Part shown: piece by piece, positions 1 through 64,000 of the stretch
How positions within the stretch are numbered: position 1 is the first letter of the stretch
How the letters are laid out: every line of letters begins with the position of its first letter
Made by a program: the position numbers and the translations under genes
Notes under the pieces: generated by a model
What the model was told of the DNA's origin: nothing
What the model saw: only the letters and a program-made list of their open reading frames with translations
Database searches by the model: none
NCBI GenBank assembly: GCA_964568835.1
Contig: CAZMRZ010000003.1
Location: 35,651-99,650 of the forward strand
Reading direction: 5' to 3'
DNA: 64,000 nt
Source of the DNA: an uncultured Woeseiaceae bacterium
GTDB taxonomy: Bacteria; Pseudomonadota; Gammaproteobacteria; Steroidobacterales; Woeseiaceae

Positions 1-295
1 CGACCCGGTCGCGACGGCGAGCGCCTCGTTCGAATTCACGGTGTGGGTTTCCCCGGACGTTTCGGAGGAAATGTGCCCCCTACGGCGGCGAGTTTTGCAA
101 CATTCATGAGAGCGGTATGTGCGAACCACGGCGGTACGTTTGTTGCCCTAAGTGGCGGGTCATAGCCTAACGCCATTATTCATCACAATTGATCGCAAGC
201 TTTCCACCTTCAAGTCCCTTCCCGACCCCTATTGAACGGTGTAATTGATTCCGAAACCGGCCACAGACGGCCATCATTTTTCGGAGGAATTGATT

Positions 296-997
296 ATGCG
301 TAACACGACCACCCTTGCCACGCTTGCGATCCTGGCATTCACCACTCAAACGGCTTACGCCGAACCCACCAAAGAAGAAAATATCGGCGTTGGCTCTGGC
401 GCTGTCATTGGCGCACTGGCTGGCGGGCCTGTTGGCTTGATTATCGGCGCCGCGATCGGCGGCAAATTGGGCGACTCATTCGGTAACAAATCGGAACGGA
501 TCGAAAACCTGCAGAGTTCGCTGGAGAATTCCGAGGATTCTGTAGCCGATCTTGAGCGCGGTGTGGAAGAGCTTAGCGGTGAAATCGAGCACCTGCAGAA
601 TATCGCCAGCCCGGAACTCATCAGTCTTATGCAGGCTGGTATTAATATGGACCTGCTGTTTCGTACCGACGAGTTCGCGCTGACTGATACGACAGGTGAT
701 CGCTTCTCGCAGATGGCCGCGAGCCTCGCCGGTATGCCGGGCGTACGTATCAAGCTCGACGGTTTCGCCGACGAGCGCGGTGATGAGACGTATAACCACG
801 GACTATCGGAAAAACGCGTTGAATTCGTTCGTAAGCTCTTTGTTGCCGCTGGCGTGCATCCGACCCGTATCAGCAGCTCGGCTCACGGTGAAGCAGTAGC
901 ACAAGCGCCCGATGCCGACAGTTATGCGTTGGAGCGCCGGGTAAGCGTCAAGCTGTTTATCGATAACGCTGAGTCTGTAGCGTCCATCCCACGCTGA
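296..997 (+). CDS. OmpA-family envelope protein (signal peptide, glycine zipper, coiled coil, C-terminal OmpA-like peptidoglycan-binding domain)
   Basis: ORF 245..997. The internal ATG at 296 follows GGAGGA. Signal peptide MRNTTTLATLAILAFTTQTAYA. Glycine zipper GAVIGALAGGPVGLIIGAAIGG. The C-terminal LDGFADERGDETYNHGLSEKR...ALERRVSV matches the OmpA_C motif. Confidence 0.85.
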   Translation: MRNTTTLATLAILAFTTQTAYAEPTKEENIGVGSGAVIGALAGGPVGLIIGAAIGGKLGDSFGNKSERIENLQSSLENSEDSVADLERGVEELSGEIEHLQNIASPELISLMQAGINMDLLFRTDEFALTDTTGDRFSQMAASLAGMPGVRIKLDGFADERGDETYNHGLSEKRVEFVRKLFVAAGVHPTRISSSAHGEAVAQAPDADSYALERRVSVKLFIDNAESVASIPR

Positions 998-1036
998 TTC
1001 AAAGACTTCCCTGTGGCTCATCTCGAGCCTCCACCT

Positions 1037-1067
1037 GGGCCGGCCTGTAATGGGTCGGCCCTTTTTT
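1037..1067 (+). terminator. Rho-independent terminator after the OmpA-family gene
   Basis: GGGCCGGCC-TGTAATG-GGTCGGCCC stem-loop (9 bp including one G-U pair) followed by TTTTTT. Confidence 0.8.
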
Positions 1068-1126
1068 GTGGCGGATCTTCAATGCGATTGTTAGTGTTGC
1101 GCCCTGTTCGAAATCCGGAGTGACAC

Positions 1127-1474
1127 ATGACAGACCATCTGGCCGACCGGCGTTGCAAGCCCTGTGAGGGTGGAGTTGAGCCATTGCGTAGTGATCAAAC
1201 TGCCGCGCTGCTCGAAGCGCTGCATGCGGACTGGTCGCTCAGCGACGATGGTCTGCAAATCGAACGCATTTTCGAGTTTCCTGCCTATAGTCGTAGCCTC
1301 GGATTCGCAAATGCTGTGGCCTGGATTGCGATTGTCGAAGGGCATCATCCCGTGCTGACAGTGAATTATGGATCGTGTTCTGTCAGTTACACCACGCATG
1401 CAATCAATGGCTTGTCCGACAACGATTTTATTTGTGCAGCAAAGATCGATCGACTCGCGGCGGACTCCATTTAA
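1127..1474 (+). CDS. phhB: Pterin-4a-carbinolamine dehydratase (4a-hydroxytetrahydrobiopterin dehydratase)
   Basis: 115-aa ORF. CKPCEGG...L near the N-terminus and the EGHHPVLTVNYGSCSVSYTTH core are typical of the PCD/DCoH family. Confidence 0.9.
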   Translation: MTDHLADRRCKPCEGGVEPLRSDQTAALLEALHADWSLSDDGLQIERIFEFPAYSRSLGFANAVAWIAIVEGHHPVLTVNYGSCSVSYTTHAINGLSDNDFICAAKIDRLAADSI

Positions 1475-2448
1475 TGGTCGAAATCGCCGACATTGAAGAA
1501 GCGGCTGCTCGTCTTGAAGGCGTGAGCATTCGAACACCATTGCTGCAAAGCTTCGAACTCGATCAGATCGCAGGTGGCAAAGTACTGATCAAACCCGAGT
1601 GTTTGCAGGTAACCGGCTCATTCAAAATTCGCGGCGCCTACAACCGTTTGAAGCAGTTGACGCCGGATCAGGCGCGCAACGGCGTCGTTGCATGGTCTTC
1701 CGGTAACCATGCTCAAGGCGTGGCTGCGGCCGGTTCGATGCTCGGTATTCGGACGACTATTGTGATGCCGGATGACGCACCTCAAGCCAAATTGGAAAAC
1801 ACCAAGCGGCTGGGTGGCGAGGTCGTTACGTACGATCGTTACGCGGGGGACCGGGAGGCGATTGCGAGAAAGATCGCTGCGGAACGCGATGCGGAGTTGG
1901 TACCGTCGTATGACCACGAACATATTATCGCGGGCCAGGGCACGGCGGGTCTGGAACTGGCCGATGATGCAAACAGCTTGGGATTGCCTCCCGACCAGGT
2001 GTTGATTCCCTGTGGTGGCGGCGGATTGTCGTCAGGATGTTCAATCGCGATCAAGTCGAGGTTACCCAGTGCGAAAATTTACGCGGTGGAGCCGGAGGAT
2101 TTCGATGATACGGCGCGTTCGTTTGCTGCGGCAGAGCGCCTGCGAATTGACGATTCAGCAAGATCCATTTGCGATGCTTTGCAAACACCCTCTCCGGGTG
2201 TTCTGACTTTCGATATCAACAAGAAGCTATTGTCGGGTGTGTTAACCGTCACTGATGATGAGGTTCGCGATGCCATTCGCTTCGCTTTCAAGAATCTGAA
2301 GCTCGTCGTCGAACCCGGTGGTGCTGTGGCCCTGGCTGCGGTGTTGTCCGGCAATTTAGATACGGCAGGAAAAACGACTGCCATCGTCATCAGCGGCGGC
2401 AATATTGACGTTGATCTGTTCGGTGAGATTCAGGCGGAGCCGAAATGA
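1474..2448 (+). CDS. PLP-dependent threonine/serine dehydratase family enzyme (short form, no ACT regulatory domain)
   Basis: The ATG at 1474 overlaps the phhB stop (TAATG). PLP-lysine motif TGSFKIRGAYN, plus SSGNHAQGVA and GGGGLSSG loops. The 1375..1473 upstream extension of the ORF looks non-coding. Confidence 0.85.
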   Translation: MVEIADIEEAAARLEGVSIRTPLLQSFELDQIAGGKVLIKPECLQVTGSFKIRGAYNRLKQLTPDQARNGVVAWSSGNHAQGVAAAGSMLGIRTTIVMPDDAPQAKLENTKRLGGEVVTYDRYAGDREAIARKIAAERDAELVPSYDHEHIIAGQGTAGLELADDANSLGLPPDQVLIPCGGGGLSSGCSIAIKSRLPSAKIYAVEPEDFDDTARSFAAAERLRIDDSARSICDALQTPSPGVLTFDINKKLLSGVLTVTDDEVRDAIRFAFKNLKLVVEPGGAVALAAVLSGNLDTAGKTTAIVISGGNIDVDLFGEIQAEPK

Positions 2449-3200
2449 GCGCGCCGCAGGAGTTTTCGTGCGGCAGAAGGCGGTTTGTTAGTTGAGGTGG
2501 ATGACGTCGATTTCCGTCGACGTTGAGGCCAGGCGTCGAGCCATGCGGTGATTTTTTCAATTTGCTCGACATCGGGCCTGACGCGCGACGGCTGCATTTC
2601 GCAAACGCCGACACCTTCCTCTGCTGAACGCACGAAATTTTGCGTGTCACGCAGTACAGCGATGATAGGAATGCCCAGTGAATCCAGAAATCGCATCAAC
2701 GTGGCAAGACTCTTGGTATTTTTGCGCGTTCGATTGGCGATAACGGCAAGCTTGCGGTCGCGCCTGTCGACTTTCGCAACCAACAACAGATCGGCAATAC
2801 ACCGTGATGCTGCGTGAATATCCATCGACGAGGGCAGGACGGGAACAAGAATGCTGGTCGAATCACGGGTGAGCTCGCGAAGATCGTCATGATCGACACT
2901 CGCCGGCGAATCGATGAACAGCGTTTCGGTCTCGTTGGGTACCCGCAGCTGCCAACTGCGCGTCGCCTGCATCGACTTCTTGTAGGCGGCGATGCCGTGA
3001 ATGGTCGGAAGATCGTCCGGCCGACGCTCCAACCAGCCCATCGTAGAGCCCTGAGGGTCGTAGTCCATAACAGCGGGAACGTTGCCACGATTGGCGTAGC
3101 AGGCGGCTAGATTGGTCGCAAGCGTGGACTTACCGCATCCACCCTTGGGGTTGAGGATGACGATTTTGTTGAGATTATCTTGTCGCGGAGTAATCAGCAT
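2430..3200 (-). CDS. ParA/MinD-family P-loop ATPase (orphan; basic C-terminal tail)
   Basis: Deviant Walker A NPKGGCGKSTLATNLA. The ORF extends to 3299, and I prefer the ATG at 3200 (MLITPRQDNLNKIVIL...). The ATG at 3299 remains possible. No ParB-like gene is adjacent. Confidence 0.8.
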   Translation of the reverse strand: MLITPRQDNLNKIVILNPKGGCGKSTLATNLAACYANRGNVPAVMDYDPQGSTMGWLERRPDDLPTIHGIAAYKKSMQATRSWQLRVPNETETLFIDSPASVDHDDLRELTRDSTSILVPVLPSSMDIHAASRCIADLLLVAKVDRRDRKLAVIANRTRKNTKSLATLMRFLDSLGIPIIAVLRDTQNFVRSAEEGVGVCEMQPSRVRPDVEQIEKITAWLDAWPQRRRKSTSSTSTNKPPSAARKLLRRAHFGSA

Positions 3201-3320
3201 GTTCCCAATGTCGCCCAAAATCGAGGGGATTTCGTTGTACCAGTTCACATAATACTGGAAATAGTGCGGTGGGAGAAACTGACTGTAACGGGTTGGCATT
3301 CAACATTGAGAGTTGCGATG

Positions 3321-3707
3321 TTACTGATGATGCCGCTGTGAATGCAGGAACTGGTGGGCCTTTCGCAGCCACAGGCAGGTTTTGCAGCTACAGCCTCGCG
3401 GGTGATTTTCAACGTGGGTCTGCCGAAGATAGTCGGCAGCGATCGACAATGCGTCCAGCAAAGCAGGCAGCGGGTCGTCGTCAGGAGGGAGTCCGTCTTG
3501 CTGCGCTTGAGTTCGACTAAGGCTTAGCCAGGAACAGGCTCTGCCAAACTGACATGAGTCGCAGGATTCGGCGCTTGAAGAGAAACTGCCCTGAAACTCG
3601 CAGTGCGTGAAATCGACGTCACGCTCAATAACCCAGCGTGGATATTCGAGCAGGCTTTCTACATAGCCCGTGAATGTGCGGGTATTGCGGCCCGTCAGCG
3701 TCGTCAT
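3321..3707 (-). CDS. Hypothetical Cys-rich protein (C-x12-C-x2-C-x5-C ... C-x-C-x2-C), upstream partner of the ParA-like gene
   Basis: 128-aa ORF, co-directional with and immediately upstream of the ParA-like ATPase. It has seven Cys in two clusters. I recognise no family. Confidence 0.55.
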   Translation of the reverse strand: MTTLTGRNTRTFTGYVESLLEYPRWVIERDVDFTHCEFQGSFSSSAESCDSCQFGRACSWLSLSRTQAQQDGLPPDDDPLPALLDALSIAADYLRQTHVENHPRGCSCKTCLWLRKAHQFLHSQRHHQ

Positions 3708-3820
3708 AGCAAGTCCACCCTAATAAAAGCTTAGTGGATAGGTCTTCGGCCGGGCAATTCGGAATATTACGTAGTTGTCAGTTCGAGTCTCGACTATGAC
3801 ACTCAAGCTCAAAAGTGCGG

Positions 3821-5683
3821 CTAGAACATCTCACTTGGGCCCGGTGTGTCGTCACTGGGTTTTGAGCGACTTTTGATGTGATCGCCGGTGATCATGTTCT
3901 CGTAACTCTGTCCCGGGCCCACCATCGGATACACGCCGGCATCCCGGTCAATTATGACCTCGAGAAATGCAGGGCCCTTAAAGTCCATGAATTCGCGGAT
4001 CATAGCTGGCAACTCATCTTTGTTTTCAAGGCGTTTCGCGAATTTGAAACCGTCTGCCTCGGCGGCTTTGACGAAGTTCTTGGCGTGCAGAGACTTGTCG
4101 CTACCTGACATACGGCCATCGAAATACAGTTTTTGCCATTGCCGAACCATTCCGTCGCCGAAATTGTTGAGTACAATGACTTTTACAGGTTGTTCATAGG
4201 TGGTCACGGTTTCGAGCTCGCCGATATTCATGCGGATACTCGCATCACCGTCAATGTCGATTACCACGCGGTCGGGCTGGGCGAACTGGGCGCCGATCGC
4301 CGCAGGTAATCCAAAGCCCATCGTGCCCATACTGCCGGACGTCAGCCAAAGTCGCGGTTCCCGAAAATCGAAATACTGTGCAGCCCACATCTGGTGTTGG
4401 CCCACACCGGTTGAAATGATGGCTTCGCCCTTCGAGTGTTTGTTGATCTCCTCGATAACAGCGTAGGGCTGAATGAGGTCGCTGTTGCGATCATAATTCA
4501 TGGCATGTTCGCTCTTGAGATGAGCGATTTCTTCGTGCCAGGTTTCGAATGACTTCTTGAACTTGATGCGACGGCCGTATTCGAGCATGTCCTCCAGATC
4601 TGTCTGCAACATGCCGACATGATGCCAATTGACGCGCTTCACTTTGCCGATCTCGGCGGAGTCGACGTCGAATTGCGCAATGTTTTTTGCTCTCGGGCTG
4701 AACTGGGAAGGGTTGCCCGCGACCCGGTCATCAAAACGCGCGCCAACCGCGATCAGAAAATCGCAATCCTCGACCGCGTAGTTTGCCGACGCAACGCCAT
4801 GCATACCCAGCATGTGAAGTGCCAGCGGATGCTTGGTATCGCTGGCACCGAGGGCCATCAACGTCGTGGTGACCGGGATGCCGTATTCGTTCGCCAGACG
4901 TCGCATTGCCTTGGTTGCATTAGCGTTGATAACACCGCCGCCCGCATAGATGAGCGGGCGCCGCGATTCGGCCAGCATTGTATAAAAGCGCTCACAGGCT
5001 TCGCTGGTGAGCCGGTTTGCAACGACGGCATCAAGTCGCCGCCGGTAGCCGTGTAAGGGCAGCGCGCCCTGTCCCTTAAACGTACCTTCCCAATTTTGCA
5101 CATCCTTCGGAATGTCGACGACGACGGGCCCGGGGCGACCCGTGCGTGCGAGCTCAAATGCGCTACGCATCGTGTCTTCCAATTGTTCGGCATCCGTAAC
5201 CAGGAATACGTGTTTGGCCACGGCGCCCATGATCGCTGCGACCGGCGCTTCCTGAAAGGCATCAGTACCGATAGCCGCCGTTGGAACCTGGCCACAGACG
5301 ACCACCAATGGGACCGAATCCGCCATGCTGTCACGCACGGGCGTAACCGTGTTGGTCGCGCCGGGTCCGGATGTCACCATGACGACACCGACTTTTCCGC
5401 TGGCCCGGGCGTATCCCGCTGCCATGAATCCGGCACCCTGTTCGTTCGCCGGAACGATCAGCGGAATCGCAGATGAGCCGTCCGCGCGCTTGTGCTCGTG
5501 GTTGTAGCGGAACACAGCGTCGTAGATGGGCAAAATAGCGCCGCCGCTGTAGCCGAAAATCGTATCGACGCCTTCGTCAGCCAATACCTGGACAACCGTA
5601 TCAGCCCCACTCATCTGCTTTCCGCTGAGAGGGTGTGACTCTACGCGAGCCGTGTTTGTATGCTCATTCATTGATTTCTGCAA
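3821..5683 (-). CDS. ilvB: Acetolactate synthase (acetohydroxy-acid synthase) large catalytic subunit (ilvB/ilvI type)
   Basis: ThDP-enzyme motifs GYSGGAILPIYDA, MVTSGPGATN, GTDAFQE, GSMGTMGFGLPAAIGA, IDGDASIRMN and NNFGDGMVRQWQ. The start is ambiguous: TTG 5683, ATG 5671 or ATG 5614 (MSGADTVVQVL...). Confidence 0.93.
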   Translation of the reverse strand: MQKSMNEHTNTARVESHPLSGKQMSGADTVVQVLADEGVDTIFGYSGGAILPIYDAVFRYNHEHKRADGSSAIPLIVPANEQGAGFMAAGYARASGKVGVVMVTSGPGATNTVTPVRDSMADSVPLVVVCGQVPTAAIGTDAFQEAPVAAIMGAVAKHVFLVTDAEQLEDTMRSAFELARTGRPGPVVVDIPKDVQNWEGTFKGQGALPLHGYRRRLDAVVANRLTSEACERFYTMLAESRRPLIYAGGGVINANATKAMRRLANEYGIPVTTTLMALGASDTKHPLALHMLGMHGVASANYAVEDCDFLIAVGARFDDRVAGNPSQFSPRAKNIAQFDVDSAEIGKVKRVNWHHVGMLQTDLEDMLEYGRRIKFKKSFETWHEEIAHLKSEHAMNYDRNSDLIQPYAVIEEINKHSKGEAIISTGVGQHQMWAAQYFDFREPRLWLTSGSMGTMGFGLPAAIGAQFAQPDRVVIDIDGDASIRMNIGELETVTTYEQPVKVIVLNNFGDGMVRQWQKLYFDGRMSGSDKSLHAKNFVKAAEADGFKFAKRLENKDELPAMIREFMDFKGPAFLEVIIDRDAGVYPMVGPGQSYENMITGDHIKSRSKPSDDTPGPSEMF

Positions 5684-5842
5684 TTATCTGCATAAGTAAC
5701 GGATTTTGGGCGAGTGTTTACTAAATTTTATGGCATTGCAATACTCGAACTTCTGCGCCACCATCCGCCCTGTATCACGGGCCAAATTGGTTTCATTCGT
5801 AATTCATTTGTTGTGCATTTTCAGGGTCAGGTTTTAACGCTC

Positions 5843-6364
5843 ATGCGACACGCAATATCAGTCCTTCTGCAAAACGAGGTTGGCGCTTTGACGCGTATGA
5901 CCGGCATGTTTTCCTCTCGCAGTTACAACATTGAAACGCTCAATGTAGCGCCAACTTACGATCCCCGCGTGTCCCGTGTGACATTGGTTGTATCTGGCTC
6001 GGACGCTGCGATCGCGCAACTGAACGCACAGCTGGCGAAGCTCGTCGATGTGGTCAATATCCACGATATGACGCTTGGGGAGCACTTCGAACGCGAACTT
6101 GCCATCGTCAAAATCAAGCTCGGAACCGGCGGTCTTGCCCGGGTGCTGTCGCTGGTGAAACAGTTCAACGCCGAGATACTGGACGAGGCGCAGATCAGCT
6201 GCACCGTGCAACTCACGGGGCGGGTGAAAGATATTGATGCTTTTGTCGTCGAGGCGGCGGACATTGGCGAAATATCCGCCGTCGCGCGCAGCGGTTCAGT
6301 CGCGGTTTCAAAAGGCGAAGTTACGCTGACATCTTTCGATCGTCAGCACCTTCTCGTTGGCTAG
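5843..6364 (+). CDS. ilvN: Acetolactate synthase small regulatory subunit (ACT domain; ilvN/ilvH type)
   Basis: ATG at 5843. MRHAISVLLQNEVGALTRMTGMFSSRSYNIETLNVAPT is the canonical small-subunit ACT N-terminus. It is transcribed divergently from the large subunit. Confidence 0.9.
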   Translation: MRHAISVLLQNEVGALTRMTGMFSSRSYNIETLNVAPTYDPRVSRVTLVVSGSDAAIAQLNAQLAKLVDVVNIHDMTLGEHFERELAIVKIKLGTGGLARVLSLVKQFNAEILDEAQISCTVQLTGRVKDIDAFVVEAADIGEISAVARSGSVAVSKGEVTLTSFDRQHLLVG

Positions 6365-6367
6365 CCT

Positions 6368-7492
6368 GTGTCGGGGCTGGTTCTCACTGACTATCGCCGA
6401 CTGGTCATTAAGGTCGGTTCGTCGCTGCTGGTTGATGATACCGGCAAACTAAATCGATCCTGGCTGGATAAGCTCGCCGATGACGTCGCGAGCCTCAAGG
6501 CCACCGGCCATGAAGTACTGATTGTGTCATCGGGCGCGATAGCGATCGGTAGCTCGGTACTCGGAATTAATAAACGACGGGCTCGACTGGAAGAACTGCA
6601 AGCGGCGGCTGCCGCAGGGCAGGTACAACTGGTACATGCTTACCAGGAGGCGTTGCGGCGACATGATATCGCGGCGGCACAGGTGTTATTGACGCCAGAC
6701 GATACCGAAGACAGGCGACGTTTCCTGAACGCTCGTCGTACACTGGGAAAATTGATCGAATGCTCGGTGGTGCCTGTTATCAACGAGAATGATACCGTTG
6801 CTACCGAAGAAATTCGTTACGGTGACAATGATCGACTCGCCGCGAGGATCGCGCAATTGGTCATGGCCGATGCGCTGATTCTCCTGTCCGACGTCGACGG
6901 TTTTTATACGGCCGATCCGGGCGCGTTTGAAGACGCCGAACACATTCCCGAAGTCAGTAGCATTAGCAACGACATGTTGGCGATGGCGGGCGAGACGCGT
7001 TCGGATGTCGGGACTGGCGGCATGGCAACCAAGGTACAAGCCGCGAGTATCGCGACGCACGCGGGTTGCTCGACGATCATTGCGAGCGGTGTTATCTCAA
7101 ACCCGCTACAGGCCTTGAGCGCCGGGGCACGATGCACCGTCTTTCACGCATCAGCGACGCCCGCAGCGGCGCGTAAGCAATGGCTTGCCGGTGTTCTCGA
7201 GGTTAGAGGCGAACTTCAAATTGACGACGGTGCCGTGCAAGCACTGCGAGACGGCGGTAGCTTGTTACCCGTTGGTGTCGCTGCCGTACGCGGCGATTTT
7301 CGACGTGGCGATGTGGTTTCACTGAAAAGCGCGGCAGGCGATAATGTCGGACGTGGCATGGCGGAATACTCCGCAGACGAGGCGCGGCGACTGGTGGGAA
7401 TTCGATCCGACAAGATCGCTGCGGTGCTCGGCTACGGTGGACGTGCCACCATGGTGCATCGCGACGAACTGGTTTTGTTTGAAAATGACTGA
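6368..7492 (+). CDS. proB: Glutamate 5-kinase (with C-terminal PUA domain)
   Basis: GTG start 3 nt after the ilvN stop. Motifs VIKVGSSLL, IVSSGAIA, NENDTV, GDNDRLAA and GTGGMATK, with a PUA-like C-terminus. Confidence 0.93.
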   Translation: MSGLVLTDYRRLVIKVGSSLLVDDTGKLNRSWLDKLADDVASLKATGHEVLIVSSGAIAIGSSVLGINKRRARLEELQAAAAAGQVQLVHAYQEALRRHDIAAAQVLLTPDDTEDRRRFLNARRTLGKLIECSVVPVINENDTVATEEIRYGDNDRLAARIAQLVMADALILLSDVDGFYTADPGAFEDAEHIPEVSSISNDMLAMAGETRSDVGTGGMATKVQAASIATHAGCSTIIASGVISNPLQALSAGARCTVFHASATPAAARKQWLAGVLEVRGELQIDDGAVQALRDGGSLLPVGVAAVRGDFRRGDVVSLKSAAGDNVGRGMAEYSADEARRLVGIRSDKIAAVLGYGGRATMVHRDELVLFEND

Positions 7493-8759
7493 AGACCTTA
7501 CTGATATTGCGGGCGACATGGTCGCTATGGGTAAAGCCGCTCGAGCAGCGTCCGCCGAGCTTGCGAGTTGTTCGGGTGAGCAGCGTGATTTGGCATTGCG
7601 CTGCGCAGCCGTAGCGCTGCGTTCGAACGCCGACTCAATTCTTGCAGCGAACCAAAACGATCTGACGGAGGCCCGCAAGCGGGGATGCAGCGCGTCGGTG
7701 CTCGATCGCCTGATGCTTGACGAAGAACGGATCGAGGCCATTGCCGGTAGCCTGGAGGCAATTAGTGAAATACCGGATCCGGTCGGCCGTGTCATGGCCG
7801 AATGGGAGCGACCCAACGGACTAAAGATCCAGCGAGTTGCCGTCCCACTTGGCGTTATCGGCATCATCTATGAGAGTCGTCCAAACGTGACGGCTGACGC
7901 CGCCGCTTTATGCGTGAAATCAGGAAATGCGGCGATATTGCGAGGCGGTTCCGAGAGCTTTCACTCGAGTCAGGCCATCTACAAGTGCATGCGCGAGGGG
8001 CTCGAAGAAGCCGATATCAATGTCGACAGTATCCAGATGGTGCCAACGCGAGATCGCGCCGCCGTCGGCTATTTGTTGTCATCGATGTCACAGTGGGTCG
8101 ACGTTGTTGTTCCCCGCGGTGGAAAGAGCCTGATCAAACGCGTGCAGGATGAAGCCAGAGTTCCCGTCATTGGGCACCTTGAAGGGATTTGTCACGTCTA
8201 CCTGCATTCCTCAGCCGATGCCGCGATCGCGCGCGATGTCGTGTTGAACGCGAAGATGCGTCGCACCGGCATTTGCGGTGCCGCCGAAACGGTTTTGGTT
8301 GATGCCGATGTCGCGCCGCGACTTTTGCCGGACGTTTGTCAGGCGCTTTTCGAGGCCGGTTGCGAAATTCGTGGCGATGAGAATGTTGTTTCCTTGATAA
8401 GCGGAGCGATAGAAGCCAGCGAAGAGGACTGGTCGACGGAATATTTGGATTCGATCGTCTCAATACGAATTGTCGACAACATTGACTCGGCGATGGAACA
8501 CATCGCGACCTACGGTTCGGGTCATACCGAAAGCATAATCGCGGCAGATTCCGACGCTGCGGAGAAATTTCTAAGGACGGTGGACAGTGCGATCGTCCTG
8601 CATAATGCGTCGACGCAATTTGCAGATGGTGGTGAGTTTGGCATGGGTGCAGAAATAGGTATTGCTACAGGTCGCGTGCACGCGCGCGGCCCGGTAGGTG
8701 CTGAACAGTTGACGATTTACAAATACGTCGTTCGTGGGACCGGCCAGGTACGACCCTGA
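7485..8759 (+). CDS. proA: Gamma-glutamyl phosphate reductase
   Basis: The ATG at 7485 overlaps the proB stop (ATGACTGA). IYESRPNVT, the catalytic-Cys region RTGICGAAETVLV, and HGSGHTESI are present. Confidence 0.93.
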   Translation: MTEDLTDIAGDMVAMGKAARAASAELASCSGEQRDLALRCAAVALRSNADSILAANQNDLTEARKRGCSASVLDRLMLDEERIEAIAGSLEAISEIPDPVGRVMAEWERPNGLKIQRVAVPLGVIGIIYESRPNVTADAAALCVKSGNAAILRGGSESFHSSQAIYKCMREGLEEADINVDSIQMVPTRDRAAVGYLLSSMSQWVDVVVPRGGKSLIKRVQDEARVPVIGHLEGICHVYLHSSADAAIARDVVLNAKMRRTGICGAAETVLVDADVAPRLLPDVCQALFEAGCEIRGDENVVSLISGAIEASEEDWSTEYLDSIVSIRIVDNIDSAMEHIATYGSGHTESIIAADSDAAEKFLRTVDSAIVLHNASTQFADGGEFGMGAEIGIATGRVHARGPVGAEQLTIYKYVVRGTGQVRP

Positions 8760-10372
8760 TGAGCTCCGATATACCACGTTACGATGTCGCAATTATTGGG
8801 GCTGGTGTGAACGGCGCGGGAATCGCTCGCGATGCAGCGCTACGCGGCTTGCGCGTCGTCATCCTCGATAAGAACGACATGTGCAGCGGCACATCGGCAA
8901 TATCGAGTCGTCTGATTCACGGTGGACTTCGCTATCTGGAGTATGCCGAGATACCGCTTGTCTATGAGTCATTGCACGAACGCCGCTACTTGCGGCGCAA
9001 TGCCGAACATCTGGTCAAGCCAATCCGCATCAGTATTCCGATTTTTTCCGGCGCGCGCCGTGGCCCGCTGCTGATTCGACTTGGGATGATTGCCTACGAC
9101 GTTCTGTCCTTCAATAAGAAGTTGCCCGGCCACGAGATGCTGGACCGTGGCGAAATGGAGAAAGAAGAACCGGGCCTCCGCCGGGATGGGCTGCGCGGTG
9201 CTGCTCGATATTTCGACGCTCAGGTAACGTTCGCCGAACGATTGGTGCTGGAAAATCTTTTGGCCGCACGAGCTGCCGGCGCGGATATCAAGACCTACTG
9301 CGAGGTTCGCGAAATTCGGACTTGCGACGGACGGGTAGATTCCATTGTCTTTCGCGATCGAAGCGGGAATGAAAGCGAACTTGGTACGGATTCGCTGGTG
9401 AACGCATCTGGTCCGTGGGTCGACGAAGTGCTGAAAACCGCACCGCATACGCCAAAGCGATTTGTCGGCGGTACGAAGGGCAGCCACATTATTGTCAGTC
9501 GTTTCAAAGGCGCACCCAAAGACGCTTTCTACGTTGAAGCGGCCGCTGATGGTCGTCCCTTCTTCATCATCCCCTGGAATGGTCAGTACCTGATAGGGAC
9601 TACCGATATTCGATACCACGAGTCACTGGACACGATTCGAGCAAGCCGCGTTGAAGTGGACTATCTCATTGAAGAGACAAACCGGGTTTTTCCCGACGCG
9701 GACCTCAGCGTCGATGACATCAATTACGCTTATGCCGGGGTTCGCCCGCTGCCGCATCGCGAGAAAGGTCCGGAGTCCGCGATTACCCGGCGCCATATCA
9801 TCAAGGTCAACCGGAAAATCGCGAAGGGCCTGATTTCCATCATTGGTGGCAAGCTGACAACGTATCGAAATCTCGCGGAACAAACGGTTGATCGTCTGGC
9901 GAAAATATTGCGTCGGAAATTACCCGAATGTCGTACGCGGGAAACACTGCTGCCAGGAGCCTGGGGTGCGGATCGCGCTCGCGAACAAATTGCCGCGTCC
10001 GGATTCATTAGCGAACAAGGTGGCGAAAGGTTGCTGTCTATCTATGGCGGCCGAGCTGCCGGTATTATCGAACTGGCGATTGCTGACGAGGCTCTGCAGG
10101 CTTCGCTCGATGAAGAGGGCCTTCATCTGGCTGCCGAAGTGGTATTTGTTGTACGGGAAGAGTTTGCGACAACACTTGCAGATATCGTATTCAGGCGAAT
10201 GATGACGGGACTCGATGCTGATCAGGGGCGACCGCTTTATGATGCGATTGCTGCGATAGCGGCGACCGAGTTGGGCTGGTCGTCTCAGGTGCTGCAAATG
10301 GAGTTGGGCGAATTACGTGCTTACGCAGATTCTCTGCGTGTATCAAAGAGCGCGCAGGCCGGTATTTCCTAA
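8759..10372 (+). CDS. FAD-dependent glycerol-3-phosphate dehydrogenase/oxidase-like protein (GlpD family)
   Basis: The ATG overlaps the proA stop (TGATG). YDVAIIGAGVNGAGIARDAALRG dinucleotide fold and SGTSAISSRLIHGGLRYLE are typical of GlpD/GlpO. Confidence 0.8.
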   Translation: MSSDIPRYDVAIIGAGVNGAGIARDAALRGLRVVILDKNDMCSGTSAISSRLIHGGLRYLEYAEIPLVYESLHERRYLRRNAEHLVKPIRISIPIFSGARRGPLLIRLGMIAYDVLSFNKKLPGHEMLDRGEMEKEEPGLRRDGLRGAARYFDAQVTFAERLVLENLLAARAAGADIKTYCEVREIRTCDGRVDSIVFRDRSGNESELGTDSLVNASGPWVDEVLKTAPHTPKRFVGGTKGSHIIVSRFKGAPKDAFYVEAAADGRPFFIIPWNGQYLIGTTDIRYHESLDTIRASRVEVDYLIEETNRVFPDADLSVDDINYAYAGVRPLPHREKGPESAITRRHIIKVNRKIAKGLISIIGGKLTTYRNLAEQTVDRLAKILRRKLPECRTRETLLPGAWGADRAREQIAASGFISEQGGERLLSIYGGRAAGIIELAIADEALQASLDEEGLHLAAEVVFVVREEFATTLADIVFRRMMTGLDADQGRPLYDAIAAIAATELGWSSQVLQMELGELRAYADSLRVSKSAQAGIS

Positions 10373-10383
10373 AAGAGTTTCCA

Positions 10384-12621
10384 ATGTTCATGAACAGACT
10401 CACTTACATTTCGGTTGCAGTGCTTTGCATCTGCGCGACCCTCGCGGGGCCGTCGGCCAGCGCTGATGATGCCACTACGGGCGATTCTCCGGAGCGGCTG
10501 CGCGTCGGATTGGTACTCGGTGGCGGCGGTGCGAGGGGCGCGGCTCATATCGGCGTACTCAAGGAGCTGGAGCGCCTGCGCATTCCCATCGACGCTATCG
10601 CCGGGACCAGTATGGGCGCCGTCGTGGGCGGCTTGTACGCGACCGGTATCAACGCAGAAGAGCTTGAGTCGCTTGTGAGTTCTCTCGATTGGAATGCGGC
10701 GCTCTCGGATACGCCGGAACGCGAAGACCTGAGTTTTCGCCGCAAGCAGGACGAACGCGAATTCCCCATTAATTTCGAATTGGGTGTTCGCGACGCCGAG
10801 TTGATTCTACCCAAAGGCGTTATACAGGGTCAAAAACTGGATCTGCTGCTGCGTGAATTGACTCTGCGGGCATCGCATATCACCGACTTCGACGATTTGC
10901 CGATCCCGTTTCGAGCGATTGCGTCAGATATCGTTGCCGGCGAAGCGGTCGTTCTGGCCAGCGGTGATTTGACCGAGTCGATTCGCGCGAGTATGTCGGT
11001 CCCCGCAGTGTTTGCGCCTGCACGCGTCGATGGTCGACTGCTGGTTGACGGCGGACTGATCGGCAACCTGCCCATTGACGTCATGAAAGCGATGGGTGTC
11101 GATGTTGTCATTGCTGTCGACGTTGAGTTTCCGCTCTACAAATCGGAAGAGCTCGGTTCCGTCCTGACGATATCGGAACAGATGCTGACCATTCTGATTC
11201 GTAAGGAGACTTTGCGGCAAATCGATACATTGAACGAATCCGATATTCTCATCAGACCTGAACTCGGTATTTACGCTTCAACGAATTTTGCTGACATCGT
11301 CGAAACGATCGAACCGGGTCAACAAGCCGCATTGGCGCAGTCCGGAAAATTACAAAAACTGTCCTTACCCGAGACGGATTGGGCTCAACATGTGGCGCAA
11401 CGGACAATGGATTTCAATGATCAGGAGCTGCTGGCTTTTGTTCGGGTCGTTCATGATGGCAAGCTTGCTCCCGAAGTTCTGGAATCTCGGCTGAGCGTTG
11501 AGGCCGGGGACCCGATCAATACACGTCTACTGGCAGAGAACGCGAATCGGCTTTATGGCCTTCAGCTGTATGAGCACGTCGGCTACCGGCTGATCGACGA
11601 GGGCGATGGTACGGGCGTCGAGTATCGGGCTGTCGCGAAGAGCTGGGGACCGAATTTCTTGCAGTTCGGGGTTTCACTCGAGGATGACTTCGAGGGCTCT
11701 ACCGGCTTCAATCTGTCTGTTCGCATGACGCGCGCCGGTCTAAACAGGCTCGGGGCGGAGTGGCGGACCGACTTGCAACTGGGTACGGATCCCGCGTTGC
11801 TAACTGAGTTCTACCAGCCGCTGAGCTTCGACTCCAGAGTATTCATCGCGCCGCGTCTGGAAGTCCGGCAATCCAATCTAAACGCCTTCTCGATGAACGA
11901 CACGATCGCGCGTTATCGGGTGTCCGAAGGGGACCTGAGTCTCGACTTCGGACGGGAACTCGGTACGGTTGGCGAGTTTCGAGTTGGTGTGTATCGCGGC
12001 TTGGGCGATGCTCGCGTGAAGGTGGGTGATCCGAGTTTGCCGAACATCGACTTCGAGACAGGCGGTGCTTTCGCCAGATTCCGATTCGACTCCATGGACA
12101 ATTCGCGTTTTCCGCGAGAGGGCATGCTGGCTGAGATCCTCTGGAATCTGTCACGCCCAGGATTAGGTGCCGACGACAATTTCGATACGATTGAGGGTGA
12201 CTTCTCCAAAACCTGGAGTCGGGGCAAGAACAGTCTGCAATTGGGATTGAATTACGCCACCACACTCGATTCCCATAATAGCGTGCAAGACTACTTTCCC
12301 TTGGGCGGCTTCTTGAGACTGTCGGGGCTGGAGCGCGGTGAAATCGCCGGGCCGCATGCCGCTTTGACGAGGCTCGTCTATTATCGGCGAGTCGGAGATA
12401 CCACGGGTGGCGTTTTCGAAACGCCGATCTATCTTGGCTTTTCGGTCGAGGCCGGAAACGTCTGGCAGACCCGATCTGAAATAGACTTCGATTCAATGCA
12501 AGTAAACGGCAGTTTGTTTGCCGGACTGGATACCTATTTCGGACCCGTTTATCTCGCCGCGGGATTCGCTGAGCGCGGTCATACGAATTTCTACCTGTTT
12601 ATTGGCGCGCCGCCGCGGTAG
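10384..12621 (+). CDS. Patatin-like phospholipase fused to a POTRA/Omp85-type beta-barrel (PlpD-like, type Vd secretion architecture)
   Basis: Signal peptide present. Patatin motifs GGGGARG, GTSMG (nucleophile elbow) and VDGGL (catalytic Asp). The long C-terminal region ends in an aromatic-rich beta-barrel-like sequence (...NFYLFIGAPPR). Confidence 0.8.
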   Translation: MFMNRLTYISVAVLCICATLAGPSASADDATTGDSPERLRVGLVLGGGGARGAAHIGVLKELERLRIPIDAIAGTSMGAVVGGLYATGINAEELESLVSSLDWNAALSDTPEREDLSFRRKQDEREFPINFELGVRDAELILPKGVIQGQKLDLLLRELTLRASHITDFDDLPIPFRAIASDIVAGEAVVLASGDLTESIRASMSVPAVFAPARVDGRLLVDGGLIGNLPIDVMKAMGVDVVIAVDVEFPLYKSEELGSVLTISEQMLTILIRKETLRQIDTLNESDILIRPELGIYASTNFADIVETIEPGQQAALAQSGKLQKLSLPETDWAQHVAQRTMDFNDQELLAFVRVVHDGKLAPEVLESRLSVEAGDPINTRLLAENANRLYGLQLYEHVGYRLIDEGDGTGVEYRAVAKSWGPNFLQFGVSLEDDFEGSTGFNLSVRMTRAGLNRLGAEWRTDLQLGTDPALLTEFYQPLSFDSRVFIAPRLEVRQSNLNAFSMNDTIARYRVSEGDLSLDFGRELGTVGEFRVGVYRGLGDARVKVGDPSLPNIDFETGGAFARFRFDSMDNSRFPREGMLAEILWNLSRPGLGADDNFDTIEGDFSKTWSRGKNSLQLGLNYATTLDSHNSVQDYFPLGGFLRLSGLERGEIAGPHAALTRLVYYRRVGDTTGGVFETPIYLGFSVEAGNVWQTRSEIDFDSMQVNGSLFAGLDTYFGPVYLAAGFAERGHTNFYLFIGAPPR

Positions 12622-12626
12622 AAGAC

Positions 12627-12929
12627 TTAGCGAGTGATTTTTTCCAGAATCTGAGTGGGTGAATCGGTATCGCGATAGTAGCCATGCCGAGTCGCCATTT
12701 TGTCGAACGCTGCATCACGTTCCGCTTCGCTTGGATACCAATGGTGTCGTTCCCAGTCGTCACCAAGTACATTCCTTAATGTGTCCCCGATCGGCAATGA
12801 AACTCGAATACCGTAGCCTCGCTTCTGGTTGGCGATCGATTGATCGACCAAATTGTGTTGGTGGCAATATTCCACTGCTATTCCTCGTAGTCCTGGCGTG
12901 CGTGCGGTGCGAGTATACCGAATCTTCAA
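12627..12929 (-). CDS. Small hypothetical protein (100 aa)
   Basis: Clean ORF, divergent from the giant NTPase gene. The sequence (..GYGIRVSLPIGD..WERHHWYPSEAERDAAFDKM..) looks like a real folded protein, but I cannot name the family. Confidence 0.55.
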   Translation of the reverse strand: MKIRYTRTARTPGLRGIAVEYCHQHNLVDQSIANQKRGYGIRVSLPIGDTLRNVLGDDWERHHWYPSEAERDAAFDKMATRHGYYRDTDSPTQILEKITR

Positions 12930-13040
12930 CGGTCTGAGACATCTTCGCGAGTAAGGGTTTACTTATGATCTTTCGATTTTACACTGGCAGTCGTCCTCGA
13001 TTTTGCAGAGAATACACAATCCTTATAGACGGGAAGTGGT

Positions 13041-16000
13041 GTGGCCGGCGATTCCACCGATAAAGATACGGAAGCAACGGGCGAGTTCTTCAGCGTCGGC
13101 GTGCCATTGCACGCGGTTCGTGCCGGTTATATCCGGCGTCGTGCGGACGAACAGCTATACAACGCTGTTGTTGCCGGTCGATATGCCCACGTCTTAGCAC
13201 CCGATCGAAGCGGAAAGTCGAGCTTAATCGCCGCCACAACGGCTCGCCTGGAAAGCAAGGGTTTCAAAGTCGCCATTCTCGATCTCGCGCAGATCGGTGA
13301 TCGGGACGGCGGCACTGATTCCGGACGGTGGTATTACAGCGTCGCCTATCGTCTCTTGCGGCAGCTGCGTATTCGCTACGACCTGCAATCCTGGTGGCAG
13401 GACAAGACTGTTCTTAGCAACCGCCAAAGGCTTTTCGAATTTTATTCAGAAGTTTTGCTGCAGCACGTCTCCGAGCCTATCGTCATATTCGTTGACGAGA
13501 TTCAATGTATTGAGGACCTGCCGTACGCGGACGAATTGCTGACGAGTATTCGCGCTGCCCATAACGCCCGAACAACGGATCCCGATTTTTCGAGGTTGAG
13601 TTTCGTACTGCTGGGCGAGTGCGATCCGGTCAGCTTGATGCAAGAGGCTGAACTCTCTCCGTTCAATGTTACGCAGCAAGTCCTGCTTGACGACTTTTCG
13701 CGCTCCGATCTGGATCTGTTTGCCACCGAGTTGAACCTCGAACACGATGACGCCGTTGTCGCGCTGGACCGCATTTACTACTGGACGAAAGGGCAGCCGT
13801 ACTTGAGCCAGAAGTTGGCACGTGCGGTCGCTCGGGATGCGGCCGGCGAGAATATCGAAGAGCGAGTCGATCGAATCGCGACCCGGGAGATCGCGGGCCG
13901 AGCTGCGCTTCACAGCGAACCACATATGAGCCATATCCATCGCTTAATAGTGAACGACAAGAAGCGCTGCGAACCGCTGCTGAATCTCTACGGAAAAATT
14001 CGCAAAGGCATTGAGGTTCCGGCCGACCTCGGTTCGCCGCTTCAGAGGCGACTGATGGCGCTTGGCTTGCTGGTCATCGATGAGGACAGCAACGTCGGCA
14101 TTCGTAATCGTTTATACGAACTGGTTTTTACCGCTCGCTGGGCAAACGAAAACCTGCCGACGTATTTCAAGGTTCCCGCGATGGTTGCCGCCGTCCTTTT
14201 GCTATTTATGATGATTCCGTTTTGGTACACGCAATGGCTGCCGGGTCCGTACGCCCGAACACTGGCTGCCGACGATACAGAACTGTCAGTAGCGACGAGT
14301 GCCTACGAAAATTTTCGATCGTTCCCGGGTCACGCGGACACAGCGGAAAATCTCTATCGCAGATTCCTGGAGCGCCGGGCGCTAGCCTCAAATGAAGAAA
14401 TGGAAATTCGTCAATTGGCAACGCTGGTGGCGGATCTACCGAACGCCGGTCGATTGGCGGAGGAGTTCGAAGCGGGTTTTTGGGAACGAAAAGCCAGTTT
14501 GGCCTTACGCCAGGAGAATCGAGACGATGCTTTGCTGGCAAAAATACAGTCGTTCGTTTTGCCAACAACAGTGCGCCGGCAACGAGCGGCGGCGCTTGTC
14601 AGCGATGATTATCCCTATCTGCTGGCCACGTTACCGGCGATTCCGGCCGGCACAACGGTTTTCGATCCTGTCGGTATGATCCTGACGACCGCAAGGGGCG
14701 CGGAGATTTTCCAGTTCTCGTTCACACCTCAGGGCGTCCAACGTCGAGAACCATGGACAGTTACGGCGCTTGAAGTGAATCCGCTGGTTCGCAGGGTCAT
14801 TGTCGATCGCGAAGGATCTGTCGGTCGTATCGGCCTGACGCTGAATATCAGTCATTCCCGACTTTCCGATTTGCGTATCAAGATAATCGCTCCCTCCGGT
14901 CGCGCTGTTGAGATCGAGACCGGGATTGAAAGAGCATCAAGCAACGACGATATCCGGATATCGGCTCAACAACTGCGGAACCTGATCGGCGAGTCGCTGA
15001 GCGGAACCTGGAGTATCAGCGTTCGTGACGAGGCCCTCGGCGTCGCAGGACAGCTGGTTGGCTGGAATCTCAAACTCAATTCTCAGGGTGCGATCGAGTA
15101 TTTTCAGCGAGGCCTTAACATTCCGGACCCGGCTGAACGTGAAACGGACAACATCTGGTTCGACTCTTCGGGCCGATACGCTGTAGCACGCGCAACGCAA
15201 AGTGATAGCGTCCGAGTTTGGGATCTGAGTTTCGCCGATCCCGTCCGCGCGATTGCACTTCCGGAGAGTGAAGTTCTAATCGGTCTGAATGCCACGGCAC
15301 GGCGGTTGGTCACTGCAACACAGGACAGAATAAACCTCTGGGATACAGCGACAGGCGACCGCGTCATGACTCTCCCCGTTGGTGTCGGTAGTAATACAGC
15401 GGCTCTGACTCCGGATCGAACGCACTTGTTTGTCGAGCGTCGAGGCGACATCGAGAGTCGTCTGCAATTGTGGAATCTGGAAGATGGGAATATCGCCGCT
15501 GAGGTTGTTGTTGCCGGTGTACCCGCGCTCGTTGCGATTGACGCTGCCGGTTCCAGGGTCGCAATAGCGGATTTCGACCGGGCTGTCCGAATCTGGGATT
15601 TTCAGAGCGCTGAGTTGCTGGGTCAGTTTGACCTGCCAGCACAACCGGGCACGATTCGCCTGTCGGCTGATGGGTCTACTTTGGGCGTCATATACCCCGA
15701 CACAGGCCTGTCCCTGTGGAACGTGAGCAGACCGGAGGAGCCGATGCATCAGCAACTTGGCGCCGGAGACTGGCAGATCGCTTTCTCGCCGTCGGGAAAT
15801 CGGGTTGCAGCCGGCCGTCCCGACACTGGATTCAGAGTTCTTAGCAGTGTTGACGGCATGCTGGTTGGTCCTTCGCTGGGTGTTCGAAGTGACGGTCCGC
15901 CGGAGGGTTTGCTGGCCTTTAGCCAGGATGAACAGGTGCTATTGACCGGTGCCGCTGATGACAAACCGAGAATCTGGCGTGTTCCGACTCTGAGTGCCGC

Positions 16001-17039
16001 GAACAGCCCCACGGCGCAACCCGCTGGCCATAAGATTTGGAGCGCGTCCGCCAATCGCACCGTCGTTGCGGCGCCGGACGGTCGATTTATTGCGATCGGC
16101 GATCCCGCCGGACATGTTCATATTGTTCCGAGTGATGCGACGCTGGCTGACGTCACTGAAATGAGTGAAGACGTCAGTTTTGTCGGTCATAACAGTGAAG
16201 TTACGCTCATCAGTATCGACGCGTCCGGCTCCCTCGCGGCCAGCGTGGCCACGGATAATTCGTTGCGGCTATGGACGACAAGCAACGGAGAACCACGACC
16301 ATACGTCGTCGAGATATCCGGTCCACCCGTATCGCATCTCGAATTTTCGCTCGATGGTGGTTTTATCGGCGTACTCAACGGAAGTCGAGTCCACGTGATA
16401 AAGGTCGACGACGGCCGCATTGTCGCGGAACACGATGCGGGGTCTCCGATCAGCGGCATCACATTCGCTGCGGAGAATAGCCTCTATCTGGGCGGCGACA
16501 ACGGCAGCCTGCAATTGCTGGCGCGTGGCGACGACGAAAACTGGAGTGCGCAGCAAGTTTGGCAGGGTCAGGATGGCATCCGTCTATTGCGCGCCTCGCC
16601 CAAAGGAGACTTTCTGGTTTTGGTTGACCAGACTAATACGGCCAGTCAATTCAAGCTCTCCGACGGCCAGATTGGCGACGCGATCTTGCAACTGCCATCC
16701 GACGTTTACGAGCTCGCCTTCGATACGACGGGTACACGGGCCTATTTTAGAACTGCGCGTTGGGTCCATCGAGCCAGTTCTTCCGTCTCAGGCCTGAACT
16801 GGATGGACGCGATTTTTGTTTCCCCGGCACTTGACGGTGCAGGCATTGTTCACGGCAACGGAACAGCGGATACGAATGCGAGGCGCAAAATGTATTTGCC
16901 GACCGCCAAGAATGGCTATCTCGAGCTTGAAGAGCTGAAATTTGGTGGCTCATCGTCGACAGGGCTTTTCGGCAACAAAGACAAGCTGTTGCAGGAGTGG
17001 CGCGAACGACTCAGCGCAGTTCCCCTCGAAGGGTCCTGA
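13041..17039 (+). CDS. Giant multidomain protein: N-terminal AAA_35-like (STAND-type) NTPase, single TM helix, proprotein-convertase P-domain, C-terminal WD40-like repeats
   Basis: GTG start after GGGAAG. N-terminus FFSVGVPLHAVRAGYIRRRADEQLYNAV...APDRSGKSSL (Walker A), IVIFVDEIQ (Walker B) and YWTKGQPYLSQKL, as I recall for the AAA_35 family. Hydrophobic helix VPAMVAAVLLLFMMIPFWYTQWL (about nt 14170..14235). P-domain-like GLTLNISHSRLSDLRIKIIAPSGRAVEI...SGTWSISVRDEALGVAGQLVGWNLKL (about nt 14800..15085). Repeated VRVWD, INLWD, LQLWN, VRIWD, LSLWN, PRIWR and LRLWT blades. Confidence 0.8.
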   Translation: MAGDSTDKDTEATGEFFSVGVPLHAVRAGYIRRRADEQLYNAVVAGRYAHVLAPDRSGKSSLIAATTARLESKGFKVAILDLAQIGDRDGGTDSGRWYYSVAYRLLRQLRIRYDLQSWWQDKTVLSNRQRLFEFYSEVLLQHVSEPIVIFVDEIQCIEDLPYADELLTSIRAAHNARTTDPDFSRLSFVLLGECDPVSLMQEAELSPFNVTQQVLLDDFSRSDLDLFATELNLEHDDAVVALDRIYYWTKGQPYLSQKLARAVARDAAGENIEERVDRIATREIAGRAALHSEPHMSHIHRLIVNDKKRCEPLLNLYGKIRKGIEVPADLGSPLQRRLMALGLLVIDEDSNVGIRNRLYELVFTARWANENLPTYFKVPAMVAAVLLLFMMIPFWYTQWLPGPYARTLAADDTELSVATSAYENFRSFPGHADTAENLYRRFLERRALASNEEMEIRQLATLVADLPNAGRLAEEFEAGFWERKASLALRQENRDDALLAKIQSFVLPTTVRRQRAAALVSDDYPYLLATLPAIPAGTTVFDPVGMILTTARGAEIFQFSFTPQGVQRREPWTVTALEVNPLVRRVIVDREGSVGRIGLTLNISHSRLSDLRIKIIAPSGRAVEIETGIERASSNDDIRISAQQLRNLIGESLSGTWSISVRDEALGVAGQLVGWNLKLNSQGAIEYFQRGLNIPDPAERETDNIWFDSSGRYAVARATQSDSVRVWDLSFADPVRAIALPESEVLIGLNATARRLVTATQDRINLWDTATGDRVMTLPVGVGSNTAALTPDRTHLFVERRGDIESRLQLWNLEDGNIAAEVVVAGVPALVAIDAAGSRVAIADFDRAVRIWDFQSAELLGQFDLPAQPGTIRLSADGSTLGVIYPDTGLSLWNVSRPEEPMHQQLGAGDWQIAFSPSGNRVAAGRPDTGFRVLSSVDGMLVGPSLGVRSDGPPEGLLAFSQDEQVLLTGAADDKPRIWRVPTLSAANSPTAQPAGHKIWSASANRTVVAAPDGRFIAIGDPAGHVHIVPSDATLADVTEMSEDVSFVGHNSEVTLISIDASGSLAASVATDNSLRLWTTSNGEPRPYVVEISGPPVSHLEFSLDGGFIGVLNGSRVHVIKVDDGRIVAEHDAGSPISGITFAAENSLYLGGDNGSLQLLARGDDENWSAQQVWQGQDGIRLLRASPKGDFLVLVDQTNTASQFKLSDGQIGDAILQLPSDVYELAFDTTGTRAYFRTARWVHRASSSVSGLNWMDAIFVSPALDGAGIVHGNGTADTNARRKMYLPTAKNGYLELEELKFGGSSSTGLFGNKDKLLQEWRERLSAVPLEGS

Positions 17040-18894
17040 CGAGTAATTCCAGCCGCTCCGCGGTGGCGTCGGCGGGTGGGACCGCCTCGCCAATGACAAT
17101 CGGCACCTTGGCGAAAAGACGCCCGGGGATTTTACGAATTCCGCCGCCTTTGCGCCGGCTGAACCAGCTGCCCCACAAACGCCCCAAGGCAACAGGAATG
17201 ACGGGTACTGGTCGTCGCGCGATGATCTTTTCGATCCCGGGCCTGAAGCGCTGTACTTCGCCGTCGGGCGTCAAACCACCTTCCGGGAAAATACAGACGA
17301 TATTGCCCGCCGCTAGTTCGGCATCGACTTTTTCGAAGGCTTCGTTCATTAGATCCTCGTCCTCAGCTTTGGAGGCGATCGGGATCGCCTTCGCATTGCG
17401 AAACAGAAAGCTGAGAAACGGCATCTGAAAAATCTTGTAATACATGACAAAACGCATCGGTCGTGCGACCGAGCCGCCAAGAATGATCGGGTCCATGAAA
17501 CTGACGTGATTGCAGACAACGATGGCCGGACCGCTCTTCGGAATGTTGTCGAGGCCGCTGGGTCGAAGTCTGTACACGACGTTGATAACGATCCATGCCA
17601 AGAAACGCATCAGGAATTCTGGCAGCAATGAATATATGTAGATCGCAACAATAGCGTTGAAAACGGCGATGAAGAGAAACAGCTCGGGTATCGAGAAACC
17701 GGACTTGAGAATAATGATACTGACGACTGCCGCGCTGACCATGAGCAGCGAGTTGATGATGTTATTTGCGGCAATGATGCGCGACAAGTGACGGCGCTCG
17801 GAGCGTTTCTGTATCAGAGCATATAGCGGAACGCTGTAAAACCCGCCGAATGCACCCAGTAATGTCAGGTCGGCGAGAATTCGCCAACTGCCGCTGCGGT
17901 TCAGAAATTCGGCGACGGACGAAACAGTGGTAAGCGCCGCTTCAGGTTGTGCGAAATAGAGGTCGACAGCAAACAGGCTCATGCCGATCGAGCCAAACGG
18001 TACGAGTCCAAGCTCGATTCGATGATCGGACATGCGTTCGCAAAGCAACGAACCCAGTCCGACCCCAACGGCAAACGCGACCAGTAAGGCTGTAACAACG
18101 GATTCATTACCGTTGAGAATATCGGCTGCGTAAGCAGGCATCTGAATGGTCATCGCCGAGCCGAAGAACCAGAACCAGGAAATTCCGAGAATCGACAGAA
18201 AAACACTTTTCTCTTCCCGAGCGAAACTGACGATACGCCACGTTTCTTTCCAGGCATTCCAATTGATCGTCAACTCCGGGTCGACCGCTTCCGTTTTAGG
18301 GATCTGTCGACTTGTTAGATAGCCGATGCAGGCGACACCGATAAGCGTCAGCGCCAGAACGGTTTGACGATCTGCCTCATAGTCAACGGCCTCCACGCCG
18401 ATAATCAGGCCGACAATGATCGCAATATAGGTTCCCGACTCGACGAGCGCATTGCCGCCGATCAATTCTTCGGTGCGCAGTTTCTGCGGCAGGTAGGCGT
18501 ATTTTACAGGGCCAAACATGGTTGACTGGCAGCCCATGAGAAACAGTACGAACAGCAGCAATGAGTACTTCTGCGAAAGCAGGGCGATGGCTGCCAGCGT
18601 CATTAACGCTATTTCGAGAAGCTTGATGCGTCGCATCAGCATCGATTTCTCGTACTTGTCCGCCAGTTGACCGGCCGTCGCGGAGAACAGGAAAAAGGGC
18701 AGAATGAACAGGAACGCCGCGACGTTTGCCAGCACCGTATGGTCCATGCTCATTATCTGGACACCCTGAAATGTGATCAGGATCACAAGCCCATTGCGGA
18801 AGATATTGTCGTTTAGGGCGCCAAGGAACTGTGTGCCGAAGAAAGGTGCGAAGCGGCGCTGCTTGAGTAGCGAAAACTGGCTGGATTCTGACAA
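17011..18894 (-). CDS. Lysophospholipid transporter (LplT-type MFS) fused to a PlsC-family acyltransferase
   Basis: 12-TM MFS body, then acyltransferase motifs CNHVSFMDP (HX4D) and IFPEGG. I place the start at in-frame TTG 18894 (MSESSQFSLLKQRRFAPFFGTQFLGA, preceded by AAGGA). The ORF track extends to 19137, which would overlap the divergent lipoprotein gene. Confidence 0.8.
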   Translation of the reverse strand: MSESSQFSLLKQRRFAPFFGTQFLGALNDNIFRNGLVILITFQGVQIMSMDHTVLANVAAFLFILPFFLFSATAGQLADKYEKSMLMRRIKLLEIALMTLAAIALLSQKYSLLLFVLFLMGCQSTMFGPVKYAYLPQKLRTEELIGGNALVESGTYIAIIVGLIIGVEAVDYEADRQTVLALTLIGVACIGYLTSRQIPKTEAVDPELTINWNAWKETWRIVSFAREEKSVFLSILGISWFWFFGSAMTIQMPAYAADILNGNESVVTALLVAFAVGVGLGSLLCERMSDHRIELGLVPFGSIGMSLFAVDLYFAQPEAALTTVSSVAEFLNRSGSWRILADLTLLGAFGGFYSVPLYALIQKRSERRHLSRIIAANNIINSLLMVSAAVVSIIILKSGFSIPELFLFIAVFNAIVAIYIYSLLPEFLMRFLAWIVINVVYRLRPSGLDNIPKSGPAIVVCNHVSFMDPIILGGSVARPMRFVMYYKIFQMPFLSFLFRNAKAIPIASKAEDEDLMNEAFEKVDAELAAGNIVCIFPEGGLTPDGEVQRFRPGIEKIIARRPVPVIPVALGRLWGSWFSRRKGGGIRKIPGRLFAKVPIVIGEAVPPADATAERLELLVRTLRGELR

Positions 18895-19056
18895 GCTTTC
18901 GTCCTTGTGGGTCAGCTGAGGGTCACTATAGCGCGAAATCTCGAGATTACCGTTCAAAACTGCGAACTCGCGTCGATATGGGAATTGAACATCTTTGCTA
19001 TTATGGCCAACGTACGAGCATGATTTTTCTACCATTTGGCCAATTGATACTGAATT

Positions 19057-19680
19057 TTGACGATGCGAAACACTTATACACAATTGATTTTGACGCTTTT
19101 CTCCATTGGGCTTCTTGCCGGATGCGAGGGAGAGCACCGGTCTCGATCAACAACCGAGTTCCTTGAGAACCCGATTATGCTCGAGGCGGCCATGGTCCGG
19201 TGTTCTCAGGATCGATCGGCAACTCGCTACGATGCTGAATGCGTAAACGCGCGCCAGGCGGTCTCAACTATCGAAGCGGAAAAGGAAGCAGAACGCCATG
19301 CTGAGCTTGAGGCTCGATCAGAAAGTAAGCGTCGGGCGTTGCGACGAGCTCAGGCGGCGGCAACACAGGCGCGACGACGGGCGGCCGAATCAGAAAGCTT
19401 GCGAAAAGAAGCGGAGTATCTTGCCCAATTCGGCGTGGCGTTGCCCGCAGACGACCAAACAAGGGTTGGGGAAGCCGATACGGGCAATACGCCTGTGGCT
19501 GTGATCCCAGAGAGTTCGGAGTCAGCGGTTATTTCGACTGGGTCAGGTGATGCCGTGCAAGCGACGGACGGCGGAAATGCGCCGGGCAGTGTTGCGATAC
19601 CGGAGGAAGACGATACGAAATCCGATCTGGACTCGATTCGCGACGAGCTGCAACGACGCAACAATGACGGCGGCGACTAG
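19057..19680 (+). CDS. Lipoprotein of unknown function (charged coiled-coil middle, acidic tail)
   Basis: Lipobox LLAGC after MTMRNTYTQLILTLFSIG. Cys pair CSQD...AEC, then an E/R/A-rich helix. Its stop shares the tetranucleotide CTAG with the convergent MscS stop. Confidence 0.65.
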   Translation: MTMRNTYTQLILTLFSIGLLAGCEGEHRSRSTTEFLENPIMLEAAMVRCSQDRSATRYDAECVNARQAVSTIEAEKEAERHAELEARSESKRRALRRAQAAATQARRRAAESESLRKEAEYLAQFGVALPADDQTRVGEADTGNTPVAVIPESSESAVISTGSGDAVQATDGGNAPGSVAIPEEDDTKSDLDSIRDELQRRNNDGGD

Positions 19681-20759
19681 TCGCTAACGGTTGGCATCGC
19701 CCGTACGTGCAAATCTCGCTGCGGGAACGGAATTTCAATGTTGTTTTTATTGAGCGCCTTGTAGACGGCGCAATTGAGTTCGTGTGTCACTCGCCCGCGA
19801 TCGACGGGTTGGGCGATCCAACCCAGTAACTCGAAATCAAGGCTCGACTCGCCAAATACCCGAAAGCGTACGCGCGGTTCAGGGCTGCCCAGAACCTCCG
19901 GATGATCGGTTGCGACACCGCCAAGCACTTCAATTACCTGATCAATGTCGCTGCCGTAGGCAACGCCGATTTTCACTCGAATGCGGTGTTGTGACGGCGG
20001 TCCGCCTGCCTCGTTTATGATCTTCCCATTGCCGATGAGGCCGTTCGGAACAGTAATTTCAACGTCGTCTCGGGTAAGTATCCGTGTGCTTCGGAGTCCG
20101 ATGTCGGTGACCAGGCCGCGTTCGCCACTGTCGAGAATAATAAAGTCGCCGGCCTTGTAGGGCGCATCCATAATGATCGAAACCCCGGCGAACAGATTTG
20201 ACAAGGTGTCCTTCGCGGCAAAACTGAGCGCTAGTCCGACAATACCGGCCGACGCCAGCCACGCGGTTACATCGATATTCCAGGCGAGGAAAAGAAAGTA
20301 GACGGTCAAAGCGACGAGGACAATCTTCATCACGTTATGAAGCAGTGAGAGCATGCCTGTCTGTACTATTTGACGATCCCGATGCTTGGAGAACGCTCCC
20401 ACGACCAACGCCATTAATCGCATCAGCGTGTTGTACCAGACGAAAATCGCGAGTGTCTTCAGGATACCGACGGTGAGAAATGTCGGAATATCGGGTAGAC
20501 CGAGGCGGTTGGTTGCCAGTGTCAGGCCCAACAGAACGAAGGACAGGAATATCGGTTTGTGGACCAGTTGAACAATCTGGTCATCAAAATCATTTGATGA
20601 CTTCTGCGCGAAACGGCCCATGATTCGCGAAATGATCCAGTCTGCGATTTTGCCCACGATGATGAATAGCACCGCAATGATCGCCGCCTGTAAATAGGCG
20701 TTGGGTCCTACCAGTGCCACCAGTTGCTGTACCTGCGCCATTACGTCTTCGTATGTCAT
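19677..20759 (-). CDS. Mechanosensitive ion channel (MscS family)
   Basis: Several N-terminal TM helices, then the MscS signature DTLSNLFAGVSIIMDAPYKAGDFI...GLVTDIGLRSTRILTRDDVEITVPNG. Confidence 0.9.
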   Translation of the reverse strand: MTYEDVMAQVQQLVALVGPNAYLQAAIIAVLFIIVGKIADWIISRIMGRFAQKSSNDFDDQIVQLVHKPIFLSFVLLGLTLATNRLGLPDIPTFLTVGILKTLAIFVWYNTLMRLMALVVGAFSKHRDRQIVQTGMLSLLHNVMKIVLVALTVYFLFLAWNIDVTAWLASAGIVGLALSFAAKDTLSNLFAGVSIIMDAPYKAGDFIILDSGERGLVTDIGLRSTRILTRDDVEITVPNGLIGNGKIINEAGGPPSQHRIRVKIGVAYGSDIDQVIEVLGGVATDHPEVLGSPEPRVRFRVFGESSLDFELLGWIAQPVDRGRVTHELNCAVYKALNKNNIEIPFPQRDLHVRAMPTVSD

Positions 20760-20774
20760 CGCTGATAAACCGGG

Positions 20775-21593
20775 CTAGTAGTTGGGGTCGTACTCGTCGT
20801 CGGGCTCGCCGGCGTCGGGAATACCATAGGTGCGTACTTCAGCCTGCTCTTCGTCCGACGGAGCAGGACTATTCGCGCCACCGGTTTTCATGCCCGGTTG
20901 TGTTGGCAGGCGACTGGTTTGTGCCGTCAGGATTTGCACGAATGTATTCGCGATGTCAGGCGCGATGTTCGGTGAGCTCACAAAAATCCTCTCGGGCGTC
21001 ATACTGTTGGATCCATAGAAAGCAGCATTTGCCTTACGGTCCATTGTTACGCCAGCACCCTCCAGCGCAACGCCCGCGAAAAGACCGCGGCTGCGTGAAT
21101 AAGAATAGACCTCGGATTTGAATTCTATGTCGGTAGAGATCCCGGTATGCCGCCCCAGCGGCCCTGCCGCGACGGACGCGTCGGCGCCCAAAGTCAGGCG
21201 ACCATTCTCAATGCCATCGACACCCTTACGGGTCTTGAAGACCAGAATAATATCGGTCGATTGTGCTCCGACTTGCCAGCCGACGCTGCCGCCCGTCAGG
21301 GTGATAAATGCCGGGTTACTCCAGGAGCTGTCATCCTGGCGTATGACGATAATGCCTTTGCCACGTCTGGCGCCCAAACCGAAAGCCGCTTTGACGACAT
21401 TTGGGATGACGGCCACCGCGTAGGCCCGTGAAAGCAATGCGGGTGGCACTGTCTTTTCCGGAATGCGCAGAAGCTGTTCGAGCACGTCAGCCGCGTCTCC
21501 GACACGTTTTTCTTCGCGGGAAGCCGCTTCAACGGTGCTGGTGAGCAACAAAGCAATAAGCGTTGCTGCTGCGATAAGTGGGTTCGTTTTCAT
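20775..21593 (-). CDS. SYLF (Ysc84/DUF500) lipid-binding domain protein, secreted
   Basis: ATG at 21593 gives the signal peptide MKTNPLIAAATLIALLLTSTVEA. The core FGLGARRGKGIIVIR...GGSVGWQVGAQSTDIILVF...LTLGADASVAAGPLGR is typical of SYLF. Confidence 0.8.
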   Translation of the reverse strand: MKTNPLIAAATLIALLLTSTVEAASREEKRVGDAADVLEQLLRIPEKTVPPALLSRAYAVAVIPNVVKAAFGLGARRGKGIIVIRQDDSSWSNPAFITLTGGSVGWQVGAQSTDIILVFKTRKGVDGIENGRLTLGADASVAAGPLGRHTGISTDIEFKSEVYSYSRSRGLFAGVALEGAGVTMDRKANAAFYGSNSMTPERIFVSSPNIAPDIANTFVQILTAQTSRLPTQPGMKTGGANSPAPSDEEQAEVRTYGIPDAGEPDDEYDPNY

Positions 21594-21655
21594 GATGGCT
21601 TGGATGTCAATTTCGCTCAGGAGTTCAATGATACGCCAGCCACGACTTGCGGGCA

Positions 21656-23584
21656 CTAACGATGTACAAGAATCGGTGGCAACGGGTAGTTCAGCGTTGC
21701 ACAAACCGCGCGAACCAGTTCTGCCTCCGAAATCGACAATTTGCCGTCGTGCGCCGCTGTGGCACTGACTGCACGAAGCAGAGAATCCTGTCCTTTGCTG
21801 TTCAGACCCGTCAACGCGTCCAGGCTGTCTCCAAGTAACGCCGCGGTGTTGCTTCGGTCGGACTTGAAGTCTGTATCGTGTGCCCAGGGGCCTAATGTCT
21901 TTACGCCGGCGCGAAAGGCCGAGACTCGTTCCGAATCCGTGCTGTGACCGTAGTCAGCAAGAACCTGAAGTAGCGCAACGGCGGCCGCTTGCAGTTCGCG
22001 ACGATGCCTTCGTTTCGCCCTTTGCGTTCCCGTGGGGTCTTTTGCGCGGTCGATATTGCTCATCATGACCCGATAAAAACAGAATTCGAAAAGCTCGATT
22101 TCACCGTCAATGTTCATCAGGCGAGTCGTCAAAGTCTCAAGATAAGAGAGCTCTTGTACGGGGCGTAGTTTCAGGGCAGGAAACAAAATTTCCAATAGTG
22201 GCAATCGATATTCTGCGCCAACGGTTGATAACTCATCAAAATACGTCTTCACCAGTTGTGCCCGTTGCTCGCCGAGTTGCTCCCGGACCAACGCAAACTG
22301 CTGATCAGTTACTTTTCCCGAATGATCGAGGACAAGAGAAACCGCAAGAAGGAACGCGAAATCAGAGGAATGTGCTGCACTATAAAGCGTCTCAGGAATC
22401 GAGCGGCGCAAGTCGCGGGCGAATTCAACATGTTCGTTCTGCGGCTGACCGACCGTCTCCGCGATCGAATCTGCAAGGACTTTGGTTCCACCGCTGGCAA
22501 TTGCAGTTGAAACGTCGCCGCTGAACGAAGACGTCTGCCCGCCGGCATCAATATCAGAATCAACGACCACCCGTCTTCGTCGCTGATCGACGCGTGGGTA
22601 ATCGCCTTCTTTGAAGCCAGGCTCCAATGCTCTAATGCGATCACCCAATGGTGGATGTGTCGCGAAAAGTCCCATGAGGTTTGACCCGGTGCCGAACAGC
22701 ATGTGGCTAACCTCTTCCGGATCTGCCGCATTGATCCTGGAACCCGCGCTGTAGCCACCGATTTTTTTCAATGCGCCGGCAATTCCCTCGGCTTGACGGG
22801 TAAATTGAACGGCCGAAGCATCGGCCAGGTATTCACGCTGCCTCGATACGCTGGCTTTGATGAGTCGCGCAAAAAATACGCCGATGGCACCAAGAATGGT
22901 CAGGCCCAATCCGACGCCGATGACTGCGGGGTGGACTCGATTACGGCGACTGAACAGGCCCTGTGAACGGTAGCTTCCGCGCAAAGCCATTCGGCCGACC
23001 AGTCCAATGGACATGATTCCGAACAATACGCCCATCAGGCGAATATTGAGTTTCATATCGCCATTCAGGATATGACTGAATTCGTGTGCTATGACGCCCT
23101 GCAGTTCGTCGCGATCGAGAGTCTCGAGCGTGCCGCGTGTAACGGCAACGGCCGCATCGCTCGGTGAGAAGCCAGCCGCGAATGCGTTGATGCCTTGCTC
23201 TTCTTCAAGCACGTAAATTTCAGGGACGGGCACACCGGATGCGATAGACATTTCTTCGACGACGTTTCGGAGCCGCCGACGAAGCGGGTCCTGAACGGAT
23301 GTTGGCACCAATGTGCCACCGAGATCGGCCGCGACTCGACCACCGCCGGATGACAATCTAGAAGTCTTGTAGAGCGTCGATCCAACGATAAAGAGCGTCG
23401 TGATGACGGCCGTTGCCAACAAAATAGGCATCCGCTGTTGCGGCGCCGTTCCTGTAGTCAGGGAAAAGGCGAAACCCACAATGAAGGTCACGCCGGCGAC
23501 GATGGCGATCGTTGCGACGATATAAGCAAGAACCAGGCGCCGCGTTGTACGGCGCGCCTGATCCTGAGCGTCGAAGAAATTCAC
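21656..23584 (-). CDS. M48-family zinc metalloprotease (HtpX-like membrane protease with a long C-terminal extension)
   Basis: N-terminal TM helices, HEFSHILNGD (HExxH) and a downstream REYLADASA-type Glu motif. It lies directly downstream of lemA. Confidence 0.85.
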   Translation of the reverse strand: MNFFDAQDQARRTTRRLVLAYIVATIAIVAGVTFIVGFAFSLTTGTAPQQRMPILLATAVITTLFIVGSTLYKTSRLSSGGGRVAADLGGTLVPTSVQDPLRRRLRNVVEEMSIASGVPVPEIYVLEEEQGINAFAAGFSPSDAAVAVTRGTLETLDRDELQGVIAHEFSHILNGDMKLNIRLMGVLFGIMSIGLVGRMALRGSYRSQGLFSRRNRVHPAVIGVGLGLTILGAIGVFFARLIKASVSRQREYLADASAVQFTRQAEGIAGALKKIGGYSAGSRINAADPEEVSHMLFGTGSNLMGLFATHPPLGDRIRALEPGFKEGDYPRVDQRRRRVVVDSDIDAGGQTSSFSGDVSTAIASGGTKVLADSIAETVGQPQNEHVEFARDLRRSIPETLYSAAHSSDFAFLLAVSLVLDHSGKVTDQQFALVREQLGEQRAQLVKTYFDELSTVGAEYRLPLLEILFPALKLRPVQELSYLETLTTRLMNIDGEIELFEFCFYRVMMSNIDRAKDPTGTQRAKRRHRRELQAAAVALLQVLADYGHSTDSERVSAFRAGVKTLGPWAHDTDFKSDRSNTAALLGDSLDALTGLNSKGQDSLLRAVSATAAHDGKLSISEAELVRAVCATLNYPLPPILVHR

Positions 23585-23598
23585 TTATCTGAGGTGTT

Positions 23599-24186
23599 CT
23601 AAAAAGACACTTCAGGTGCGGAGCGCATTTCCTCAGATTCGATTTCAAGGAAGCTGGCGAGATTGAAGCTGAAGAATCCCGCGATGAGGTTATTCGGGAA
23701 GTTCTCGACCGCGTTGTTGAAAACGAGAACAGCATCGTTGAATGCCTGCCTCGAAAACGCCACCTTGTTTTCAGTACTCGAGAGCTCTTCCTGAAACTGC
23801 ATCATATTTTGATTTGCTTTGAGATCAGGATAAGCTTCGGAGAGTGCAAACAGTCGGCCGAGGGCACTACCCAATGCGCCTTCGGACGCGCCCAGTTTTT
23901 TCATGGCTTCTGCATTAGCAGGATCCGCTTTGGCGGCATCGAGATCGGCAACAGCATTATTTCGAGCTTGTACGACGGCTTCAAGAGTTTCGCGCTCGTG
24001 TTTCATGTAGCCCTTGACTGCCTCGATCAGATTCGGAATCAAGTCGTAGCGGCGAGTGAGTTGCACGTCGATTTGCGCAAATGCGTTCCGAACCCGGTTG
24101 CGTTTATTGACGAGGCCGTTATAGATACCGACAGCCCAAAAACCTATCGCTGCAATAATGCCCAGGAATATCAAGAATGAAATCAC
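23599..24186 (-). CDS. lemA: LemA family protein
   Basis: GTG start after GAAGGAG. Single TM, then YNGLVNKRNRVRNAFAQIDVQLTRRYDLIPNL...FAVENFPNNL, the LemA signature. Confidence 0.9.
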   Translation of the reverse strand: MISFLIFLGIIAAIGFWAVGIYNGLVNKRNRVRNAFAQIDVQLTRRYDLIPNLIEAVKGYMKHERETLEAVVQARNNAVADLDAAKADPANAEAMKKLGASEGALGSALGRLFALSEAYPDLKANQNMMQFQEELSSTENKVAFSRQAFNDAVLVFNNAVENFPNNLIAGFFSFNLASFLEIESEEMRSAPEVSF

Positions 24187-25214
24187 TGTTACGCTCCTTC
24201 TTCAAAGGTTGTGAAGCCAAGCATAACCTCAGGCTTGGACTAAAACTAGCGGTGCTGCTGTCGCTGGCCCCATTCCCGTTGCAGGCGGAATGGCTGGGTG
24301 ATGCACGGCCGATGATGGGTACCGAAGTTAGCGTTTATCTCTGGAGCGATGACGATGAGGCAGGTCGTGCCGCTTTAGAGAGTGTTTTTCAGGAGGCGGG
24401 TCGTATAGACCGACTCATGAGTACCTACAAAGATGATAGCGAAATCTCGAAAATCAACCGCGAGGCAGCGAATGGCCCCGTTCGATCCGGACCTGAGTTG
24501 TTCGACCTGATTGCACGCTCTTTGGAAATATCGACTCTGACACAAGGATCGTTCGACATTACTTATGAGAGTGTCGGGCAACACTATGATTTCAGAGCAC
24601 GCCAACGTCCCGACGAGGTGACGGTCGAGTCCGAGCTTGAAAATATCAATTATCGGTACGTGATTCTGGATGCGGCGGCAGGCAGTGTTGCTTATCGAAA
24701 GGAGGGCGTACGCATCAATCTCGGGGGAATCGCCAAAGGTTACGTCGTTGAGCGTGGTATCAGTATTCTTCGAGCGAAAGGCATACGAAATGCGATTGTG
24801 ACCGCGGGCGGGGACTCCAGATTGCTCGGCGACCGTCTTGGGCGGCCATGGATAGTCGGCATTCGAGATCCTCGGATTGATGGTGAGGTCGCGATTTCTG
24901 TGCCGCTGGAGGATGAAGCGATATCGACGTCCGGTGACTACGAGCGATATTTTGATGAGGATGGTATCCGCTATCACCACATCATCCACCCGAGTACGGG
25001 TGAGCCTGCCAGCGGTGTGCACAGTGCAACCGTCATTGGGCCGGACGCTGTGACCACCGACGCCTTGTCGACCAGCGTATTCGTGATGGGCGTGGACAAA
25101 GGGCTGCGTATGATCGCGTCACTGCCCGACTATGAAAGTATCGTCATTGATTCCGATGGGCAGGTTTTCTTTTCTGACGGCCTGCAGCAACCCACCGTTC
25201 CCACGGCAGACTAG
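24177..25214 (+). CDS. apbE: FAD:protein FMN transferase (ApbE family)
   Basis: MGTEVSVYLW, SEISKIN, GSFDIT, GGIAKGY and AISTSGDYERYF motifs. An ATG 24177 start would overlap the divergent lemA start by 10 nt, so the start is uncertain. Confidence 0.85.
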   Translation: MKSLLRSFFKGCEAKHNLRLGLKLAVLLSLAPFPLQAEWLGDARPMMGTEVSVYLWSDDDEAGRAALESVFQEAGRIDRLMSTYKDDSEISKINREAANGPVRSGPELFDLIARSLEISTLTQGSFDITYESVGQHYDFRARQRPDEVTVESELENINYRYVILDAAAGSVAYRKEGVRINLGGIAKGYVVERGISILRAKGIRNAIVTAGGDSRLLGDRLGRPWIVGIRDPRIDGEVAISVPLEDEAISTSGDYERYFDEDGIRYHHIIHPSTGEPASGVHSATVIGPDAVTTDALSTSVFVMGVDKGLRMIASLPDYESIVIDSDGQVFFSDGLQQPTVPTAD

Positions 25215-25501
25215 GCCGCAAAAAAACCGCTAATGTCGCTGAAAGGCGACGGCTTTTCACTTTAAATTCAGGTTGATACGCCTATTATAGGTGTCTGGAT
25301 AGCGGTGAAAAAAATCTTTGGGAATAATGTCGATTTAACGTAATCTGTGACGATTGCGTTAATTTCCTGTCTCAGAAATTAAGCACCATTATGTTTAGGA
25401 AAAACGGGTTGTGTGACGATTATCACGGCTCAGGATCGCTGTGACTGTCACCATTCATGGTCGCCGGAAGGAACCGGGCAAGCAAAACAAGGAACGGACT
25501 G

Positions 25502-25999
25502 ATGAAAATCAAGAACTTAACATTAGGGCTATTGATAACTGCATTTGCGGCAACCGCGCTCGCGTCTTCGGATCTGGAAGGCAAGGCGGCGCCGGACTTC
25601 GCTCTCAAGAGCTCGACTGGTGAGAACCTGCGCCTGTCGGAGTTTCGCGGCGATGTCGTGATGATCAATTTCTGGGCCACCTGGTGCGGACCGTGTCGTC
25701 AGGAAATGCCGTTGCTTGACGAGCTATACGCGCGCTATGAACGCGTTGGATTCAATTTGTTGGGCGTGAACATCGATGATGATTCTCGCCGGGCAATGCA
25801 AATGATTGAGGAACTTGGTGTCGATTTTCCGGTGCTCTTCGATGCAAGAAAAGAGGTCAGCAAGCTTTATAAAGTCGATGCGATGCCGGTCACTGTACTT
25901 GTTGATAGAGAGGGCAAGGTGCGCCACGTCCATCATGGATACAAACCCGGATACGAAGAAAAATATCTCGATCAGATTCGTTCATTGCTCAGAGAGTAA
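25502..25999 (+). CDS. TlpA/ResA-like periplasmic thiol:disulfide oxidoreductase (redoxin)
   Basis: ATG 25502 gives the signal peptide MKIKNLTLGLLITAFAATALA. Active site NFWATWCGPCRQEMP. Confidence 0.88.
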   Translation: MKIKNLTLGLLITAFAATALASSDLEGKAAPDFALKSSTGENLRLSEFRGDVVMINFWATWCGPCRQEMPLLDELYARYERVGFNLLGVNIDDDSRRAMQMIEELGVDFPVLFDARKEVSKLYKVDAMPVTVLVDREGKVRHVHHGYKPGYEEKYLDQIRSLLRE

Positions 26000-26011
26000 C
26001 GAAGGCGCCTG

Positions 26012-26575
26012 TTGGCAGGAGAAAGGATAGTGACGAAGACATTAATCAGCCTGATCGCCGTAGCGGCATTAGCATTTAGCATAACGGCAGCGGCTCAGGA
26101 CAATGAGGAAGCAGAATCCCGGCAGGAGTTCCGCAGCATCGATAAGGATGTGCAGACTCTGAAGAAGGAAGTTCTTGATCTGAACCGAGATCTGTTCCTG
26201 CTTGAGGAAGAGTTGCTGTTTCCGGCGAACTCCCAAGTCGCTTTCTTTATCTCCATGGATGTCGGTGAGTACTTTGAAGTCGATTCCGTGAATATCAAGA
26301 TCGACGGTAAAGACGTTGCGAATTACCTTTATACCGAACGCGAAGCGGACGCATTGGTTCGTGGTGGCGTTCACCGCGTACACATGGCGAACCTGAAGAC
26401 GGGTGATCACGAGCTGGTCGCTATCTTCACCGGCAAAGGACCGCATGTTCGAGACTACCGACGTGGTGCAACGCTGAATTTCAACAAAGGAATCGGCGCG
26501 AAGTACGTCGAGTTGGAAATCACCGACCGCGTGAAGAAGCAGCAGCCCGAATTCGTCATCAAAGAGTGGGAGTGA
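26012..26575 (+). CDS. Secreted hypothetical protein (coiled coil plus beta-rich domain), member of the Tol/Ton-like cluster
   Basis: Signal peptide ...TKTLISLIAVAALAFSITAAAQ. An alternative GTG start at 26030 follows GGAGAAAGGA. It lies 12 nt after tlpA-like and 3 nt before the next gene. Confidence 0.65.
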   Translation: MAGERIVTKTLISLIAVAALAFSITAAAQDNEEAESRQEFRSIDKDVQTLKKEVLDLNRDLFLLEEELLFPANSQVAFFISMDVGEYFEVDSVNIKIDGKDVANYLYTEREADALVRGGVHRVHMANLKTGDHELVAIFTGKGPHVRDYRRGATLNFNKGIGAKYVELEITDRVKKQQPEFVIKEWE

Positions 26576-26578
26576 TAC

Positions 26579-28456
26579 TTGCTCCGAGGTTGCTCCATAG
26601 CTAGTCGCATTCGCGCAGGTTTAATACTCTTGGTGTTAGCAGCGCCGGCTGCCTATGCGGCGAAAATCGATAAAGAACCGATCGTAGTTCAGGATCCGCA
26701 ATACGGTGAGGTGCTTTTTCACTTCTATCAGGAAGACTATTTCCCGGCGATCGTAAAGCTACTTGCGGCGAAAGAGCGGCAGCAGCTGGATGATCATGCT
26801 GAAGACTCCGAACTGCTGCTCGGTGGCATGTACCTGTCCTACGGTCATCATCTCGAGGCTGCGGCAATTTTTGAACGCATGCTGGCGGATAATGTTTCGA
26901 CTGAAATTCGTGACCGCACCTGGTTTTTCCTTTCCAAGATCTGGTACCAACGCGGCTATCTCGACAAGTCTCAGGAAGCGCTTGGCTTCATCGAGGGCGA
27001 GCTGCCCAAGAATCTGCAACGTGAGGCGTTGATGCTCGAGGCGCAAATTTTGATCGACGCGGGCGAATATGATCGTGCGATCGCATTACTGCAAAACTGG
27101 AAAGGCAAGACGGAGTGGGCGAGCTACGCGAAATTCAATGTCGGCGTCGCTCTGGTGCGCAGTGGGCGAATTGAAGAGGCACGGGCTTTACTGAACGACC
27201 TGGGCAATCTCAACCCATTTAATGACGAGCTAAGCGCACTACGGGATAAGGCAAATCTCGCTTTGGGATACGCGTTGCTGCAGGACAAGCAGCCGCTGGC
27301 GGCGAAAGCGCCTTTGCAACGCGTGAGACTTGAAGGCCCGTTTTCGAATAAGGCGCTTCTGGGTGTCGGCTGGGCCGATGCCGAGCTCGACAATTATCAG
27401 CGTGCGCTGGCGCCCTGGATGGAGCTACGTGGCCGGGATCTTCTGGATTCGGCGGTGCAGGAGTCCATGCTGGCTATTCCCTATGCGATGGCGCAGCTGG
27501 ACTCGATTAGTCAGGCCGCGGATCACTATTTGAACGCTATCGAAGCGTTCTATGATGAGTCGAGTCGACTGGACAGAACCATCGCTCACATTGAGTCGGG
27601 CGATATGTTCGATGAGTTTCTTACGACTGGCCCATTGGATAGCACCGGCTGGTATTGGCAGTTGGAGCAACTGCCGGAAGGGCCCGAAGCGCGATATTTG
27701 TTTCACTTGCTGGCCTCGCATGAGTTTCAGGAAGGCCTCAAGAATTATCGAGACTTGAATTATCTCTATCAGAACCTCGATGCTTGGCAGGGTAGCGTCG
27801 ATGTTTACGGCAACATGCTGGAAACCCGCAAAGAGGCGTACGAACAAAGGCTGCCGCGTGTTGAAGATGCGCTGGCTCGCGCGGATCTTGATGGCATGGT
27901 CAATCAGAAGCTCGAATTTGACTCGACCCTCAACAATATTGCAGAAAGCCAGGACTGGCTCGCGCTCGCCACTGGTTCCGAGTTCGAAATGTGGGGCGAG
28001 ATAACGGGCCTGGAGAATACGCCAGCATTGCGTGCAGATATTCCCGAGGCCGCCGAAGTACGCGACAAGATTCAGCTCTTGAAGGGCGTTTTGCAGTGGC
28101 AGCTGGAAAGAGAGTTCAAAGATCGATTGTGGAGAATTCGACGCAATCTCAATGATGCCGGTGAGGCTCTGGTCGCGACGCAGCGATCACGTCGTCAGAT
28201 TGATGAAACGATACGCAATGAGCCCTTGCGATTTGAAGAGCTGAGCAATCGCGTTTACGGTCTGGCACCACGCATTGAAGGCATGAAGATGAGTGTCGAA
28301 GACGCACTCTCTGAGCAACGTACGTTCTTGCAGTCGATTGCGGTTGGCGAGCTCCAGGCACAGAAACAGCGTTTGGATGTCTACACCATCCAGGCGCGTT
28401 TTGCGTTAGCGGCAATTTACGATGTGGCCGCTACCGAAGAGGAGGCGATCCAGTGA
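26579..28456 (+). CDS. Secreted TPR/coiled-coil protein (625 aa)
   Basis: Signal peptide LILLVLAAPAAYA. Repeated TPR-like helical hairpins (e.g. GEYDRAIALLQNW, RIEEARALLNDL), then a long coiled-coil C-terminal half. Confidence 0.75.
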   Translation: MLRGCSIASRIRAGLILLVLAAPAAYAAKIDKEPIVVQDPQYGEVLFHFYQEDYFPAIVKLLAAKERQQLDDHAEDSELLLGGMYLSYGHHLEAAAIFERMLADNVSTEIRDRTWFFLSKIWYQRGYLDKSQEALGFIEGELPKNLQREALMLEAQILIDAGEYDRAIALLQNWKGKTEWASYAKFNVGVALVRSGRIEEARALLNDLGNLNPFNDELSALRDKANLALGYALLQDKQPLAAKAPLQRVRLEGPFSNKALLGVGWADAELDNYQRALAPWMELRGRDLLDSAVQESMLAIPYAMAQLDSISQAADHYLNAIEAFYDESSRLDRTIAHIESGDMFDEFLTTGPLDSTGWYWQLEQLPEGPEARYLFHLLASHEFQEGLKNYRDLNYLYQNLDAWQGSVDVYGNMLETRKEAYEQRLPRVEDALARADLDGMVNQKLEFDSTLNNIAESQDWLALATGSEFEMWGEITGLENTPALRADIPEAAEVRDKIQLLKGVLQWQLEREFKDRLWRIRRNLNDAGEALVATQRSRRQIDETIRNEPLRFEELSNRVYGLAPRIEGMKMSVEDALSEQRTFLQSIAVGELQAQKQRLDVYTIQARFALAAIYDVAATEEEAIQ

Positions 28457-31275
28457 TCTCGCGTCCTGTCCTTACCGTGTTGATTGCGATATTTCTTGTC
28501 GTGGCGGTGACGCCGGCAAGTGCGGCGCGCGTGAAAGAAAAGGACACGATCAAGAGTCTTGAAAATAAAGAGATCGATATCCGAAGAGGAAATGTAATCC
28601 TCGGAAGTTCCGATCTCGCACGTGAGAATTACCGCGCGTTTCTTGATCTGGTTACCGACGATCCGGAGCTGCGAGCGGAGGCCATGCGCCGACTGGGCGA
28701 TCTCGAGCTTGAGGCTACTGAGGCCGAGCAACTAACAGAGAATCTCGATGCGCTGGATAGCGCGGGTTATAACAATGCAGTCGGTCTGTATCAGCAATTG
28801 CTGGAGGCTTATCCGGATTACCGCCGCAATGATACGGTGTTGTATCAGCTGGCTCGCGCCTATGAGATCGGCGGTCGCACTGACGAGGCGCTCGAAGTTC
28901 TTGAGCAGCTGGTAGGCAAGTACCCGGACACGTTGTTGATCGATGAAGTGCAGTTTCGTCGCGGTGAGATGTTGTTCTTGCGCAAGCGCTACAATGAGTC
29001 AGAAGCGGCCTATCAAGGCGTCGTCAGATATGGCGAGGAATCCCGATTCTACGAACAGTCGCTCTATAAACTGGGTTGGTCGCAATTCAAACTGGCCTGG
29101 CATGAAGATAGTCTGGTGCCGTTTTTCGAATTGCTCGATCGCAAAGTTGGCGATATCGAGATTGGGGAGGGCGAAGAACGCCTGCAGAGCCTGAAGCGTG
29201 CGGAACGTGAACTGGTTGAAGATACTTTCCGTGTATTGAGTATCAGTTTTTCCTACATGGAAGGTGCGACCGGCATCGATTCCTTCCTTGCGGGTCGTGG
29301 GAACCCTCATTACAGCTACATCATTTATAGCAATCTCGGCGATTTGTATCTCGAAAAGGAACGGTATCAGGACGCGGCCGTTACCTATGAGGCTTTCGTC
29401 AATCAAGATCCGTATCACGCCAAAGCACCGTTGTTGCAGGTCGAGGCAATTGAAGCCTACAAGCAAGGCGGATTTCCGAGTCTGGTATTGGAAGGCAAGA
29501 AGGACTTCGTCGAACGCTATGGTATGGACGGTGAGTTCTGGGTTCGAAATCCTCGCGAAAGCAATACCGAGGTTGCCGCGTATCTGAAGGCGAATCTGAC
29601 GGACCTCGCTCAGTACTACCATGCCGAGGCACAGAAGGATGGCGAGATCAGCGACTACCAGCAAGCGGCGAACTGGTATCGCAAATACCTTGCGTACTTT
29701 CCAGGCGAGGCGGATTCTGCCAATACAAACTTTCTGCTAGCGGAAATTCTTTTTGAGAGTCAGGATTTTCGAGCGGCCACTATTGAGTACGAACGTACCT
29801 CTTACGAATACCCGGCGCACGAAAGATCGGCCGAGGCTGGTTATGCGGCGATTCTCGCCTATCGTGAGCACGAGAAAGTCCTCGACGGCGGAACGCAAAA
29901 TCAGTGGCACGCGGACTATCTGGACAGCGGGCTGAAGTTCGCGGATACCTATCCGGAGCATCCCGAGTCTGGCGCCGTATTGACGACCGTGGCCGAAGAC
30001 CTGTTTCAACAAGATCAGTTTGATCTTGCGATTGCGGTCGGTGAGGCGGTTGTTGCCAAGCAACCTGCGGTGGACGGGAAACTCCTGAGAACGGCCTGGA
30101 CTGTAATTGCGCATTCGCACTTTGATCTCGAGAACTTTGCGGTCGCAGAAAATTCCTATTACAGCTTGCGAAGCTACACGCCAGCGGATGACCAGATGGC
30201 GGGTCAGGAGATCAAGGACCGCATCGCGTCGTCTATATACAAACAAGGCGAGCAGGCGCGCGACAGCGGCGATCTGGAAACTGCCGTTACACATTTCACA
30301 CGCCTCGGGCAGGTTGTCCCGGATTCAGGTATTCGAGCGACAGCGGAGTACGATGCCGCCGCCGCTCTGATCAATTTGCAGGCCTGGGACAGAGCATCCG
30401 GTGTATTGGAACGATTCAGATCGGACTATCCTGACAGTGAGTTCGCTGAGGACGTAACGCAGAAATTGGCGGTCACCTATCTTGAGGCAGGCCGATCCGG
30501 TGAAGCCGCGGCAGAGTTTGAACGAATTGCGGACACAGAGTCGAGCGGCGATGACGTGCGACGTGAGGCATTGTGGAAGGCGTCCGATCTATATAAAGAC
30601 TCGAGTTCACAAGCAGATGAACGACGTGTCCTGAACAACATTCTCGTCCGATATCCGAATCCATTATCAGAATCCATCGAGGCCCGATTCCGCTTGCTCG
30701 AAATCGCACGACAGACCGGCAACACTGCCGAAGTCAACGCACGCCTCGAGGAGATTATTCAGGTCGATGCGAGGGCGGGAGCACAACGCTCGGATCGCAC
30801 GCGGTTCCTGGCAGCCAAGGCGTCTCTTGAGTTGGCCGAACCTGTACGCAAGCGATTCGAAGTCGTCAAATTGTCGCAGCCGCTGGCGGACAGTCTGAGG
30901 TTAAAGAAGACATTGATGGAAGACGTCATCGCCGCATACACCGGGGCAGCCGATTACGGCGTTGCCGAAGTTACGACGGCCGCAACATTCCGTCTCGGCC
31001 AGGTTTACCAGCAGTTTAGTTCCGATCTGATGGCATCCGATCGGCCGGCCGAGCTGGACGCGGACGCAATGGAACAGTACGAAATTCTGCTCGAAGAACA
31101 GGCTTTCCCATTCGAAGAAAAGTCGATCGATTTGTATAAAGCAAATGCTGATCGGGCATCGAATGGTGTTTATGACGAGTGGGTACAGAAGAGTTTTGAG
31201 CAACTGGCATTGTTGATGCCGGCACGATATGCGAAAGAGGAGCGCAGCGAAGATGTTTTTACAGCGCTTTATTAA
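28453..31275 (+). CDS. Secreted large TPR-repeat protein (940 aa)
   Basis: The GTG start overlaps the upstream stop (GTGA). Signal peptide MISRPVLTVLIAIFLVVAVTPASA. TPR-like repeats run throughout (YQLARAYEIGGRTDEALEVLEQLVGKYP, YSNLGDLYLEKERYQDAAVTYEAFV and others). Confidence 0.8.
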   Translation: MISRPVLTVLIAIFLVVAVTPASAARVKEKDTIKSLENKEIDIRRGNVILGSSDLARENYRAFLDLVTDDPELRAEAMRRLGDLELEATEAEQLTENLDALDSAGYNNAVGLYQQLLEAYPDYRRNDTVLYQLARAYEIGGRTDEALEVLEQLVGKYPDTLLIDEVQFRRGEMLFLRKRYNESEAAYQGVVRYGEESRFYEQSLYKLGWSQFKLAWHEDSLVPFFELLDRKVGDIEIGEGEERLQSLKRAERELVEDTFRVLSISFSYMEGATGIDSFLAGRGNPHYSYIIYSNLGDLYLEKERYQDAAVTYEAFVNQDPYHAKAPLLQVEAIEAYKQGGFPSLVLEGKKDFVERYGMDGEFWVRNPRESNTEVAAYLKANLTDLAQYYHAEAQKDGEISDYQQAANWYRKYLAYFPGEADSANTNFLLAEILFESQDFRAATIEYERTSYEYPAHERSAEAGYAAILAYREHEKVLDGGTQNQWHADYLDSGLKFADTYPEHPESGAVLTTVAEDLFQQDQFDLAIAVGEAVVAKQPAVDGKLLRTAWTVIAHSHFDLENFAVAENSYYSLRSYTPADDQMAGQEIKDRIASSIYKQGEQARDSGDLETAVTHFTRLGQVVPDSGIRATAEYDAAAALINLQAWDRASGVLERFRSDYPDSEFAEDVTQKLAVTYLEAGRSGEAAAEFERIADTESSGDDVRREALWKASDLYKDSSSQADERRVLNNILVRYPNPLSESIEARFRLLEIARQTGNTAEVNARLEEIIQVDARAGAQRSDRTRFLAAKASLELAEPVRKRFEVVKLSQPLADSLRLKKTLMEDVIAAYTGAADYGVAEVTTAATFRLGQVYQQFSSDLMASDRPAELDADAMEQYEILLEEQAFPFEEKSIDLYKANADRASNGVYDEWVQKSFEQLALLMPARYAKEERSEDVFTALY

Positions 31276-31918
31276 TAGAGCAGCGGTTATTTCTCTGCTC
31301 ATAGCCGCACTGTTATTTGCGGGTTGTGGCGGATCTTCGCCGGTGCGGAGCTCGCCGGGGACGGAGCAATCCGGACGGGCGGATGCCCCACCATCTGGCG
31401 GCGAATCTGCTATGGCCATTCCGCCGGCTGTCCTGACGTTGTTTGAACAGGCAACCGCGTCAATGGCTGCAGGCGATTTCATCGATGCAGAGCTCAGATT
31501 CAAGGAGTTCTTGCTGCAATATCCGAGTTATCCGGGTGCACACGTGAACCTGGCGATCATTCACGCGAGCAGCGGAAATGACGCCGCCGCGAGGGCTTCT
31601 GTTGACGCCGCATTGGCGCTGGAGCCCAATCACGCCGCCGCACTGAACCAATTGGGCATGCTACTTCGCAGAAATGGCAATTTTTTGGAGGCAGAAGCCG
31701 CTTATTTGAAGGCCGTCACAGTTTCGCCCGAGTACGCCTTGGCACACTACAACCTAGGGGTTCTTAACGAACTGTACTTGCAGCGTCTGGATGTAGCGCT
31801 GCAGAACTTCGAAACCTACCAGTCACTTGTTGGCGAAGATAAACAGGTAGCGAAGTGGATCAAAGATCTGACGCGTCGCGTAGCGGCGAATCAGCGTACG
31901 GCAAACGTGGCGGACTGA
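31253..31918 (+). CDS. TPR-repeat lipoprotein
   Basis: ATG 31253 follows GAGGAG. Lipobox LLFAGC. TPR motifs AHVNLAIIHASSGNDAAARASVDAALALEPNHAAALNQLGMLLRRNGNFLEAEAAYLKAV. Confidence 0.8.
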   Translation: MFLQRFINRAAVISLLIAALLFAGCGGSSPVRSSPGTEQSGRADAPPSGGESAMAIPPAVLTLFEQATASMAAGDFIDAELRFKEFLLQYPSYPGAHVNLAIIHASSGNDAAARASVDAALALEPNHAAALNQLGMLLRRNGNFLEAEAAYLKAVTVSPEYALAHYNLGVLNELYLQRLDVALQNFETYQSLVGEDKQVAKWIKDLTRRVAANQRTANVAD

Positions 31919-32382
31919 TGGTCATGAGGATGATTGTTTATTCAAGCAAGCAGTTGCTCGGAACCGGAATCATGCTCGCCATGTTACTGGCAGCGTTTGC
32001 TGTTTTTGCACAGGAAGAGCTGGAAGATATTGGTCCGGCCGTGGATACCTCGGCGAATGAACCGGCTGGAGTTTCTGCAGCAGATGACGAGGACCTTGAG
32101 CCAGCGGTTGATACGTCCGCGAGCGTTACTGATATAACGCGTCGCACGACGGGAAGCCAGGTGATGGATTCAATTGAGTTGGGTCGCACCGAAATTACGG
32201 GCAACCAGGAGTTGCCGAAAGTTTTGTATATTGTGCCCTGGAAGAAATCGGACCCCGGGGACTTGATGGGACTGCCCGTCAATACGCTGCTCGATGAGGT
32301 GCTGGCACCGATCGACAGAGAAGAGTTTATCAGGCAGGTCGATTATCACGGTGACCTGTACGGAGAAGTTGAACAAGAGTAG
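31918..32382 (+). CDS. Small acidic membrane-anchored or secreted protein of unknown function
   Basis: The ATG overlaps the upstream stop (TGATG). Hydrophobic N-terminus GIMLAMLLAAFAVFA. Internal repeat ED(I/L)xPAVDTSA occurs twice. Conserved-looking ELPKVLYIVPWK segment. Confidence 0.65.
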   Translation: MVMRMIVYSSKQLLGTGIMLAMLLAAFAVFAQEELEDIGPAVDTSANEPAGVSAADDEDLEPAVDTSASVTDITRRTTGSQVMDSIELGRTEITGNQELPKVLYIVPWKKSDPGDLMGLPVNTLLDEVLAPIDREEFIRQVDYHGDLYGEVEQE

Positions 32383-32522
32383 GAGCGCGTCCCACGCGCG
32401 AATATGTACAAGCGTGTTTTCCCGTCAAGCGGGATCGAGATACGCGTAAATGAAAACTGTTTTTAGAGGTGCAGACGGAAGTCTGCAAGAGACGTTAATT
32501 CTGTTTTAAGAGGAGCAGACAA

Positions 32523-33167
32523 ATGAGCACCATAGTGCGTTTTTTCCAGGATGGCGGAGCATTCATGATCCCCATTCTGTTGGTTTTTGGTTTCGGCGTC
32601 GCGATTGCGATTGAGCGCTGGACCTACCTGACGGTGTCGGGTGCGAGCAATCGCACGTTGTGGAAGAAAATCGTGCCGTTTTTGAAGGCCGGTAACTTCC
32701 AGGAAGCCGCTCAGCACACCGCAAAATCCAAAGCAGCCATCGGATCCATCCTGACTTACGGCTTGTACCGCGTTAAGTCAGCTCGCCGTCGCGACGACAT
32801 TGAAAAAGCGATGGAAGAGAGCCTGATGGAAGTCGTGCCGCGTCTTGAGAAGCGCACGCACTACATTGCGACGCTAGCCAATATCGCGACATTACTGGGA
32901 CTGCTCGGAACGATCATTGGTTTGATCGCAGCGTTTACTGCGGTTGCCGAGGCAAACCCGGCGGACAAGGCGGATATGCTGTCAGCATCTATTTCAACTG
33001 CGATGAACACGACGGCGTTCGGTCTGATGGCCGCGATTCCGCTGCTGCTGATTCATGCGTTGCTGCAAACCAAGACGAATGCCTTGGTCGACAGCCTCGA
33101 GATGGCGAGCGTCAAGTTCTTGAACGCAGTTACCGAGCGTCAGCTTAAGTCGTCCGGAGGGGTATAA
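32523..33167 (+). CDS. MotA/TolQ/ExbB-family proton channel protein
   Basis: FFQDGGAFMIPILLVFGFGVAIAIERW N-terminus and the C-terminal pair of TM helices (LGLLGTIIGLI..., TTAFGLMAAIPLLL) are typical of ExbB/TolQ. Confidence 0.9.
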   Translation: MSTIVRFFQDGGAFMIPILLVFGFGVAIAIERWTYLTVSGASNRTLWKKIVPFLKAGNFQEAAQHTAKSKAAIGSILTYGLYRVKSARRRDDIEKAMEESLMEVVPRLEKRTHYIATLANIATLLGLLGTIIGLIAAFTAVAEANPADKADMLSASISTAMNTTAFGLMAAIPLLLIHALLQTKTNALVDSLEMASVKFLNAVTERQLKSSGGV

Positions 33168-33170
33168 ATC

Positions 33171-33698
33171 ATGATGCGTAGCCGCAGAGGCGGCCGACGT
33201 TATAACGACGATACGGCTGAACTCAACATCACGGCGTTCATGAACCTGATGGTTATTCTGGTTCCGTTCCTGCTCATTACCGCGGTGTTCTCGCGATTGG
33301 CAATTCTCGAATTGAATTTGCCAGGCTCCTCTTCTGAGCCCGTGGAACCGCAGGATCAGGTATTCCAGTTAGAGGTCATCGTTCGGTCTGACAAGATCGA
33401 AGTGGGTGATCGCAACCAGGGTTTGTTGGGTATCTACCCGAACACCGATGACGGCTACGATTTTGGTGCTGTTGGCGCAAAACTTGCGCAATTAAAAGTG
33501 CGTTATCCGGATAAGACGGAGGCGTCAATCCTGCTGGAGCAGGAAATTGCCTACGACACGTTAGTGCAGATTATGGATACCGTTCGGGTGTCCGTTGAGG
33601 TTGAATCCGGTGAAGACGATGAAAAGACGCTGGTTCGTTCGGATCTGTTCCCGGATATTTCGATCGGCGACGCGCCGGTCCTGGCGGGAGGTGCCTGA
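33171..33698 (+). CDS. ExbD/TolR-family protein, paralogue 1 (Asn at the conserved TM Asp position)
   Basis: AELNITAFMNLMVILVPFLL aligns to the ExbD/TolR motif E-I-N-V-T-P-(F/L)-(I/L)-D-V-(M/L)-L-V-L-L, but with N25 (AAC at 33243..33245) where Asp is expected. At 175 aa it is longer than typical ExbD. Confidence 0.85.
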   Translation: MMRSRRGGRRYNDDTAELNITAFMNLMVILVPFLLITAVFSRLAILELNLPGSSSEPVEPQDQVFQLEVIVRSDKIEVGDRNQGLLGIYPNTDDGYDFGAVGAKLAQLKVRYPDKTEASILLEQEIAYDTLVQIMDTVRVSVEVESGEDDEKTLVRSDLFPDISIGDAPVLAGGA

Positions 33699-34225
33699 TG
33701 GTTAAGTCCGGTCGCGCCAAACGCATGGAAAAGCACCACAAGCGCCACAAAGGCACCGGTGCCCTGAATCTCGTCTCATTGATGGATATCTTCACGATTC
33801 TTGTGTTCTTCCTGCTTGTCAATTCGTCGGACGTTCAAACGTTACCGAATGCGAAGGAACTGCAATTGCCGGAGTCGATTGCTGAAGAGAAAGCCAAAGA
33901 GACAGTGGTCATCCTGATCGGTCAGACCGACCTCATCGTGCAGGGCACGCCGGTTGCCAAGATCGCCGACATTTTAGCGACCAAAGGCAATGACATCCCT
34001 GAGCTACGTGAAGCACTGCTGTCACAAAATGACCGCGTACTTCGCCGCGAAGCTCAGGAAGATATCGCCGGTCGCGAGGTCACCATCATGGGCGACAAAG
34101 ACATTCCGTACCGCTTGTTGAAAAAGGTCATGGCGACCTGCACAGAGTCGGATTACGGGCGAATATCGCTGGCAGTGCTGCAAAAGAGTTCCGACGAACT
34201 CAGCAACATTCAGGCATCACGCTAG
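33698..34225 (+). CDS. ExbD/TolR-family protein, paralogue 2 (conserved TM Asp present)
   Basis: The ATG overlaps the upstream stop (TGATG). ALNLVSLMDIFTILVFFLL retains the conserved Asp (D30). Confidence 0.85.
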   Translation: MVKSGRAKRMEKHHKRHKGTGALNLVSLMDIFTILVFFLLVNSSDVQTLPNAKELQLPESIAEEKAKETVVILIGQTDLIVQGTPVAKIADILATKGNDIPELREALLSQNDRVLRREAQEDIAGREVTIMGDKDIPYRLLKKVMATCTESDYGRISLAVLQKSSDELSNIQASR

Positions 34226-34252
34226 GCGCAGGGACGACTGGGAGTCACGGAA

Positions 34253-35209
34253 TTGGATCTACCGTTTTACAGAGAATTTGACCTGCCCTGGACAACTGGC
34301 CGGAGCCAGGACAAAAAATTCCAGCGCTTGCTCGGGATCATATTCCTGATATGTGCGGTGCTCACTATTGTGTGGCCGTTCATTCCTGTCCCGGAGCCGG
34401 ATCCCTTCGATGTAGACGAGATTCCGCCGCGTATCGCCCAATTGCTATTGGAAGAAAAGCCACTGCCGCCGCCGCCGCCCGTGGTGGAGGAAGAACCTGA
34501 GCCAGAGCCGGATGATCCGGAACCTGAGCAGGTTGTGGAAGAAACGCCTGAGCCGGAACCTGAGCCTGAGCCGGAGCCGGAGCCTGAAATTGATCGAGAA
34601 GAGGTAGCTCGAGAACAAGCGCAAGCCGCTCTTATGCCGTTCGCTGAAGACCTGGCGGATCTCGTCGACAATAAACTATTGGACCAGGTTGCTGATGATC
34701 GCGACCTGACCGCATCGGTTGGCGAGGCTGAGCGAAATGAACGCTCCATGATTACATCGAAAGTCGGCACTGCGTCCGGTGGTATCAATACCGCGGCGAT
34801 GAGTCGCAACACCGGCGGATCGGGCATTGCCGGACGCAATACTACGCGCGTTGCCAGTCCTGTTGCCGGTATTGGCCAGCCGGGTGGCAGCGCAAGTCGC
34901 TCAGGATCCAGTGGCAAGGCTTCGCGTTCGCGTGAGGAAATTGAACTGGTCTTTGATAAGAATAAGGGCGCTATTTTCGCGCTCTACAATCGTGCGTTGC
35001 GCAGGGATCCGTCCCTCGAAGGTAAGCTGGTTCTAAAGCTTACGATCGATCCGAACGGTGTGGTGTCGTTCTGCGAAGTTGTATCCAGCGAGCTGGGTGA
35101 CGCAGAACTTGAGCGCAAGCTTGTCGCCCGCATCAAGATGTTCCGTTTTGAATCCAGAGATGTCGAAGCGATAACGACAACAAAACCGATCGATTTCTTC
35201 CCGGCTTAA
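34253..35209 (+). CDS. TonB-like energy-transducer protein (TM anchor, Pro-rich/(Pro-Glu)n linker, AgmX/PglI-type TonB C-terminal domain)
   Basis: TTG start after GGGAG. TM LLGIIFLICAVLTIVWPF, then PLPPPPPVVEEEPEPEPDDPEPE...PEPEPEPEPEPEPE. The C-terminal GAIFALYNRALRRDPSLEGKLVLKLTIDPNGVV...KPIDFFP resembles a TonB_C fold. Confidence 0.8.
   Translation: MDLPFYREFDLPWTTGRSQDKKFQRLLGIIFLICAVLTIVWPFIPVPEPDPFDVDEIPPRIAQLLLEEKPLPPPPPVVEEEPEPEPDDPEPEQVVEETPEPEPEPEPEPEPEIDREEVAREQAQAALMPFAEDLADLVDNKLLDQVADDRDLTASVGEAERNERSMITSKVGTASGGINTAAMSRNTGGSGIAGRNTTRVASPVAGIGQPGGSASRSGSSGKASRSREEIELVFDKNKGAIFALYNRALRRDPSLEGKLVLKLTIDPNGVVSFCEVVSSELGDAELERKLVARIKMFRFESRDVEAITTTKPIDFFPA
34547..34588 (+). repeat. 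Seven tandem CCN-GAR (Pro-Glu) hexanucleotide units inside the TonB-like gene
   Basis: cctgagccggaacctgagcctgagccggagccggagcctgaa encodes (PE)7. This is coding low-complexity sequence, not a CRISPR array. Confidence 0.9.
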
Positions 35210-35300
35210 TAGTCCGTATTGCTCCAAATCGGGGAGCTGTTCGAAAAGCAGAATGCCGGATAGCATTGTTGCAGCCTTAGTACAGCATTAGACTAGGGCT

Positions 35301-36404
35301 ATGAAAAACATAAGCAGAATAATCATCGCGACATTGGCGATCGTCAGTGGTAGCTCCGCTCTATACGCCGAAATATCGATCGAGCAACTGGTCGAACAAG
35401 CGCGCCTCGCTGAGAGCGATGTTGCCGTTAGCGAACTACCTCGCTGGAATGGCGCCCACAAAATCCTGATCTGGGACATCGGCATGGATCTCTCGAGCCT
35501 GGCTGATGGAACGCCTGGTGTGGAGTTTGTCTTGGCTGAATCAGCGAAGGAGGCCTTGCAACACGTGAGTGATGTCGACGCGATGATCGGTTTCTGTGCG
35601 CCCGAACTCATCGATGCAGCGAAGAACCTGGTTTGGGTACAGATCTATTGGGCAGGGGTCGAGCGCTGCTTGTCCGTCGAAGATCTTGCCGACGGCACCG
35701 TCGTTTTGTCGAACATGCAAAAGATGTCGTCACCGGTGATCGCAGAACATGCGATCGCAATGATGCTTTCACTCGCTCGCAACCTGCCGCAGTTCGTGAA
35801 CAGAATGGACAGTGGCGATTGGGCTGGCAGCAGAGGCAATGCAGATGGCATGAGGTCTATCGCGGGCAAAAAGCTCCTGGTTGCCGGCCTTGGCGGCATT
35901 GGCGCAGAGGTTGCGCGGCTGGGTGCAGCCCTCGGTATGAGTGTTTCCGGAACTCGAAACAGCTCCCGGAGCGGTCCTGACTATGTCGAATACGTGGGTT
36001 TGTCTCACGAATTGCTGGCATTGGCTGCCGAAGCCGATGTCGTCGTAAATGCGCTGCCATTAACGGATAGTACCCGCGGACTGATGGACGAAGAATTCTT
36101 TGCCGCGATTAAGCCGGGCGCTATCTTCGTCAACGTTGGCCGCGGAAAAACGGTCGTTACCGATGCTTTGGTTGCTGCTCTGGAGTCGGGGGCGGTGTCG
36201 GGCGCCGGTCTGGATGTGACTGATCCCGAACCGCTGCCGAGCGACAGCGCATTGTGGACCAGAGATGATGTGATCATCACACCGCACGTAGCCGGTACTG
36301 GCGGCGAACGTGAGCGGCACGTTGTTTTGTTGCGGGAGAATTTGCGGCGCTACATTGCGGGCGATCGGCTGCTAAATGTCGTCGATCCGAAGAAAGGCTA
36401 CTAG
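35301..36404 (+). CDS. D-isomer-specific 2-hydroxyacid dehydrogenase family protein (NAD-binding), with an apparent N-terminal signal peptide
   Basis: GKKLLVAGLGGIGAEVARLGAALGM Rossmann motif, NVGRGKTV, and a GAGLDVTDPEPLP...ITPHVAG catalytic region. N-terminus MKNISRIIIATLAIVSGSSALYA. Confidence 0.8.
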   Translation: MKNISRIIIATLAIVSGSSALYAEISIEQLVEQARLAESDVAVSELPRWNGAHKILIWDIGMDLSSLADGTPGVEFVLAESAKEALQHVSDVDAMIGFCAPELIDAAKNLVWVQIYWAGVERCLSVEDLADGTVVLSNMQKMSSPVIAEHAIAMMLSLARNLPQFVNRMDSGDWAGSRGNADGMRSIAGKKLLVAGLGGIGAEVARLGAALGMSVSGTRNSSRSGPDYVEYVGLSHELLALAAEADVVVNALPLTDSTRGLMDEEFFAAIKPGAIFVNVGRGKTVVTDALVAALESGAVSGAGLDVTDPEPLPSDSALWTRDDVIITPHVAGTGGERERHVVLLRENLRRYIAGDRLLNVVDPKKGY

Positions 36405-36413
36405 GCGTTCTCG

Positions 36414-37166
36414 ATGCGTATTGAACCTTCTGGCCGCAGAACGACTCTGGATGGCGCAACCCGTCGCCGCATCTATTTGTTCCGGCATGGTTCAGTCGAC
36501 TACATAGACAGTGATGGCAACGTTGTCGAGGATACCGACAGCGTCAAACTCAATGCTACAGGGCGAGCGCAAGCCGTCGCCATGTGTGACCTGTTTGCCG
36601 GCGTATTGATCGACAAAGCAGTTTGCTCGGGCTTGCCTAGAACGAGACAGACGGGCAAAGCAGTGTTGGGCTCGCGTGAAATTGATTTGGAGATTAATCC
36701 CGGTTTTGTCGAGATTCGTCAGCTCAGAGGTGAAACCTCAGAGCCCTACGATCTCGTCACCGACGTGGCCTTTTCTCACTTTCGCGCGACCGATGCAGAA
36801 GCGCAGTATCTCGGCGGAGAACGATACAGCGACTTCTATGCGCGCATCCAGTCCGCGGTCGAAGGCGTGCTGGCGGACGACTCCTGGCACAATCTTGCCG
36901 TGTTCGCGCACGGTGGGACCAATGCTGCAGTTCTCGGTTGGGTGACGGGACTGGGTTGTTCCGCGTTCGGAATTCTGGACCAGGCGACCTGCTGTTTGAA
37001 CGTCATCGATTTTGATATGGATGAGGACGGGCAGGTCCTGCGAAAAACAGTCCGGGCAATGAACGTCACCGCAGATGATCCCGCAAAAGGCGATCGACAT
37101 TCTGGTGACATGGAAACGATAGCGCACTGGTTGCTGCAGAAAAATGGCGAGATTGGAGCAGAATAA
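36414..37166 (+). CDS. Histidine phosphatase (phosphoglycerate mutase) family protein
   Basis: RIYLFRHGSVDY (RHG catalytic motif) and a later FAHGGTN His motif. Confidence 0.85.
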   Translation: MRIEPSGRRTTLDGATRRRIYLFRHGSVDYIDSDGNVVEDTDSVKLNATGRAQAVAMCDLFAGVLIDKAVCSGLPRTRQTGKAVLGSREIDLEINPGFVEIRQLRGETSEPYDLVTDVAFSHFRATDAEAQYLGGERYSDFYARIQSAVEGVLADDSWHNLAVFAHGGTNAAVLGWVTGLGCSAFGILDQATCCLNVIDFDMDEDGQVLRKTVRAMNVTADDPAKGDRHSGDMETIAHWLLQKNGEIGAE

Positions 37167-37885
37167 TGCCAGCGCTTAAGTTGAGCGCTAAAGCAATGCA
37201 CGACAAGCTGGCGGCGCTCGGTGATGCAACCATCGCTGAACATTCAACGCGGTTTTTTAAAACGGGTCCAGGAGAATACGGAGAAGGCGATCGCTTTCTT
37301 GGCATTCGAGTGCCAGTGCTCAGAGCACAGGCGAAGAAGAATCGAGGCGTGCCGTTGAAGGCTATCCTGTGCCTGCTGAAGTCGAAATGGCATGAAGAAA
37401 GACTGTTCGCAGTGCTGTTGCTGGTTCAGGAATACCATCGCGGCTCGGAGGAGCAGAAGAACGCGATATACGATGCCTACCTTGCGCACCGTCAGTACGT
37501 GAACAACTGGGATATTGTCGATAGCTCGGCACACCTGATCGTCGGGCCACATCTTGATGATGCCAAACGCGATATTTTGTACGAACTGGCCGAGTCTGAA
37601 CGACTCTGGGACCGCAGAATCGCGATGATGTCTACTTATCATTTCATTCGCCAAAAAGAGTTCAAAGACGCATTGCAAATTGCACATTTGCTGCGAAATG
37701 ACGTGCACGATTTGATCCACAAGGTTGTGGGTTGGATGCTGAGAGAAATCGGCAATCGCGATCGTGAGGCCGAAGAGAAGTACTTGCTGAAGCACTACAA
37801 GAAAATGCCGCGAACAATGTTGCGTTACGCGATCGAAAAATTTCCCGAAGCACGCCGCAAGGCCTATTTGAATGGAAGCATCTGA
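37166..37885 (+). CDS. DNA alkylation repair protein (AlkD/AlkC-like HEAT-repeat glycosylase family)
   Basis: The ATG overlaps the upstream stop (TAATG). FFKTGPGEYGEGDRFLGIRVP, NNWDIVD and GWMLRE motifs are typical of the family. Confidence 0.8.
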   Translation: MPALKLSAKAMHDKLAALGDATIAEHSTRFFKTGPGEYGEGDRFLGIRVPVLRAQAKKNRGVPLKAILCLLKSKWHEERLFAVLLLVQEYHRGSEEQKNAIYDAYLAHRQYVNNWDIVDSSAHLIVGPHLDDAKRDILYELAESERLWDRRIAMMSTYHFIRQKEFKDALQIAHLLRNDVHDLIHKVVGWMLREIGNRDREAEEKYLLKHYKKMPRTMLRYAIEKFPEARRKAYLNGSI

Positions 37886-38393
37886 AGGATTCCCGCCTGT
37901 AGAGCGCGGCGACGCTCGCGTTCTCGTGCTCGGCAGCCTGCCGGGCGTAAAATCGATTGCAGAGCAGCAGTACTACGCGCATCCGCAAAATGCCTTTTGG
38001 CCGATCATGAATGAGCTGTTCGAGGTGGCCGGCGATTACGACAAACGATGTGCGGGCCTTCTAAGGTACAGAATCGCAGTTTGGGACGTCCTGCGCGCAT
38101 CGGTTCGACCGGGAAGTCTGGATGCCGATATTCAAACCACGACAGCCTCAGCCAATGACTTTGGCGCCTTTTTTGAGGCGCATTCCGAGATCGAAATTGT
38201 CGCGTTTAATGGCAAAAAGGCAGAGCAGCTGTTTTATCGCATGGTCGCAGTCGAACATCGCCAACTGCATCGCCATATCGGTCTACCCTCTACAAGCCCG
38301 GCGTACGCCGCGATGCCGTTTGAGGGTAAGCTCGGATTATGGAGGGCTGGGCTCAAATCGGTTTTGCGTGCAGCTAAAGAGGAACCAGAATGA
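37872..38393 (+). CDS. DNA-deoxyinosine (hypoxanthine) glycosylase, UDG family 6-like
   Basis: VLVLGSLPGVKSIAEQQYYAHPQNAFWPIM and GLPSTSPA motifs. It overlaps the AlkD-like gene by 14 nt. Confidence 0.8.
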   Translation: MEASEGFPPVERGDARVLVLGSLPGVKSIAEQQYYAHPQNAFWPIMNELFEVAGDYDKRCAGLLRYRIAVWDVLRASVRPGSLDADIQTTTASANDFGAFFEAHSEIEIVAFNGKKAEQLFYRMVAVEHRQLHRHIGLPSTSPAYAAMPFEGKLGLWRAGLKSVLRAAKEEPE

Positions 38394-38406
38394 CAGGAGT
38401 CAGTAC

Positions 38407-38841
38407 ATGAGTGGAAACGCTATTTTCCTGCCTATGTTGGCAACAATGACGTTGACGGCTTTGGTGTGGTTTTACATGTATGCGCGCCGGATCCCGGCGA
38501 TGCGTCGAGCACGCGTGAGTGTTCAAACGTATACGACACCGGATAAGATCAACGAGGTTTTGCCCGAAGAGATTAACTACCCGGCAAACAACCTCAAGAA
38601 TCTATTTGAAGTCCCGATTCTGTTCTACGGTCTGTGTCTTTATCTGAATGTCTCCGGTAACGTAGACACAGCGTATGTTGTGGCCGCTTGGTTGTTTTTC
38701 GTATTTCGCGTCTTTCATAGCATTGTGCATTGCGGCAGCAATATCGTCATGCTGCGTTTCTACTTGTATGCCGCGTCGGCGTTAGCACTATGGTTCATGC
38801 TTGGTCGGGCATTTTTGGCAGAACTGGCAGTTTATTTATGA
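38407..38841 (+). CDS. MAPEG-family membrane protein
   Basis: ATG 38407. 144 aa with four predicted TM helices, a NNLKNLFEVPILFY segment and a FRVFHSIVH segment. The upstream part of ORF 38122.. overlaps the glycosylase and is not coding. Confidence 0.65.
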   Translation: MSGNAIFLPMLATMTLTALVWFYMYARRIPAMRRARVSVQTYTTPDKINEVLPEEINYPANNLKNLFEVPILFYGLCLYLNVSGNVDTAYVVAAWLFFVFRVFHSIVHCGSNIVMLRFYLYAASALALWFMLGRAFLAELAVYL

Positions 38842-38862
38842 TTATCGATCAAGGACGCTGAG

Positions 38863-39468
38863 ATGATGGAAGGAACGACACGCCTGCAACGAATACTGCG
38901 TGAGGGGCTGGTCCTCGGATTGCTCCTGGTTGGAATACTGGCGGCTCGATCAACATTCGCCGATCATTATTACGTGCCGTCGGGCTCAATGGAGTACACG
39001 TTGATCGCTGGTGATCGTGTATTCGTTGACAAACGAGCCTATGGGCTTCGTGTTCCGTTCACCAACTTCGAGATTTTCGGCGTCGGTTCTGTGCAACGAG
39101 GCGATATTGTAATTTTTGATTCGCCACGAGATGGCAAGCGTCTGATCAAGCGAATCGTAGCCATCGGTGGCGATGAGGTTCTGATTCATGACGGTCATTT
39201 AGCCATCAATGGCGAATGGCTGGCCTCGCCGGACAGTCGCGAAGTCGAATTGATGGGCGACAAAGTCGTTCAGTTGAATCTCAAAAGCGGCGGCGGACCG
39301 GAGCTATCCGGGACCATCGAAAGCGGCATGGTCCTGGCAATTGGTGACCATCGGGGCAATTCGGTCGATGGTCGCTACTTCGGTGCCGTTTCAGAAGATG
39401 AAATCTATGGGCGCGCCCTGGCTGTTTACTATCGGCGTGGCGAAGGGCTCAGCTGGTTCAAGCTCTGA
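38863..39468 (+). CDS. lepB: Signal peptidase I
   Basis: SGSMEYTL (catalytic Ser box), GDIVIF, KRIVAIGGDEV (Lys box) and GDHRGNSVDGRYFG boxes. Confidence 0.9.
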   Translation: MMEGTTRLQRILREGLVLGLLLVGILAARSTFADHYYVPSGSMEYTLIAGDRVFVDKRAYGLRVPFTNFEIFGVGSVQRGDIVIFDSPRDGKRLIKRIVAIGGDEVLIHDGHLAINGEWLASPDSREVELMGDKVVQLNLKSGGGPELSGTIESGMVLAIGDHRGNSVDGRYFGAVSEDEIYGRALAVYYRRGEGLSWFKL

Positions 39469-39482
39469 GTTGGCGCGCCGTC

Positions 39483-39860
<378 letters not shown>

Positions 39861-39917
39861 CTAGCAATAGGCTTGCTGTATGTGTACAAATAAGCGGCAC
39901 ATTCGGGTGGACTTTTC

Positions 39918-40946
39918 ATGAGCAAAAACACTGGCCTTCTCAAAGAACCGACAGGGTGGCTGTACTACGGCGTGGCGGTAAGCTATGCCGTCGGTGCTTA
40001 CGGCCTCGGGATTGCGGGGCTTTTCAGCTCTGCGCCTGCTATCAACGTCGCCGCGACATTGCTGCTAGCTCACGCAATGACGATTTCTGCCTACCTGATA
40101 CATGAATGCGGCCACAACGTCGTCTTTCATCGTCATAGTCATAATGCGAAGCTTGGTCGCGTGATGAGCTGGTTGTGCGGCGCCGCCTACGGTACGTATG
40201 AAGATATGCGCTATAAGCACTTCCGGCACCACGTTGATAACGATGATGTGGTCTGGTTCGCGTATGACGAATTTTTCGAGAGCCATCCATTGACCACAAA
40301 ATTCATCCGCGTCATGGAGTGGCTGTACATACCGGCTCATGACCTGCTTATGCACGGCGTCATGGTGTTCACGTCATTTGTCATTCCTCAGCGTCGCGAT
40401 CAGCGACTGAGAAACGTGGCGGTCATCTTGATTCGTGGCAGCGTATTCCTGACAGCGGCTGTATTGGTCCCGAAGGTCGCCGTGCTTTATGTGATCGCTT
40501 ACCTCATCATGATGCACATCCTGCGCTTCATGGACAGCGTGCAACATGACTATCCGTACAGTACGACGCTATTTGAGACCTCGCGCGCGCCGCACAAGGG
40601 CGACGCTGAGTGGGAACAAGAGCATACGTTCAGCAATACGTTATCCTTGCGCTTTCCTCGACTGAACTGGCTTACACTGAACTTCGGTTATCACAATGCG
40701 CATCATGCCGATATGAATGTGCCGTTTTATCGCTTGCCGGAACTGCACGACGAACTGTCCGGCAACGATCCCAATTTCGTTATTCCGTTCAGTGCGCAGT
40801 TAAAGCTCTATCACAACAACCGGGTGTCCAGAATTTACAATCCGCAGCCTGAAAGTTATCCCAAGGGCAGGGAATATCTTCGAACGGCACAGTCAGGCGC
40901 CGGACCCATCGGCGGAAACGCAGCTTCATTCCTGACCTCATTCTAG
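39918..40946 (+). CDS. Membrane fatty-acid desaturase family protein
   Basis: Three His boxes: HECGHN, HFRHH and HNAHH, with intervening TM segments. Confidence 0.85.
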   Translation: MSKNTGLLKEPTGWLYYGVAVSYAVGAYGLGIAGLFSSAPAINVAATLLLAHAMTISAYLIHECGHNVVFHRHSHNAKLGRVMSWLCGAAYGTYEDMRYKHFRHHVDNDDVVWFAYDEFFESHPLTTKFIRVMEWLYIPAHDLLMHGVMVFTSFVIPQRRDQRLRNVAVILIRGSVFLTAAVLVPKVAVLYVIAYLIMMHILRFMDSVQHDYPYSTTLFETSRAPHKGDAEWEQEHTFSNTLSLRFPRLNWLTLNFGYHNAHHADMNVPFYRLPELHDELSGNDPNFVIPFSAQLKLYHNNRVSRIYNPQPESYPKGREYLRTAQSGAGPIGGNAASFLTSF

Positions 40947-40959
40947 GGAGATCAAAGCA

Positions 40960-41100
40960 ATGGCGGATAACATTGGCAAGATCGGGTGGATCGACATGAC
41001 TGTCGATGATGCAACCGGCTTGCGGGACTTCTACCAAAAAGTGATTGGTTGGAATGTCGAAGATCCCAACGGCGCGACCGCTGCGCTATACCAGCCCTGA
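40960..41100 (+). pseudogene. N-terminal remnant (46 codons) of a VOC/glyoxalase-family gene
   Basis: GGGAG-N9-ATG. MADNIGKIGWIDMTVDDATGLRDFYQKVIGWNVEDP matches the first beta-alpha-beta unit of small VOC proteins, then stops. I found no continuation in the other two forward frames before or within the LuxR gene. Confidence 0.55.
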
Positions 41101-41114
41101 AGCCGTAAGCGCTC

Positions 41115-41909
41115 TTGCAAAACGTATTCGAAAGTTCCGGGTGGCAGTCAGCCGTTGCTGAGCTTGTTGCGGCTGCGGATAGTCGATCGTTGGCAAGAAA
41201 TCTCGTCGCTCTGGTTTGCGCGACGGTCTCGAACAACGGCACCAGTCTTTTGGCCTTCCACAAGGACGCCCCGCCGGAAGTTATCGATCACTCGCTTGCG
41301 CCCAGTCGAGCGCGACATTACCTCGACCGGTACTTGGCGGGACCCTACTTGCTCGACCCGCTTTATCAATTGGCGTTACGGACCGAAAAGCCAAGCATGT
41401 GCCGGTTCCGCGATACGCAGCCTGATCGGTTTCACTCGAGTGAGTACTACCGGCAATACGTCGAACGCACTCACCTTGTCGACGAAATGGACTTCCTGTT
41501 GGGCGTGTCGGACAGCAGTGCGCTGGTTCTGGTTTGTGGGCGGACCGAAAAACGATTCACTCGCGTGGAGCTGAATCGACTCCGCCTTATCGAGCCGTTG
41601 GTCCAATCTGCCATGCAGCGAATCTGGGATAGCCGGGATAGTGAGGCGACGCGAGGCAATGATGAACACGGCATGCACCGACGCCTGACCGCGTGTTTCG
41701 AAAATTTCGGGGAAGACACACTGACACAACGTGAGAGAGAGATTACGCAATTGCTGTTGCGTGGTCACTCCTCGAAATCCATCGCACGTGAACTCGGCAT
41801 CGCGCCGGGTACGGTGATGGTGCACAAGCGCAACCTGTTTGCGAAGCTGGGTATTACCTCCCAGTACGAGCTTTTTTCGAGCTTTATCGACGCGCTGTCT
41901 ACATCCTGA
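41115..41909 (+). CDS. LuxR-family transcriptional regulator (C-terminal HTH)
   Basis: C-terminal LTQREREITQLLLRGHSSKSIARELGIAPGTVMVHKRNLFAKLGI. The start (TTG 41115) is uncertain. Confidence 0.8.
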   Translation: MQNVFESSGWQSAVAELVAAADSRSLARNLVALVCATVSNNGTSLLAFHKDAPPEVIDHSLAPSRARHYLDRYLAGPYLLDPLYQLALRTEKPSMCRFRDTQPDRFHSSEYYRQYVERTHLVDEMDFLLGVSDSSALVLVCGRTEKRFTRVELNRLRLIEPLVQSAMQRIWDSRDSEATRGNDEHGMHRRLTACFENFGEDTLTQREREITQLLLRGHSSKSIARELGIAPGTVMVHKRNLFAKLGITSQYELFSSFIDALSTS

Positions 41910-41995
41910 CTCCGACCGTACCGCATGCGCGGTATGTCTTTGTCAGTTCCAAATGACCAAAATGGTCTTTATCTTTGCGGCTCTGGAATGATCCG

Positions 41996-43153
41996 ATGTT
42001 TGAATTTGATTTTGGGCTTGGCGAAGAGCTCGATCTTCTTCGCGACACTGTTCGCGATTTTGCCGCCGATAAGATCGCTCCGCGTGCTGCAGCAATTGAT
42101 GAGACCAATGAGTTTCCGGCAGACCTGTGGCCGGAGCTCGGAGCGCTGGGTTTGCACGGTATGACCGTCGAGGAATCTTACGGCGGTTCCGAACTTGGCT
42201 ATCTGGCGCACGTGATTGCGATGGAGGAAATCAGCCGGGCCTCGGCATCCGTTGGTTTATCCTACGGTGCGCACTCGAACCTGTGCATTAACCAGTTGCA
42301 TCGCTGGGGCAGTGAGGATCAAAAGAAAAGATATCTACCGAAACTGGTGTCGGGTGAGTTCCTCGGCGCGCTGGCGATGAGCGAGACGGGTGCGGGTTCC
42401 GATGTGATGGGCATGCGCACGACGGCAGTTCGCGACGGCGATGACTATGCGCTCAATGGTTCCAAAATGTGGATTACCAATGCACCGGGCGCGGACGTGA
42501 TGATCGTGTATGCGAAGACTGATGCAAAGGCCGAGTCCGGCGGTGTCAGCGCTTTTCTTGTCGAACGCGGGATGCCCGGATTTTCGACGCCCAAGAAGTT
42601 CGATAAACTGGGTATGCGCGGATCTGATACGAGCGAAGTTCTGCTGGAAGACTGTCGCGTTCCGGTTGTCAACCGACTGGCCGAGGAGGGCAAGGGCGCA
42701 GCGATCCTGATGAGCGGTCTCGATTACGAGCGGGTGGTGCTCGCGGGCGGTCCGTTAGGGATCATGGCCGCCTGTATGGATCTCGTCCTGCCGTACATTC
42801 ATGACCGAAAACAATTCGGAAAGCCCATCGGCGAGTTTCAGTTGATGCAGGGCAAGATTGCCGACATGTACACCGCGTTGAATAGCTGCCGCGCTTACGT
42901 TTATGCTGTCGCGAGAGCTTGCGACCGATCTCAGACTACCCGCTTCGACGCCGCAGGATGTATTCTTGTTGCTGCCGAAAAAGCGACCTGGATGGCTGGC
43001 GAGGCTATTCAGACCCTGGGCGGTAATGGCTACATCAATGAGTTTCCGGCGGGCCGGCTATGGCGCGATGCGAAACTCTACGAAATCGGCGCCGGTACCA
43101 GTGAGATTCGGCGAATGTTGATTGGCCGCGAGTTATTCAACGCCAGCAATTAG
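41996..43153 (+). CDS. liuA: Isovaleryl-CoA dehydrogenase
   Basis: ATG 41996 ([11 protein letters not shown]...). [68 protein letters not shown] and [13 protein letters not shown] closely match IVD as I recall it. Confidence 0.9.
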
Positions 43154-43160
43154 GACGTAC

Positions 43161-44771
43161 GTGCCAAAAATACAATCCAAAATCGATCGTGCGTCCGAGG
43201 ATTTCGAACGGAATTCGGCGGCTCACATCAAGCTCGTCGACGAGCTTCGCAAGGTTGACGATTACGTAATGCAGGGCGGGTCGGAGCGATCTCGCGAGAA
43301 ACACCTGTCTCGCGGAAAATTACTGGCACGTGACAGGATCACTTCTTTGCTGGATGAAGGCTCGGATTTCCTGGAGATTGGTCGGCAGGCCGCGTGGCGA
43401 GTCTACAGCGACGATGTACCGAGTGCCGGGATCGTTACGGGTGTCGGTCGGATCCACGGTATCGAGTGCATGATTGTCGCCAATGACGCGACCGTTAAGG
43501 GCGGCACTTATTATCCCCTGACCGTCAAGAAGCACCTTCGCGCGCAGGAAATTGCCGCCGAGAATCGTCTGCCTTGTATCTACCTGGTCGACTCCGGTGG
43601 TGCATTCCTCCCACGACAGGACGAAGTGTTTCCCGACCGTGATCATTTCGGACGAATATTCTTCAATCAGGCGCACCTGTCAGCGGCTGGCATACCGCAG
43701 ATCGCTGTTGTCATGGGTTCGTGCACGGCGGGCGGTGCCTATGTGCCCGCGATGTGCGATGAGTCAATTATCGTCCGAAATCAGGGAACAATATTTCTGG
43801 GCGGGCCACCGCTGGTCAAAGCCGCGACGGGCGAAGAAGTCGATGCCGAAACATTGGGCGGTGGCAGCGTGCATTCCCGAATATCCGGGGTGACCGACTA
43901 TCTTGCGGACAATGATGAACACGCATTGTCGATTGCACGCGATATTGTTGCGAATCTCAACGAGGTCCGTCCTGCAAGTGTCAATCGACGAGAATCTGAG
44001 GATCCTCTGTATCCCGCCGAGGAAATGTACGGCGTAGTTTCCCGTGAATACCGGTTCCCCTACGATGTTCGAGAGATCATTGCCCGTGTTGTCGATGGAT
44101 CCGAGTTTCACGAGTTCAAAAAGCTCTACGGTGCAACGCTGGTTTGCGGTTTCGCACATATCGACGGCTATCCCGTCGGCATTGTGGCCAACAACGGCAT
44201 CCTGTTTCCGGAGTCTGCCCAGAAGGGTGCCCATTTCGTACAGCTGTGCAATCGTCGACGCGTGCCGCTGGTGTTCCTGCAGAACATCACCGGATTCATG
44301 GTTGGAAAGCGCGTAGAGCACGCAGGGATCGCCAAAGATGGCGCAAAAATGGTCAACGCGGTGGCGACAGCAACCGTGCCCAAATTTACCGTCGTTATTG
44401 GTGGCTCGTTCGGTGCGGGCAACTACGCGATGTGTGGTCGCGCGTATAGCCCGAACATGATGTGGATGTGGCCCAACGCGAGAATTTCTGTAATGGGCGG
44501 TGAGCAGGCAGCTATGGTTCTGTCGACCGTGAAGGCCGATGGAATGGAAGCTCGCGATGAAACATGGTCCGAAAACGACAAAGCCGACTACGAAGAGATG
44601 ATCCGGCAGCAATATGAAACTCAGGGGCACCCCCTTTATGCCAGCGCGCGACTATGGGACGACGGTGTCATTGATCCCGTGGATACGAGGCGGGTGCTTG
44701 CACACGGCCTGTCGGCCTCGAGGAATAATTTCGACCAAGAAGAGGCGCCCTACGGCATATTTCGGATGTAA
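43161..44771 (+). CDS. liuB: Methylcrotonyl-CoA carboxylase carboxyltransferase (beta) subunit (AtuC/LiuB family)
   Basis: GTG 43161 follows AGGAC ([18 protein letters not shown]...). Carboxyltransferase motifs [28 protein letters not shown] and [16 protein letters not shown]. Confidence 0.85.
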
Positions 44772-44810
44772 GTCCATGTACAATCACGGCAACCGATAAA
44801 TGGATGAACT

Positions 44811-45668
44811 ATGCCGCTTGACTACGATGCGCTAATGGCGACCAAGGTTGTCGACCTACCTCTGACTTACGACGATTCCGAAGCGATTCTATACGCGTTA
44901 AGCGTTGGGATGGGACGCGACCCTCTCGATCTCAAAGAATTGCCCTACGTTTATGAACAGGGTGAGACCTTTAAGATAGTGCCGACGCTGGCGACTGTTC
45001 TGGTGCCCGACATGTTCCCGCCTGGACTGGGTTGGGACTTTAGCCAGGTGCTGCATTCGGAGCAACGCATGCAGCTATATCGTCCATTGCCAGCCAAAGC
45101 CGATTTGCTAATCAACAAGCGAGTTTCCGATGTTTTCGACTGGGGCCCACGCAAAGGTGCGTTGTTCCTTTTTGAAGCGGAAGGTCGACTGGCGAGTGAC
45201 GATACCGTTGTGTTTACGCTGGGTTGCACCGTCATGGCTCGGGGAGACGGCGGATTTGGCGGTCCGACCGGCAAGGGTCCGCGGCCGCACCGCGCGCCGC
45301 GCCGTGATCCGGACCTGAGTTGTGACATCGAAACCCGTGAAGATCAGGCCTTGTTGTTTCGGCTGACGGGTGATCGAAACCCGTTGCACGCTGACCCGGC
45401 CGAGGCTTCGAAAGCAGGATTCGGAGTGCCGATTTTGCATGGCATGTGCAGTTACGGTATTGCGTGCCGTGCCATTCTTAAAACGATTTGCGACTACGAC
45501 TACACGTTAATCGAAAGTTTCGACGCACGATTTACGTCGCCGGTCCTGCCCGGCGATACCATTACGACCGACATGTGGCAGGACGGTAATGTTGTGTCGT
45601 TCCGCTGTACCGTGAAGGATCGTGATGAAATCGTATTGCGAAACGGTAAGTGCACACTGGCCGTCTAG
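44811..45668 (+). CDS. MaoC-like double hot-dog (R)-specific enoyl-CoA hydratase/dehydratase
   Basis: C-terminal LFRLTGDRNPLHADPAEASKAGFGVPILHGMCSYG hydratase-2 motif, preceded by a degenerate N-terminal hot-dog half. Confidence 0.8.
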   Translation: MPLDYDALMATKVVDLPLTYDDSEAILYALSVGMGRDPLDLKELPYVYEQGETFKIVPTLATVLVPDMFPPGLGWDFSQVLHSEQRMQLYRPLPAKADLLINKRVSDVFDWGPRKGALFLFEAEGRLASDDTVVFTLGCTVMARGDGGFGGPTGKGPRPHRAPRRDPDLSCDIETREDQALLFRLTGDRNPLHADPAEASKAGFGVPILHGMCSYGIACRAILKTICDYDYTLIESFDARFTSPVLPGDTITTDMWQDGNVVSFRCTVKDRDEIVLRNGKCTLAV

Positions 45669-45683
45669 GCCCCGGATGAGACG

Positions 45684-46475
45684 ATGACGGAACGCGTTCA
45701 AATAGACATTAAGGCACACGTCGCTGAGGTGATATTGAATCGCCCCGACAAGATGAATGCCGTCGACCTCGACATGTTTACGGCATTGGGCGAGGCGGCC
45801 GACAAGATCGCGAATGAAAAGTCGGTTCGCGCGGTCGTACTTCGAGGTGCTGGCGACAATTTTTGCGCTGGAATCGATCTCAGCGTGCTGTCGGACTCAG
45901 GTCTCGATTTCGAAGCCGCGCTGGTGACACCGGTCGCTCCTTCCCCAGCCAATCTGTTTCAGCGTGCGGCCTACGCGTGGCGAGAATTGCCGGTGCCGGT
46001 CATCTGTGCGATCCATGGGGTAGCCTTCGGCGCTGGATTGCAGATAGCCCTTGGTGCCGACATCCGGTACGCATCATCCGACGCCAAACTTTCAATCATG
46101 GAAGCCAAATGGGGCATCATTCCGGATATGGGCATCAGCGCAACCTTACGACATCTGGTGCCGCCCGACCGTGCCAAGGAACTGTCCTGGTCAGCGCGAG
46201 TGTTTGACAGCGCTGAGGCGGAGAATATGGGCCTGGTGACGGCGGTTGTCGACGACCCCCTGAAAACGAGTCGTGAGTTTGCGGCCGGACTTGCGGCGAA
46301 ATCGCCGGATGCGATTCGGGGTATCAAAGCGTTGGTGAATCAGGGCTGGCAGGCGACCGAGGCCGACGCGCTGGCGCTGGAAGCCCGCTTGCAGGGTGGC
46401 ATAATCGGCCGCGAGAATCAGCGCGAGGCGGCAGCGGCTAACCTCGGCAAAAGAGCACCCCATTTCAAAGATTGA
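45684..46475 (+). CDS. Enoyl-CoA hydratase/isomerase (crotonase) family; candidate methylglutaconyl-CoA hydratase by context
   Basis: NRPDKMNAV, FCAGIDL, AIHGVAFGAGLQIALGADIR and EAKWGIIPDMG crotonase motifs. Confidence 0.8.
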   Translation: MTERVQIDIKAHVAEVILNRPDKMNAVDLDMFTALGEAADKIANEKSVRAVVLRGAGDNFCAGIDLSVLSDSGLDFEAALVTPVAPSPANLFQRAAYAWRELPVPVICAIHGVAFGAGLQIALGADIRYASSDAKLSIMEAKWGIIPDMGISATLRHLVPPDRAKELSWSARVFDSAEAENMGLVTAVVDDPLKTSREFAAGLAAKSPDAIRGIKALVNQGWQATEADALALEARLQGGIIGRENQREAAAANLGKRAPHFKD

Positions 46476-46587
46476 AGGCGATATTCCACAGGCGACTAAG
46501 CCGGAACTTTGTTCAGGCCCAGAACTCCAACAAACAGGATCATTTACAGGACTAACGGCCATTAACCGAAATTCTGCTCAACGTGTT

Positions 46588-47280
46588 TTGTGCATTGCGA
46601 CAATAGCGGCGCTATTTTTGGCGTCGGGTGCCGCGAATGCGCAGCGATCATCCGAGCTGTCCGCTGACCTGCCTGATACCCGCACAATGGCTGTGCAGGA
46701 CAAGGTCGACAAACTGTTCAATGCCGGGGATTTCAAACGCGCGTTCTTTATTTACAAAAATGAGCTCGCACCGCTGGGTGACAAGTACGCGCAGTACATG
46801 GTTGGCTACATGTATCAAACCGGTATGGGCGTCGAACAGGATCGGATCGCGGCATCGGCCTGGTACCGCCTGGCCGCCGAACGCGGAACGGCAGAATTCA
46901 TCGCGGTCCGTGATCAAGCCTTACACAAGTTGGACGACACCGAAATTCGTAATTCGACTGCACGCTATAAAGAGCTGCGTGTCAGCTATTGCGATTTGGC
47001 GGTCTTATTGACGTCCATTAAGCGAGACCATAAGGAACTCGAAGGCAGAACCGGGTCACGAATTCATAGCAGCAGTAGCGCAATGAGTATAGTAGATGCT
47101 GGCCGCGGTACGATTCGGCCCGGCTCGGATTACTACGGGCAGATAAGTCGGCAGCTGGAGTTCAGGGTGAAATTACTCGTTGAACTGGGGGAATTCGAGA
47201 ACATCGAGACCGATCTCGACAAGATCAACATTCGAGACATCGAACAACAGGTCAGAGAACGTATCGAATCAAGCGATTGA
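46588..47280 (+). CDS. Secreted Sel1-like repeat (SLR/TPR) protein
   Basis: Signal peptide IATIAALFLASGAANA. Sel1 motif YAQYMVGYMYQTGMGVEQDRIAASAWYRLAAERG. Confidence 0.7.
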   Translation: MCIATIAALFLASGAANAQRSSELSADLPDTRTMAVQDKVDKLFNAGDFKRAFFIYKNELAPLGDKYAQYMVGYMYQTGMGVEQDRIAASAWYRLAAERGTAEFIAVRDQALHKLDDTEIRNSTARYKELRVSYCDLAVLLTSIKRDHKELEGRTGSRIHSSSSAMSIVDAGRGTIRPGSDYYGQISRQLEFRVKLLVELGEFENIETDLDKINIRDIEQQVRERIESSD

Positions 47281-47871
47281 GCCGTCGCCTTGCAGTCCTC
47301 GCGCCAGAATATCCGGGAACTCCTCGACCAGAACGCGGCCCTGTTCCGGATCCCCGTGGTACCACTTCGGAATCCAGTTAATCGATCCCATGATGGCATT
47401 GCCGGTCATTCGGACGTTGCAGTCGGCGATGCTTCCGTCTTGAATCCCCGCCTGCAAGACGGCTTCGAAGTTCGTGCTGTGACGTCGCGACAACTCCAGA
47501 ACCTCATCCCTGTGATCGGGCTTGAGGGAGGGTATCTCGCTCATTATCGCGATGGGCCCACGATCGCCAACCATCATTTCGATGTGGTAGCGAAAATAGC
47601 GCCGCATCACGTCCATGCCGTTCTGTCCTTCGGAATGCGCCCGATCCAGAGCTTCGCGTCCGAGATCAGCCGCGCGCACGTAACATAGATAAACCAGTTC
47701 TTCTTTATTGCGGACGTAGTAATAGAGCGCAGGGTCGGTCAATCCCAGGACCGCTGCGACGTCGCGAAGAGAGGTTCCGCTATAGCCTTTTTCGTTGAAA
47801 CACTGCGCTGCGGCTTTGAGCATTCGCGCTTTTTGGAGTTGGAATCGTGTTTCTGCGGCTTCCGTTGCCAT
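47269..47871 (-). CDS. TetR/AcrR-family transcriptional regulator
   Basis: N-terminal HTH AAAQCFNEKGYSGTSLRDVAAVLGLTDPALYYYVRNKEEL. Divergent from icmF. Confidence 0.9.
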   Translation of the reverse strand: MATEAAETRFQLQKARMLKAAAQCFNEKGYSGTSLRDVAAVLGLTDPALYYYVRNKEELVYLCYVRAADLGREALDRAHSEGQNGMDVMRRYFRYHIEMMVGDRGPIAIMSEIPSLKPDHRDEVLELSRRHSTNFEAVLQAGIQDGSIADCNVRMTGNAIMGSINWIPKWYHGDPEQGRVLVEEFPDILARGLQGDGSIA

Positions 47872-47936
47872 ATAAAAGGGCTCCTTTTTGTGTCCTACTA
47901 TGCGGCAAGTACTTGAGTTCCAAGTCGATCTGCATT

Positions 47937-47956
47937 ATTTTAATCTAGATTAAAAT
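47937..47956. promoter_or_regulatory. Perfect 20-bp palindrome, candidate TetR operator in the tetR/icmF divergent promoter region
   Basis: ATTTTAATCT|AGATTAAAAT, verified base by base. It lies 66 bp upstream of the TetR start and 44 bp upstream of the icmF ATG. Confidence 0.6.
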
Positions 47957-47999
47957 TATTGCAACCCGCAAAGCTACTGATTTCTAAGGAATTTCGGCA

Positions 48000-50900
48000 A
48001 TGAGCACCGCAGCAAGCGATCTGCCGGGCGTTTCCGGCAAGACACGCGAAGCGCCTTTGCGCTTCGTAACAGCAGCCTCTCTGTTCGACGGTCACGATGC
48101 CGCGATCAACATCATGCGGCGCCTGATACAGGCGCGTGGTGCCGAGGTCGTTCACCTGGGACACAATCGCAGTGTCGACGATGTCGTGCGCGCGGCGATA
48201 CAGGAAGATGCCGATGGCATCGCAATCAGTTCGTATCAGGGAGGGCACAACGAATTCTTCCGATACATGATCGATCGCCTGCGTGAGTCCGGTGCCGGGC
48301 ACATAAAGGTCTTCGGCGGCGGCGGCGGGACGATCACGCCAGAAGAAATCAAAGGTCTGATGGAATACGGCGTTGAGCGTATTTATCACCCTCACGATGG
48401 TATGGAGCTCGGTCTCGAGGCGATGATCGAGGATCTTGTGCAACGCACCGTCAAAGGCAGGCGCAGTTCCGGTGCGCCAAAGAGCGTTGATCGCGCTAAC
48501 ACCACGGATGTCGCGGCGATGATTTCAGCGATCGAGGAGGGCGTATTCGACGCCGCCGAATTGGCAGCCAAACGTAAAGAGTGGAAGGTGCAAGCCGGGC
48601 AGGTTCCGGTTATTGGCATCACCGGTACTGGCGGCGCCGGAAAAAGCAGTGTTACGGACGAAATCCTGAACCGATTTCTGAGCAGTTTCCCAGACAAACG
48701 AGTTGCGGTACTCGCGGTCGATCCGACTCGACGTCGCACGGGTGGGGCATTACTGGGCGATCGCATTCGAATGAATTCACTGCGATCCGAGCGTGTGTAT
48801 ATGCGGTCGATCGCAACGCGACGACAGCATTTGGCGACCAGCGAGATGTTGAGCGATCACATCGGGTTTTTGAAGTCGCTCGGCTTCGATCTTGTGATTG
48901 TGGAGACGGCAGGCATCGGGCAAAGCGACAGCGAAATTGTCGACATGGTGGATTATTCCGTTTACGTCATGACCAGTGAGTATGGCGCGGCCAGCCAGCT
49001 CGAGAAGATCGATATGCTCGATTTCGCTGACCTGATCGTTCTAAACAAGTACGACAAACGTGGCGCCGAAGACGCACTGCGAGATATCCGCAAGCAATGG
49101 AAGCGGAATCACGTGGCATTTGACGTAGCGGATGAAGACATCCCGGTCTTTCCAACCATAGCCAGCCAGTTCAACGATCCTGGAATCAGTTGGATGTTCA
49201 GTGAACTCTGCCGCCGGGTGGTGGAGAAGGCTGGACTGAAAGCGGATGACTGGACGCATGATATTGACACCAGTATCCGCGAGCCGCGTTCGACAGCGAT
49301 GATTCCGGGCGCTCGGGTACGTTATCTGGCCGAGATCGCTGAACAAGGGCGTGACGACAATCGAAGCGCCGATTCTCAGGCGACTATCGCCAGCCGTGCG
49401 CAACACGTTTTCGAATCGCTAAAGCTCGTCGAGGATTCAAAAATTCCGGGCGAACTCGAGCTTTATAAGAGCGAAGACCTGACGGACGGTGATGATCGGA
49501 GTCTTATCGTACTCAGGCAGCGATATCAGGAGGCCGTATCGGATCTGTCGTCAGAGTCGATTCGCTTGCTGCAGGAATGGCCGGCGCGCAAAGCTGGCGT
49601 GAAATCGGATCAGTTCAGCTACACGGTCCGAGGCCGCGAGATTACCGGTAGCAACTATATTGAAAGCCTGAGTCATCAGCAGATCCCCAAGATCGCAGCG
49701 CCGGATTTCACCGACTGGGGTGAGCTACTGAAATTTTTGTCGAAAGAAAACCTTCCCGGCGCATACCCGTATACCGGTGGCGTGTATCCGTATCGTCGTC
49801 TGGGCGAAGATCCGACCCGTATGTTTGCGGGAGAGGGTACGCCGGAACGGACGAATCGCCGCTTCCACTATCTCTCGCAGGGACAACCCACAGCACGCCT
49901 TTCAACGGCATTCGATTCCGTGACCCTGTACGGGGAGGACCCTCACGAGCGTCCCGACATTTATGGCAAGGTCGGCAACTCCGGCGTTTCGATCGCGACC
50001 CTCGACGACATGAAGAAATTGTACTCGGGTTTCGATTTGTGTGCGCCGACAACGTCTGTATCGATGACGATTAATGGGCCTGCGCCAATGATATTGGCGT
50101 TTTTCATGAACACCGCGATCGATCAACAGGTCGAAAAACACCTGCGAGCCAATGGCGAGTGGAGCGCAGCGAAAAAACGTATCGCGGCCTATTTTGAAAC
50201 GCGCGATCGGCCGCACTACGAAGGCGATCTTCCGTCAGGAAACGACGGTCTGGGTCTTGGCCTGCTCGGCGTATCCGGCGACAAAATGGTCGATGCGGAT
50301 ACCTACGCGCGAATCCGCAAGGAAACGCTTGCGACGGTTCGCGGTACGGTGCAAGCCGACATTCTGAAAGAAGATCAGGCGCAAAACACGTGTATCTTCT
50401 CGACCGAATTCGCGATGAAGATGATGGGCGACGTGCAGCAATATTTCATCGAGAACAATGTTCGCAATTACTACTCGATTTCTATCAGCGGATATCACAT
50501 CGCCGAAGCGGGTGCGAACCCGATCAGTCAGCTGGCATTTACGCTCTCCAATGGTTTTACTATCGTCGAGTACTACCTGGCTCGTGGCATGGCTATCGAC
50601 GATTTTGCACCTAACCTGAGCTTCTTCTTTTCGAACGGAATGGACCCGGAGTACTCGGTGATCGGGCGCGTGGCGCGTCGAATCTGGGCGCGTGCTATGC
50701 GAGAACGCTACGGTGCCAGTTCGCGATCGCAAATGATGAAATATCACGTGCAGACATCCGGGCGCAGTCTGCACGCACAGGAAATCAGTTTTAATGACAT
50801 CCGCACGACATTGCAGGCTTTGTATGCGCTGTTCGATAACTGCAACAGTTTGCACACGAATGCGTTTGATGAGGCCGTTACGACGCCGACAGAACAATCG

Positions 50901-51443
50901 GTGCGTCGCGCAGTGGCGATCCAGCTCATCATTTCTCGGGAGCTCGGATTGAATTTTTGTGAAAATCCCTGGCAGGGTTCCTTCATCATCAAGGAGCTGA
51001 CTGATCTCGTCGAAGATGCCGTGTACGACGAGTTTGATCGAATCTCCGAGCGCGGCGGTGTGCTCGGCGCGATGGACACGATGTATCAGCGTGGCAAGAT
51101 TCAGGAAGAGAGCCTCTATTACGAAGGCAAGAAACACGATGCGTCGCTGCCATTAATCGGTGTTAACACGTTCCTGCCAAAAGAAGGTCAGGAAGACGAA
51201 GTGCATGATCTGGAATTGATCCGTTCGACGGAAAGCGAGAAGCAGGATCAGATTAGGCACTTGCGCGGATTTCAGGCAACGCATAGTGAGGACAGTGATG
51301 CCGCCTTGCGCAGTTTGCAAAGCATCGCGAGAGAACGCGGCAACGTTTTCGCTGAGTTAATGGAAACGGTTAAATCCAATTCGCTGAGCCAGATATCCGG
51401 TGCCCTATACGACGTCGGCGGTGAGTATCGACGAAACATGTAA
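48000..51443 (+). CDS. icmF: Fused isobutyryl-CoA mutase (B12-binding domain, MeaB-like G-protein domain, mutase catalytic domain)
   Basis: N-terminal B12 motif [10 protein letters not shown]...GHNRS. P-loop [12 protein letters not shown] with NKYD (MeaB-like). The C-terminal ~600-aa methylmalonyl-CoA-mutase-like barrel includes [17 protein letters not shown]. 1147 aa. Confidence 0.9.
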
Positions 51444-51466
51444 GGCAGCCACCAGGGAGCAATTGA

Positions 51467-52243
51467 ATGGCAGATACGATTATTTACGAACAACAGGAAG
51501 CGGTTGCGATCATTTCGATAAATCGCCCGGACTCACTCAACGGCTTTACGTCCGAATTGTGCGAGGAGTTACTGTTGGCATTCGAAAAGGCGCAGCGCGA
51601 CGAGTCTGTTCGGGCAGTGGTGCTAACCGCGGAAGGGCGTGCGTTTAGTGCCGGCGCAGATCTCAAGCAGGGATTTGTCGGTGACCGGACGACGCAGGGA
51701 AAATTGTTATTCGAGTACGCGCCCGTATTAATAGCGATCGCGGAAATACCAAAACCAGTCATTGCGGCCGTCCCGGGTTTCGCGGCAGGAATAGGCATGT
51801 CGTTCGCAATGCACTGCGATTTGCTGGTAATGGCGGAGGGTTCTTTCCTGTTGTCACCATTCACCACGATCTCGTTGCTGCCCGATGGTGGCGCGAACTG
51901 GCTGCTCGTTAAACAACTGGGTTATCACCGCGCCTATCAGCTCAGCATCGAGTCTGAGCGTGTCACTGCCGAGCGGTGTCTCGACCTCGGTATCGCAAAC
52001 AAAGTCGTCCCGGCCGATACGCTACGCGATGCATCCGTGGCATGGGCGAAGGAGCTGACAGAACGCGCACCGTTGTCGCTTGCCGCGACGAAGAAAGTGA
52101 TGCGGCATGCGATGGATAACGACTGGTACAGCTGCTTCAAGATGGAAGCAGAAGAACAGGAAAAACTGAGAGACTCGGATGACGCTAAAGAAGGCGTCGC
52201 AGCATTCTTCGAGAAACGTGCAGCGAAATTTACGGGTCAATAG
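51467..52243 (+). CDS. Enoyl-CoA hydratase/isomerase family protein
   Basis: NRPDSLNGF, FSAGADL and AAVPGFAAGIGMSFAMHCDL crotonase motifs. Confidence 0.85.
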   Translation: MADTIIYEQQEAVAIISINRPDSLNGFTSELCEELLLAFEKAQRDESVRAVVLTAEGRAFSAGADLKQGFVGDRTTQGKLLFEYAPVLIAIAEIPKPVIAAVPGFAAGIGMSFAMHCDLLVMAEGSFLLSPFTTISLLPDGGANWLLVKQLGYHRAYQLSIESERVTAERCLDLGIANKVVPADTLRDASVAWAKELTERAPLSLAATKKVMRHAMDNDWYSCFKMEAEEQEKLRDSDDAKEGVAAFFEKRAAKFTGQ

Positions 52244-52262
52244 ATCCACTAAAGAGACAACA

Positions 52263-53435
52263 ATGGACCGAAATATTTTTGAGGATGAGCACGAGATGTT
52301 CCGCGACGCGGCTCGAAGCTTCTACAAGAACGAAGTGTTACCGCATGGCGAGCGCTGGCGTGAACAGGGCATCGTCGATCGCGAGGCCTTTCTGAAAGCG
52401 GGCGAACAGGGAATGCTGTTGATGTGGGCCGATGAAAAGTATGGCGGCTCGGGCGTTCACGATTTTCGTTATGAGCAGATCCTGATTGAGGAAATTGCCA
52501 AGTACGGCGAACCGGGGTTCTTTATGACCTTGCACAGCCGCTTGGCCGGCCCGTATATCGGCGAGTTGGGCACTGACGAACAAAAGGAGCGCTGGTTGCC
52601 GAAGTGTGTTTCGGGAGAAACTATTCTGGCAGTGGCCATCACTGAGGCTGGGGCCGGTAGTGATGTTTCGGGTGTTCGCACCAAGGCCGAGGATAAAGGC
52701 GATCACTATTTACTGAACGGCTCGAAGACCTTCATATCCAATGGCATCCTGGCGGATCTCGTCGTTGTAGTGGCGCGTACGGATAGCAGCCGTCACGGCT
52801 TGAGCCTTTTTGTTGTTGAGCGCGGCATGGAAGGATTTGAGCGGGGTAAGAACCTCAAGAAAATGGGCATGAAGAGTCAGGACACCGCCGAGATGTTTTT
52901 CAATAACGTCAAAGTACCGAAGGAAAACCTGCTGGGTGAGTGGAATCGAGGCTTTTACCAACTGATGCACTTCCTGGCTGAAGAGCGGCTGTTAGGTGCG
53001 TGCCAATATCTCGCCAATGCCGAGGCGGCCTTTGACGCAACGATCGAGTACACGCAGGAACGCAAAGCATTTGGTAAAACGATCGCCGACTTTCAGAATA
53101 CGCGCTTCAAGCTTGCGGATATGCGAACAGAAATAGATATCGCACAGGCGTTCGTCGATCGCTGTGTCATGGATCACAACGAGGGGAAACTGAGCGCGGA
53201 AGACGCGGCGAAAGGCAAGCTGTTCTGTAGCGAACTGGAAGCCCGTGTGACGGATGAATGCGTGCAGTTGCACGGTGGCAACGGGTATATGGATGAATAC
53301 CCGGTCAGTCGCATGTACACGAACGCGCGCGTCTCACGAATTTACGCGGGTAGTTCCGAGATCATGCGAGAAATCATCGCTCGTTCTTTAGGCCTGGATC
53401 CTCGTAAGAAGAACAAGTCGGACAAGGCAGCCTGA
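52263..53435 (+). CDS. Acyl-CoA dehydrogenase (short/branched-chain type by context)
   Basis: ATG 52263 (MDRNIFEDEHEMFRD...). AITEAGAGSDVSG, LNGSKTFISNG, QLHGGNGYMDEYPVSRMY and YAGSSEIMREII motifs. Confidence 0.88.
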   Translation: MDRNIFEDEHEMFRDAARSFYKNEVLPHGERWREQGIVDREAFLKAGEQGMLLMWADEKYGGSGVHDFRYEQILIEEIAKYGEPGFFMTLHSRLAGPYIGELGTDEQKERWLPKCVSGETILAVAITEAGAGSDVSGVRTKAEDKGDHYLLNGSKTFISNGILADLVVVVARTDSSRHGLSLFVVERGMEGFERGKNLKKMGMKSQDTAEMFFNNVKVPKENLLGEWNRGFYQLMHFLAEERLLGACQYLANAEAAFDATIEYTQERKAFGKTIADFQNTRFKLADMRTEIDIAQAFVDRCVMDHNEGKLSAEDAAKGKLFCSELEARVTDECVQLHGGNGYMDEYPVSRMYTNARVSRIYAGSSEIMREIIARSLGLDPRKKNKSDKAA

Positions 53436-53437
53436 GC

Positions 53438-54298
53438 ATGCGCGTTGCCTTCGTCGGTCTGGGTGTCATGGGCTATCCCATGGCAGGGTACCTGGCTAAG
53501 AACGGCCACGACCTGACCGTCTATAACCGCACTCAATCGAAGGCGAATGCCTGGTGTAAGGAGTTTGGCGGTCAGTCGGCGCCAACGCCGGCCGATGCGG
53601 CAGGGGATGCAGAGTTCGTATTCTCTTGCGTGGGCAACGATGATGATGTTCGCGAAGTTTTATTGGGCGCGGGCGGTGTGCTGGGCGCGATTGCGGCTGG
53701 TTCGATTTTGGTCGATCACACGACGGCATCGGCGAGCATTGCCCGGGAGATTGCGGAGTCTGCAAGCGCCAAGGGTATCGGTTTTCTGGATGCGCCCGTA
53801 TCCGGTGGTCAGGCGGGTGCCGAGAGTGGCCAGCTAACAATCATGGCTGGCGGCGAAGCAGATGTTTTCAAACGCGCAGCGAAGGTTATGGATTGCTACG
53901 CGAAAGCGATAACGCATATCGGACCGGCCGGCGCAGGGCAGCTGGCAAAGATGGTTAACCAGATCTGCATTGCCGGGGTCGTACAGGGATTGGCAGAGGG
54001 GCTGCACTTTGCGAAAAAAGCAGGCCTCGATCCGTCCGTGGTCATAGAGTCGATATCGAAAGGCGCTGCGCAGTCGTGGCAAATGGAGAATCGATGGCAG
54101 ACGATGGTCAACGACGAATTCGAATTCGGATTTGCCGTTGACTGGATGCGCAAGGATCTGGCCATTGCGCTTGATGAGGCGGGTAAGAACGGCGCGATGT
54201 TGGAACTGACTCAGCGGGTCGATCAGTTTTATGCAGAAATTCAGGATCTCGGCGGCAATCGCTGGGATACGTCTAGCTTGATTGCCAGATTGAAGTAA
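53438..54298 (+). CDS. mmsB: 3-hydroxyisobutyrate dehydrogenase family NAD(P)-dependent oxidoreductase
   Basis: MRVAFVGLGVMGYPMAGYL Rossmann N-terminus, DAPVSGG, and a GAGQLAKMVNQ motif. The symbol rests on context (acyl-CoA dehydrogenase plus hydratase upstream). Confidence 0.8.
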   Translation: MRVAFVGLGVMGYPMAGYLAKNGHDLTVYNRTQSKANAWCKEFGGQSAPTPADAAGDAEFVFSCVGNDDDVREVLLGAGGVLGAIAAGSILVDHTTASASIAREIAESASAKGIGFLDAPVSGGQAGAESGQLTIMAGGEADVFKRAAKVMDCYAKAITHIGPAGAGQLAKMVNQICIAGVVQGLAEGLHFAKKAGLDPSVVIESISKGAAQSWQMENRWQTMVNDEFEFGFAVDWMRKDLAIALDEAGKNGAMLELTQRVDQFYAEIQDLGGNRWDTSSLIARLK

Positions 54299-54324
54299 AC
54301 TATCGCCTGAATAGATTCTTCGAA

Positions 54325-54405
54325 TCACAGGGGTGGCCGGCTGGCCTGAGACTCGCGACGAGAACCCTTAGAACCTGATCCGGTTAATGCCGGCGTAGGA
54401 AGGGA
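54325..54405 (+). promoter_or_regulatory. TPP (THI-box) riboswitch
   Basis: CACAGGGGUGGCCGGCUGGCCUGAGA...ACCCUUAGAACCUGAUCCGGUUAAUGCCGGCGUAGGAAGGGA contains the invariant GGGGUG, CUGAGA, ACCC, ACCUGAUC-GGnUAAUnCC-GCGUAGG elements. The 3' end overlaps the SD of the receptor gene (ATG 54409). Confidence 0.9.
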
Positions 54406-54408
54406 AAT

Positions 54409-56445
54409 ATGTTTCAAAACGATATCACGCGGCTATGTGCTGCTCTCCTTTTTTTGCCCCTCTTCGCGATCGCGGAGGAGTCGATTGACGAAATCACAGT
54501 CACCGCGGACTTCCGCGGGCGCGCCTTGTCTGATGTTCCCTTCAGCGTGAGTGTCATGGGTGCCGAGTTCGTCGACGAGGCGGCCGTTCAACACTTCGAG
54601 GAACTGATCAATATGGTTCCCAATATGAACTGGTCGGGCGATGGTCACCGAGCGCGTTACTTCCAGATTCGTGGAGTCGGAGAACTGGAGCAGTATCAGG
54701 GTGCGCCGAACCCCTCGATAGGCTTCCTGATCGACGATATCGACTTCAGCGGTATTGGCACGGTCGCCACGCTGTTCGATATTCAGTCTGTCGAAGTGTT
54801 GCGCGGCCCACAGGGCAGTCGCTACGGCGCCAACGCTTTGGGCGGCCTGATTTACCTGCGCTCAACGCCGCCAAGCGCGGAGCGCAATGGGCGCTTTCAA
54901 ATAACGTCGGGCGATGACGACGCGTTGTCAGTGGGTGCCGCGTTCGGCGGCGCTTTGAATAAGTCCGAATCAGCGGTTTTCCGGGTGAGTGCCCAAAAGC
55001 ACGAGAGCAATGGTTTTCGCGACAACCCCTTTTTGAATAGAGACGATACGAACGGTCGTGATGAAACCTCGCTGCGCGGTCGAGTGCAATTCTCACCATC
55101 GGCTAATGTTGCAGCAGACGTGTCCGTTCTGTACGCGAAGATCGACAATGGCTATGACGCGTTCTCTCTGGATAACAGTTACACGATGCTGTCCGACAAA
55201 CCCGGAAGAGATGCTCAGGAAAGTATTGGGTCTGCCGTACGGCTTGAGTGGCCAGCCTCTGATCGATTGACAGCGACGTCGATAAGCACATTCGCAAACT
55301 CAGAAATAGATTTCAGCTTTGACGCTGACTGGGGCAACGATGAAAGCTGGGCGCCGGTGACCTACGACTACACCTCAGTCAACGACCGAAGCCGACAGAC
55401 AATCAGTCAGGAGTTTCGGCTGGTCTCGGAGCATTGGCTGCTAGGTCTGTACGCGCTCAAGCTGGAGGAAGAAATCGTGACAACAAATCTTGGCGAGTAC
55501 TACGATCCGTTTTATGACTTTGCAGACAGCCTGGATGACAGTTTCAGCAGTGATTATGAAGCGACCAACGTTGCCGCCTTCGGCCAATACGATTACAGCT
55601 TGCGACCGACGACGCAGATTTCCGGCGGACTGCGAATTGAGCACCGTTCGACGGACTACGTCGACTCCGAAGGTCTAACGGCCGGGCCGTCCGAGACCAT
55701 GTGGGGCGGCGAGCTCAGTATCAGTCAAGAGCTTGAGGCTGCAACGATCTATTTGAGTCTGTCGAAAGGCTATAAAGCCGGTGGATTCAATTTGGGCGTC
55801 GCCCCCGCGGGGAAACGCGATTTCGGCACAGAGGAGATGTGGACACTCGAGGCTGGTGCGAAGTTCGCGTTGTTGGATAATCTACTGCAGTTGAATACAG
55901 CGGTCTTTCACAATCGCCGACGTAACCAACAAGTTCGAGCGTCGACCCAACTCACTCCGGGCGACCCCGCTTCGTTTATCATCTTCACGGACAATGTCGG
56001 AGAGGGAGAGGCGCTGGGCGTTGAAGCGGACTTTCGCTGGTTTCCGGCCGAAAACTGGGAGCTCTACGGGGCAGTGGGGCTGATAGACGCGACACTGGAG
56101 AGCGGTCGTGAACTGGCACACGCGCCACCATTCACCCTGGCAGCAGGCGTCGCGTACCGCAATCCGAACGGGTTTTTCGCAAGACTCGATTCGACCGCGA
56201 AAGACGCTTTCTACTTTGATGTCAGTCACGATCAGAAGTCCGAACCCTTCGAGTTGTTCAATGCCCGAGTCGGTTTTGAAGCTGAAAACTGGCTCGTGTC
56301 ACTATGGGCGCGAAACATCGCGGATGAACAGTACGCGGTTCGTGGTTTTTACTTCGGAAACGAACCGCCCGATTTTCCCAATACGCTGTACACGAGGTCT
56401 GGCGACCCGCGCCAGATGGGTGTCACTCTCGAAAGGAGTTTTTAA
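54409..56445 (+). CDS. TonB-dependent outer-membrane receptor (thiamine-related by riboswitch context)
   Basis: Signal peptide, a plug region (ITVTADFRGRALSDVPFSVSV..., VEVLRGPQGSRYGANALGGLI), a long beta-barrel, and a C-terminal ...GVTLERSF with terminal Phe. Confidence 0.9.
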   Translation: MFQNDITRLCAALLFLPLFAIAEESIDEITVTADFRGRALSDVPFSVSVMGAEFVDEAAVQHFEELINMVPNMNWSGDGHRARYFQIRGVGELEQYQGAPNPSIGFLIDDIDFSGIGTVATLFDIQSVEVLRGPQGSRYGANALGGLIYLRSTPPSAERNGRFQITSGDDDALSVGAAFGGALNKSESAVFRVSAQKHESNGFRDNPFLNRDDTNGRDETSLRGRVQFSPSANVAADVSVLYAKIDNGYDAFSLDNSYTMLSDKPGRDAQESIGSAVRLEWPASDRLTATSISTFANSEIDFSFDADWGNDESWAPVTYDYTSVNDRSRQTISQEFRLVSEHWLLGLYALKLEEEIVTTNLGEYYDPFYDFADSLDDSFSSDYEATNVAAFGQYDYSLRPTTQISGGLRIEHRSTDYVDSEGLTAGPSETMWGGELSISQELEAATIYLSLSKGYKAGGFNLGVAPAGKRDFGTEEMWTLEAGAKFALLDNLLQLNTAVFHNRRRNQQVRASTQLTPGDPASFIIFTDNVGEGEALGVEADFRWFPAENWELYGAVGLIDATLESGRELAHAPPFTLAAGVAYRNPNGFFARLDSTAKDAFYFDVSHDQKSEPFELFNARVGFEAENWLVSLWARNIADEQYAVRGFYFGNEPPDFPNTLYTRSGDPRQMGVTLERSF

Positions 56446-56448
56446 GCT

Positions 56449-56694
56449 ATGCAAGTCGCAGTCGATATTAGTCTCTACCCTCTGGATGCAGATTTTATTC
56501 CGCCGATCAAAAACGTCATCGCTCGTTTGGCGAATCATGATGGAGTAGAGATCGAATACAACCGAATGAGTACGCAGCTTCGTGGCGAGTTTGACGTCGT
56601 GATGACCGCGCTTACAGAAGAACTCCGTACGACATTCGAAAATGTGCCCAAGGCCGTCTTTGCCATCAAGATTCTGAACAACCCTGTCAATTGA
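56449..56694 (+). CDS. YkoF/MTH1187-family small thiamine-binding-like protein
   Basis: 81 aa. The MQVAVDISLYPLDADFIPPIKNVI...YNRMSTQLRGEFDEV-type pattern fits this family. It lies 3 nt after the receptor gene. Confidence 0.6.
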   Translation: MQVAVDISLYPLDADFIPPIKNVIARLANHDGVEIEYNRMSTQLRGEFDVVMTALTEELRTTFENVPKAVFAIKILNNPVN

Positions 56695-57329
56695 GTCTGC
56701 TGACAGAAATCGTTCAGCAGGCGCAAGCACAGTCCATGCTTGAAGTTGTTGCTGTACTCGCGGCGATTGCTTACCTGGGTCTTGCGATTCGTCAGAATAT
56801 CTACTGTTGGTTATTCGCGGCGATTAGTACGGCGATCTATGTCTGGCTATTCATTGAGGCCAGGCTTTACATGGAGTCGGTGCTCAACGTCTTCTACCTG
56901 CTTATGGCCGCTTACGGTTGGTACGTGTGGCGTTCCGGTCGCAGCGAGGGTCACGACAAACCTGTCGTGAAGTGGCCGTTGAAGACTCATTCGATCGCAA
57001 TCGTCGCGCTTGTCTTGCTGGCGTTAATCAATGGCTACCTGCTCACTGAATTCAGTGATGCTGCATTCCCATATATGGACTCGATGACGACCTGGTTCGC
57101 GATTTGGGCGACCTTCCTGGTCGCTCGTAAGGTGCTGGAAAACTGGTGGTACTGGCTGTTGATCGATGGCGCGAGCATTTTCATTTATTGGCATCGCGAT
57201 TTGCAGCTGACGAGTTTGTTGTTCGTCGTCTACGTCATCATGATCCCGTTTGGTCTGGCCAGCTGGTCGCGCTCGATGCGCAGCGATATAAGGTCACTGT
57301 CACCCTATATCGAGGAGGATATAAGGTGA
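56691..57329 (+). CDS. PnuC-family transporter (PnuT-type, thiamine-related by context)
   Basis: The TTG overlaps the upstream stop (TTGA). 7-TM protein with QNIYCW, the W-rich WFAIWATFLVARK, and WWYWLLIDGASIFIYW motifs typical of PnuC. Confidence 0.8.
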   Translation: MSLLTEIVQQAQAQSMLEVVAVLAAIAYLGLAIRQNIYCWLFAAISTAIYVWLFIEARLYMESVLNVFYLLMAAYGWYVWRSGRSEGHDKPVVKWPLKTHSIAIVALVLLALINGYLLTEFSDAAFPYMDSMTTWFAIWATFLVARKVLENWWYWLLIDGASIFIYWHRDLQLTSLLFVVYVIMIPFGLASWSRSMRSDIRSLSPYIEEDIR

Positions 57330-57344
57330 CAGTGACCTTATATC
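57285..57344. repeat. Inverted repeat: two 27-nt arms (26/27 complementary) separated by the 6-nt loop GAGGAG, spanning the pnuC-family stop and kinase start
   Basis: Arm A is 57285..57311 gatataaggtcactgtcaccctatatc. Arm B is 57318..57344 gatataaggtgacagtgaccttatatc. The reverse complement of A differs from B at one base. Start GTG 57326..57328 and stop TGA 57327..57329 both lie in arm B. Confidence 0.9.
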
Positions 57345-58138
57345 CGGCCGATGTGCTCGCGGACATCCCCGGTTGGGAAGGCGCGACGGTGACTGAGCTA
57401 ACGGGTGGCCTGTCCAACAAGACCTGGCGTGTGAGTAAAGAGGGTCGGTCGGGTGTCCTCAAAATCGATGAAGAAGAACGCCGGGAGCCTTTGAATACGC
57501 GATGTGCTGAGGCGAGCGTTCAGAATACAGCCGCGAAGGCCGGTCTCGCCGCTAAGGTCATATTGGCGGACGACGGATTCTATTTCTCAGAATATGTCGA
57601 GGGAAAGGTATGGGAACCCAGTTGCCTGAATACGGACGGCAATCTCGAGATGCTGGCTGCCGCGGTGAAGCGCTTGCACGCCTTGCCACTGACCGGTCGC
57701 TCGTTCGACGCGAAAATTGCGGCACGACGCTATGCCAAAAAGGCCAGCAGCCTCGAATCAACGACGATCGAAAAGTGTACGGCGATTGTTTCCAGCATGC
57801 GATTGCCACACAACCTCTGTTGTTGCCACAACGATCTGGTTGCGGCGAACCTCATCACTGCGCCCGATCTGATGTTCCTGGACTGGGAATACGCTTGCGA
57901 CAACGATCCGTTCTTCGATCTTGCGACACTGGTTGAGCACCACGAGCTGGAAGACGCACAGACAAGCAGACTGCTGGATGCTTATCTGGGCGGCGATGGC
58001 ACGCGATGGCGCGAACACCTTGAAAAGCAACGCATGCTTTATCTTGCCCTACTGTGTCTGTGGATGGCGTCCAGACCGGACAGCGATCCAGCCGAACTCG
58101 CTCGCGTTGTCGAACGGCTGATTACCAACTATTCCTGA
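57326..58138 (+). CDS. thiK: Choline/aminoglycoside-kinase-fold phosphotransferase; probable thiamine kinase
   Basis: GTG 57326 lies 8 nt after GAGGAG and overlaps the pnuC-family stop (GTGA). LTGGLSNKTWRV, the CHNDLVAANLI catalytic loop and FLDWEYA motifs. The symbol is from operon context. Confidence 0.65.
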   Translation: MTVTLYPADVLADIPGWEGATVTELTGGLSNKTWRVSKEGRSGVLKIDEEERREPLNTRCAEASVQNTAAKAGLAAKVILADDGFYFSEYVEGKVWEPSCLNTDGNLEMLAAAVKRLHALPLTGRSFDAKIAARRYAKKASSLESTTIEKCTAIVSSMRLPHNLCCCHNDLVAANLITAPDLMFLDWEYACDNDPFFDLATLVEHHELEDAQTSRLLDAYLGGDGTRWREHLEKQRMLYLALLCLWMASRPDSDPAELARVVERLITNYS

Positions 58139-58913
58139 GTTCTCGTAGCTTCAGAAACACGCTGCGGGCATCGGGGCTGTCGCCGAGCTCGGGAAAATCA
58201 CTCGCTAATTTCGCGACCACCGACGGGTTCTGCAGGCGAAAAAATGTATTGATCTCCTTTTCCTGGCCCAGCGTGGTGACCACTGCATCGTCGGGATCCT
58301 GATTCTTGTATGTTTCCATCATTGCTGCAGCTGCTTGATTGTCCGGTTCGCGATCCAGGGTGAAAGTCAGATTGTTGAGCAAGTAGTCGTGGCCGGGATA
58401 GAGCAGTGTCGTATCGCCGAGAATTTCGAGTTGCTCCTGGAAGGTTTCAAACAGCTCTTCGGGGTGACCACCGTTGTGGCAATTGCCCGCGCCGGCGTTG
58501 AATAACGTATCGCCGCTAAACAATGCAGGTTGATCGGTTCGAGAGAGCAGGCATATGTGGCTCATGGTGTGGCCTGGCGTATCGAGGCACTCGAGATCGA
58601 TAGTCTTGCCGACTTTGATGATGTCGCCGGCGCCAACGCCGACATCCATGTTCGGAATCTTGCTCCGCGCATTCTCATGCGCGATCACTTTCGCACCCGT
58701 CGCCGTTACGACGGCTTTGTTACCACCCGTGTGATCGCCATGTTCGTGCGTATTGAGAATTTGAGTGATCGTCCAACCACGTTCCGTCGCAAGCGCCAGA
58801 CATTTTTTATAGTCGAGCGGGTCGATCGCGAGTGCATCGCCAGTCTCGGGGCAGGCAATCAGATAATTGAAGTTGCGGAATGCATTGCCGGTCCAGACCT
58901 GCTCAACAATCAT
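58122..58913 (-). CDS. gloB: Hydroxyacylglutathione hydrolase-like MBL-fold metallohydrolase (glyoxalase II type)
   Basis: NTHEHGDHTGGN (HxHxDH), TPGHTMSH and PGHDY motifs. 263 aa. Confidence 0.8.
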   Translation of the reverse strand: MIVEQVWTGNAFRNFNYLIACPETGDALAIDPLDYKKCLALATERGWTITQILNTHEHGDHTGGNKAVVTATGAKVIAHENARSKIPNMDVGVGAGDIIKVGKTIDLECLDTPGHTMSHICLLSRTDQPALFSGDTLFNAGAGNCHNGGHPEELFETFQEQLEILGDTTLLYPGHDYLLNNLTFTLDREPDNQAAAAMMETYKNQDPDDAVVTTLGQEKEINTFFRLQNPSVVAKLASDFPELGDSPDARSVFLKLRELRNSW

Positions 58914-60574
58914 TCATCAACTCCTGATTCATATTTGAGCTCACCCGCGACCCAGGTTTGCAAAACCTCGATATCATCGATTTCCGACTCCGGAATTTCA
59001 AAATAATCGCGATCGATCATGATGAAGTCCGCCCATTTGCCCGGCTCAAGACTGCCCAGCCGATCTTCCTGATTGGCCGCGAACGCTGCGGCCAAGGTAA
59101 ACGAGTGCAATGCCTCGGTACGCGTCAATGCCTGGTCGGCGTACCAGCCGCCGTCGGGTTCACCGTCCCGCCCCTGGCGAGTGACTGCGGCGTAGAGGCC
59201 GTGGAACGGGTTCGATAGCTCTACGGGGAAGTCAGAGCCGTTGGCGATGACCGCACCGGAGTCTAACAATCGACGCCATGCATAACCGCCGAGAATACGG
59301 TCGGGCCCGATCCGATCCTCGGCCATGTTTTTGTCGCTCGTCGCGTGCGTTGCCTGCATCGAGGCGATGACGCCGAGTTCTGCGAATCTCGGTATATCGT
59401 CCAAAGAAATAATCTGTGCGTGTTCGACCCGGTTACGAAGAGGCGACGGCTTACCGCCCTGAGCTTTGTCGAATGCGTTCAAGACCATTCGATTGCCCAA
59501 GTCACCAATTGCATGAACGCCAACCTGAAAGCCCATCTCGTTCGCCTTGGCAATCTGTTTATCGAGTTGCTCTTGCGTCCAGAATGGAAGGCCGCGATTT
59601 TCGACATCATCGCTGTACGGCTCGATCATCGCCGCGCCACGGCTTCCCAATGCGCCGTCTGAGTAGATCTTTACGGAAGCGATCTCAAGGCGATCATTTC
59701 CGTACTGTTTGATCGGTTTCCCGATGGCGTCGAGCACTTCGCCAGCACCCGCAATCATCGCGTAAATTCGAATATCCAGTTGATCGCTGTCGGCCAGCGA
59801 AAGATAGGTCTCGGCATTTTGGAGGTCGATCCCGGGATCGTGAACGCTGGTAATACCCTGTGACAGTAAGACACGTATCGCCGCCTGGATGGCATCCCGT
59901 ACTTCGTTCTTGTTCACAGCGGGAATGTGCGGACTGATCATTCCCATCGCGGTATCGATTAGAACACCGGTCGCGTGACCGAATTCGTCGCGCAGAATTT
60001 TGCCGCCGATCGGGTCCGGCGTATCGTCGTCAATGCCCGAGAGTTTTAACGCCACACTGTTCGCCCATCCAGCGTGTCCGTCTACCCGACGCAGCCAGAC
60101 CGGTCTGTCGCTGACAACGGCGTCGATGTGGCTGGCTGTCGGGAACGCCTGAACTGGCCATAGAACCTGGTTCCAACCGCGCCCCAGAATCCATCGAGCA
60201 CTTGGTTTGTCGTTCGCGTAGCTTGCTATTTGCGCGACGGCGTCCTCGACGGTCGGACTACCCATCAGGTCGAGATTGGTGCTCAGGCTCCCGAGACCAA
60301 ACACGTGGCCATGCGCATCCGTTAGGCCGGGCAAGACGGTCTTGCCGAAGCCGTCGATCTGCACCGCTTGTGCATAGGTGCTTAGCAGATCCTCGTCACC
60401 GACGGCGATAACGCGGCCGGCGTCGTCAAAGACCAGAACGGAAAACGTCATAAGGCCGTCATTGGTCGATGTGTAGCCGTTGACGTTATGCAGCGCGGTG
60501 TCTGCCCAGACGATATTTGCGACCAGCAAGAAGATGCATGAGATTGCGATTGGAATGTGTTTTATTCTAGTCAT
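58910..60574 (-). CDS. Secreted amidohydrolase-family (Amidohydro_3/YtcJ-like) metal-dependent hydrolase
   Basis: Signal peptide IAISCIFLLVANIVWA. LPGLTDAHGHV metal-binding HxH, VGVHAIGD, VEHAQ and GSDFPVE motifs. The stop overlaps the gloB start (ATGA). Confidence 0.8.
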   Translation of the reverse strand: MTRIKHIPIAISCIFLLVANIVWADTALHNVNGYTSTNDGLMTFSVLVFDDAGRVIAVGDEDLLSTYAQAVQIDGFGKTVLPGLTDAHGHVFGLGSLSTNLDLMGSPTVEDAVAQIASYANDKPSARWILGRGWNQVLWPVQAFPTASHIDAVVSDRPVWLRRVDGHAGWANSVALKLSGIDDDTPDPIGGKILRDEFGHATGVLIDTAMGMISPHIPAVNKNEVRDAIQAAIRVLLSQGITSVHDPGIDLQNAETYLSLADSDQLDIRIYAMIAGAGEVLDAIGKPIKQYGNDRLEIASVKIYSDGALGSRGAAMIEPYSDDVENRGLPFWTQEQLDKQIAKANEMGFQVGVHAIGDLGNRMVLNAFDKAQGGKPSPLRNRVEHAQIISLDDIPRFAELGVIASMQATHATSDKNMAEDRIGPDRILGGYAWRRLLDSGAVIANGSDFPVELSNPFHGLYAAVTRQGRDGEPDGGWYADQALTRTEALHSFTLAAAFAANQEDRLGSLEPGKWADFIMIDRDYFEIPESEIDDIEVLQTWVAGELKYESGVDE

Positions 60575-60621
60575 TGGATTACCTTATCACGCGAGAATCG
60601 GACCTCAAGCTGGAATTGACG

Positions 60622-61464
60622 ATGAAAATTGCAAGCTTCAAAGTGGACGGCAGGACAAGCTACGGCGTGGTTGATGGGAAGATGCTGCGCCAACCCGGCG
60701 ACGAATTTCGGTCGCGTTTTGCAGATCTTCGCGCCGTTATTGCGGCGGACAGCCTGGCCGAGCTTGATGCTAATTCAGACGGAGAAAGTCTCAGCATCAG
60801 CGATGTGCAGTTCCTGCCGGTCGTCCCGAATCCCGACAAGATACTGTGTGTCGGCGTCAACTATCGGCCACATATCGAGGAGATGGGTCGCAAGATACCG
60901 GACTACCCGGTGGTCTTCGTGCGATTTCCCGGGAGCCAGACCGGACACGGACAAGCCATCATTCGACCTCGCGTTTCGGAGCAGTACGACTACGAGGGTG
61001 AGTTGGCTATTGTCATTGGAAAACGGGCGCGACACGTCGGTCGATCAGAGGCGCTGGACTGTATCGCGGGATACTGCTGCTTTATGGATGGCTCAGTACG
61101 CGACTGGCAGCGTCACACGCCGCAATTTACCGCCGGAAAGAACTTTGCGCGGAGTGGATCGATGGGTCCCTGGCTGGTCACGCTCGATGAAGTCCCGGAT
61201 CCAGCAGAACTGAGGCTAACGACCCGTTTGAATGGCGAAGTCATGCAAGAAGGTCGGCTCGCGGACCTGCTATTCGACATTCCCACCCTGATTGAATATT
61301 GCTCAACGTTTGCCGAGTTGTCACCGGGGGATGTAATTGCGACTGGGACACCGGGCGGAGTAGGCGCAGCACGTACACCGCCGGTGTGGTTGAAGCACGG
61401 CGATACGCTTGAGGTCGACATTCCCGGAGTTGGCCTGTTGGTCAATTCCGTCGTGGATGAATAG
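60622..61464 (+). CDS. Fumarylacetoacetate hydrolase (FAH) family protein
   Basis: ATG 60622 (MKIASFKVDGRTSYGVV). KILCVGVNY, YEGELAIVIGK, and a GDVIATGTPGGVG motif. Confidence 0.85.
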   Translation: MKIASFKVDGRTSYGVVDGKMLRQPGDEFRSRFADLRAVIAADSLAELDANSDGESLSISDVQFLPVVPNPDKILCVGVNYRPHIEEMGRKIPDYPVVFVRFPGSQTGHGQAIIRPRVSEQYDYEGELAIVIGKRARHVGRSEALDCIAGYCCFMDGSVRDWQRHTPQFTAGKNFARSGSMGPWLVTLDEVPDPAELRLTTRLNGEVMQEGRLADLLFDIPTLIEYCSTFAELSPGDVIATGTPGGVGAARTPPVWLKHGDTLEVDIPGVGLLVNSVVDE

Positions 61465-61752
61465 AGAGGATTGTCACGTTAGGCATTGATTTCGTACACA
61501 TTGCGACGTCGATTCGGTTTGTTGCGGTTTTGCAACAAAAATCATCAAAATCTCAGGTAGAACTCTGAAATCGCCATAAAGGATTGACATAAAGCCGATT
61601 TTCTGCGAATTTTCATCTCAACAAGCGTAGTCTTTCAGCAACAAATGTTGTTTTGACGTCCGACTTCGCGACAGATTGCAAGACACCTTCAGGTACGACT
61701 TGGCGGGGGATTCAGGGGGCCAGGACCACGTGCTTACGTAGGTTTGGAAAAA

Positions 61753-61780
61753 GCGGTTTCGCAAGAAGCCGCTTTTTTTT
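61753..61780 (+). terminator. Strong Rho-independent terminator with no annotated gene upstream (orphan)
   Basis: GCGGTTTC-GCAA-GAAGCCGC: an 8-bp stem including one G-U pair, a GNRA tetraloop, then T8. It lies 289 nt after the FAH stop and 90 nt before the DUF4212 ATG. Confidence 0.75.
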
Positions 61781-61869
61781 GTCTGCGATTCTCGGTCGTT
61801 GGGCATATCACTGTCTCCCTGCTACATTGAGCCCGGAAAAAAGAAGCGGTTCACCGTTTAGGAGCAAGC

Positions 61870-62127
61870 ATGAATAAGGACAAACGTCTGGCGTATTGGC
61901 GCGCCAATCTGCGACTGATGGGAATTTGCCTCGTTATCTGGTTCACCGTTTCCTTTGGCTTCGGCGTACTGCTGGTCGATCAACTCAACACCATTCGTTT
62001 CGGCGGATTCCAGCTCGGCTTCTGGTTCGCGCAGCAAGGATCGATCTATGTCTTCGTGCTGCTGATCTTCTTTTACGCCTGGCGCATGAATCGCATCGAT
62101 CGCGAACATGACGTACACGAGGACTGA
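61870..62127 (+). CDS. DUF4212 small membrane protein (putative solute:sodium symporter small subunit)
   Basis: 85 aa, two TM helices. YWRANLRLM...FGGFQLGFWFAQQGSIYVFVLLIFFYAWRMN is characteristic. It immediately precedes an SSS permease. Confidence 0.85.
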   Translation: MNKDKRLAYWRANLRLMGICLVIWFTVSFGFGVLLVDQLNTIRFGGFQLGFWFAQQGSIYVFVLLIFFYAWRMNRIDREHDVHED

Positions 62128-62136
62128 GGCGCTCCT

Positions 62137-63909
62137 ATGAGTCTTCAGGCGCTGACTTACATTATTGTCGGATTGAGCTTTGTGCTCTACATCGGTATTG
62201 CGATCTGGTCGCGCGCTCACAATACTGGCGACTTTTATATTGCTGGAAAGGGCGTGTCGCCCATTGCCAACGGCATGGCGACCGCTGCCGACTGGATGAG
62301 TGCCGCGTCGTTTATTTCCATGGCCGGTCTCATCGCTTTCCTCGGATACGACGGATCCGTTTATCTCATGGGATGGACGGGCGGTTACGTACTGCTCGCA
62401 TTATTGCTGGCACCGTATCTGCGGAAATTCGGCAAGTTCACGGTCCCGGAATTTATCGCAGAGCGCTACTACTCCAAAGCAGCGCGTATCGTTGCCGTCA
62501 TCTGCCTGATCTTTATTTCGTTTACCTACGTTGCCGGGCAAATGCGTGGCGTGGGCATCGTGTTTTCGCGTTTCCTCGAAGTCGACGTGACCGTCGGCCT
62601 GATGATTGGCATGGGAATCGTCTTCATCTACGCCGTGCTGGGAGGGATGAAGGGTATTACCTACACGCAGGTCGCGCAGTATTGTGTTCTTATCTTTGCG
62701 TATACCGTGCCAGCGATTTTCATCGCCATTCAAATAACCGATAATCCGATTCCGCAGCTTGCTTTCGGCAGCGATATCACCGGGTCCGGAACGGCATTGC
62801 TCGATAAGCTCGACGACATCGTTACGTCGCTCGGATTCAACCAATATACGTCGGGCACAAAGAGTCGAATCGATGTTTTCTGTATCACGATGGCACTGAT
62901 GGTCGGTACGGCGGGACTGCCGCACGTCATCGTTCGATTCTTTACCGTACCCAAGGTCCGCGACGCACGTATCTCTGCAGGTTGGGCGCTGCTATTCATC
63001 GCGATCTTGTATACGACCGCGCCCGCTGTCGGTTCAATGGCGCGTTACAACCTGATTAATACAATACAGACCGGTGAGGTCGGTGCTGTTGATGGCAATC
63101 TTGCCTATGAGGAAAGGCCACCGTGGTTCAACACCTGGGAGAGCACGGGCTTACTGTCTTTTGATGACAAGAATGGTGACGGGCGAGTGCAGTATTACGA
63201 CGACACCAACCCGGATTTCTCAGAACAGGCAACACAGTTCGGCTGGCAAGGTAATGAGCTCCGCGTTGACCGTGACATCATGGTGCTCGCCAATCCGGAA
63301 ATCGCCGGACTACCCAACTGGGTTATCGCCCTCGTTGCAGCAGGTGCGGTAGCTGCCGCGCTTTCTACGGCGGCCGGTTTGCTGCTCGTCATCTCCGCTG
63401 CCGTTTCCCACGATTTGATCAAGGGTATTTTCTTACCGAATATTTCGGACAAGAAGGAATTGCTGGCCGGCCGCATAGCCGCTGCGTTCGCAATCTTGAT
63501 CGCCGGCTATTTGGGTTTTGATCCACCGGGCTGGGTCGCCCAAGTCGTTGCATTCGCGTTTGGTCTTGCGGCTGCATCATTGTTCCCGGCGATCCTGCTG
63601 GGCATTTTCTTCAAGCGCGTCAATCGCGAGGGCGCGATCGCGGGCATGCTCACAGGTTTGATATTTACCTACGGTTATATCGAGTTCTTCAAGGGGCTGT
63701 TTTTGAAATGGGCAGGTGCGCCCTGGGGCGTCAATACACCAGAACACTGGTTTATGGGTATATCGCCGGAAGGTATCGGTGTGATCGGCATGTGCCTGAA
63801 TTTTATCGTCGCAATTTCCGTTAGCCTGGTGACCCGTCCGCCACCAGAACACATCCAGCAGTTGGTCGAGCAGATACGCGTGCCGCGCCATGTGGAGATC
63901 AAACAATGA
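62137..63909 (+). CDS. Sodium:solute symporter family permease (VC_2705/ActP-like)
   Basis: About 13 TM helices. GDFYIAGKGVSPIANGMATAADWMSAASFISMAG and GTAGLPHVIVRFFT motifs of the SSF family. Confidence 0.88.
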   Translation: MSLQALTYIIVGLSFVLYIGIAIWSRAHNTGDFYIAGKGVSPIANGMATAADWMSAASFISMAGLIAFLGYDGSVYLMGWTGGYVLLALLLAPYLRKFGKFTVPEFIAERYYSKAARIVAVICLIFISFTYVAGQMRGVGIVFSRFLEVDVTVGLMIGMGIVFIYAVLGGMKGITYTQVAQYCVLIFAYTVPAIFIAIQITDNPIPQLAFGSDITGSGTALLDKLDDIVTSLGFNQYTSGTKSRIDVFCITMALMVGTAGLPHVIVRFFTVPKVRDARISAGWALLFIAILYTTAPAVGSMARYNLINTIQTGEVGAVDGNLAYEERPPWFNTWESTGLLSFDDKNGDGRVQYYDDTNPDFSEQATQFGWQGNELRVDRDIMVLANPEIAGLPNWVIALVAAGAVAAALSTAAGLLLVISAAVSHDLIKGIFLPNISDKKELLAGRIAAAFAILIAGYLGFDPPGWVAQVVAFAFGLAAASLFPAILLGIFFKRVNREGAIAGMLTGLIFTYGYIEFFKGLFLKWAGAPWGVNTPEHWFMGISPEGIGVIGMCLNFIVAISVSLVTRPPPEHIQQLVEQIRVPRHVEIKQ

Positions 63910-64000
63910 ATCGATTGCTTTGCTTCTTCGTGTTTTCGTTGCTGGCACTGGTTGCCCGCGCGGATACATTGTCGCCGGATGAACAACGCATGGCGGACTG
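63906..64000 (+). CDS. Start of a secreted hypothetical protein (truncated by the window end)
   Basis: The ATG overlaps the symporter stop (ATGA). MNRLLCFFVFSLLALVARADTLSPDEQRMAD looks like a signal peptide. Only 31 codons are visible. Confidence 0.4.
   Translation, partial: MNRLLCFFVFSLLALVARADTLSPDEQRMAD

What the first reader, a model, noticed from the sequence alone, without database searches (positions are those of the whole stretch)
13041..17039. Solitary 1332-aa transmembrane AAA_35-type NTPase fused to a P-domain and a WD40 array
The N-terminal ~330 residues look like the AAA_35 / STAND-like ATPase family. They contain FFSVG...YIRRRADEQLY...APDRSGKSSL, Walker B IVIFVDEIQ and YWTKGQPYLSQKL. 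A single strongly hydrophobic helix follows, then ~200 helical residues. Next comes a proprotein-convertase-type P-domain with no protease domain attached, and then at least seven WD40-like blades. If the helix spans the membrane, a cytoplasmic NTPase switch is wired to ~940 periplasmic residues of beta-sandwich plus propeller. STAND NTPases with repeat sensors are recurrent in signalling and conflict/defence systems, but I do not know a characterised member with this topology. The gene stands alone: divergent from a 100-aa unknown protein, and overlapping the convergent lplT-type gene at its 3' end.
Basis: partly seen in the sequence, partly recalled or inferred. Interest (0 to 1): 0.7.

Follow-up and report, generated by a model that had tools for sequence, protein, structure and literature searches.

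The report
Membrane-spanning STAND-like NTPase with periplasmic propellers
This is a real, conserved core gene of Woeseiaceae sediment bacteria that looks like an Apaf-1-type ATP switch cut in two by a membrane helix, with the ATPase inside the cell and a P-domain plus two WD40 propellers outside; no member of the family has been studied.

Summary
ORF 13041-17039 (+) encodes 1332 aa: AAA_35 NTPase (aa 29-364, E=5e-28), one hydrophobic helix (376-399), a helical domain with no database match (402-529), a P_proprotein domain (596-679, E=8e-14) and two WD40 propellers (about 713-1298), not just seven blades.

An N-in/C-out topology is supported but not proven. In 119 orthologues there are on average 3.3 Cys before the helix and 0.04 in the about 940 residues after it. 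Relatives carry typically secreted domains at the same position.

The gene is not on an island. It sits at one syntenic position in Woeseiaceae and related gammaproteobacterial MAGs down to about 30% identity. dN/dS is 0.14, like its neighbours. It is not fully solitary: an 82-aa gene is divergent upstream in nearly every locus with enough upstream sequence. Most relatives also carry a small RIO-like kinase gene there, which survives in this window only as a remnant.

Among the 150 best representatives of the wider AAA_35 family, most have a hydrophobic segment just after the NTPase. Other branches pair with TIR-AAA_35 genes in conflict-like settings.

Best reading: a single-pass receptor-type STAND-like ATP switch that reads a periplasmic or envelope ligand. 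The function is inferred, not shown.

The parts
13041..17039 (+). Complete gene, 1332 codons plus stop, GTG start
   Evidence: There are 953 homologues at E<=1e-5, and the top 120 are full length at 61-91% identity. dN/dS is 0.14.
13125..14132 (+). AAA_35 NTPase module (aa 29-364): P-loop core, helical lid and winged-helix-like end
   Evidence: Pfam PF14516, E=5.1e-28. AF2 places strands at 49-52, 76-81, 147-154, 186-192 and 212-215, helices at 222-321, and a small hairpin at 344-354. Foldseek matches Arch_ATPase, Orc1/Cdc6 and STAND proteins.
13197..13223 (+). Walker A (aa 53-61, APDRSGKSS; K59)
   Evidence: G58, K59 and S61 are invariant in 43 orthologues. GKSS is kept in distant relatives.
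13479..13499 (+). Walker B (aa 147-153, IVIFVDE)
   Evidence: D152 is invariant and E153 is present in at least 90% of orthologues. The D is invariant in distant relatives.
13791..13799 (+). GxP motif in the helical lid (aa 251-253, GQP, within WTKGQPYLSQKL)
   Evidence: G251 is invariant and P253 is present in at least 90%. G245 and P247 are invariant in alignment A3 of relatives at 24-37% identity. That a GxP motif is a STAND hallmark is from my own knowledge (Leipe et al. 2004).
14136..14165 (+). Cytoplasmic juxtamembrane motif (aa 366-375, RWANENLPTY)
   Evidence: R366, W367, A368, N369 and L372 are invariant. This is the most conserved segment of the protein at 86% mean pairwise identity.
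14166..14237 (+). Predicted membrane helix (aa 376-399), ending in the conserved PFWYTQW motif
   Evidence: KD 2.15. The hydrophobic core varies while P393, Y396, T397, Q398 and W399 are invariant. AF2 models a helix at 374-399. Among the best family representatives, 110 of 135 have a hydrophobic 19-mer within 60 aa after AAA_35.
14244..14627 (+). Extracytoplasmic helical domain (aa 402-529) with no match in Pfam or the PDB
   Evidence: AF2 pLDDT is about 90 with 7-8 helices. Pfam and PDB sequence or profile searches found nothing. The domain is shared with family members that lack the P-domain.
14826..15077 (+). P_proprotein (proprotein-convertase P) domain, aa 596-679, preceded by a small beta segment (aa 538-595)
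   Evidence: Pfam PF01483, E=8.4e-14, full-length match. At 82% mean pairwise identity it is as conserved as the NTPase core. No peptidase domain is present in the protein.
15177..15980 (+). WD40 propeller 1 (aa about 713-980)
   Evidence: Pfam propeller models. AF2 pLDDT is about 90. Foldseek matches tandem-propeller proteins.
16059..16934 (+). WD40 propeller 2 (aa about 1007-1298), followed by a short C-terminal helix (aa 1313-1324)
   Evidence: It is the least conserved domain (53% identity, dN/dS 0.21) but is still under purifying selection.
12627..12875 (-). Conserved 82-aa gene, divergent from the target; candidate partner
   Evidence: It lies directly upstream in 22 of 26 Woeseiaceae loci. 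It is also there next to the orthologues P0141, P0294, P0296 and P0364, which are far more diverged. Alignment A4 shows 38-77% identity. dN/dS is 0.13. No Pfam, NCBIfam, PHROG or PDB match was found. The family has 2241 members, all unnamed or 'hypothetical'.
12919..13071 (-). Remnant of the 5' end of a RIO/Kdo-like Ser/Thr kinase gene that is intact in most related loci
   Evidence: tblastn of the L002 kinase aligns its aa 6-56 to window 13071..12919 (35% identity, E=1.6e-6). The same query matches most of the related loci held at E<=1e-5: 23 loci, of which L033 has only a short remnant-like match and L034 and L022 are cut by contig ends. The kinase matches RIO1 and APH in Pfam, and aligns to NCBIfam PRK09188 and PRK12274 with strong E-values but below their curated cut-offs.

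Best explanation
The gene encodes a single-pass inner-membrane receptor built on a STAND/Orc-type ATP switch.

Shown by sequence and models: an N-terminal AAA_35 NTPase with intact Walker A and B and a GxP lid motif, ending in a small winged-helix-like element. About 10 very conserved residues then link it to one hydrophobic helix. After that come a helical domain with no database match, a P-domain and two WD40 propellers.

Inferred topology: the NTPase is cytoplasmic and the roughly 940 C-terminal residues are periplasmic.

Inferred mechanism: the P-domain and the tandem propellers bind an as yet unknown periplasmic or envelope ligand. Ligand-driven clustering or reorientation passes through the conserved juxtamembrane motifs (RWANENLP inside, PxWYTQWLP outside). 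This licenses ADP/ATP exchange and oligomerisation of the NTPase under the membrane, as in Apaf-1 or NLR activation. The sensor cannot autoinhibit the NTPase by direct contact because it lies across the membrane.

The output is not encoded in the protein itself, which has no effector domain. It probably goes through recruited partners. The divergently transcribed 82-aa protein is the best candidate. In most relatives a small RIO-like kinase is a second one.

In this lineage the gene behaves as a vertically inherited housekeeping or surveillance gene, not a mobile defence gene.
For: Domains.

NTPase competence: G58, K59, S61 and D152 are invariant, and E153 and P253 are present in at least 90% of orthologues. 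The same residues are kept at 24-37% identity.

Fold: the best Foldseek matches are Arch_ATPase 2qen/2fna (E about 7e-7), Orc1/Cdc6, Avs5, SAMD9, NOD2, Roq1 and Avs4. The C-terminal model (pLDDT 82, pTM 0.75) matches tandem propellers including Apaf-1 3sfz and 5juy.

Topology:
- There is a single KD peak of 2.15.
- In 119 orthologues the mean is 3.3 Cys before the helix and 0.04 after it; 114 of 119 have none after it.
- The same holds in 39 representatives at 31-63% identity, which have 0, occasionally 1, or 2 Cys after the helix.
- K+R is 1.84 on the inner flank against 1.12 on the outer flank.
- Relatives carry PD40, PKD/Big_9, PPC and FGE-sulfatase domains after the equivalent helix.
- 110 of 135 representatives have a hydrophobic segment within 60 aa after AAA_35.

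Signal-transmitting helix: the juxtamembrane flanks are more conserved (86%) than the hydrophobic core (66%).

Core-genome status: synteny is identical in 26 Woeseiaceae loci and around orthologues of 30-39% identity. dN/dS is 0.08-0.21 per domain against 0.115-0.134 for neighbours. GC content is flat across the region.

Module behaviour: AAA_35 occurs fused to sigma-70 factors in cyanobacteria, alongside NB-ARC, WD40 and TPR_MalT (PMC11119718). This fits use as a signalling module.
Against: - No topology predictor and no experiment supports the membrane insertion. The positive-inside bias is weak.
- The N-terminal AF2 model is only moderate (mean pLDDT 70, pTM 0.45). The P-domain is poorly modelled in both jobs (pLDDT 50-70).
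- No ligand, no output domain and no demonstrated partner are known. The 82-aa protein has no recognisable fold or family.
- The kinase has been lost in this window's lineage, so it cannot be essential for the function.
- Conserved synteny within one gammaproteobacterial lineage is weak evidence of functional linkage.
- Signalling through a single helix by a STAND-type NTPase has no characterised precedent that I know of.
Confidence: 0.5

Rival explanations
1. It is an anti-phage or conflict sensor, a transmembrane NLR-like immune receptor. The periplasmic propellers detect an invader component or envelope damage. ATP-driven oligomerisation then kills or arrests the cell, for instance by bundling the membrane helices into a lesion or by recruiting a toxic partner.
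For: Other branches of the same AAA_35-TM family sit in conflict-type settings. A TIR-AAA_35 gene lies directly upstream of an AAA_35-TM-WD40 gene in L032, flanked by transposases and Mrr_cat, and in L036. A soluble AAA_35 gene lies upstream of an AAA_35-TM-PKD-PD40 gene, next to a DUF4062/NB-ARC-like gene, in L035. There are fusions with Trypsin+TIR, CHAT and FGE-sulfatase. Foldseek similarity to Avs4, Avs5 and NLRs was found.
Against: This orthologue has no effector domain and no paired AAA_35 gene; it is the only AAA_35 in the 64 kb. No mobile elements are nearby. It keeps a fixed syntenic position down to about 30% identity. Every domain, sensors included, is under purifying selection (dN/dS 0.08-0.21). 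PADLOC gave no significant hit.
Confidence: 0.2
2. It is an inside-out envelope machine or scaffold. The cytoplasmic NTPase uses ATP to position or remodel the periplasmic P-domain and propellers, which act on envelope components such as lipoproteins, outer-membrane lipids or peptidoglycan. This would loosely resemble TolB or PD40-type propellers.
For: Conserved neighbours are envelope-related: patatin+Omp85, MFS+acyltransferase (LplT/Aas-like), an EexN-like lipoprotein, MscS, M48 peptidase and LemA. Sister architectures carry TolB-type PD40 propellers. The P-domain is as conserved as the NTPase core, which suggests a fixed endogenous partner.
Against: Orc/Cdc6- and STAND-type NTPases are known as switches, not motors (general knowledge). 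A single helix is a poor force transmitter. The MFS-acyltransferase and patatin genes are replaced by other genes next to distant orthologues, so the linkage is not conserved.
Confidence: 0.15
3. It is a membrane-tethered transcription regulator of the ToxR/CadC type. The winged-helix element at the end of the AAA_35 module would bind DNA when the periplasmic domains sense a signal.
For: A helix-hairpin-helix element (aa 333-362) lies just before the membrane helix. Orc1/Cdc6 structures bound to DNA are among the best Foldseek matches. A conserved sequence block lies in the divergent intergenic region.
Against: The winged helix is only about 10 residues from the membrane and is part of the NTPase regulatory unit, as in STAND proteins. 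The conserved intergenic block is explained by the kinase-gene remnant. No inverted repeat or operator-like element was found.
Confidence: 0.07
4. The whole protein is cytoplasmic, like Apaf-1. The hydrophobic segment is then a buried or peripherally membrane-associated helix.
For: WD40 (PF00400-type) repeats are mostly cytoplasmic. There is no signal peptide. The two prolines in the segment and the weak positive-inside bias leave room for doubt.
Against: Cys is almost completely absent from the roughly 940 residues after the helix in 119 orthologues, against 3.3 before it. The same is seen in distant relatives. Secreted-type domains (P_proprotein, PPC, PKD, PD40) follow the equivalent helix across the family. 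The substitution pattern is that of a lipid-facing helix.
Confidence: 0.05

Closest known systems
Apaf-1 / CED-4-type STAND NTPases (NB-ARC followed by tandem WD40 propellers)
   Same: The order of modules is the same: a P-loop NTPase with Walker A and B, a GxP lid and a winged helix, followed by two WD40 propellers. Foldseek matches STAND NTPases with the N-terminal model and Apaf-1 itself (3sfz, 5juy, 3j2t) with the C-terminal model.
   Different: The NTPase belongs to Pfam AAA_35, not NB-ARC. Its best structural matches are archaeal Arch_ATPases and Orc1/Cdc6. There is no CARD or other effector domain. A membrane helix, a helical domain and a P-domain separate the NTPase from the propellers, so the sensor would lie on the other side of the membrane and cannot clamp the NTPase.
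Archaeal Arch_ATPase proteins PABY2304 (PDB 2qen) and SSO1545 (PDB 2fna), and Orc1/Cdc6
   Same: These are the best structural matches to aa about 29-365 (E 7e-7 to 3e-5, target-normalised TM-score 0.42-0.51).
   Different: They are soluble proteins of about 350-390 aa with no membrane helix and no sensor repeats. Identity is only 12-16%. No sequence-level hit to any PDB chain was found.
Single-pass receptor Ser/Thr kinases such as Mycobacterium PknD (kinase, TM helix, extracellular beta-propeller) and PknB (kinase, TM helix, PASTA repeats); recalled from my own knowledge
   Same: The topology logic is the same: a cytoplasmic enzyme domain of about 300-370 aa, one membrane helix, and extracytoplasmic repeat or propeller sensor domains. 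Signalling is expected to work through ligand-dependent clustering.
   Different: The cytoplasmic module here is an ATP switch, not a kinase. There is no sequence relationship.
Two-gene TIR-AAA_35 + AAA_35-TM-WD40/PD40 units and tandem AAA_35-AAA_35-TM fusions
   Same: They share the AAA_35 NTPase (29-38% identity), a hydrophobic helix right after it, and in many cases the same post-helix helical linker.
   Different: They carry or are paired with effectors (TIR, trypsin, CHAT) and sit near transposases or restriction genes. They lack the P-domain. The window gene is unpaired, has no effector and is in the core genome.
DGR-diversified STAND (NACHT) targets with predicted membrane segments in Thiohalocapsa PB-PSB1 (PMC10907252)
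   Same: That paper predicts STAND NTPase proteins with transmembrane regions whose sensor domains may face the periplasm. The idea of STAND-type surveillance of the periplasm has therefore been raised before.
   Different: Those proteins have a NACHT NTPase and C-type-lectin sensors that are hypermutated by a retroelement. Here the NTPase is AAA_35, the sensors are WD40 propellers and a P-domain, and selection is purifying with no DGR.

Membership tests
Pfam AAA_35 (PF14516, 'AAA-like domain') | Match to the family HMM above the curated gathering score, over most of the model | tested here: met
   98.3 bits against a cut-off of 27, E=5.1e-28, covering model positions 12-330 of 331.
STAND-class P-loop NTPases (Leipe, Koonin & Aravind 2004; recalled) | Walker A GK[ST] and Walker B hhhhD[DE] | tested here: met
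   APDRSGKSS and IVIFVDE. K59 and D152 are invariant and E153 is present in at least 90%.
STAND-class P-loop NTPases | Helical domain with a GxP motif after the NTPase core, followed by a winged-helix domain | tested here: met
   The GQP motif at 251-253 is conserved in orthologues and in distant relatives. AF2 places helices at 222-321 and then a helix-hairpin-helix at 333-362. This region of the model has pLDDT of only 60-88.
STAND-class P-loop NTPases | C-terminal superstructure-forming repeats that act as the sensor | tested here: met
   Two WD40 propellers are present. They are separated from the NTPase by a predicted membrane helix, which is atypical.
STAND-class P-loop NTPases | Phylogenetic or structural placement inside STAND rather than in the Orc/Cdc6 AAA+ clade | tested here: inconclusive
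   Foldseek ranks Arch_ATPase and Orc1/Cdc6 slightly ahead of or level with STAND proteins, all at E 1e-7 to 1e-4 and low TM-scores. No phylogeny was built.
Known or candidate anti-phage defence systems (PADLOC-DB v2.0.0) | Significant match of the protein to a defence-system HMM, in a defence-island-like context | tested here: not met
   The only hit is a weak WD40-region match (HEAT-ARM_XIII, E=0.002). The neighbourhood is housekeeping and syntenic.
Subtilisin/kexin-type proprotein convertases | An S8 catalytic domain followed by the P-domain | tested here: not met
   The P_proprotein domain is present at aa 596-679, but no peptidase domain is present anywhere in the protein.
KAP-family P-loop NTPases (membrane-associated; recalled) | Transmembrane helices inserted within the P-loop domain | tested here: not met
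   The single hydrophobic helix follows the complete NTPase module. Pfam reported no KAP_NTPase match at E<=1.

The most novel reading that the evidence does not exclude
AAA_35-TM proteins would be a large, unrecognised class of bacterial transmembrane NLR-like receptors that survey the periplasm. Extracytoplasmic propeller, PD40, PKD or lectin-type sensors would drive ATP-dependent oligomerisation of a STAND-like NTPase under the membrane. In mobile branches this would fire TIR, trypsin or CHAT effectors as a new two-gene immune system. In Woeseiaceae and allied Gammaproteobacteria one branch, carrying a P-domain and two WD40 propellers, would have been domesticated as a core-genome envelope surveillance receptor that signals through the 82-aa partner and a small kinase.
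Probability: 0.25. Interest if true: 0.8.

Novelty: new variant of a known kind. Interest (0 to 1): 0.55.

Why it matters
STAND and NLR-type ATP switches are central to innate immunity and cell-death signalling in animals, plants and bacteria. As far as I know, every characterised one senses its ligand in the same compartment as the NTPase.

A version whose sensor lies across the membrane would need a different activation logic: clustering through a single helix instead of release of autoinhibition. It would also extend STAND-type surveillance to the periplasm.

The family is large. There were 8076 representative clusters at E<=1e-3, and among the best 150 most have a hydrophobic segment right after the NTPase. 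It is unnamed beyond 'AAA-like domain-containing protein' and absent from PADLOC v2. In other branches it is paired with TIR effectors.

This particular orthologue is a conserved core gene of Woeseiaceae, which are known (my own knowledge) as one of the most abundant bacterial groups in marine sediments. Its function therefore probably matters for the envelope physiology of an ecologically important, poorly studied lineage.

Tried and rejected
- **Literature.** 'AAA_35' returned only noise, because the underscore is ignored. 'PF14516' returned 0 papers. 'AAA-like domain-containing protein' returned one irrelevant genome report.
- **eLife 2020 conflict-systems paper (PMC7159879).** My term searches did not find this architecture.
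- **Sequence searches of the PDB.** The NTPase, the linker plus P region, the 82-aa profile and a profile of the helical linker gave nothing significant.
- **Family libraries.** NCBIfam gave only sub-threshold propeller matches. PHROGs gave nothing. PADLOC gave nothing meaningful. Pfam found nothing for the helical linker.
- **82-aa partner.** The homology search returned 2241 proteins, all unnamed or 'hypothetical' and without Pfam domains.
- **Cluster look-up.** It gave no names or accession numbers, so I could not tell whether any cultured strain carries the gene.
- **Intergenic region.** There were no sigma-70-like promoter or terminator matches, no Rfam hit and no inverted repeats. I considered a sigma-54 promoter in the conserved block TGGCAG...TTGCA and rejected it by eye because the spacing is wrong. 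The block turned out to be a remnant of the kinase gene's 5' end.
- **Island origin.** Rejected on flat GC content, absence of tRNA genes in the window and conserved synteny.
- **Hessa-scale insertion energy.** I did a rough hand calculation and did not use it, because without position weighting the two prolines dominate the result.

Full report
**1. The observation**

The window holds an uninterrupted ORF at 13041-17039 on the + strand: 1332 codons with a GTG start. A GGGAAG purine-rich motif lies 5-9 nt upstream. The N-terminus (VAGDS...) coincides with the start of its homologues (consensus MAGDS...).

Pfam gives four kinds of match:
- AAA_35 at aa 29-364, E=5.1e-28, 98.3 bits against a gathering score of 27.
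- P_proprotein at aa 596-679, E=8.4e-14, full-length match.
- WD40 (PF00400) at 32.9 bits against 27.
- A long series of beta-propeller models between aa 703 and 1146.

G58, K59 and S61 (Walker A) are invariant. D152 (Walker B) is invariant and E153 is nearly so. The WTKGQPYLSQKL block is nearly invariant too.

One segment stands out in hydrophobicity: Kyte-Doolittle 2.15 over aa 376-394. The next peak, at aa 818-836, contains charged residues and lies in a propeller strand.

The gene is real and functional. Against its closest relative (L033, dS 0.31) dN/dS is 0.14 overall and 0.08-0.21 per domain. The flanking genes give 0.115-0.134.

**2. Anatomy**

An AlphaFold2 model of aa 1-700 has mean pLDDT 70. 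It shows:
- a disordered N-terminus (aa 1-29);
- a five-stranded P-loop core;
- a helical lid;
- a small helix-hairpin-helix at aa 333-362;
- a long helix at aa 374-399;
- a helical bundle at aa 402-529, modelled with pLDDT of about 90;
- beta structure that includes the P-domain, at pLDDT 50-70.

Foldseek against the PDB ranks the archaeal Arch_ATPases 2qen and 2fna first (E about 7e-7). Orc1/Cdc6 follows, then STAND proteins: Avs5, SAMD9, NOD2, Roq1, Avs4, Sr35 and NLRP3. No PDB chain is detectable by sequence alone.

The model of aa 590-1332 is better (pLDDT 82, pTM 0.75). It shows 47 strands arranged as two propellers, at about aa 713-980 and 1007-1298, plus a short terminal helix. Its best matches are tandem-propeller proteins: 2ymu, Pwp2, Aip1 and Apaf-1.

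The helical domain after the membrane helix has no Pfam or PDB relative, even when searched with a profile.

Within the orthologue group, mean pairwise identity by region is as follows:

| Region | Mean pairwise identity |
|---|---|
| Cytoplasmic juxtamembrane motif | 86% |
| P-domain | 82% |
| NTPase core | 81% |
| Hydrophobic helix | 66% |
| Propeller 1 | 63% |
| Helical domain | 61% |
| Propeller 2 | 53% |

**3. Topology**

No topology predictor was available, so I used indirect tests.

- **Cysteine distribution.** The window protein has 3 Cys, all before the helix. In 119 full-length orthologues the mean is 3.3 Cys before the helix and 0.04 in the roughly 940 residues after it; 114 of 119 have none. 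In 39 representatives at 31-63% identity the post-helix count is 0, occasionally 1, or 2. This is the pattern expected for a region exposed to the oxidising periplasm.
- **Substitution pattern.** The hydrophobic core changes by conservative substitutions, while RWANENLP before it and PFWYTQWLP after it are nearly invariant. W-Y and L-P persist at 24-37% identity.
- **Domain types in relatives.** After the equivalent helix, relatives carry domains typical of secreted proteins: PD40, PKD/Big_9, PPC and FGE-sulfatase.
- **Positive-inside rule.** K+R is higher on the N-terminal flank (1.84 against 1.12). This is a weak bias.

Together these make N-in/C-out likely. It is still an inference.

**4. 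Where it occurs**

The genome scan found 26 loci, in MAGs labelled Woeseiaceae or more broadly Gammaproteobacteria, Proteobacteria or 'uncultured bacterium', at 48-75% identity. They share one syntenic frame:

ilvB-ilvN-proB-proA-glpD-patatin/Omp85 | 82-aa gene (-) | [small kinase (-)] | target (+) | MFS-acyltransferase (-) | lipoprotein | MscS | Ysc84 | M48 | LemA | ApbE

A profile built from distant full-architecture relatives recovered only gammaproteobacterial MAG proteins. They are named 'AAA-like domain-containing protein' or 'WD40 repeat protein/subtilisin-like proprotein convertase family protein'.

Orthologues of only 30-39% identity keep the same frame: ilvBN-proBA upstream and Ysc84-M48-LemA-ApbE downstream. 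This includes one from a contig in a different JGI metagenome (3300015245; its source was not checked). The patatin and MFS-acyltransferase genes are replaced in several of these loci. The small 79-87-aa gene remains directly upstream and divergent.

GC content is flat. The window has no tRNA genes and no second AAA_35 gene. This is a vertically inherited core gene, not an island gene.

**5. Not quite solitary**

The '100-aa' ORF is a conserved 82-aa gene at 12627-12875 (-). Its dN/dS is 0.13. It has 2241 homologues, all unnamed or 'hypothetical', and matches no family or structure.

In most related loci a 250-aa RIO/Kdo-like kinase gene lies between this gene and the target. Its 5' end overlaps the target's 5' end.

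In the window only the first 50 or so codons of the kinase survive, as a remnant at 12919-13071 (-) (E=1.6e-6). The remnant explains the conserved intergenic block seen. The kinase is therefore dispensable in this lineage, while the 82-aa gene is retained.

**6. The wider family**

A search of 1.84 billion representative proteins with aa 1-590 found 8076 hits at E<=1e-3 and 3638 at E<=1e-30. I sorted the best 150 with HMMs built from this protein's own domains:

| Architecture | Representatives |
|---|---|
| Same as the window protein (31-63% identity, 1300-1410 aa) | 41 |
| AAA_35, helix, linker and propellers, without a P-domain | 46 |
| Tandem AAA_35-AAA_35 | 29 |
| Other C-terminal regions | 22 |
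| Short or fragmentary (<500 aa) | 12 |

Of the 135 representatives with at least 80 residues after AAA_35, 110 have a hydrophobic 19-mer within 60 residues. Among these best representatives, the membrane helix is therefore the norm rather than a peculiarity of this gene.

Other branches look like conflict systems:
- A TIR-AAA_35 gene abuts an AAA_35-TM-WD40 gene in L032, flanked by IS elements and Mrr_cat, and in L036.
- A soluble AAA_35 gene precedes an AAA_35-TM-PKD-PD40 gene in L035.
- Fusions include Trypsin-TIR-AAA_35-AAA_35, as well as TPR-CHAT and TPR-FGE-sulfatase after the helix.

PADLOC v2 recognises only the TIR and WD40 parts of these proteins. In cyanobacteria AAA_35 is also found fused to sigma-70 factors, alongside NB-ARC and WD40 (PMC11119718). 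This suggests it is used as a signalling module.

**7. Interpretation**

The best-supported reading is a single-pass receptor built on a STAND/Orc-type ATP switch. The periplasmic P-domain and tandem propellers would bind a ligand. The conserved juxtamembrane elements would transmit clustering or reorientation. The NTPase would exchange nucleotide and oligomerise beneath the membrane. The output would go through partners, since no effector domain is present.

What is shown: the domains, the motifs, the conservation and the genomic behaviour. What is inferred: the topology (strongly), the switch mechanism (by analogy) and the partners (weakly).

The rivals are, in order of likelihood:
- a conflict sensor, favoured by the family context but disfavoured by core synteny, purifying selection and the lack of an effector;
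- an inside-out envelope machine;
- a ToxR-like membrane-tethered regulator;
- a fully cytoplasmic protein, disfavoured by the Cys pattern.

**8. Comparison with what is known, and novelty**

The protein is a clear member of Pfam AAA_35. It meets the sequence hallmarks of STAND NTPases: Walker A and B, a GxP lid, a winged helix and C-terminal repeats. Its placement relative to Orc/Cdc6 remains unresolved.

It works most like Apaf-1, and Foldseek recovers Apaf-1's class for both halves. For topology it works most like single-pass receptor kinases such as PknD; that comparison is from my own knowledge and was not tested.

It is not a proprotein convertase, because it has no peptidase domain. It is not a KAP NTPase. 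It is not in any catalogued defence system.

I found no paper that characterises any AAA_35 protein. The nearest published idea is the prediction of membrane-associated, possibly periplasm-facing STAND sensors among DGR targets (PMC10907252).

I rate it a new variant of a known kind. The sequence family is already in databases, but its transmembrane STAND-like design and its function are undescribed.

Noticed in passing
L032:6475-11381; L036:4390-9432; L035:101-4680: A recurrent two-gene unit occurs in other branches of the family. A soluble AAA_35 gene, carrying an N-terminal TIR domain in L032 and L036, sits directly upstream of (abutting or overlapping) an AAA_35-TM-WD40 or AAA_35-TM-PKD-PD40 gene. 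L032 is flanked by IS110/DDE transposases and Mrr_cat. Tandem AAA_35-AAA_35-TM proteins (29 of the 150 best representatives), one with Trypsin+TIR, look like fusions of this pair. PADLOC v2 has no model for the AAA_35 parts. This may be an uncatalogued defence system.
   Followed up: partly
window 12919-13071 (-): This is a remnant (about 50 codons, 35% identity, E=1.6e-6) of the 5' end of a RIO/Kdo-like Ser/Thr kinase gene. The gene is present in most related loci, where its start overlaps the start of the target gene. Most of it has been deleted in this lineage and in L033.
   Followed up: yes
window 19057-19680 (+): A 207-aa ORF with a lipobox-like LLAGC matches NCBIfam EexN-family lipoprotein (E=7.7e-9, just above its cut-off). 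It is conserved downstream of the target in distant loci (L028, L030, L031). It overlaps the annotated maximal start of the MFS-acyltransferase ORF (17011-19137, -). That gene therefore probably starts further downstream; the equivalent gene in L033 is 648 aa.
   Followed up: partly
window 10384-12621 (+): A 745-aa patatin-like phospholipase is fused to an Omp85-type barrel; the Omp85 match is below Pfam's cut-off. By recollection this resembles a PlpD-like type Vd autotransporter architecture. It is conserved next to the locus in most Woeseiaceae but is replaced by a TonB-dependent receptor in L029.
   Followed up: no
window 7344-8759 (+) and 6368-7492 (+): The proA-like ORF, as listed from its first possible start, overlaps the end of proB by about 150 nt. 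In related loci the called proA is about 424-428 aa, so the true start is probably near 7490.
   Followed up: no
window 17011-17039: The 3' ends of the target and the convergent MFS-acyltransferase gene overlap by 29 nt. A similar overlap of about 17-23 nt is seen in many but not all related Woeseiaceae loci (for example L002 11995-12017).
   Followed up: partly

Follow-up and report, generated by a model that had tools for sequence, protein, structure and literature searches.

What the tightly packed, co-directional genes at positions 25502–35209 of the window (the whole 64,000-nt stretch of Woeseiaceae DNA analyzed here), all on the + strand, build together is the question raised by this locus. 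The earlier note had described them as an Agl/Glt-core-like cluster, neither classical TonB nor Tol-Pal. The present analysis bears this out, because gene order and product sizes fit the published clusters of Table S3 in Luciano et al. (2011), the ExbB-like protein has AglR-like affinity, the AgmX/PglI-type domain scores above its cut-off, and the gene order is recurrent. The cluster is thus best explained as an Agl-Glt 'core complex' in its Woeseiaceae form, a reading to which, as a whole including mechanism and output, we assign a probability of about 85%; it would be a proton-driven inner-membrane motor coupled to a periplasmic scaffold. The core cluster was catalogued in 2011 in other bacteria, and Woeseiaceae is a new host family. 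Such clusters were correctly said to be known bioinformatically from Gammaproteobacteria with no assigned function, as papers of 2013, 2020, and 2025 still call the function unknown.

By homology and synteny, the conserved order in the cluster is GltC-GltD-GltE-X-AglR-AglQ-AglS-GltG, with products of 625, 940, 229, ~155, 214, 175, 175, and 318 aa, respectively. The same order and near-identical lengths characterize the gamma- and betaproteobacterial core clusters in Table S3 of Luciano et al. (2011) (PMC3169522), among them Methylibium Mpe_A1224–1229 with 634, 941, 243, an unlisted gene, 217, and 170 aa (PMC3169522). Pfam and NCBIfam searches confirmed the MotA_ExbB, ExbD (twice), TPR, redoxin, and AgmX/PglI calls. 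The earlier note counted nine genes, while its own list sums to ten; the junctions that it quoted are all present in the sequence, namely a GTGA overlap at 28453–28456, a 23-nt overlap of ATG 31253 with TAA 31273–31275, TGATG at 31916–31920 and 33696–33700, 3-nt gaps after 26575 and after 33167, and a 27-nt gap ahead of the TTG at 34253. Absent from that description was a 140-nt intergenic spacer (32383..32522) carrying a short hairpin, GCAGACGGAAGTCTGC. It is the sole sizeable gap within the cluster and lies directly before the ExbB-like gene; it showed neither a promoter nor a terminator consensus on the + strand, and it could be a candidate internal promoter or processing site. No TonB-dependent receptor, TolB, Pal, or Wza gene was found within ~10 kb of the cluster, in agreement with the claimed lack of the first three, and the sole TonB-dependent receptor gene in the window is at 54409–56445. 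Likewise, no polysaccharide-export, outer-membrane barrel, or adhesin genes were found near the cluster in the window.

The motor set proposed earlier, one ExbB/TolQ plus two 175-aa ExbD/TolR paralogues, was recovered as one MotA_ExbB and two ExbD matches. The AglR-like MotA/TolQ/ExbB-family proton-channel subunit (32523..33167, + strand, 214 aa; MotA_ExbB 3e-29) shares 38% identity with an Anaeromyxobacteraceae AglR orthologue (139 bits), compared with 51 bits for E. coli TolQ and 46 bits for ExbB, and misses the NCBIfam equivalog cut-offs of TolQ (65 vs. 221 bits) and ExbB (44 vs. 206 bits). In a neighbor-joining tree, an analysis that the earlier note had proposed, the protein fell into an AglR-like clade that excludes TolQ and ExbB, at 97/100 bootstraps. 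In the alignment to PDB TolQ, it carries Thr at both residues aligned with T145 and T178 of E. coli TolQ. By analogy, this subunit may form the pentameric ring of the motor.

The AglQ-position ExbD/TolR paralogue (33171..33698, + strand, 175 aa; ExbD 3.7e-15) has Asn at the transmembrane site of the proton-binding Asp, its FMNLM aligning with ExbD FIDVM (D25), and its best reciprocal match was the first ExbD gene in every locus. The AglS-position paralogue (33698..34225, + strand, 175 aa; ExbD 3e-17) keeps the transmembrane Asp (LMDIF) and matches the second ExbD gene of every locus. Both scored 21–27 bits on the ExbD equivalogs, vs. cut-offs above 120. Among 79 homologues, the AglQ-position proton-site residue was Asn in 61, Ser in 3, Ala in 2, and Asp in 13, the Asp being confined to stand-alone R-Q-S and Bdellovibrionota-type clusters; at the AglS position, Asp was found in 79/79. 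Since the AglQ position was Asn/Ser/Ala and never Asp in 66/66 scorable core-type loci, and the AglS position was always Asp, the alignments imply that the pair would be an obligate single-Asp heterodimer.

The putative transducer of this motor is the GltG-like protein (34253..35209, + strand, 318 aa). Its short cytoplasmic N-terminus bears a conserved LPW motif; further parts are a single transmembrane helix, a PPRIAxLLLE segment, a linker rich in Pro and Glu, a Gly/Ser-rich disordered stretch, and a C-terminal domain of the AgmX/PglI type. The conserved motifs of the protein were seen in 38 homologues. The TonB-like protein with a PPPPP/(PE)7 linker announced earlier was recovered with its PPPPP and (PE)n linker, and the AgmX/PglI type suggested for its C-terminal domain proved right, with 64.2 bits on NF033768 (cut-off 40). 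The protein also scored 29.1 bits on TIGR01352 tonB_Cterm (cut-off 27.1) and, in the C-terminal domain only, E = 4.3e-12 on gliding_GltG. No FHA domains were found in it, and its transmembrane helix lacks an SHLS/His motif. The AF2 model was poor (pLDDT 54.6) except for the transmembrane helix and C-terminal domain (~73), and the top Foldseek matches, all TonB/TolA/FusB/HasB C-terminal domains, were not significant.

Three TPR proteins precede the motor, and the repeats that the earlier note had ascribed to two large proteins and a lipoprotein were found in the 625-, 940-, and 229-aa products. The GltC-like secreted TPR protein (26579..28456, + strand, 625 aa; TPR_19 and other TPR matches) agrees in position and size with the gamma- and betaproteobacterial homologues of MXAN_2541 (GltC), which are 634–660 aa long (PMC3169522), and a second-round HMM recovered its counterpart ORFs in Myxococcales-type loci (7e-18 and 2e-18). 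The GltD-like secreted scaffold (28453..31275, + strand, 940 aa; TPR_6, TPR_19, and YfiO matches) consists largely of YbgF/CpoB-type TPR modules, TIGR02795 (YbgF) matching in five stretches; published gamma- and betaproteobacterial GltD homologues are 933–964 aa (PMC3169522), and phmmer matched same-position 1000–1300 aa proteins of Myxococcales-type loci at 1e-18 to 1e-35. The GltE-like TPR lipoprotein (31253..31918, + strand; TPR_2, TPR_16, and other TPR) carries the LLFAGC lipobox noticed earlier, with the Cys present in 27/33 homologues, and outer-membrane sorting is probable since residue +2 is Gly. It matched NCBIfam gliding_GltE at E = 5.9e-8, far under the cut-off, and E-position ORFs of Myxococcales-type loci by phmmer at 1e-10 to 1e-13.

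Between the GltE-like and AglR-like genes lies X (31918..32382, + strand), a small secreted acidic protein with a disordered acidic N-terminus and the conserved C-terminal motif ELPKVLYIVPW…LLDEVLAPIDREEF, found at this place in 45 loci. The earlier note called it small, acidic, and anchored; the acidity stands, but X is more probably secreted than anchored, because its signal peptide looks cleavable (…AVFA|QEE) on inspection of the sequence. X matched nothing in Pfam or NCBIfam, and its expanded HMM matches same-position small ORFs in Myxococcales-type loci (1e-10, 1e-6, and 1e-6). Three Myxococcales-type X-position ORFs weakly match NF033764 gliding_CglF (E 0.005–0.025), and hhalign gave P = 7e-4 at a low probability of 26%. 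CglF is GltF (PMC4488436), for which an analogy to a TonB box has been drawn (PMC9389320). From these profile matches, X is probably the equivalent of this TonB-box-like protein.

Upstream of the core, a secreted TlpA/ResA-like thiol:disulfide oxidoreductase (25502..25999, + strand) shows the fold and motif expected of the TlpA-like redoxin in the earlier note (Pfam Redoxin 1.2e-31, AhpC-TSA 4.4e-31; WCGPC), and scored 131 bits on the NCBIfam ResA subfamily, under the cut-off of that model. Homologues lie 5′ of the p187/GltC-like genes in ~15 loci, including one in Nitrospirota (L033) and one rearranged locus in Pseudomonadales (L051). The secreted p187 (26030..26575, + strand) combines a signal peptide with a long alpha-helix, which runs to ~residue 63, and a beta-sandwich of eight strands; its 187-aa ORF most likely starts at GTG 26030, giving 181 aa as in the homologues. 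No match was found in Pfam or NCBIfam, and Foldseek with the AF2 model (mean pLDDT 81.9) returned only generic Ig-like sandwiches from the PDB, none with E < 1e-3. The p187 gene is directly 5′ of the GltC-like gene in 23 loci; some homologues carry the NCBI name 'AraC family transcriptional regulator'. Further upstream, an ApbE-family FMN transferase with an N-terminal signal/lipoprotein-like leader (24177..25214, + strand; Pfam ApbE E = 5.6e-80) is a possible accessory of unproven membership. A terminator-like hairpin (25234–25251) and a promoter-like site (25261–25288) lie between it and the cluster, neither class being commoner than in shuffled sequence. In 10 gammaproteobacterial loci, among them that of Thiogranum with its permuted order, a co-directional ApbE gene adjoins those for the redoxin and p187. 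The redoxin, the coiled-coil/beta-sandwich p187, and ApbE are recurrent gammaproteobacterial accessories to the core.

A genome search with the pattern [VI][AS]TLLGLLGT gave at least 597 genome hits, and 80 loci were kept, among which the order (Rdx)(p187) C D E X R Q S G is recurrent. It was found in Woeseiaceae, Steroidobacteraceae, Thiogranum, Thiohalobacter, Chromatiales, Acidiferrobacterales, Pseudomonadales, and Lentisalinibacter, and also in Nitrospirota, KSB1, Caldithrix, and delta lineages. The gene-order and synteny checks that the earlier note suggested thus gave an order shared by dozens of genomes of several phyla, far beyond chance, with the TPR genes traveling with the motor genes in many lineages. 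With Calditrichota and Gemmatimonadota-labelled MAGs among the hits, the distribution is much wider than in 2011, when it was described as patchy and shaped by horizontal transfer (PMC3169522). Outside the Gammaproteobacteria, a gene for a Wza-type exporter follows the module on the same strand in 14 loci, and one of Wzc type in 7. Among the neighbors of 85 loci, no recurrent TonB-dependent receptor family was found, nor TolB or Pal genes in the cluster or the loci examined. The Agl-Glt core is probably an ancestral, stand-alone module, the source of the Myxococcus gliding (Agl-Glt) and spore-coat (Agl-Nfs) machines. In the papers searched, no mention was found of the single-Asp pairing, of X as GltF, of the accessory genes, or of the Wza/Wzc neighbors.

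A mechanism can be proposed from TolQR-TolA and the published AlphaFold model of Agl-Glt, in which AglR5QS-GltG resembles TolQ5R2-TolA, GltG is wrapped on GltD, and GltE and GltC are docked on GltD (PMC11761067); an AglR-GltG two-hybrid interaction has been reported (PMC3169522). Five AglR-like subunits would surround one AglQ-like and one AglS-like transmembrane helix. The protonatable Asp would sit solely on the AglS-like helix, so that the plug would have to be a heterodimer with one proton-carrying site, the AglQ-like Asn mimicking permanent protonation. Proton flow would drive rotation or cyclic rearrangement of the motor unit against the transmembrane helix of the GltG-like protein. The long Pro-rich/disordered linker of that protein would cross the peptidoglycan; linker and TonB-like C-terminal domain together would hold on to the GltD-like TPR hub. 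The GltE-like outer-membrane lipoprotein and the GltC-like protein would dock the hub beneath the outer membrane, and X, like GltF, might present the C-terminal domain of GltG with a TonB-box-like beta-strand and GltC with a C-terminal helix. This architecture may not transfer, since the FHA domains and the GltA/B/H/K/I/J partners are absent here. Least certain is the output, presumably mechanical work on outer-membrane or surface cargo. By analogy, the cargo would most likely be an exported glycan or a complex of outer-membrane proteins, which the machine would move, anchor, or expose, with nutrient import and cell-division constriction less likely. The glycan hint comes from the Wza/Wzc-type genes beside the module in other phyla and from Agl-Nfs acting on the Exo polymer, which in Myxococcus is exported by Wza (PMC3858216). 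The cargo inference is borrowed from other phyla.

Could the cluster instead be a divergent second system of the Tol-Pal kind, tethering or constricting the outer membrane, in which AglR/Q/S would play the part of TolQR, the GltG-like protein that of TolA, and the TPR proteins that of enlarged CpoB/YbgF-like coordinators? TolQ is the best curated match of the ExbB-like protein (65 bits), and PDB TolQ sequences are its top sequence matches; the 940-aa protein has five YbgF/CpoB-type modules (TIGR02795 sum 104 bits), the GltG-like linker weakly matches TolA, and the published model likens AglR5QS-GltG to TolQ5R2-TolA (PMC11761067). However, the missing TolB and Pal genes, the widely missed TolQ and TolR equivalog cut-offs, two heterologous TolR-like subunits instead of a homodimer, and a patchy, horizontally transferred distribution unlike that of a housekeeping division system (PMC3169522) make it very improbable. 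It differs from the best explanation in output only, the mechanisms overlapping.

Very improbable is a specialized TonB-ExbB-ExbD system whose TonB-like protein energizes outer-membrane receptors for nutrient uptake, with the TPR proteins as accessories. Here the marginal tonB_Cterm score (29.1 vs. 27.1 bits), the Pro-rich linker, the non-significant TonB/FusB/HasB structural matches, the receptor encoded at 54409–56445, and the term Ton-like used for AglRQS-GltG by Islam et al. are set against the absence of a receptor gene in or beside the cluster and of a recurrent receptor family near the 85 loci, the low equivalog scores (ExbB 44 vs. 206 bits; ExbD 21–27 vs. >120 bits), a C-terminal domain score twice as high on the AgmX/PglI model, and a motor in fixed order with GltC/D/E-like genes across phyla. 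The SxxxH motif, a feature of the TonB transmembrane helix, is also missing from the GltG-like helix. A functional gliding machine in Woeseiaceae would account for the seven Agl/Glt homologues (eight if X is GltF-like), but we hold it extremely improbable: the Myxococcales/Bdellovibrionales-specific gliding genes (GltA/B/H barrels, GltK, GltI, GltJ, and adhesins) are absent from the cluster, the GltG-like protein has none of the cytoplasmic FHA domains that provide the link to the polarity platform, and according to Luciano et al. the core is insufficient for motility and its carriers are not known gliders (PMC3169522).

Read as an Agl-Glt core complex, the cluster shares with Tol-Pal (TolQ5R2-TolA, TolB, Pal, CpoB) a MotA/TolQ/ExbB-family inner-membrane stator, a long-linkered transducer with one transmembrane helix, TPR modules of the YbgF/CpoB type, and a lipoprotein partner in the outer membrane; it differs in having no TolB or Pal, a probable heterodimeric single-Asp plug, a transducer helix without SHLS motif, and giant TPR scaffolds instead of the 263-aa CpoB. 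With ExbB-ExbD-TonB, including two-ExbD systems, it has in common the protein families, the Pro-rich linker, and a C-terminal domain of TonB_C-like type, whose ligand is probably a beta-strand that pairs with it, but the cluster encodes no TonB-dependent receptor as partner, its proteins fall below the curated ExbB, ExbD, and TonB equivalog thresholds, and the ligand strand probably comes from a dedicated periplasmic protein (X/GltF-like). As in the Myxococcus xanthus Agl-Glt (AglRQS + GltA-K) and Agl-Nfs machines, there are one TolQ-like and two TolR-like proteins, a TonB-like GltG whose C-terminal domain is of the AgmX/PglI type, a GltD hub, a GltE lipoprotein, a GltC adaptor, and probably a GltF-like small protein. 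In contrast to Myxococcus, GltA/B/H/K/I/J and adhesins are absent, the GltG-like protein has 318 aa and no FHA (~650 aa with FHA in Myxococcus), the motor genes share one operon with the glt-like genes, and Asn replaces the essential D28 of Myxococcus AglQ. The closest likeness is to the Agl-Glt core of Gammaproteobacteria, Betaproteobacteria, Geobacter, and Fibrobacter (Luciano et al., 2011; Wartel et al., 2013): seven named genes and an unnamed eighth stand in the same order, with lengths near those of Methylibium, Marinobacter, Hahella, Saccharophagus, Cellvibrio, Shewanella frigidimarina, and Thioalkalivibrio, and beyond the published core members the Woeseiaceae unit is extended upstream by p187, the TlpA-like redoxin, and probably ApbE.

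The cluster at 25502-35209 of the window comprises ten co-directional ORFs on the + strand; the earlier note had spoken of nine genes, although its own list sums to ten. The first two encode a redoxin (25502-25999, 165 aa) and a secreted protein, hereafter p187 (26012/26030-26575, 187/181 aa), and are followed by genes for a GltC-like TPR protein (26579-28456, 625 aa), a GltD-like TPR protein (28453-31275, 940 aa) and a GltE-like TPR lipoprotein (31253-31918, 221 aa, or 229 aa with a start at 31229 instead of the ATG at 31253). A small acidic protein, X (31918-32382, 154 aa), precedes the motor genes, which encode an AglR-like protein of the MotA_ExbB family (32523-33167, 214 aa), two ExbD paralogues of 175 aa each in the AglQ position (33171-33698) and the AglS position (33698-34225), and a TonB-like, GltG-like protein (34253-35209, 318 aa). 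All gene junctions described from the sequence reading were present and its domain calls were borne out by Pfam and NCBIfam, while a 140-nt gap 5′ of the ExbB-like gene had gone unmentioned. Protein X had been called anchored, but a cleavable-looking signal peptide was seen, so X is probably secreted instead. The genes upstream (M48 peptidase, LemA and ApbE) and downstream (2-hydroxyacid dehydrogenase, histidine phosphatase, DNA-repair genes and signal peptidase) are not related to the cluster. Close homologues carried the label Woeseiaceae. No promoter or terminator site scored above the level of shuffled sequence, and the Rfam search gave no match inside the cluster.

Elsewhere in the window, a TPP riboswitch (RF00059, 72 bits) lies directly 5′ of a gene for a TonB-dependent receptor with Plug and beta-barrel domains (together 54319-56445), suggesting a thiamine-regulated outer-membrane transporter; this pair lies 19 kb away from the cluster, with no link to it. 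Other products noted were a 1332-aa protein combining an AAA_35 ATPase-like domain, a proprotein-convertase P-domain and WD40 beta-propellers (13041-17039), a fusion of MFS transporter and acyltransferase of the lysophospholipid transporter/acyltransferase type (17011-19137, - strand), and, among acyl-CoA metabolism genes, an 1147-aa IcmF-like fusion of B12-binding, MeaB GTPase and methylmalonyl-CoA mutase domains (48000-51443).

The core complex of the Agl-Glt machinery was reported as clustered in Gammaproteobacteria, one betaproteobacterium, Geobacter and Fibrobacter (Luciano 2011, PMC3169522). In the window, homologues of gltC, gltD, gltE, aglR, aglQ, aglS and gltG were found co-directional, with one small extra gene between gltE and aglR, and the order 625/940/229/X/214/175/175/318 aa reproduced the locus-tag order and, nearly, the lengths of Table S3 of that study, the skipped tag included. 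There, the Methylibium cluster is 634/941/243/[skipped tag]/217/170 aa, and Marinobacter Maqu_1595-1601, among the tags listed, reads in reversed order 321/162/176/221/[skipped tag]/162/939 aa. The TPR proteins were likewise homologous to those of Myxococcales-type loci: in phmmer comparisons with these loci, the GltD-like protein matched the D-position ORFs at 1e-18 to 1e-35 and the GltE-like protein, in which a lipobox is present, matched the E-position ORFs at 1e-10 to 1e-13, while the GltC-like protein was reached only by a second-round HMM at about 1e-18. The cluster is another example of the system catalogued in 2011, and the earlier description of it as Agl/Glt-core-like was right, since order, lengths, AglR affinity and the AgmX/PglI domain agree.

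When the ExbB-like protein was searched exhaustively with HMMER, only 160 cluster representatives were found at E ≤ 1e-30; among the named members of these clusters are Piscinibacter, an uncultured deltaproteobacterium, Bacteriovoracaceae and Anaeromyxobacteraceae. The Anaeromyxobacteraceae AglR orthologue belongs to a stand-alone ExbB-ExbD-ExbD locus (230/163/190 aa), resembling the Anaeromyxobacter M1 aglR-aglQ-aglS arrangement of Luciano 2011, Table S3 (Adeh_4310-4308, 224/162/194 aa). The window AglR-like protein matched this orthologue with 38% identity and 139 bits, vs. 51 bits for E. coli TolQ and 46 bits for E. coli ExbB. Consistently, an AglR-like clade containing the window protein and excluding E. 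coli TolQ/ExbB was recovered in 97/100 bootstraps of a neighbor-joining tree with only three E. coli outgroups, so that the motor proteins group with the AglR/Q/S type and not with canonical TolQR or ExbBD. In every locus, the first ExbD paralogue paired with AglQ and the second with AglS, that is, they are positional orthologues. When the AglR-like protein was aligned to PDB TolQ, both TolQ-type Thr positions were Thr. Together with the Asp of the AglS-like subunit, this gives the two sequence features of 5:2 MotA/ExbB-type motors: conserved Thr residues in the final two ring-subunit helices and, in the plug helix, an Asp that can be protonated. A PDB sequence search for structures of AglR/Q/S or GltG matched only TolQ/ExbB and ExbD chains, and gave no match with the TonB-like protein or with the AglS-position ExbD.

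The last gene product was found to be a TonB-like protein of the GltG (PglI) type. Its C-terminal domain passed the AgmX/PglI model NF033768 (64.2 bits, cut-off 40) and marginally the generic tonB_Cterm model (29.1 vs. 27.1). The GltG equivalog was matched by the C-terminal domain only (45 bits vs. a cut-off of 650), as expected since the FHA half is absent. In the AF2 model, the C-terminal domain reached a pLDDT of about 73 while the whole model was poor at 54.6, and a Foldseek search against the PDB gave TonB/TolA/FusB/HasB C-terminal domains as 16 of the 17 top matches, all non-significant at E ≥ 0.28.

Three other systems could be proposed to account for such a gene set. A dedicated Ton system was rejected, because the cluster holds no receptor partner, the curated ExbB/ExbD/TonB equivalog thresholds were missed (ExbB TIGR02797, 44 bits vs. 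206; ExbD models, 21-27 bits vs. cut-offs above 120), and the C-terminal domain of the TonB-like protein is of the AgmX/PglI type; further, the transmembrane helix of this protein has no His as in the SxxxH criterion for TonB. A Tol-Pal-like tether overlaps in mechanism with the explanation preferred here, yet it was also rejected, as TolB and Pal genes are absent from the cluster and the plug appears to be a heterodimer; the TolQ (TIGR02796, 65.5 bits vs. 221), TolR (TIGR02801, 23 bits vs. 127) and tolA_full (20 bits vs. 59) cut-offs were all missed. The cluster had been read from sequence as neither classical TonB nor Tol-Pal, and these results agree. As for a true gliding machinery, which shares the core genes, neither the cluster nor the roughly 10 kb around it contained any group A gene (gltA, B, H, K, I, J), and the GltG-like protein, with only about 25 cytoplasmic residues, lacks cytoplasmic FHA domains; this reading was rejected as well.

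To follow the core complex across genomes, a genome collection was scanned with the AglR-specific pattern [VI][AS]TLLGLLGT, derived with 19 sequences; at least 600 stretches matched, 597 of which were confirmed, and 80 homologous loci (L-numbers below) were kept and mapped by iterated HMMs from the ten window proteins. The order (redoxin)(p187)-gltC-gltD-gltE-X-aglR-aglQ-aglS-gltG was found in dozens of loci from Woeseiaceae, Lentisalinibacter, Steroidobacteraceae, Thiogranum, Thiohalobacter, Chromatiales, Acidiferrobacterales and Pseudomonadales, and beyond these from Nitrospirota, KSB1, Caldithrix and several delta lineages; Piscinibacter also has it. Synteny between TPR and motor genes therefore extends far outside Woeseiaceae, which removes the loss of synteny that the earlier note had named as a ground for refutation. 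A second, shorter AglR-Q-S-GltG-like module that has no TPR genes occurs in Woeseiaceae and other Gammaproteobacteria (L082:185-5582, L083:2581-8547 and L036:3-4622). Upstream of this module, L082 and L083 encode a fusion protein of about 850 aa with Ser/Thr kinase and FGE-sulfatase-like domains, and the cut-off upstream ORF of L036 falls in the same BLAST family.

These loci showed an asymmetry between the two ExbD-type subunits. At the site equivalent to E. coli ExbD D25 (FMNLM aligned to FIDVM), the window AglQ-position paralogue carries Asn, and across loci this site is Asn in 61, Ser in 3, Ala in 2 and Asp in 13, all 13 Asp cases being stand-alone Anaeromyxobacter-type R-Q-S loci or Bdellovibrionota-type clusters. 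The paralogue in the AglS position carries Asp in 79/79, and the window motor has a protonatable Asp in its AglS-like subunit only. In M. xanthus, both subunits have Asp (PMC9389320), and the AglQ D28N substitution abolished motility and sporulation (PMC3858216). Since a subunit that does not bind a proton would not form a working homodimeric plug, the strict conservation of such a subunit argues, from sequence, for an obligate AglQ/AglS-like heterodimer with a single proton-carrying site; this fits the AlphaFold model of the motor as AglR5QS (PMC11761067). A literature search found no earlier mention of the Asn substitution, and among the comparative details not found in the literature searched, the conserved single-Asp heterodimer stands above all.

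The small protein X shares the C-terminal motif ELPKVLYIVPW…LLDEVLAPVDRxxF with its homologues and had no match in NCBIfam. The expanded X-family HMM matched small ORFs in the gltE-aglR gap of Myxococcales-type loci at 1e-10 to 1e-3, three of which weakly matched NF033764 gliding_CglF (E 0.005-0.025; cut-off 90 bits), and hhalign gave P = 7e-4 and a probability of 26%. CglF is GltF (PMC4488436), a mostly disordered protein that adds a beta-strand to the sheet of the TonB-like domain of GltG and binds GltC through its C-terminal helix (PMC11761067), and which was likened to a TonB box (PMC9389320). Because its layout is the same as that of GltF, X is probably the GltF equivalent, an assignment held with moderate confidence.

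Accessory genes recurred upstream of the core. The p187 gene lies directly before the GltC-like gene in 23 loci, and the redoxin gene was found upstream in about 15, including one Nitrospirota locus and one rearranged Pseudomonadales locus in which redoxin, p187 and GltC moved as a block. That the redoxin is a mere lineage-specific neighbor was rejected, because it stays with p187 and GltC in both of these loci. ApbE, an FMN transferase (window 24177-25214), is co-directional near redoxin/p187 in 10 loci from several gammaproteobacterial lineages (L045, L053, L058, L066, L067, L070, L076, L080, L081 and L089), with the order permuted in Thiogranum. No flavinylation motif or conserved Cys pair, as in ApbE or TlpA substrates, was found in the periplasmic cluster proteins. 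The p187 protein was modeled with confidence (pLDDT 81.9) as a long helix and a beta-sandwich behind a signal peptide, and a fold search returned only generic beta-sandwich matches, none informative. NCBI records call three p187 homologues (P0417, P0436 and P0438) 'AraC family transcriptional regulator', a name not supported by the signal peptide, the predicted fold and the lack of any domain match. A small thioredoxin-fold ORF of 104-121 aa immediately precedes the aglR-like gene in Bdellovibrionota-type loci (L018:7420-7755, L038:2584-2916, L042:6093-6422 and L079:9464-9793); these make up a second lineage with a thioredoxin-fold gene beside the motor.

In the mechanism that we propose, a 5:1:1 proton-driven unit would act on the GltG-like transmembrane helix, the GltG-like linker and C-terminal domain would engage the GltD-like hub, and the GltE-like and GltC-like proteins would dock this hub beneath the outer membrane, with X as a possible TonB-box-like connector. 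The output of the core has been suggested as protein secretion (Islam et al.), and the core itself has been termed a "basal transport machinery" (Wartel et al.). By analogy and from gene neighborhoods in other phyla, we favor mechanical handling of a surface polymer or outer-membrane complex, which is the weakest step of the proposal. Downstream of the module in 14 non-gammaproteobacterial loci (Fibrobacterota, Myxococcales-type and L006) lies a Wza-type exporter gene (Poly_export/SLBB), on the same strand except in L027; 7 of the 14 also have a Wzc-type gene (Wzz/GNVR/kinase), and glycosyltransferase genes occur too (L006:9868-17900, L012:13044-16132, L014:10099-14860, and further L015, L016, L019, L027-L029, L031, L037, L043, L057 and L072). 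No polysaccharide-export genes were found near the window cluster. The Wza-neighbor pattern echoes the Agl-Nfs/Exo relationship in Myxococcus (PMC3858216).

Taken further, the ancestral core might be a distinct class of 5:2-type motor with an obligately heterodimeric plug of one protonatable Asp and one fixed 'protonated-mimic' Asn, in which a GltG/GltF-like TonB-box handshake drives a periplasmic TPR shaft that organizes or anchors Wza-exported polymers or outer-membrane proteins at the surface, a primitive activity later turned into gliding and spore-coat assembly and, in Gammaproteobacteria, dependent also on the redoxin/ApbE redox/flavin pair and p187; as a whole this picture is speculative, with perhaps one chance in five of being correct. 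Literature searches turned up no work on the function of the core complex in either Gammaproteobacteria or Woeseia. While the contribution of the window by itself is one further carrier, in an abundant family of marine sediments, the comparison provides testable handles in the Asp/Asn asymmetry, the TonB-box-like candidate X, three recurrent accessory genes and the Wza/Wzc link in other phyla. The function of the core complex, if found, would be the ancestral activity behind gliding motility and spore-coat assembly, and would give MotA/ExbB-type motors a fourth physiological role in ordinary Gram-negatives, beside flagella, Ton and Tol.
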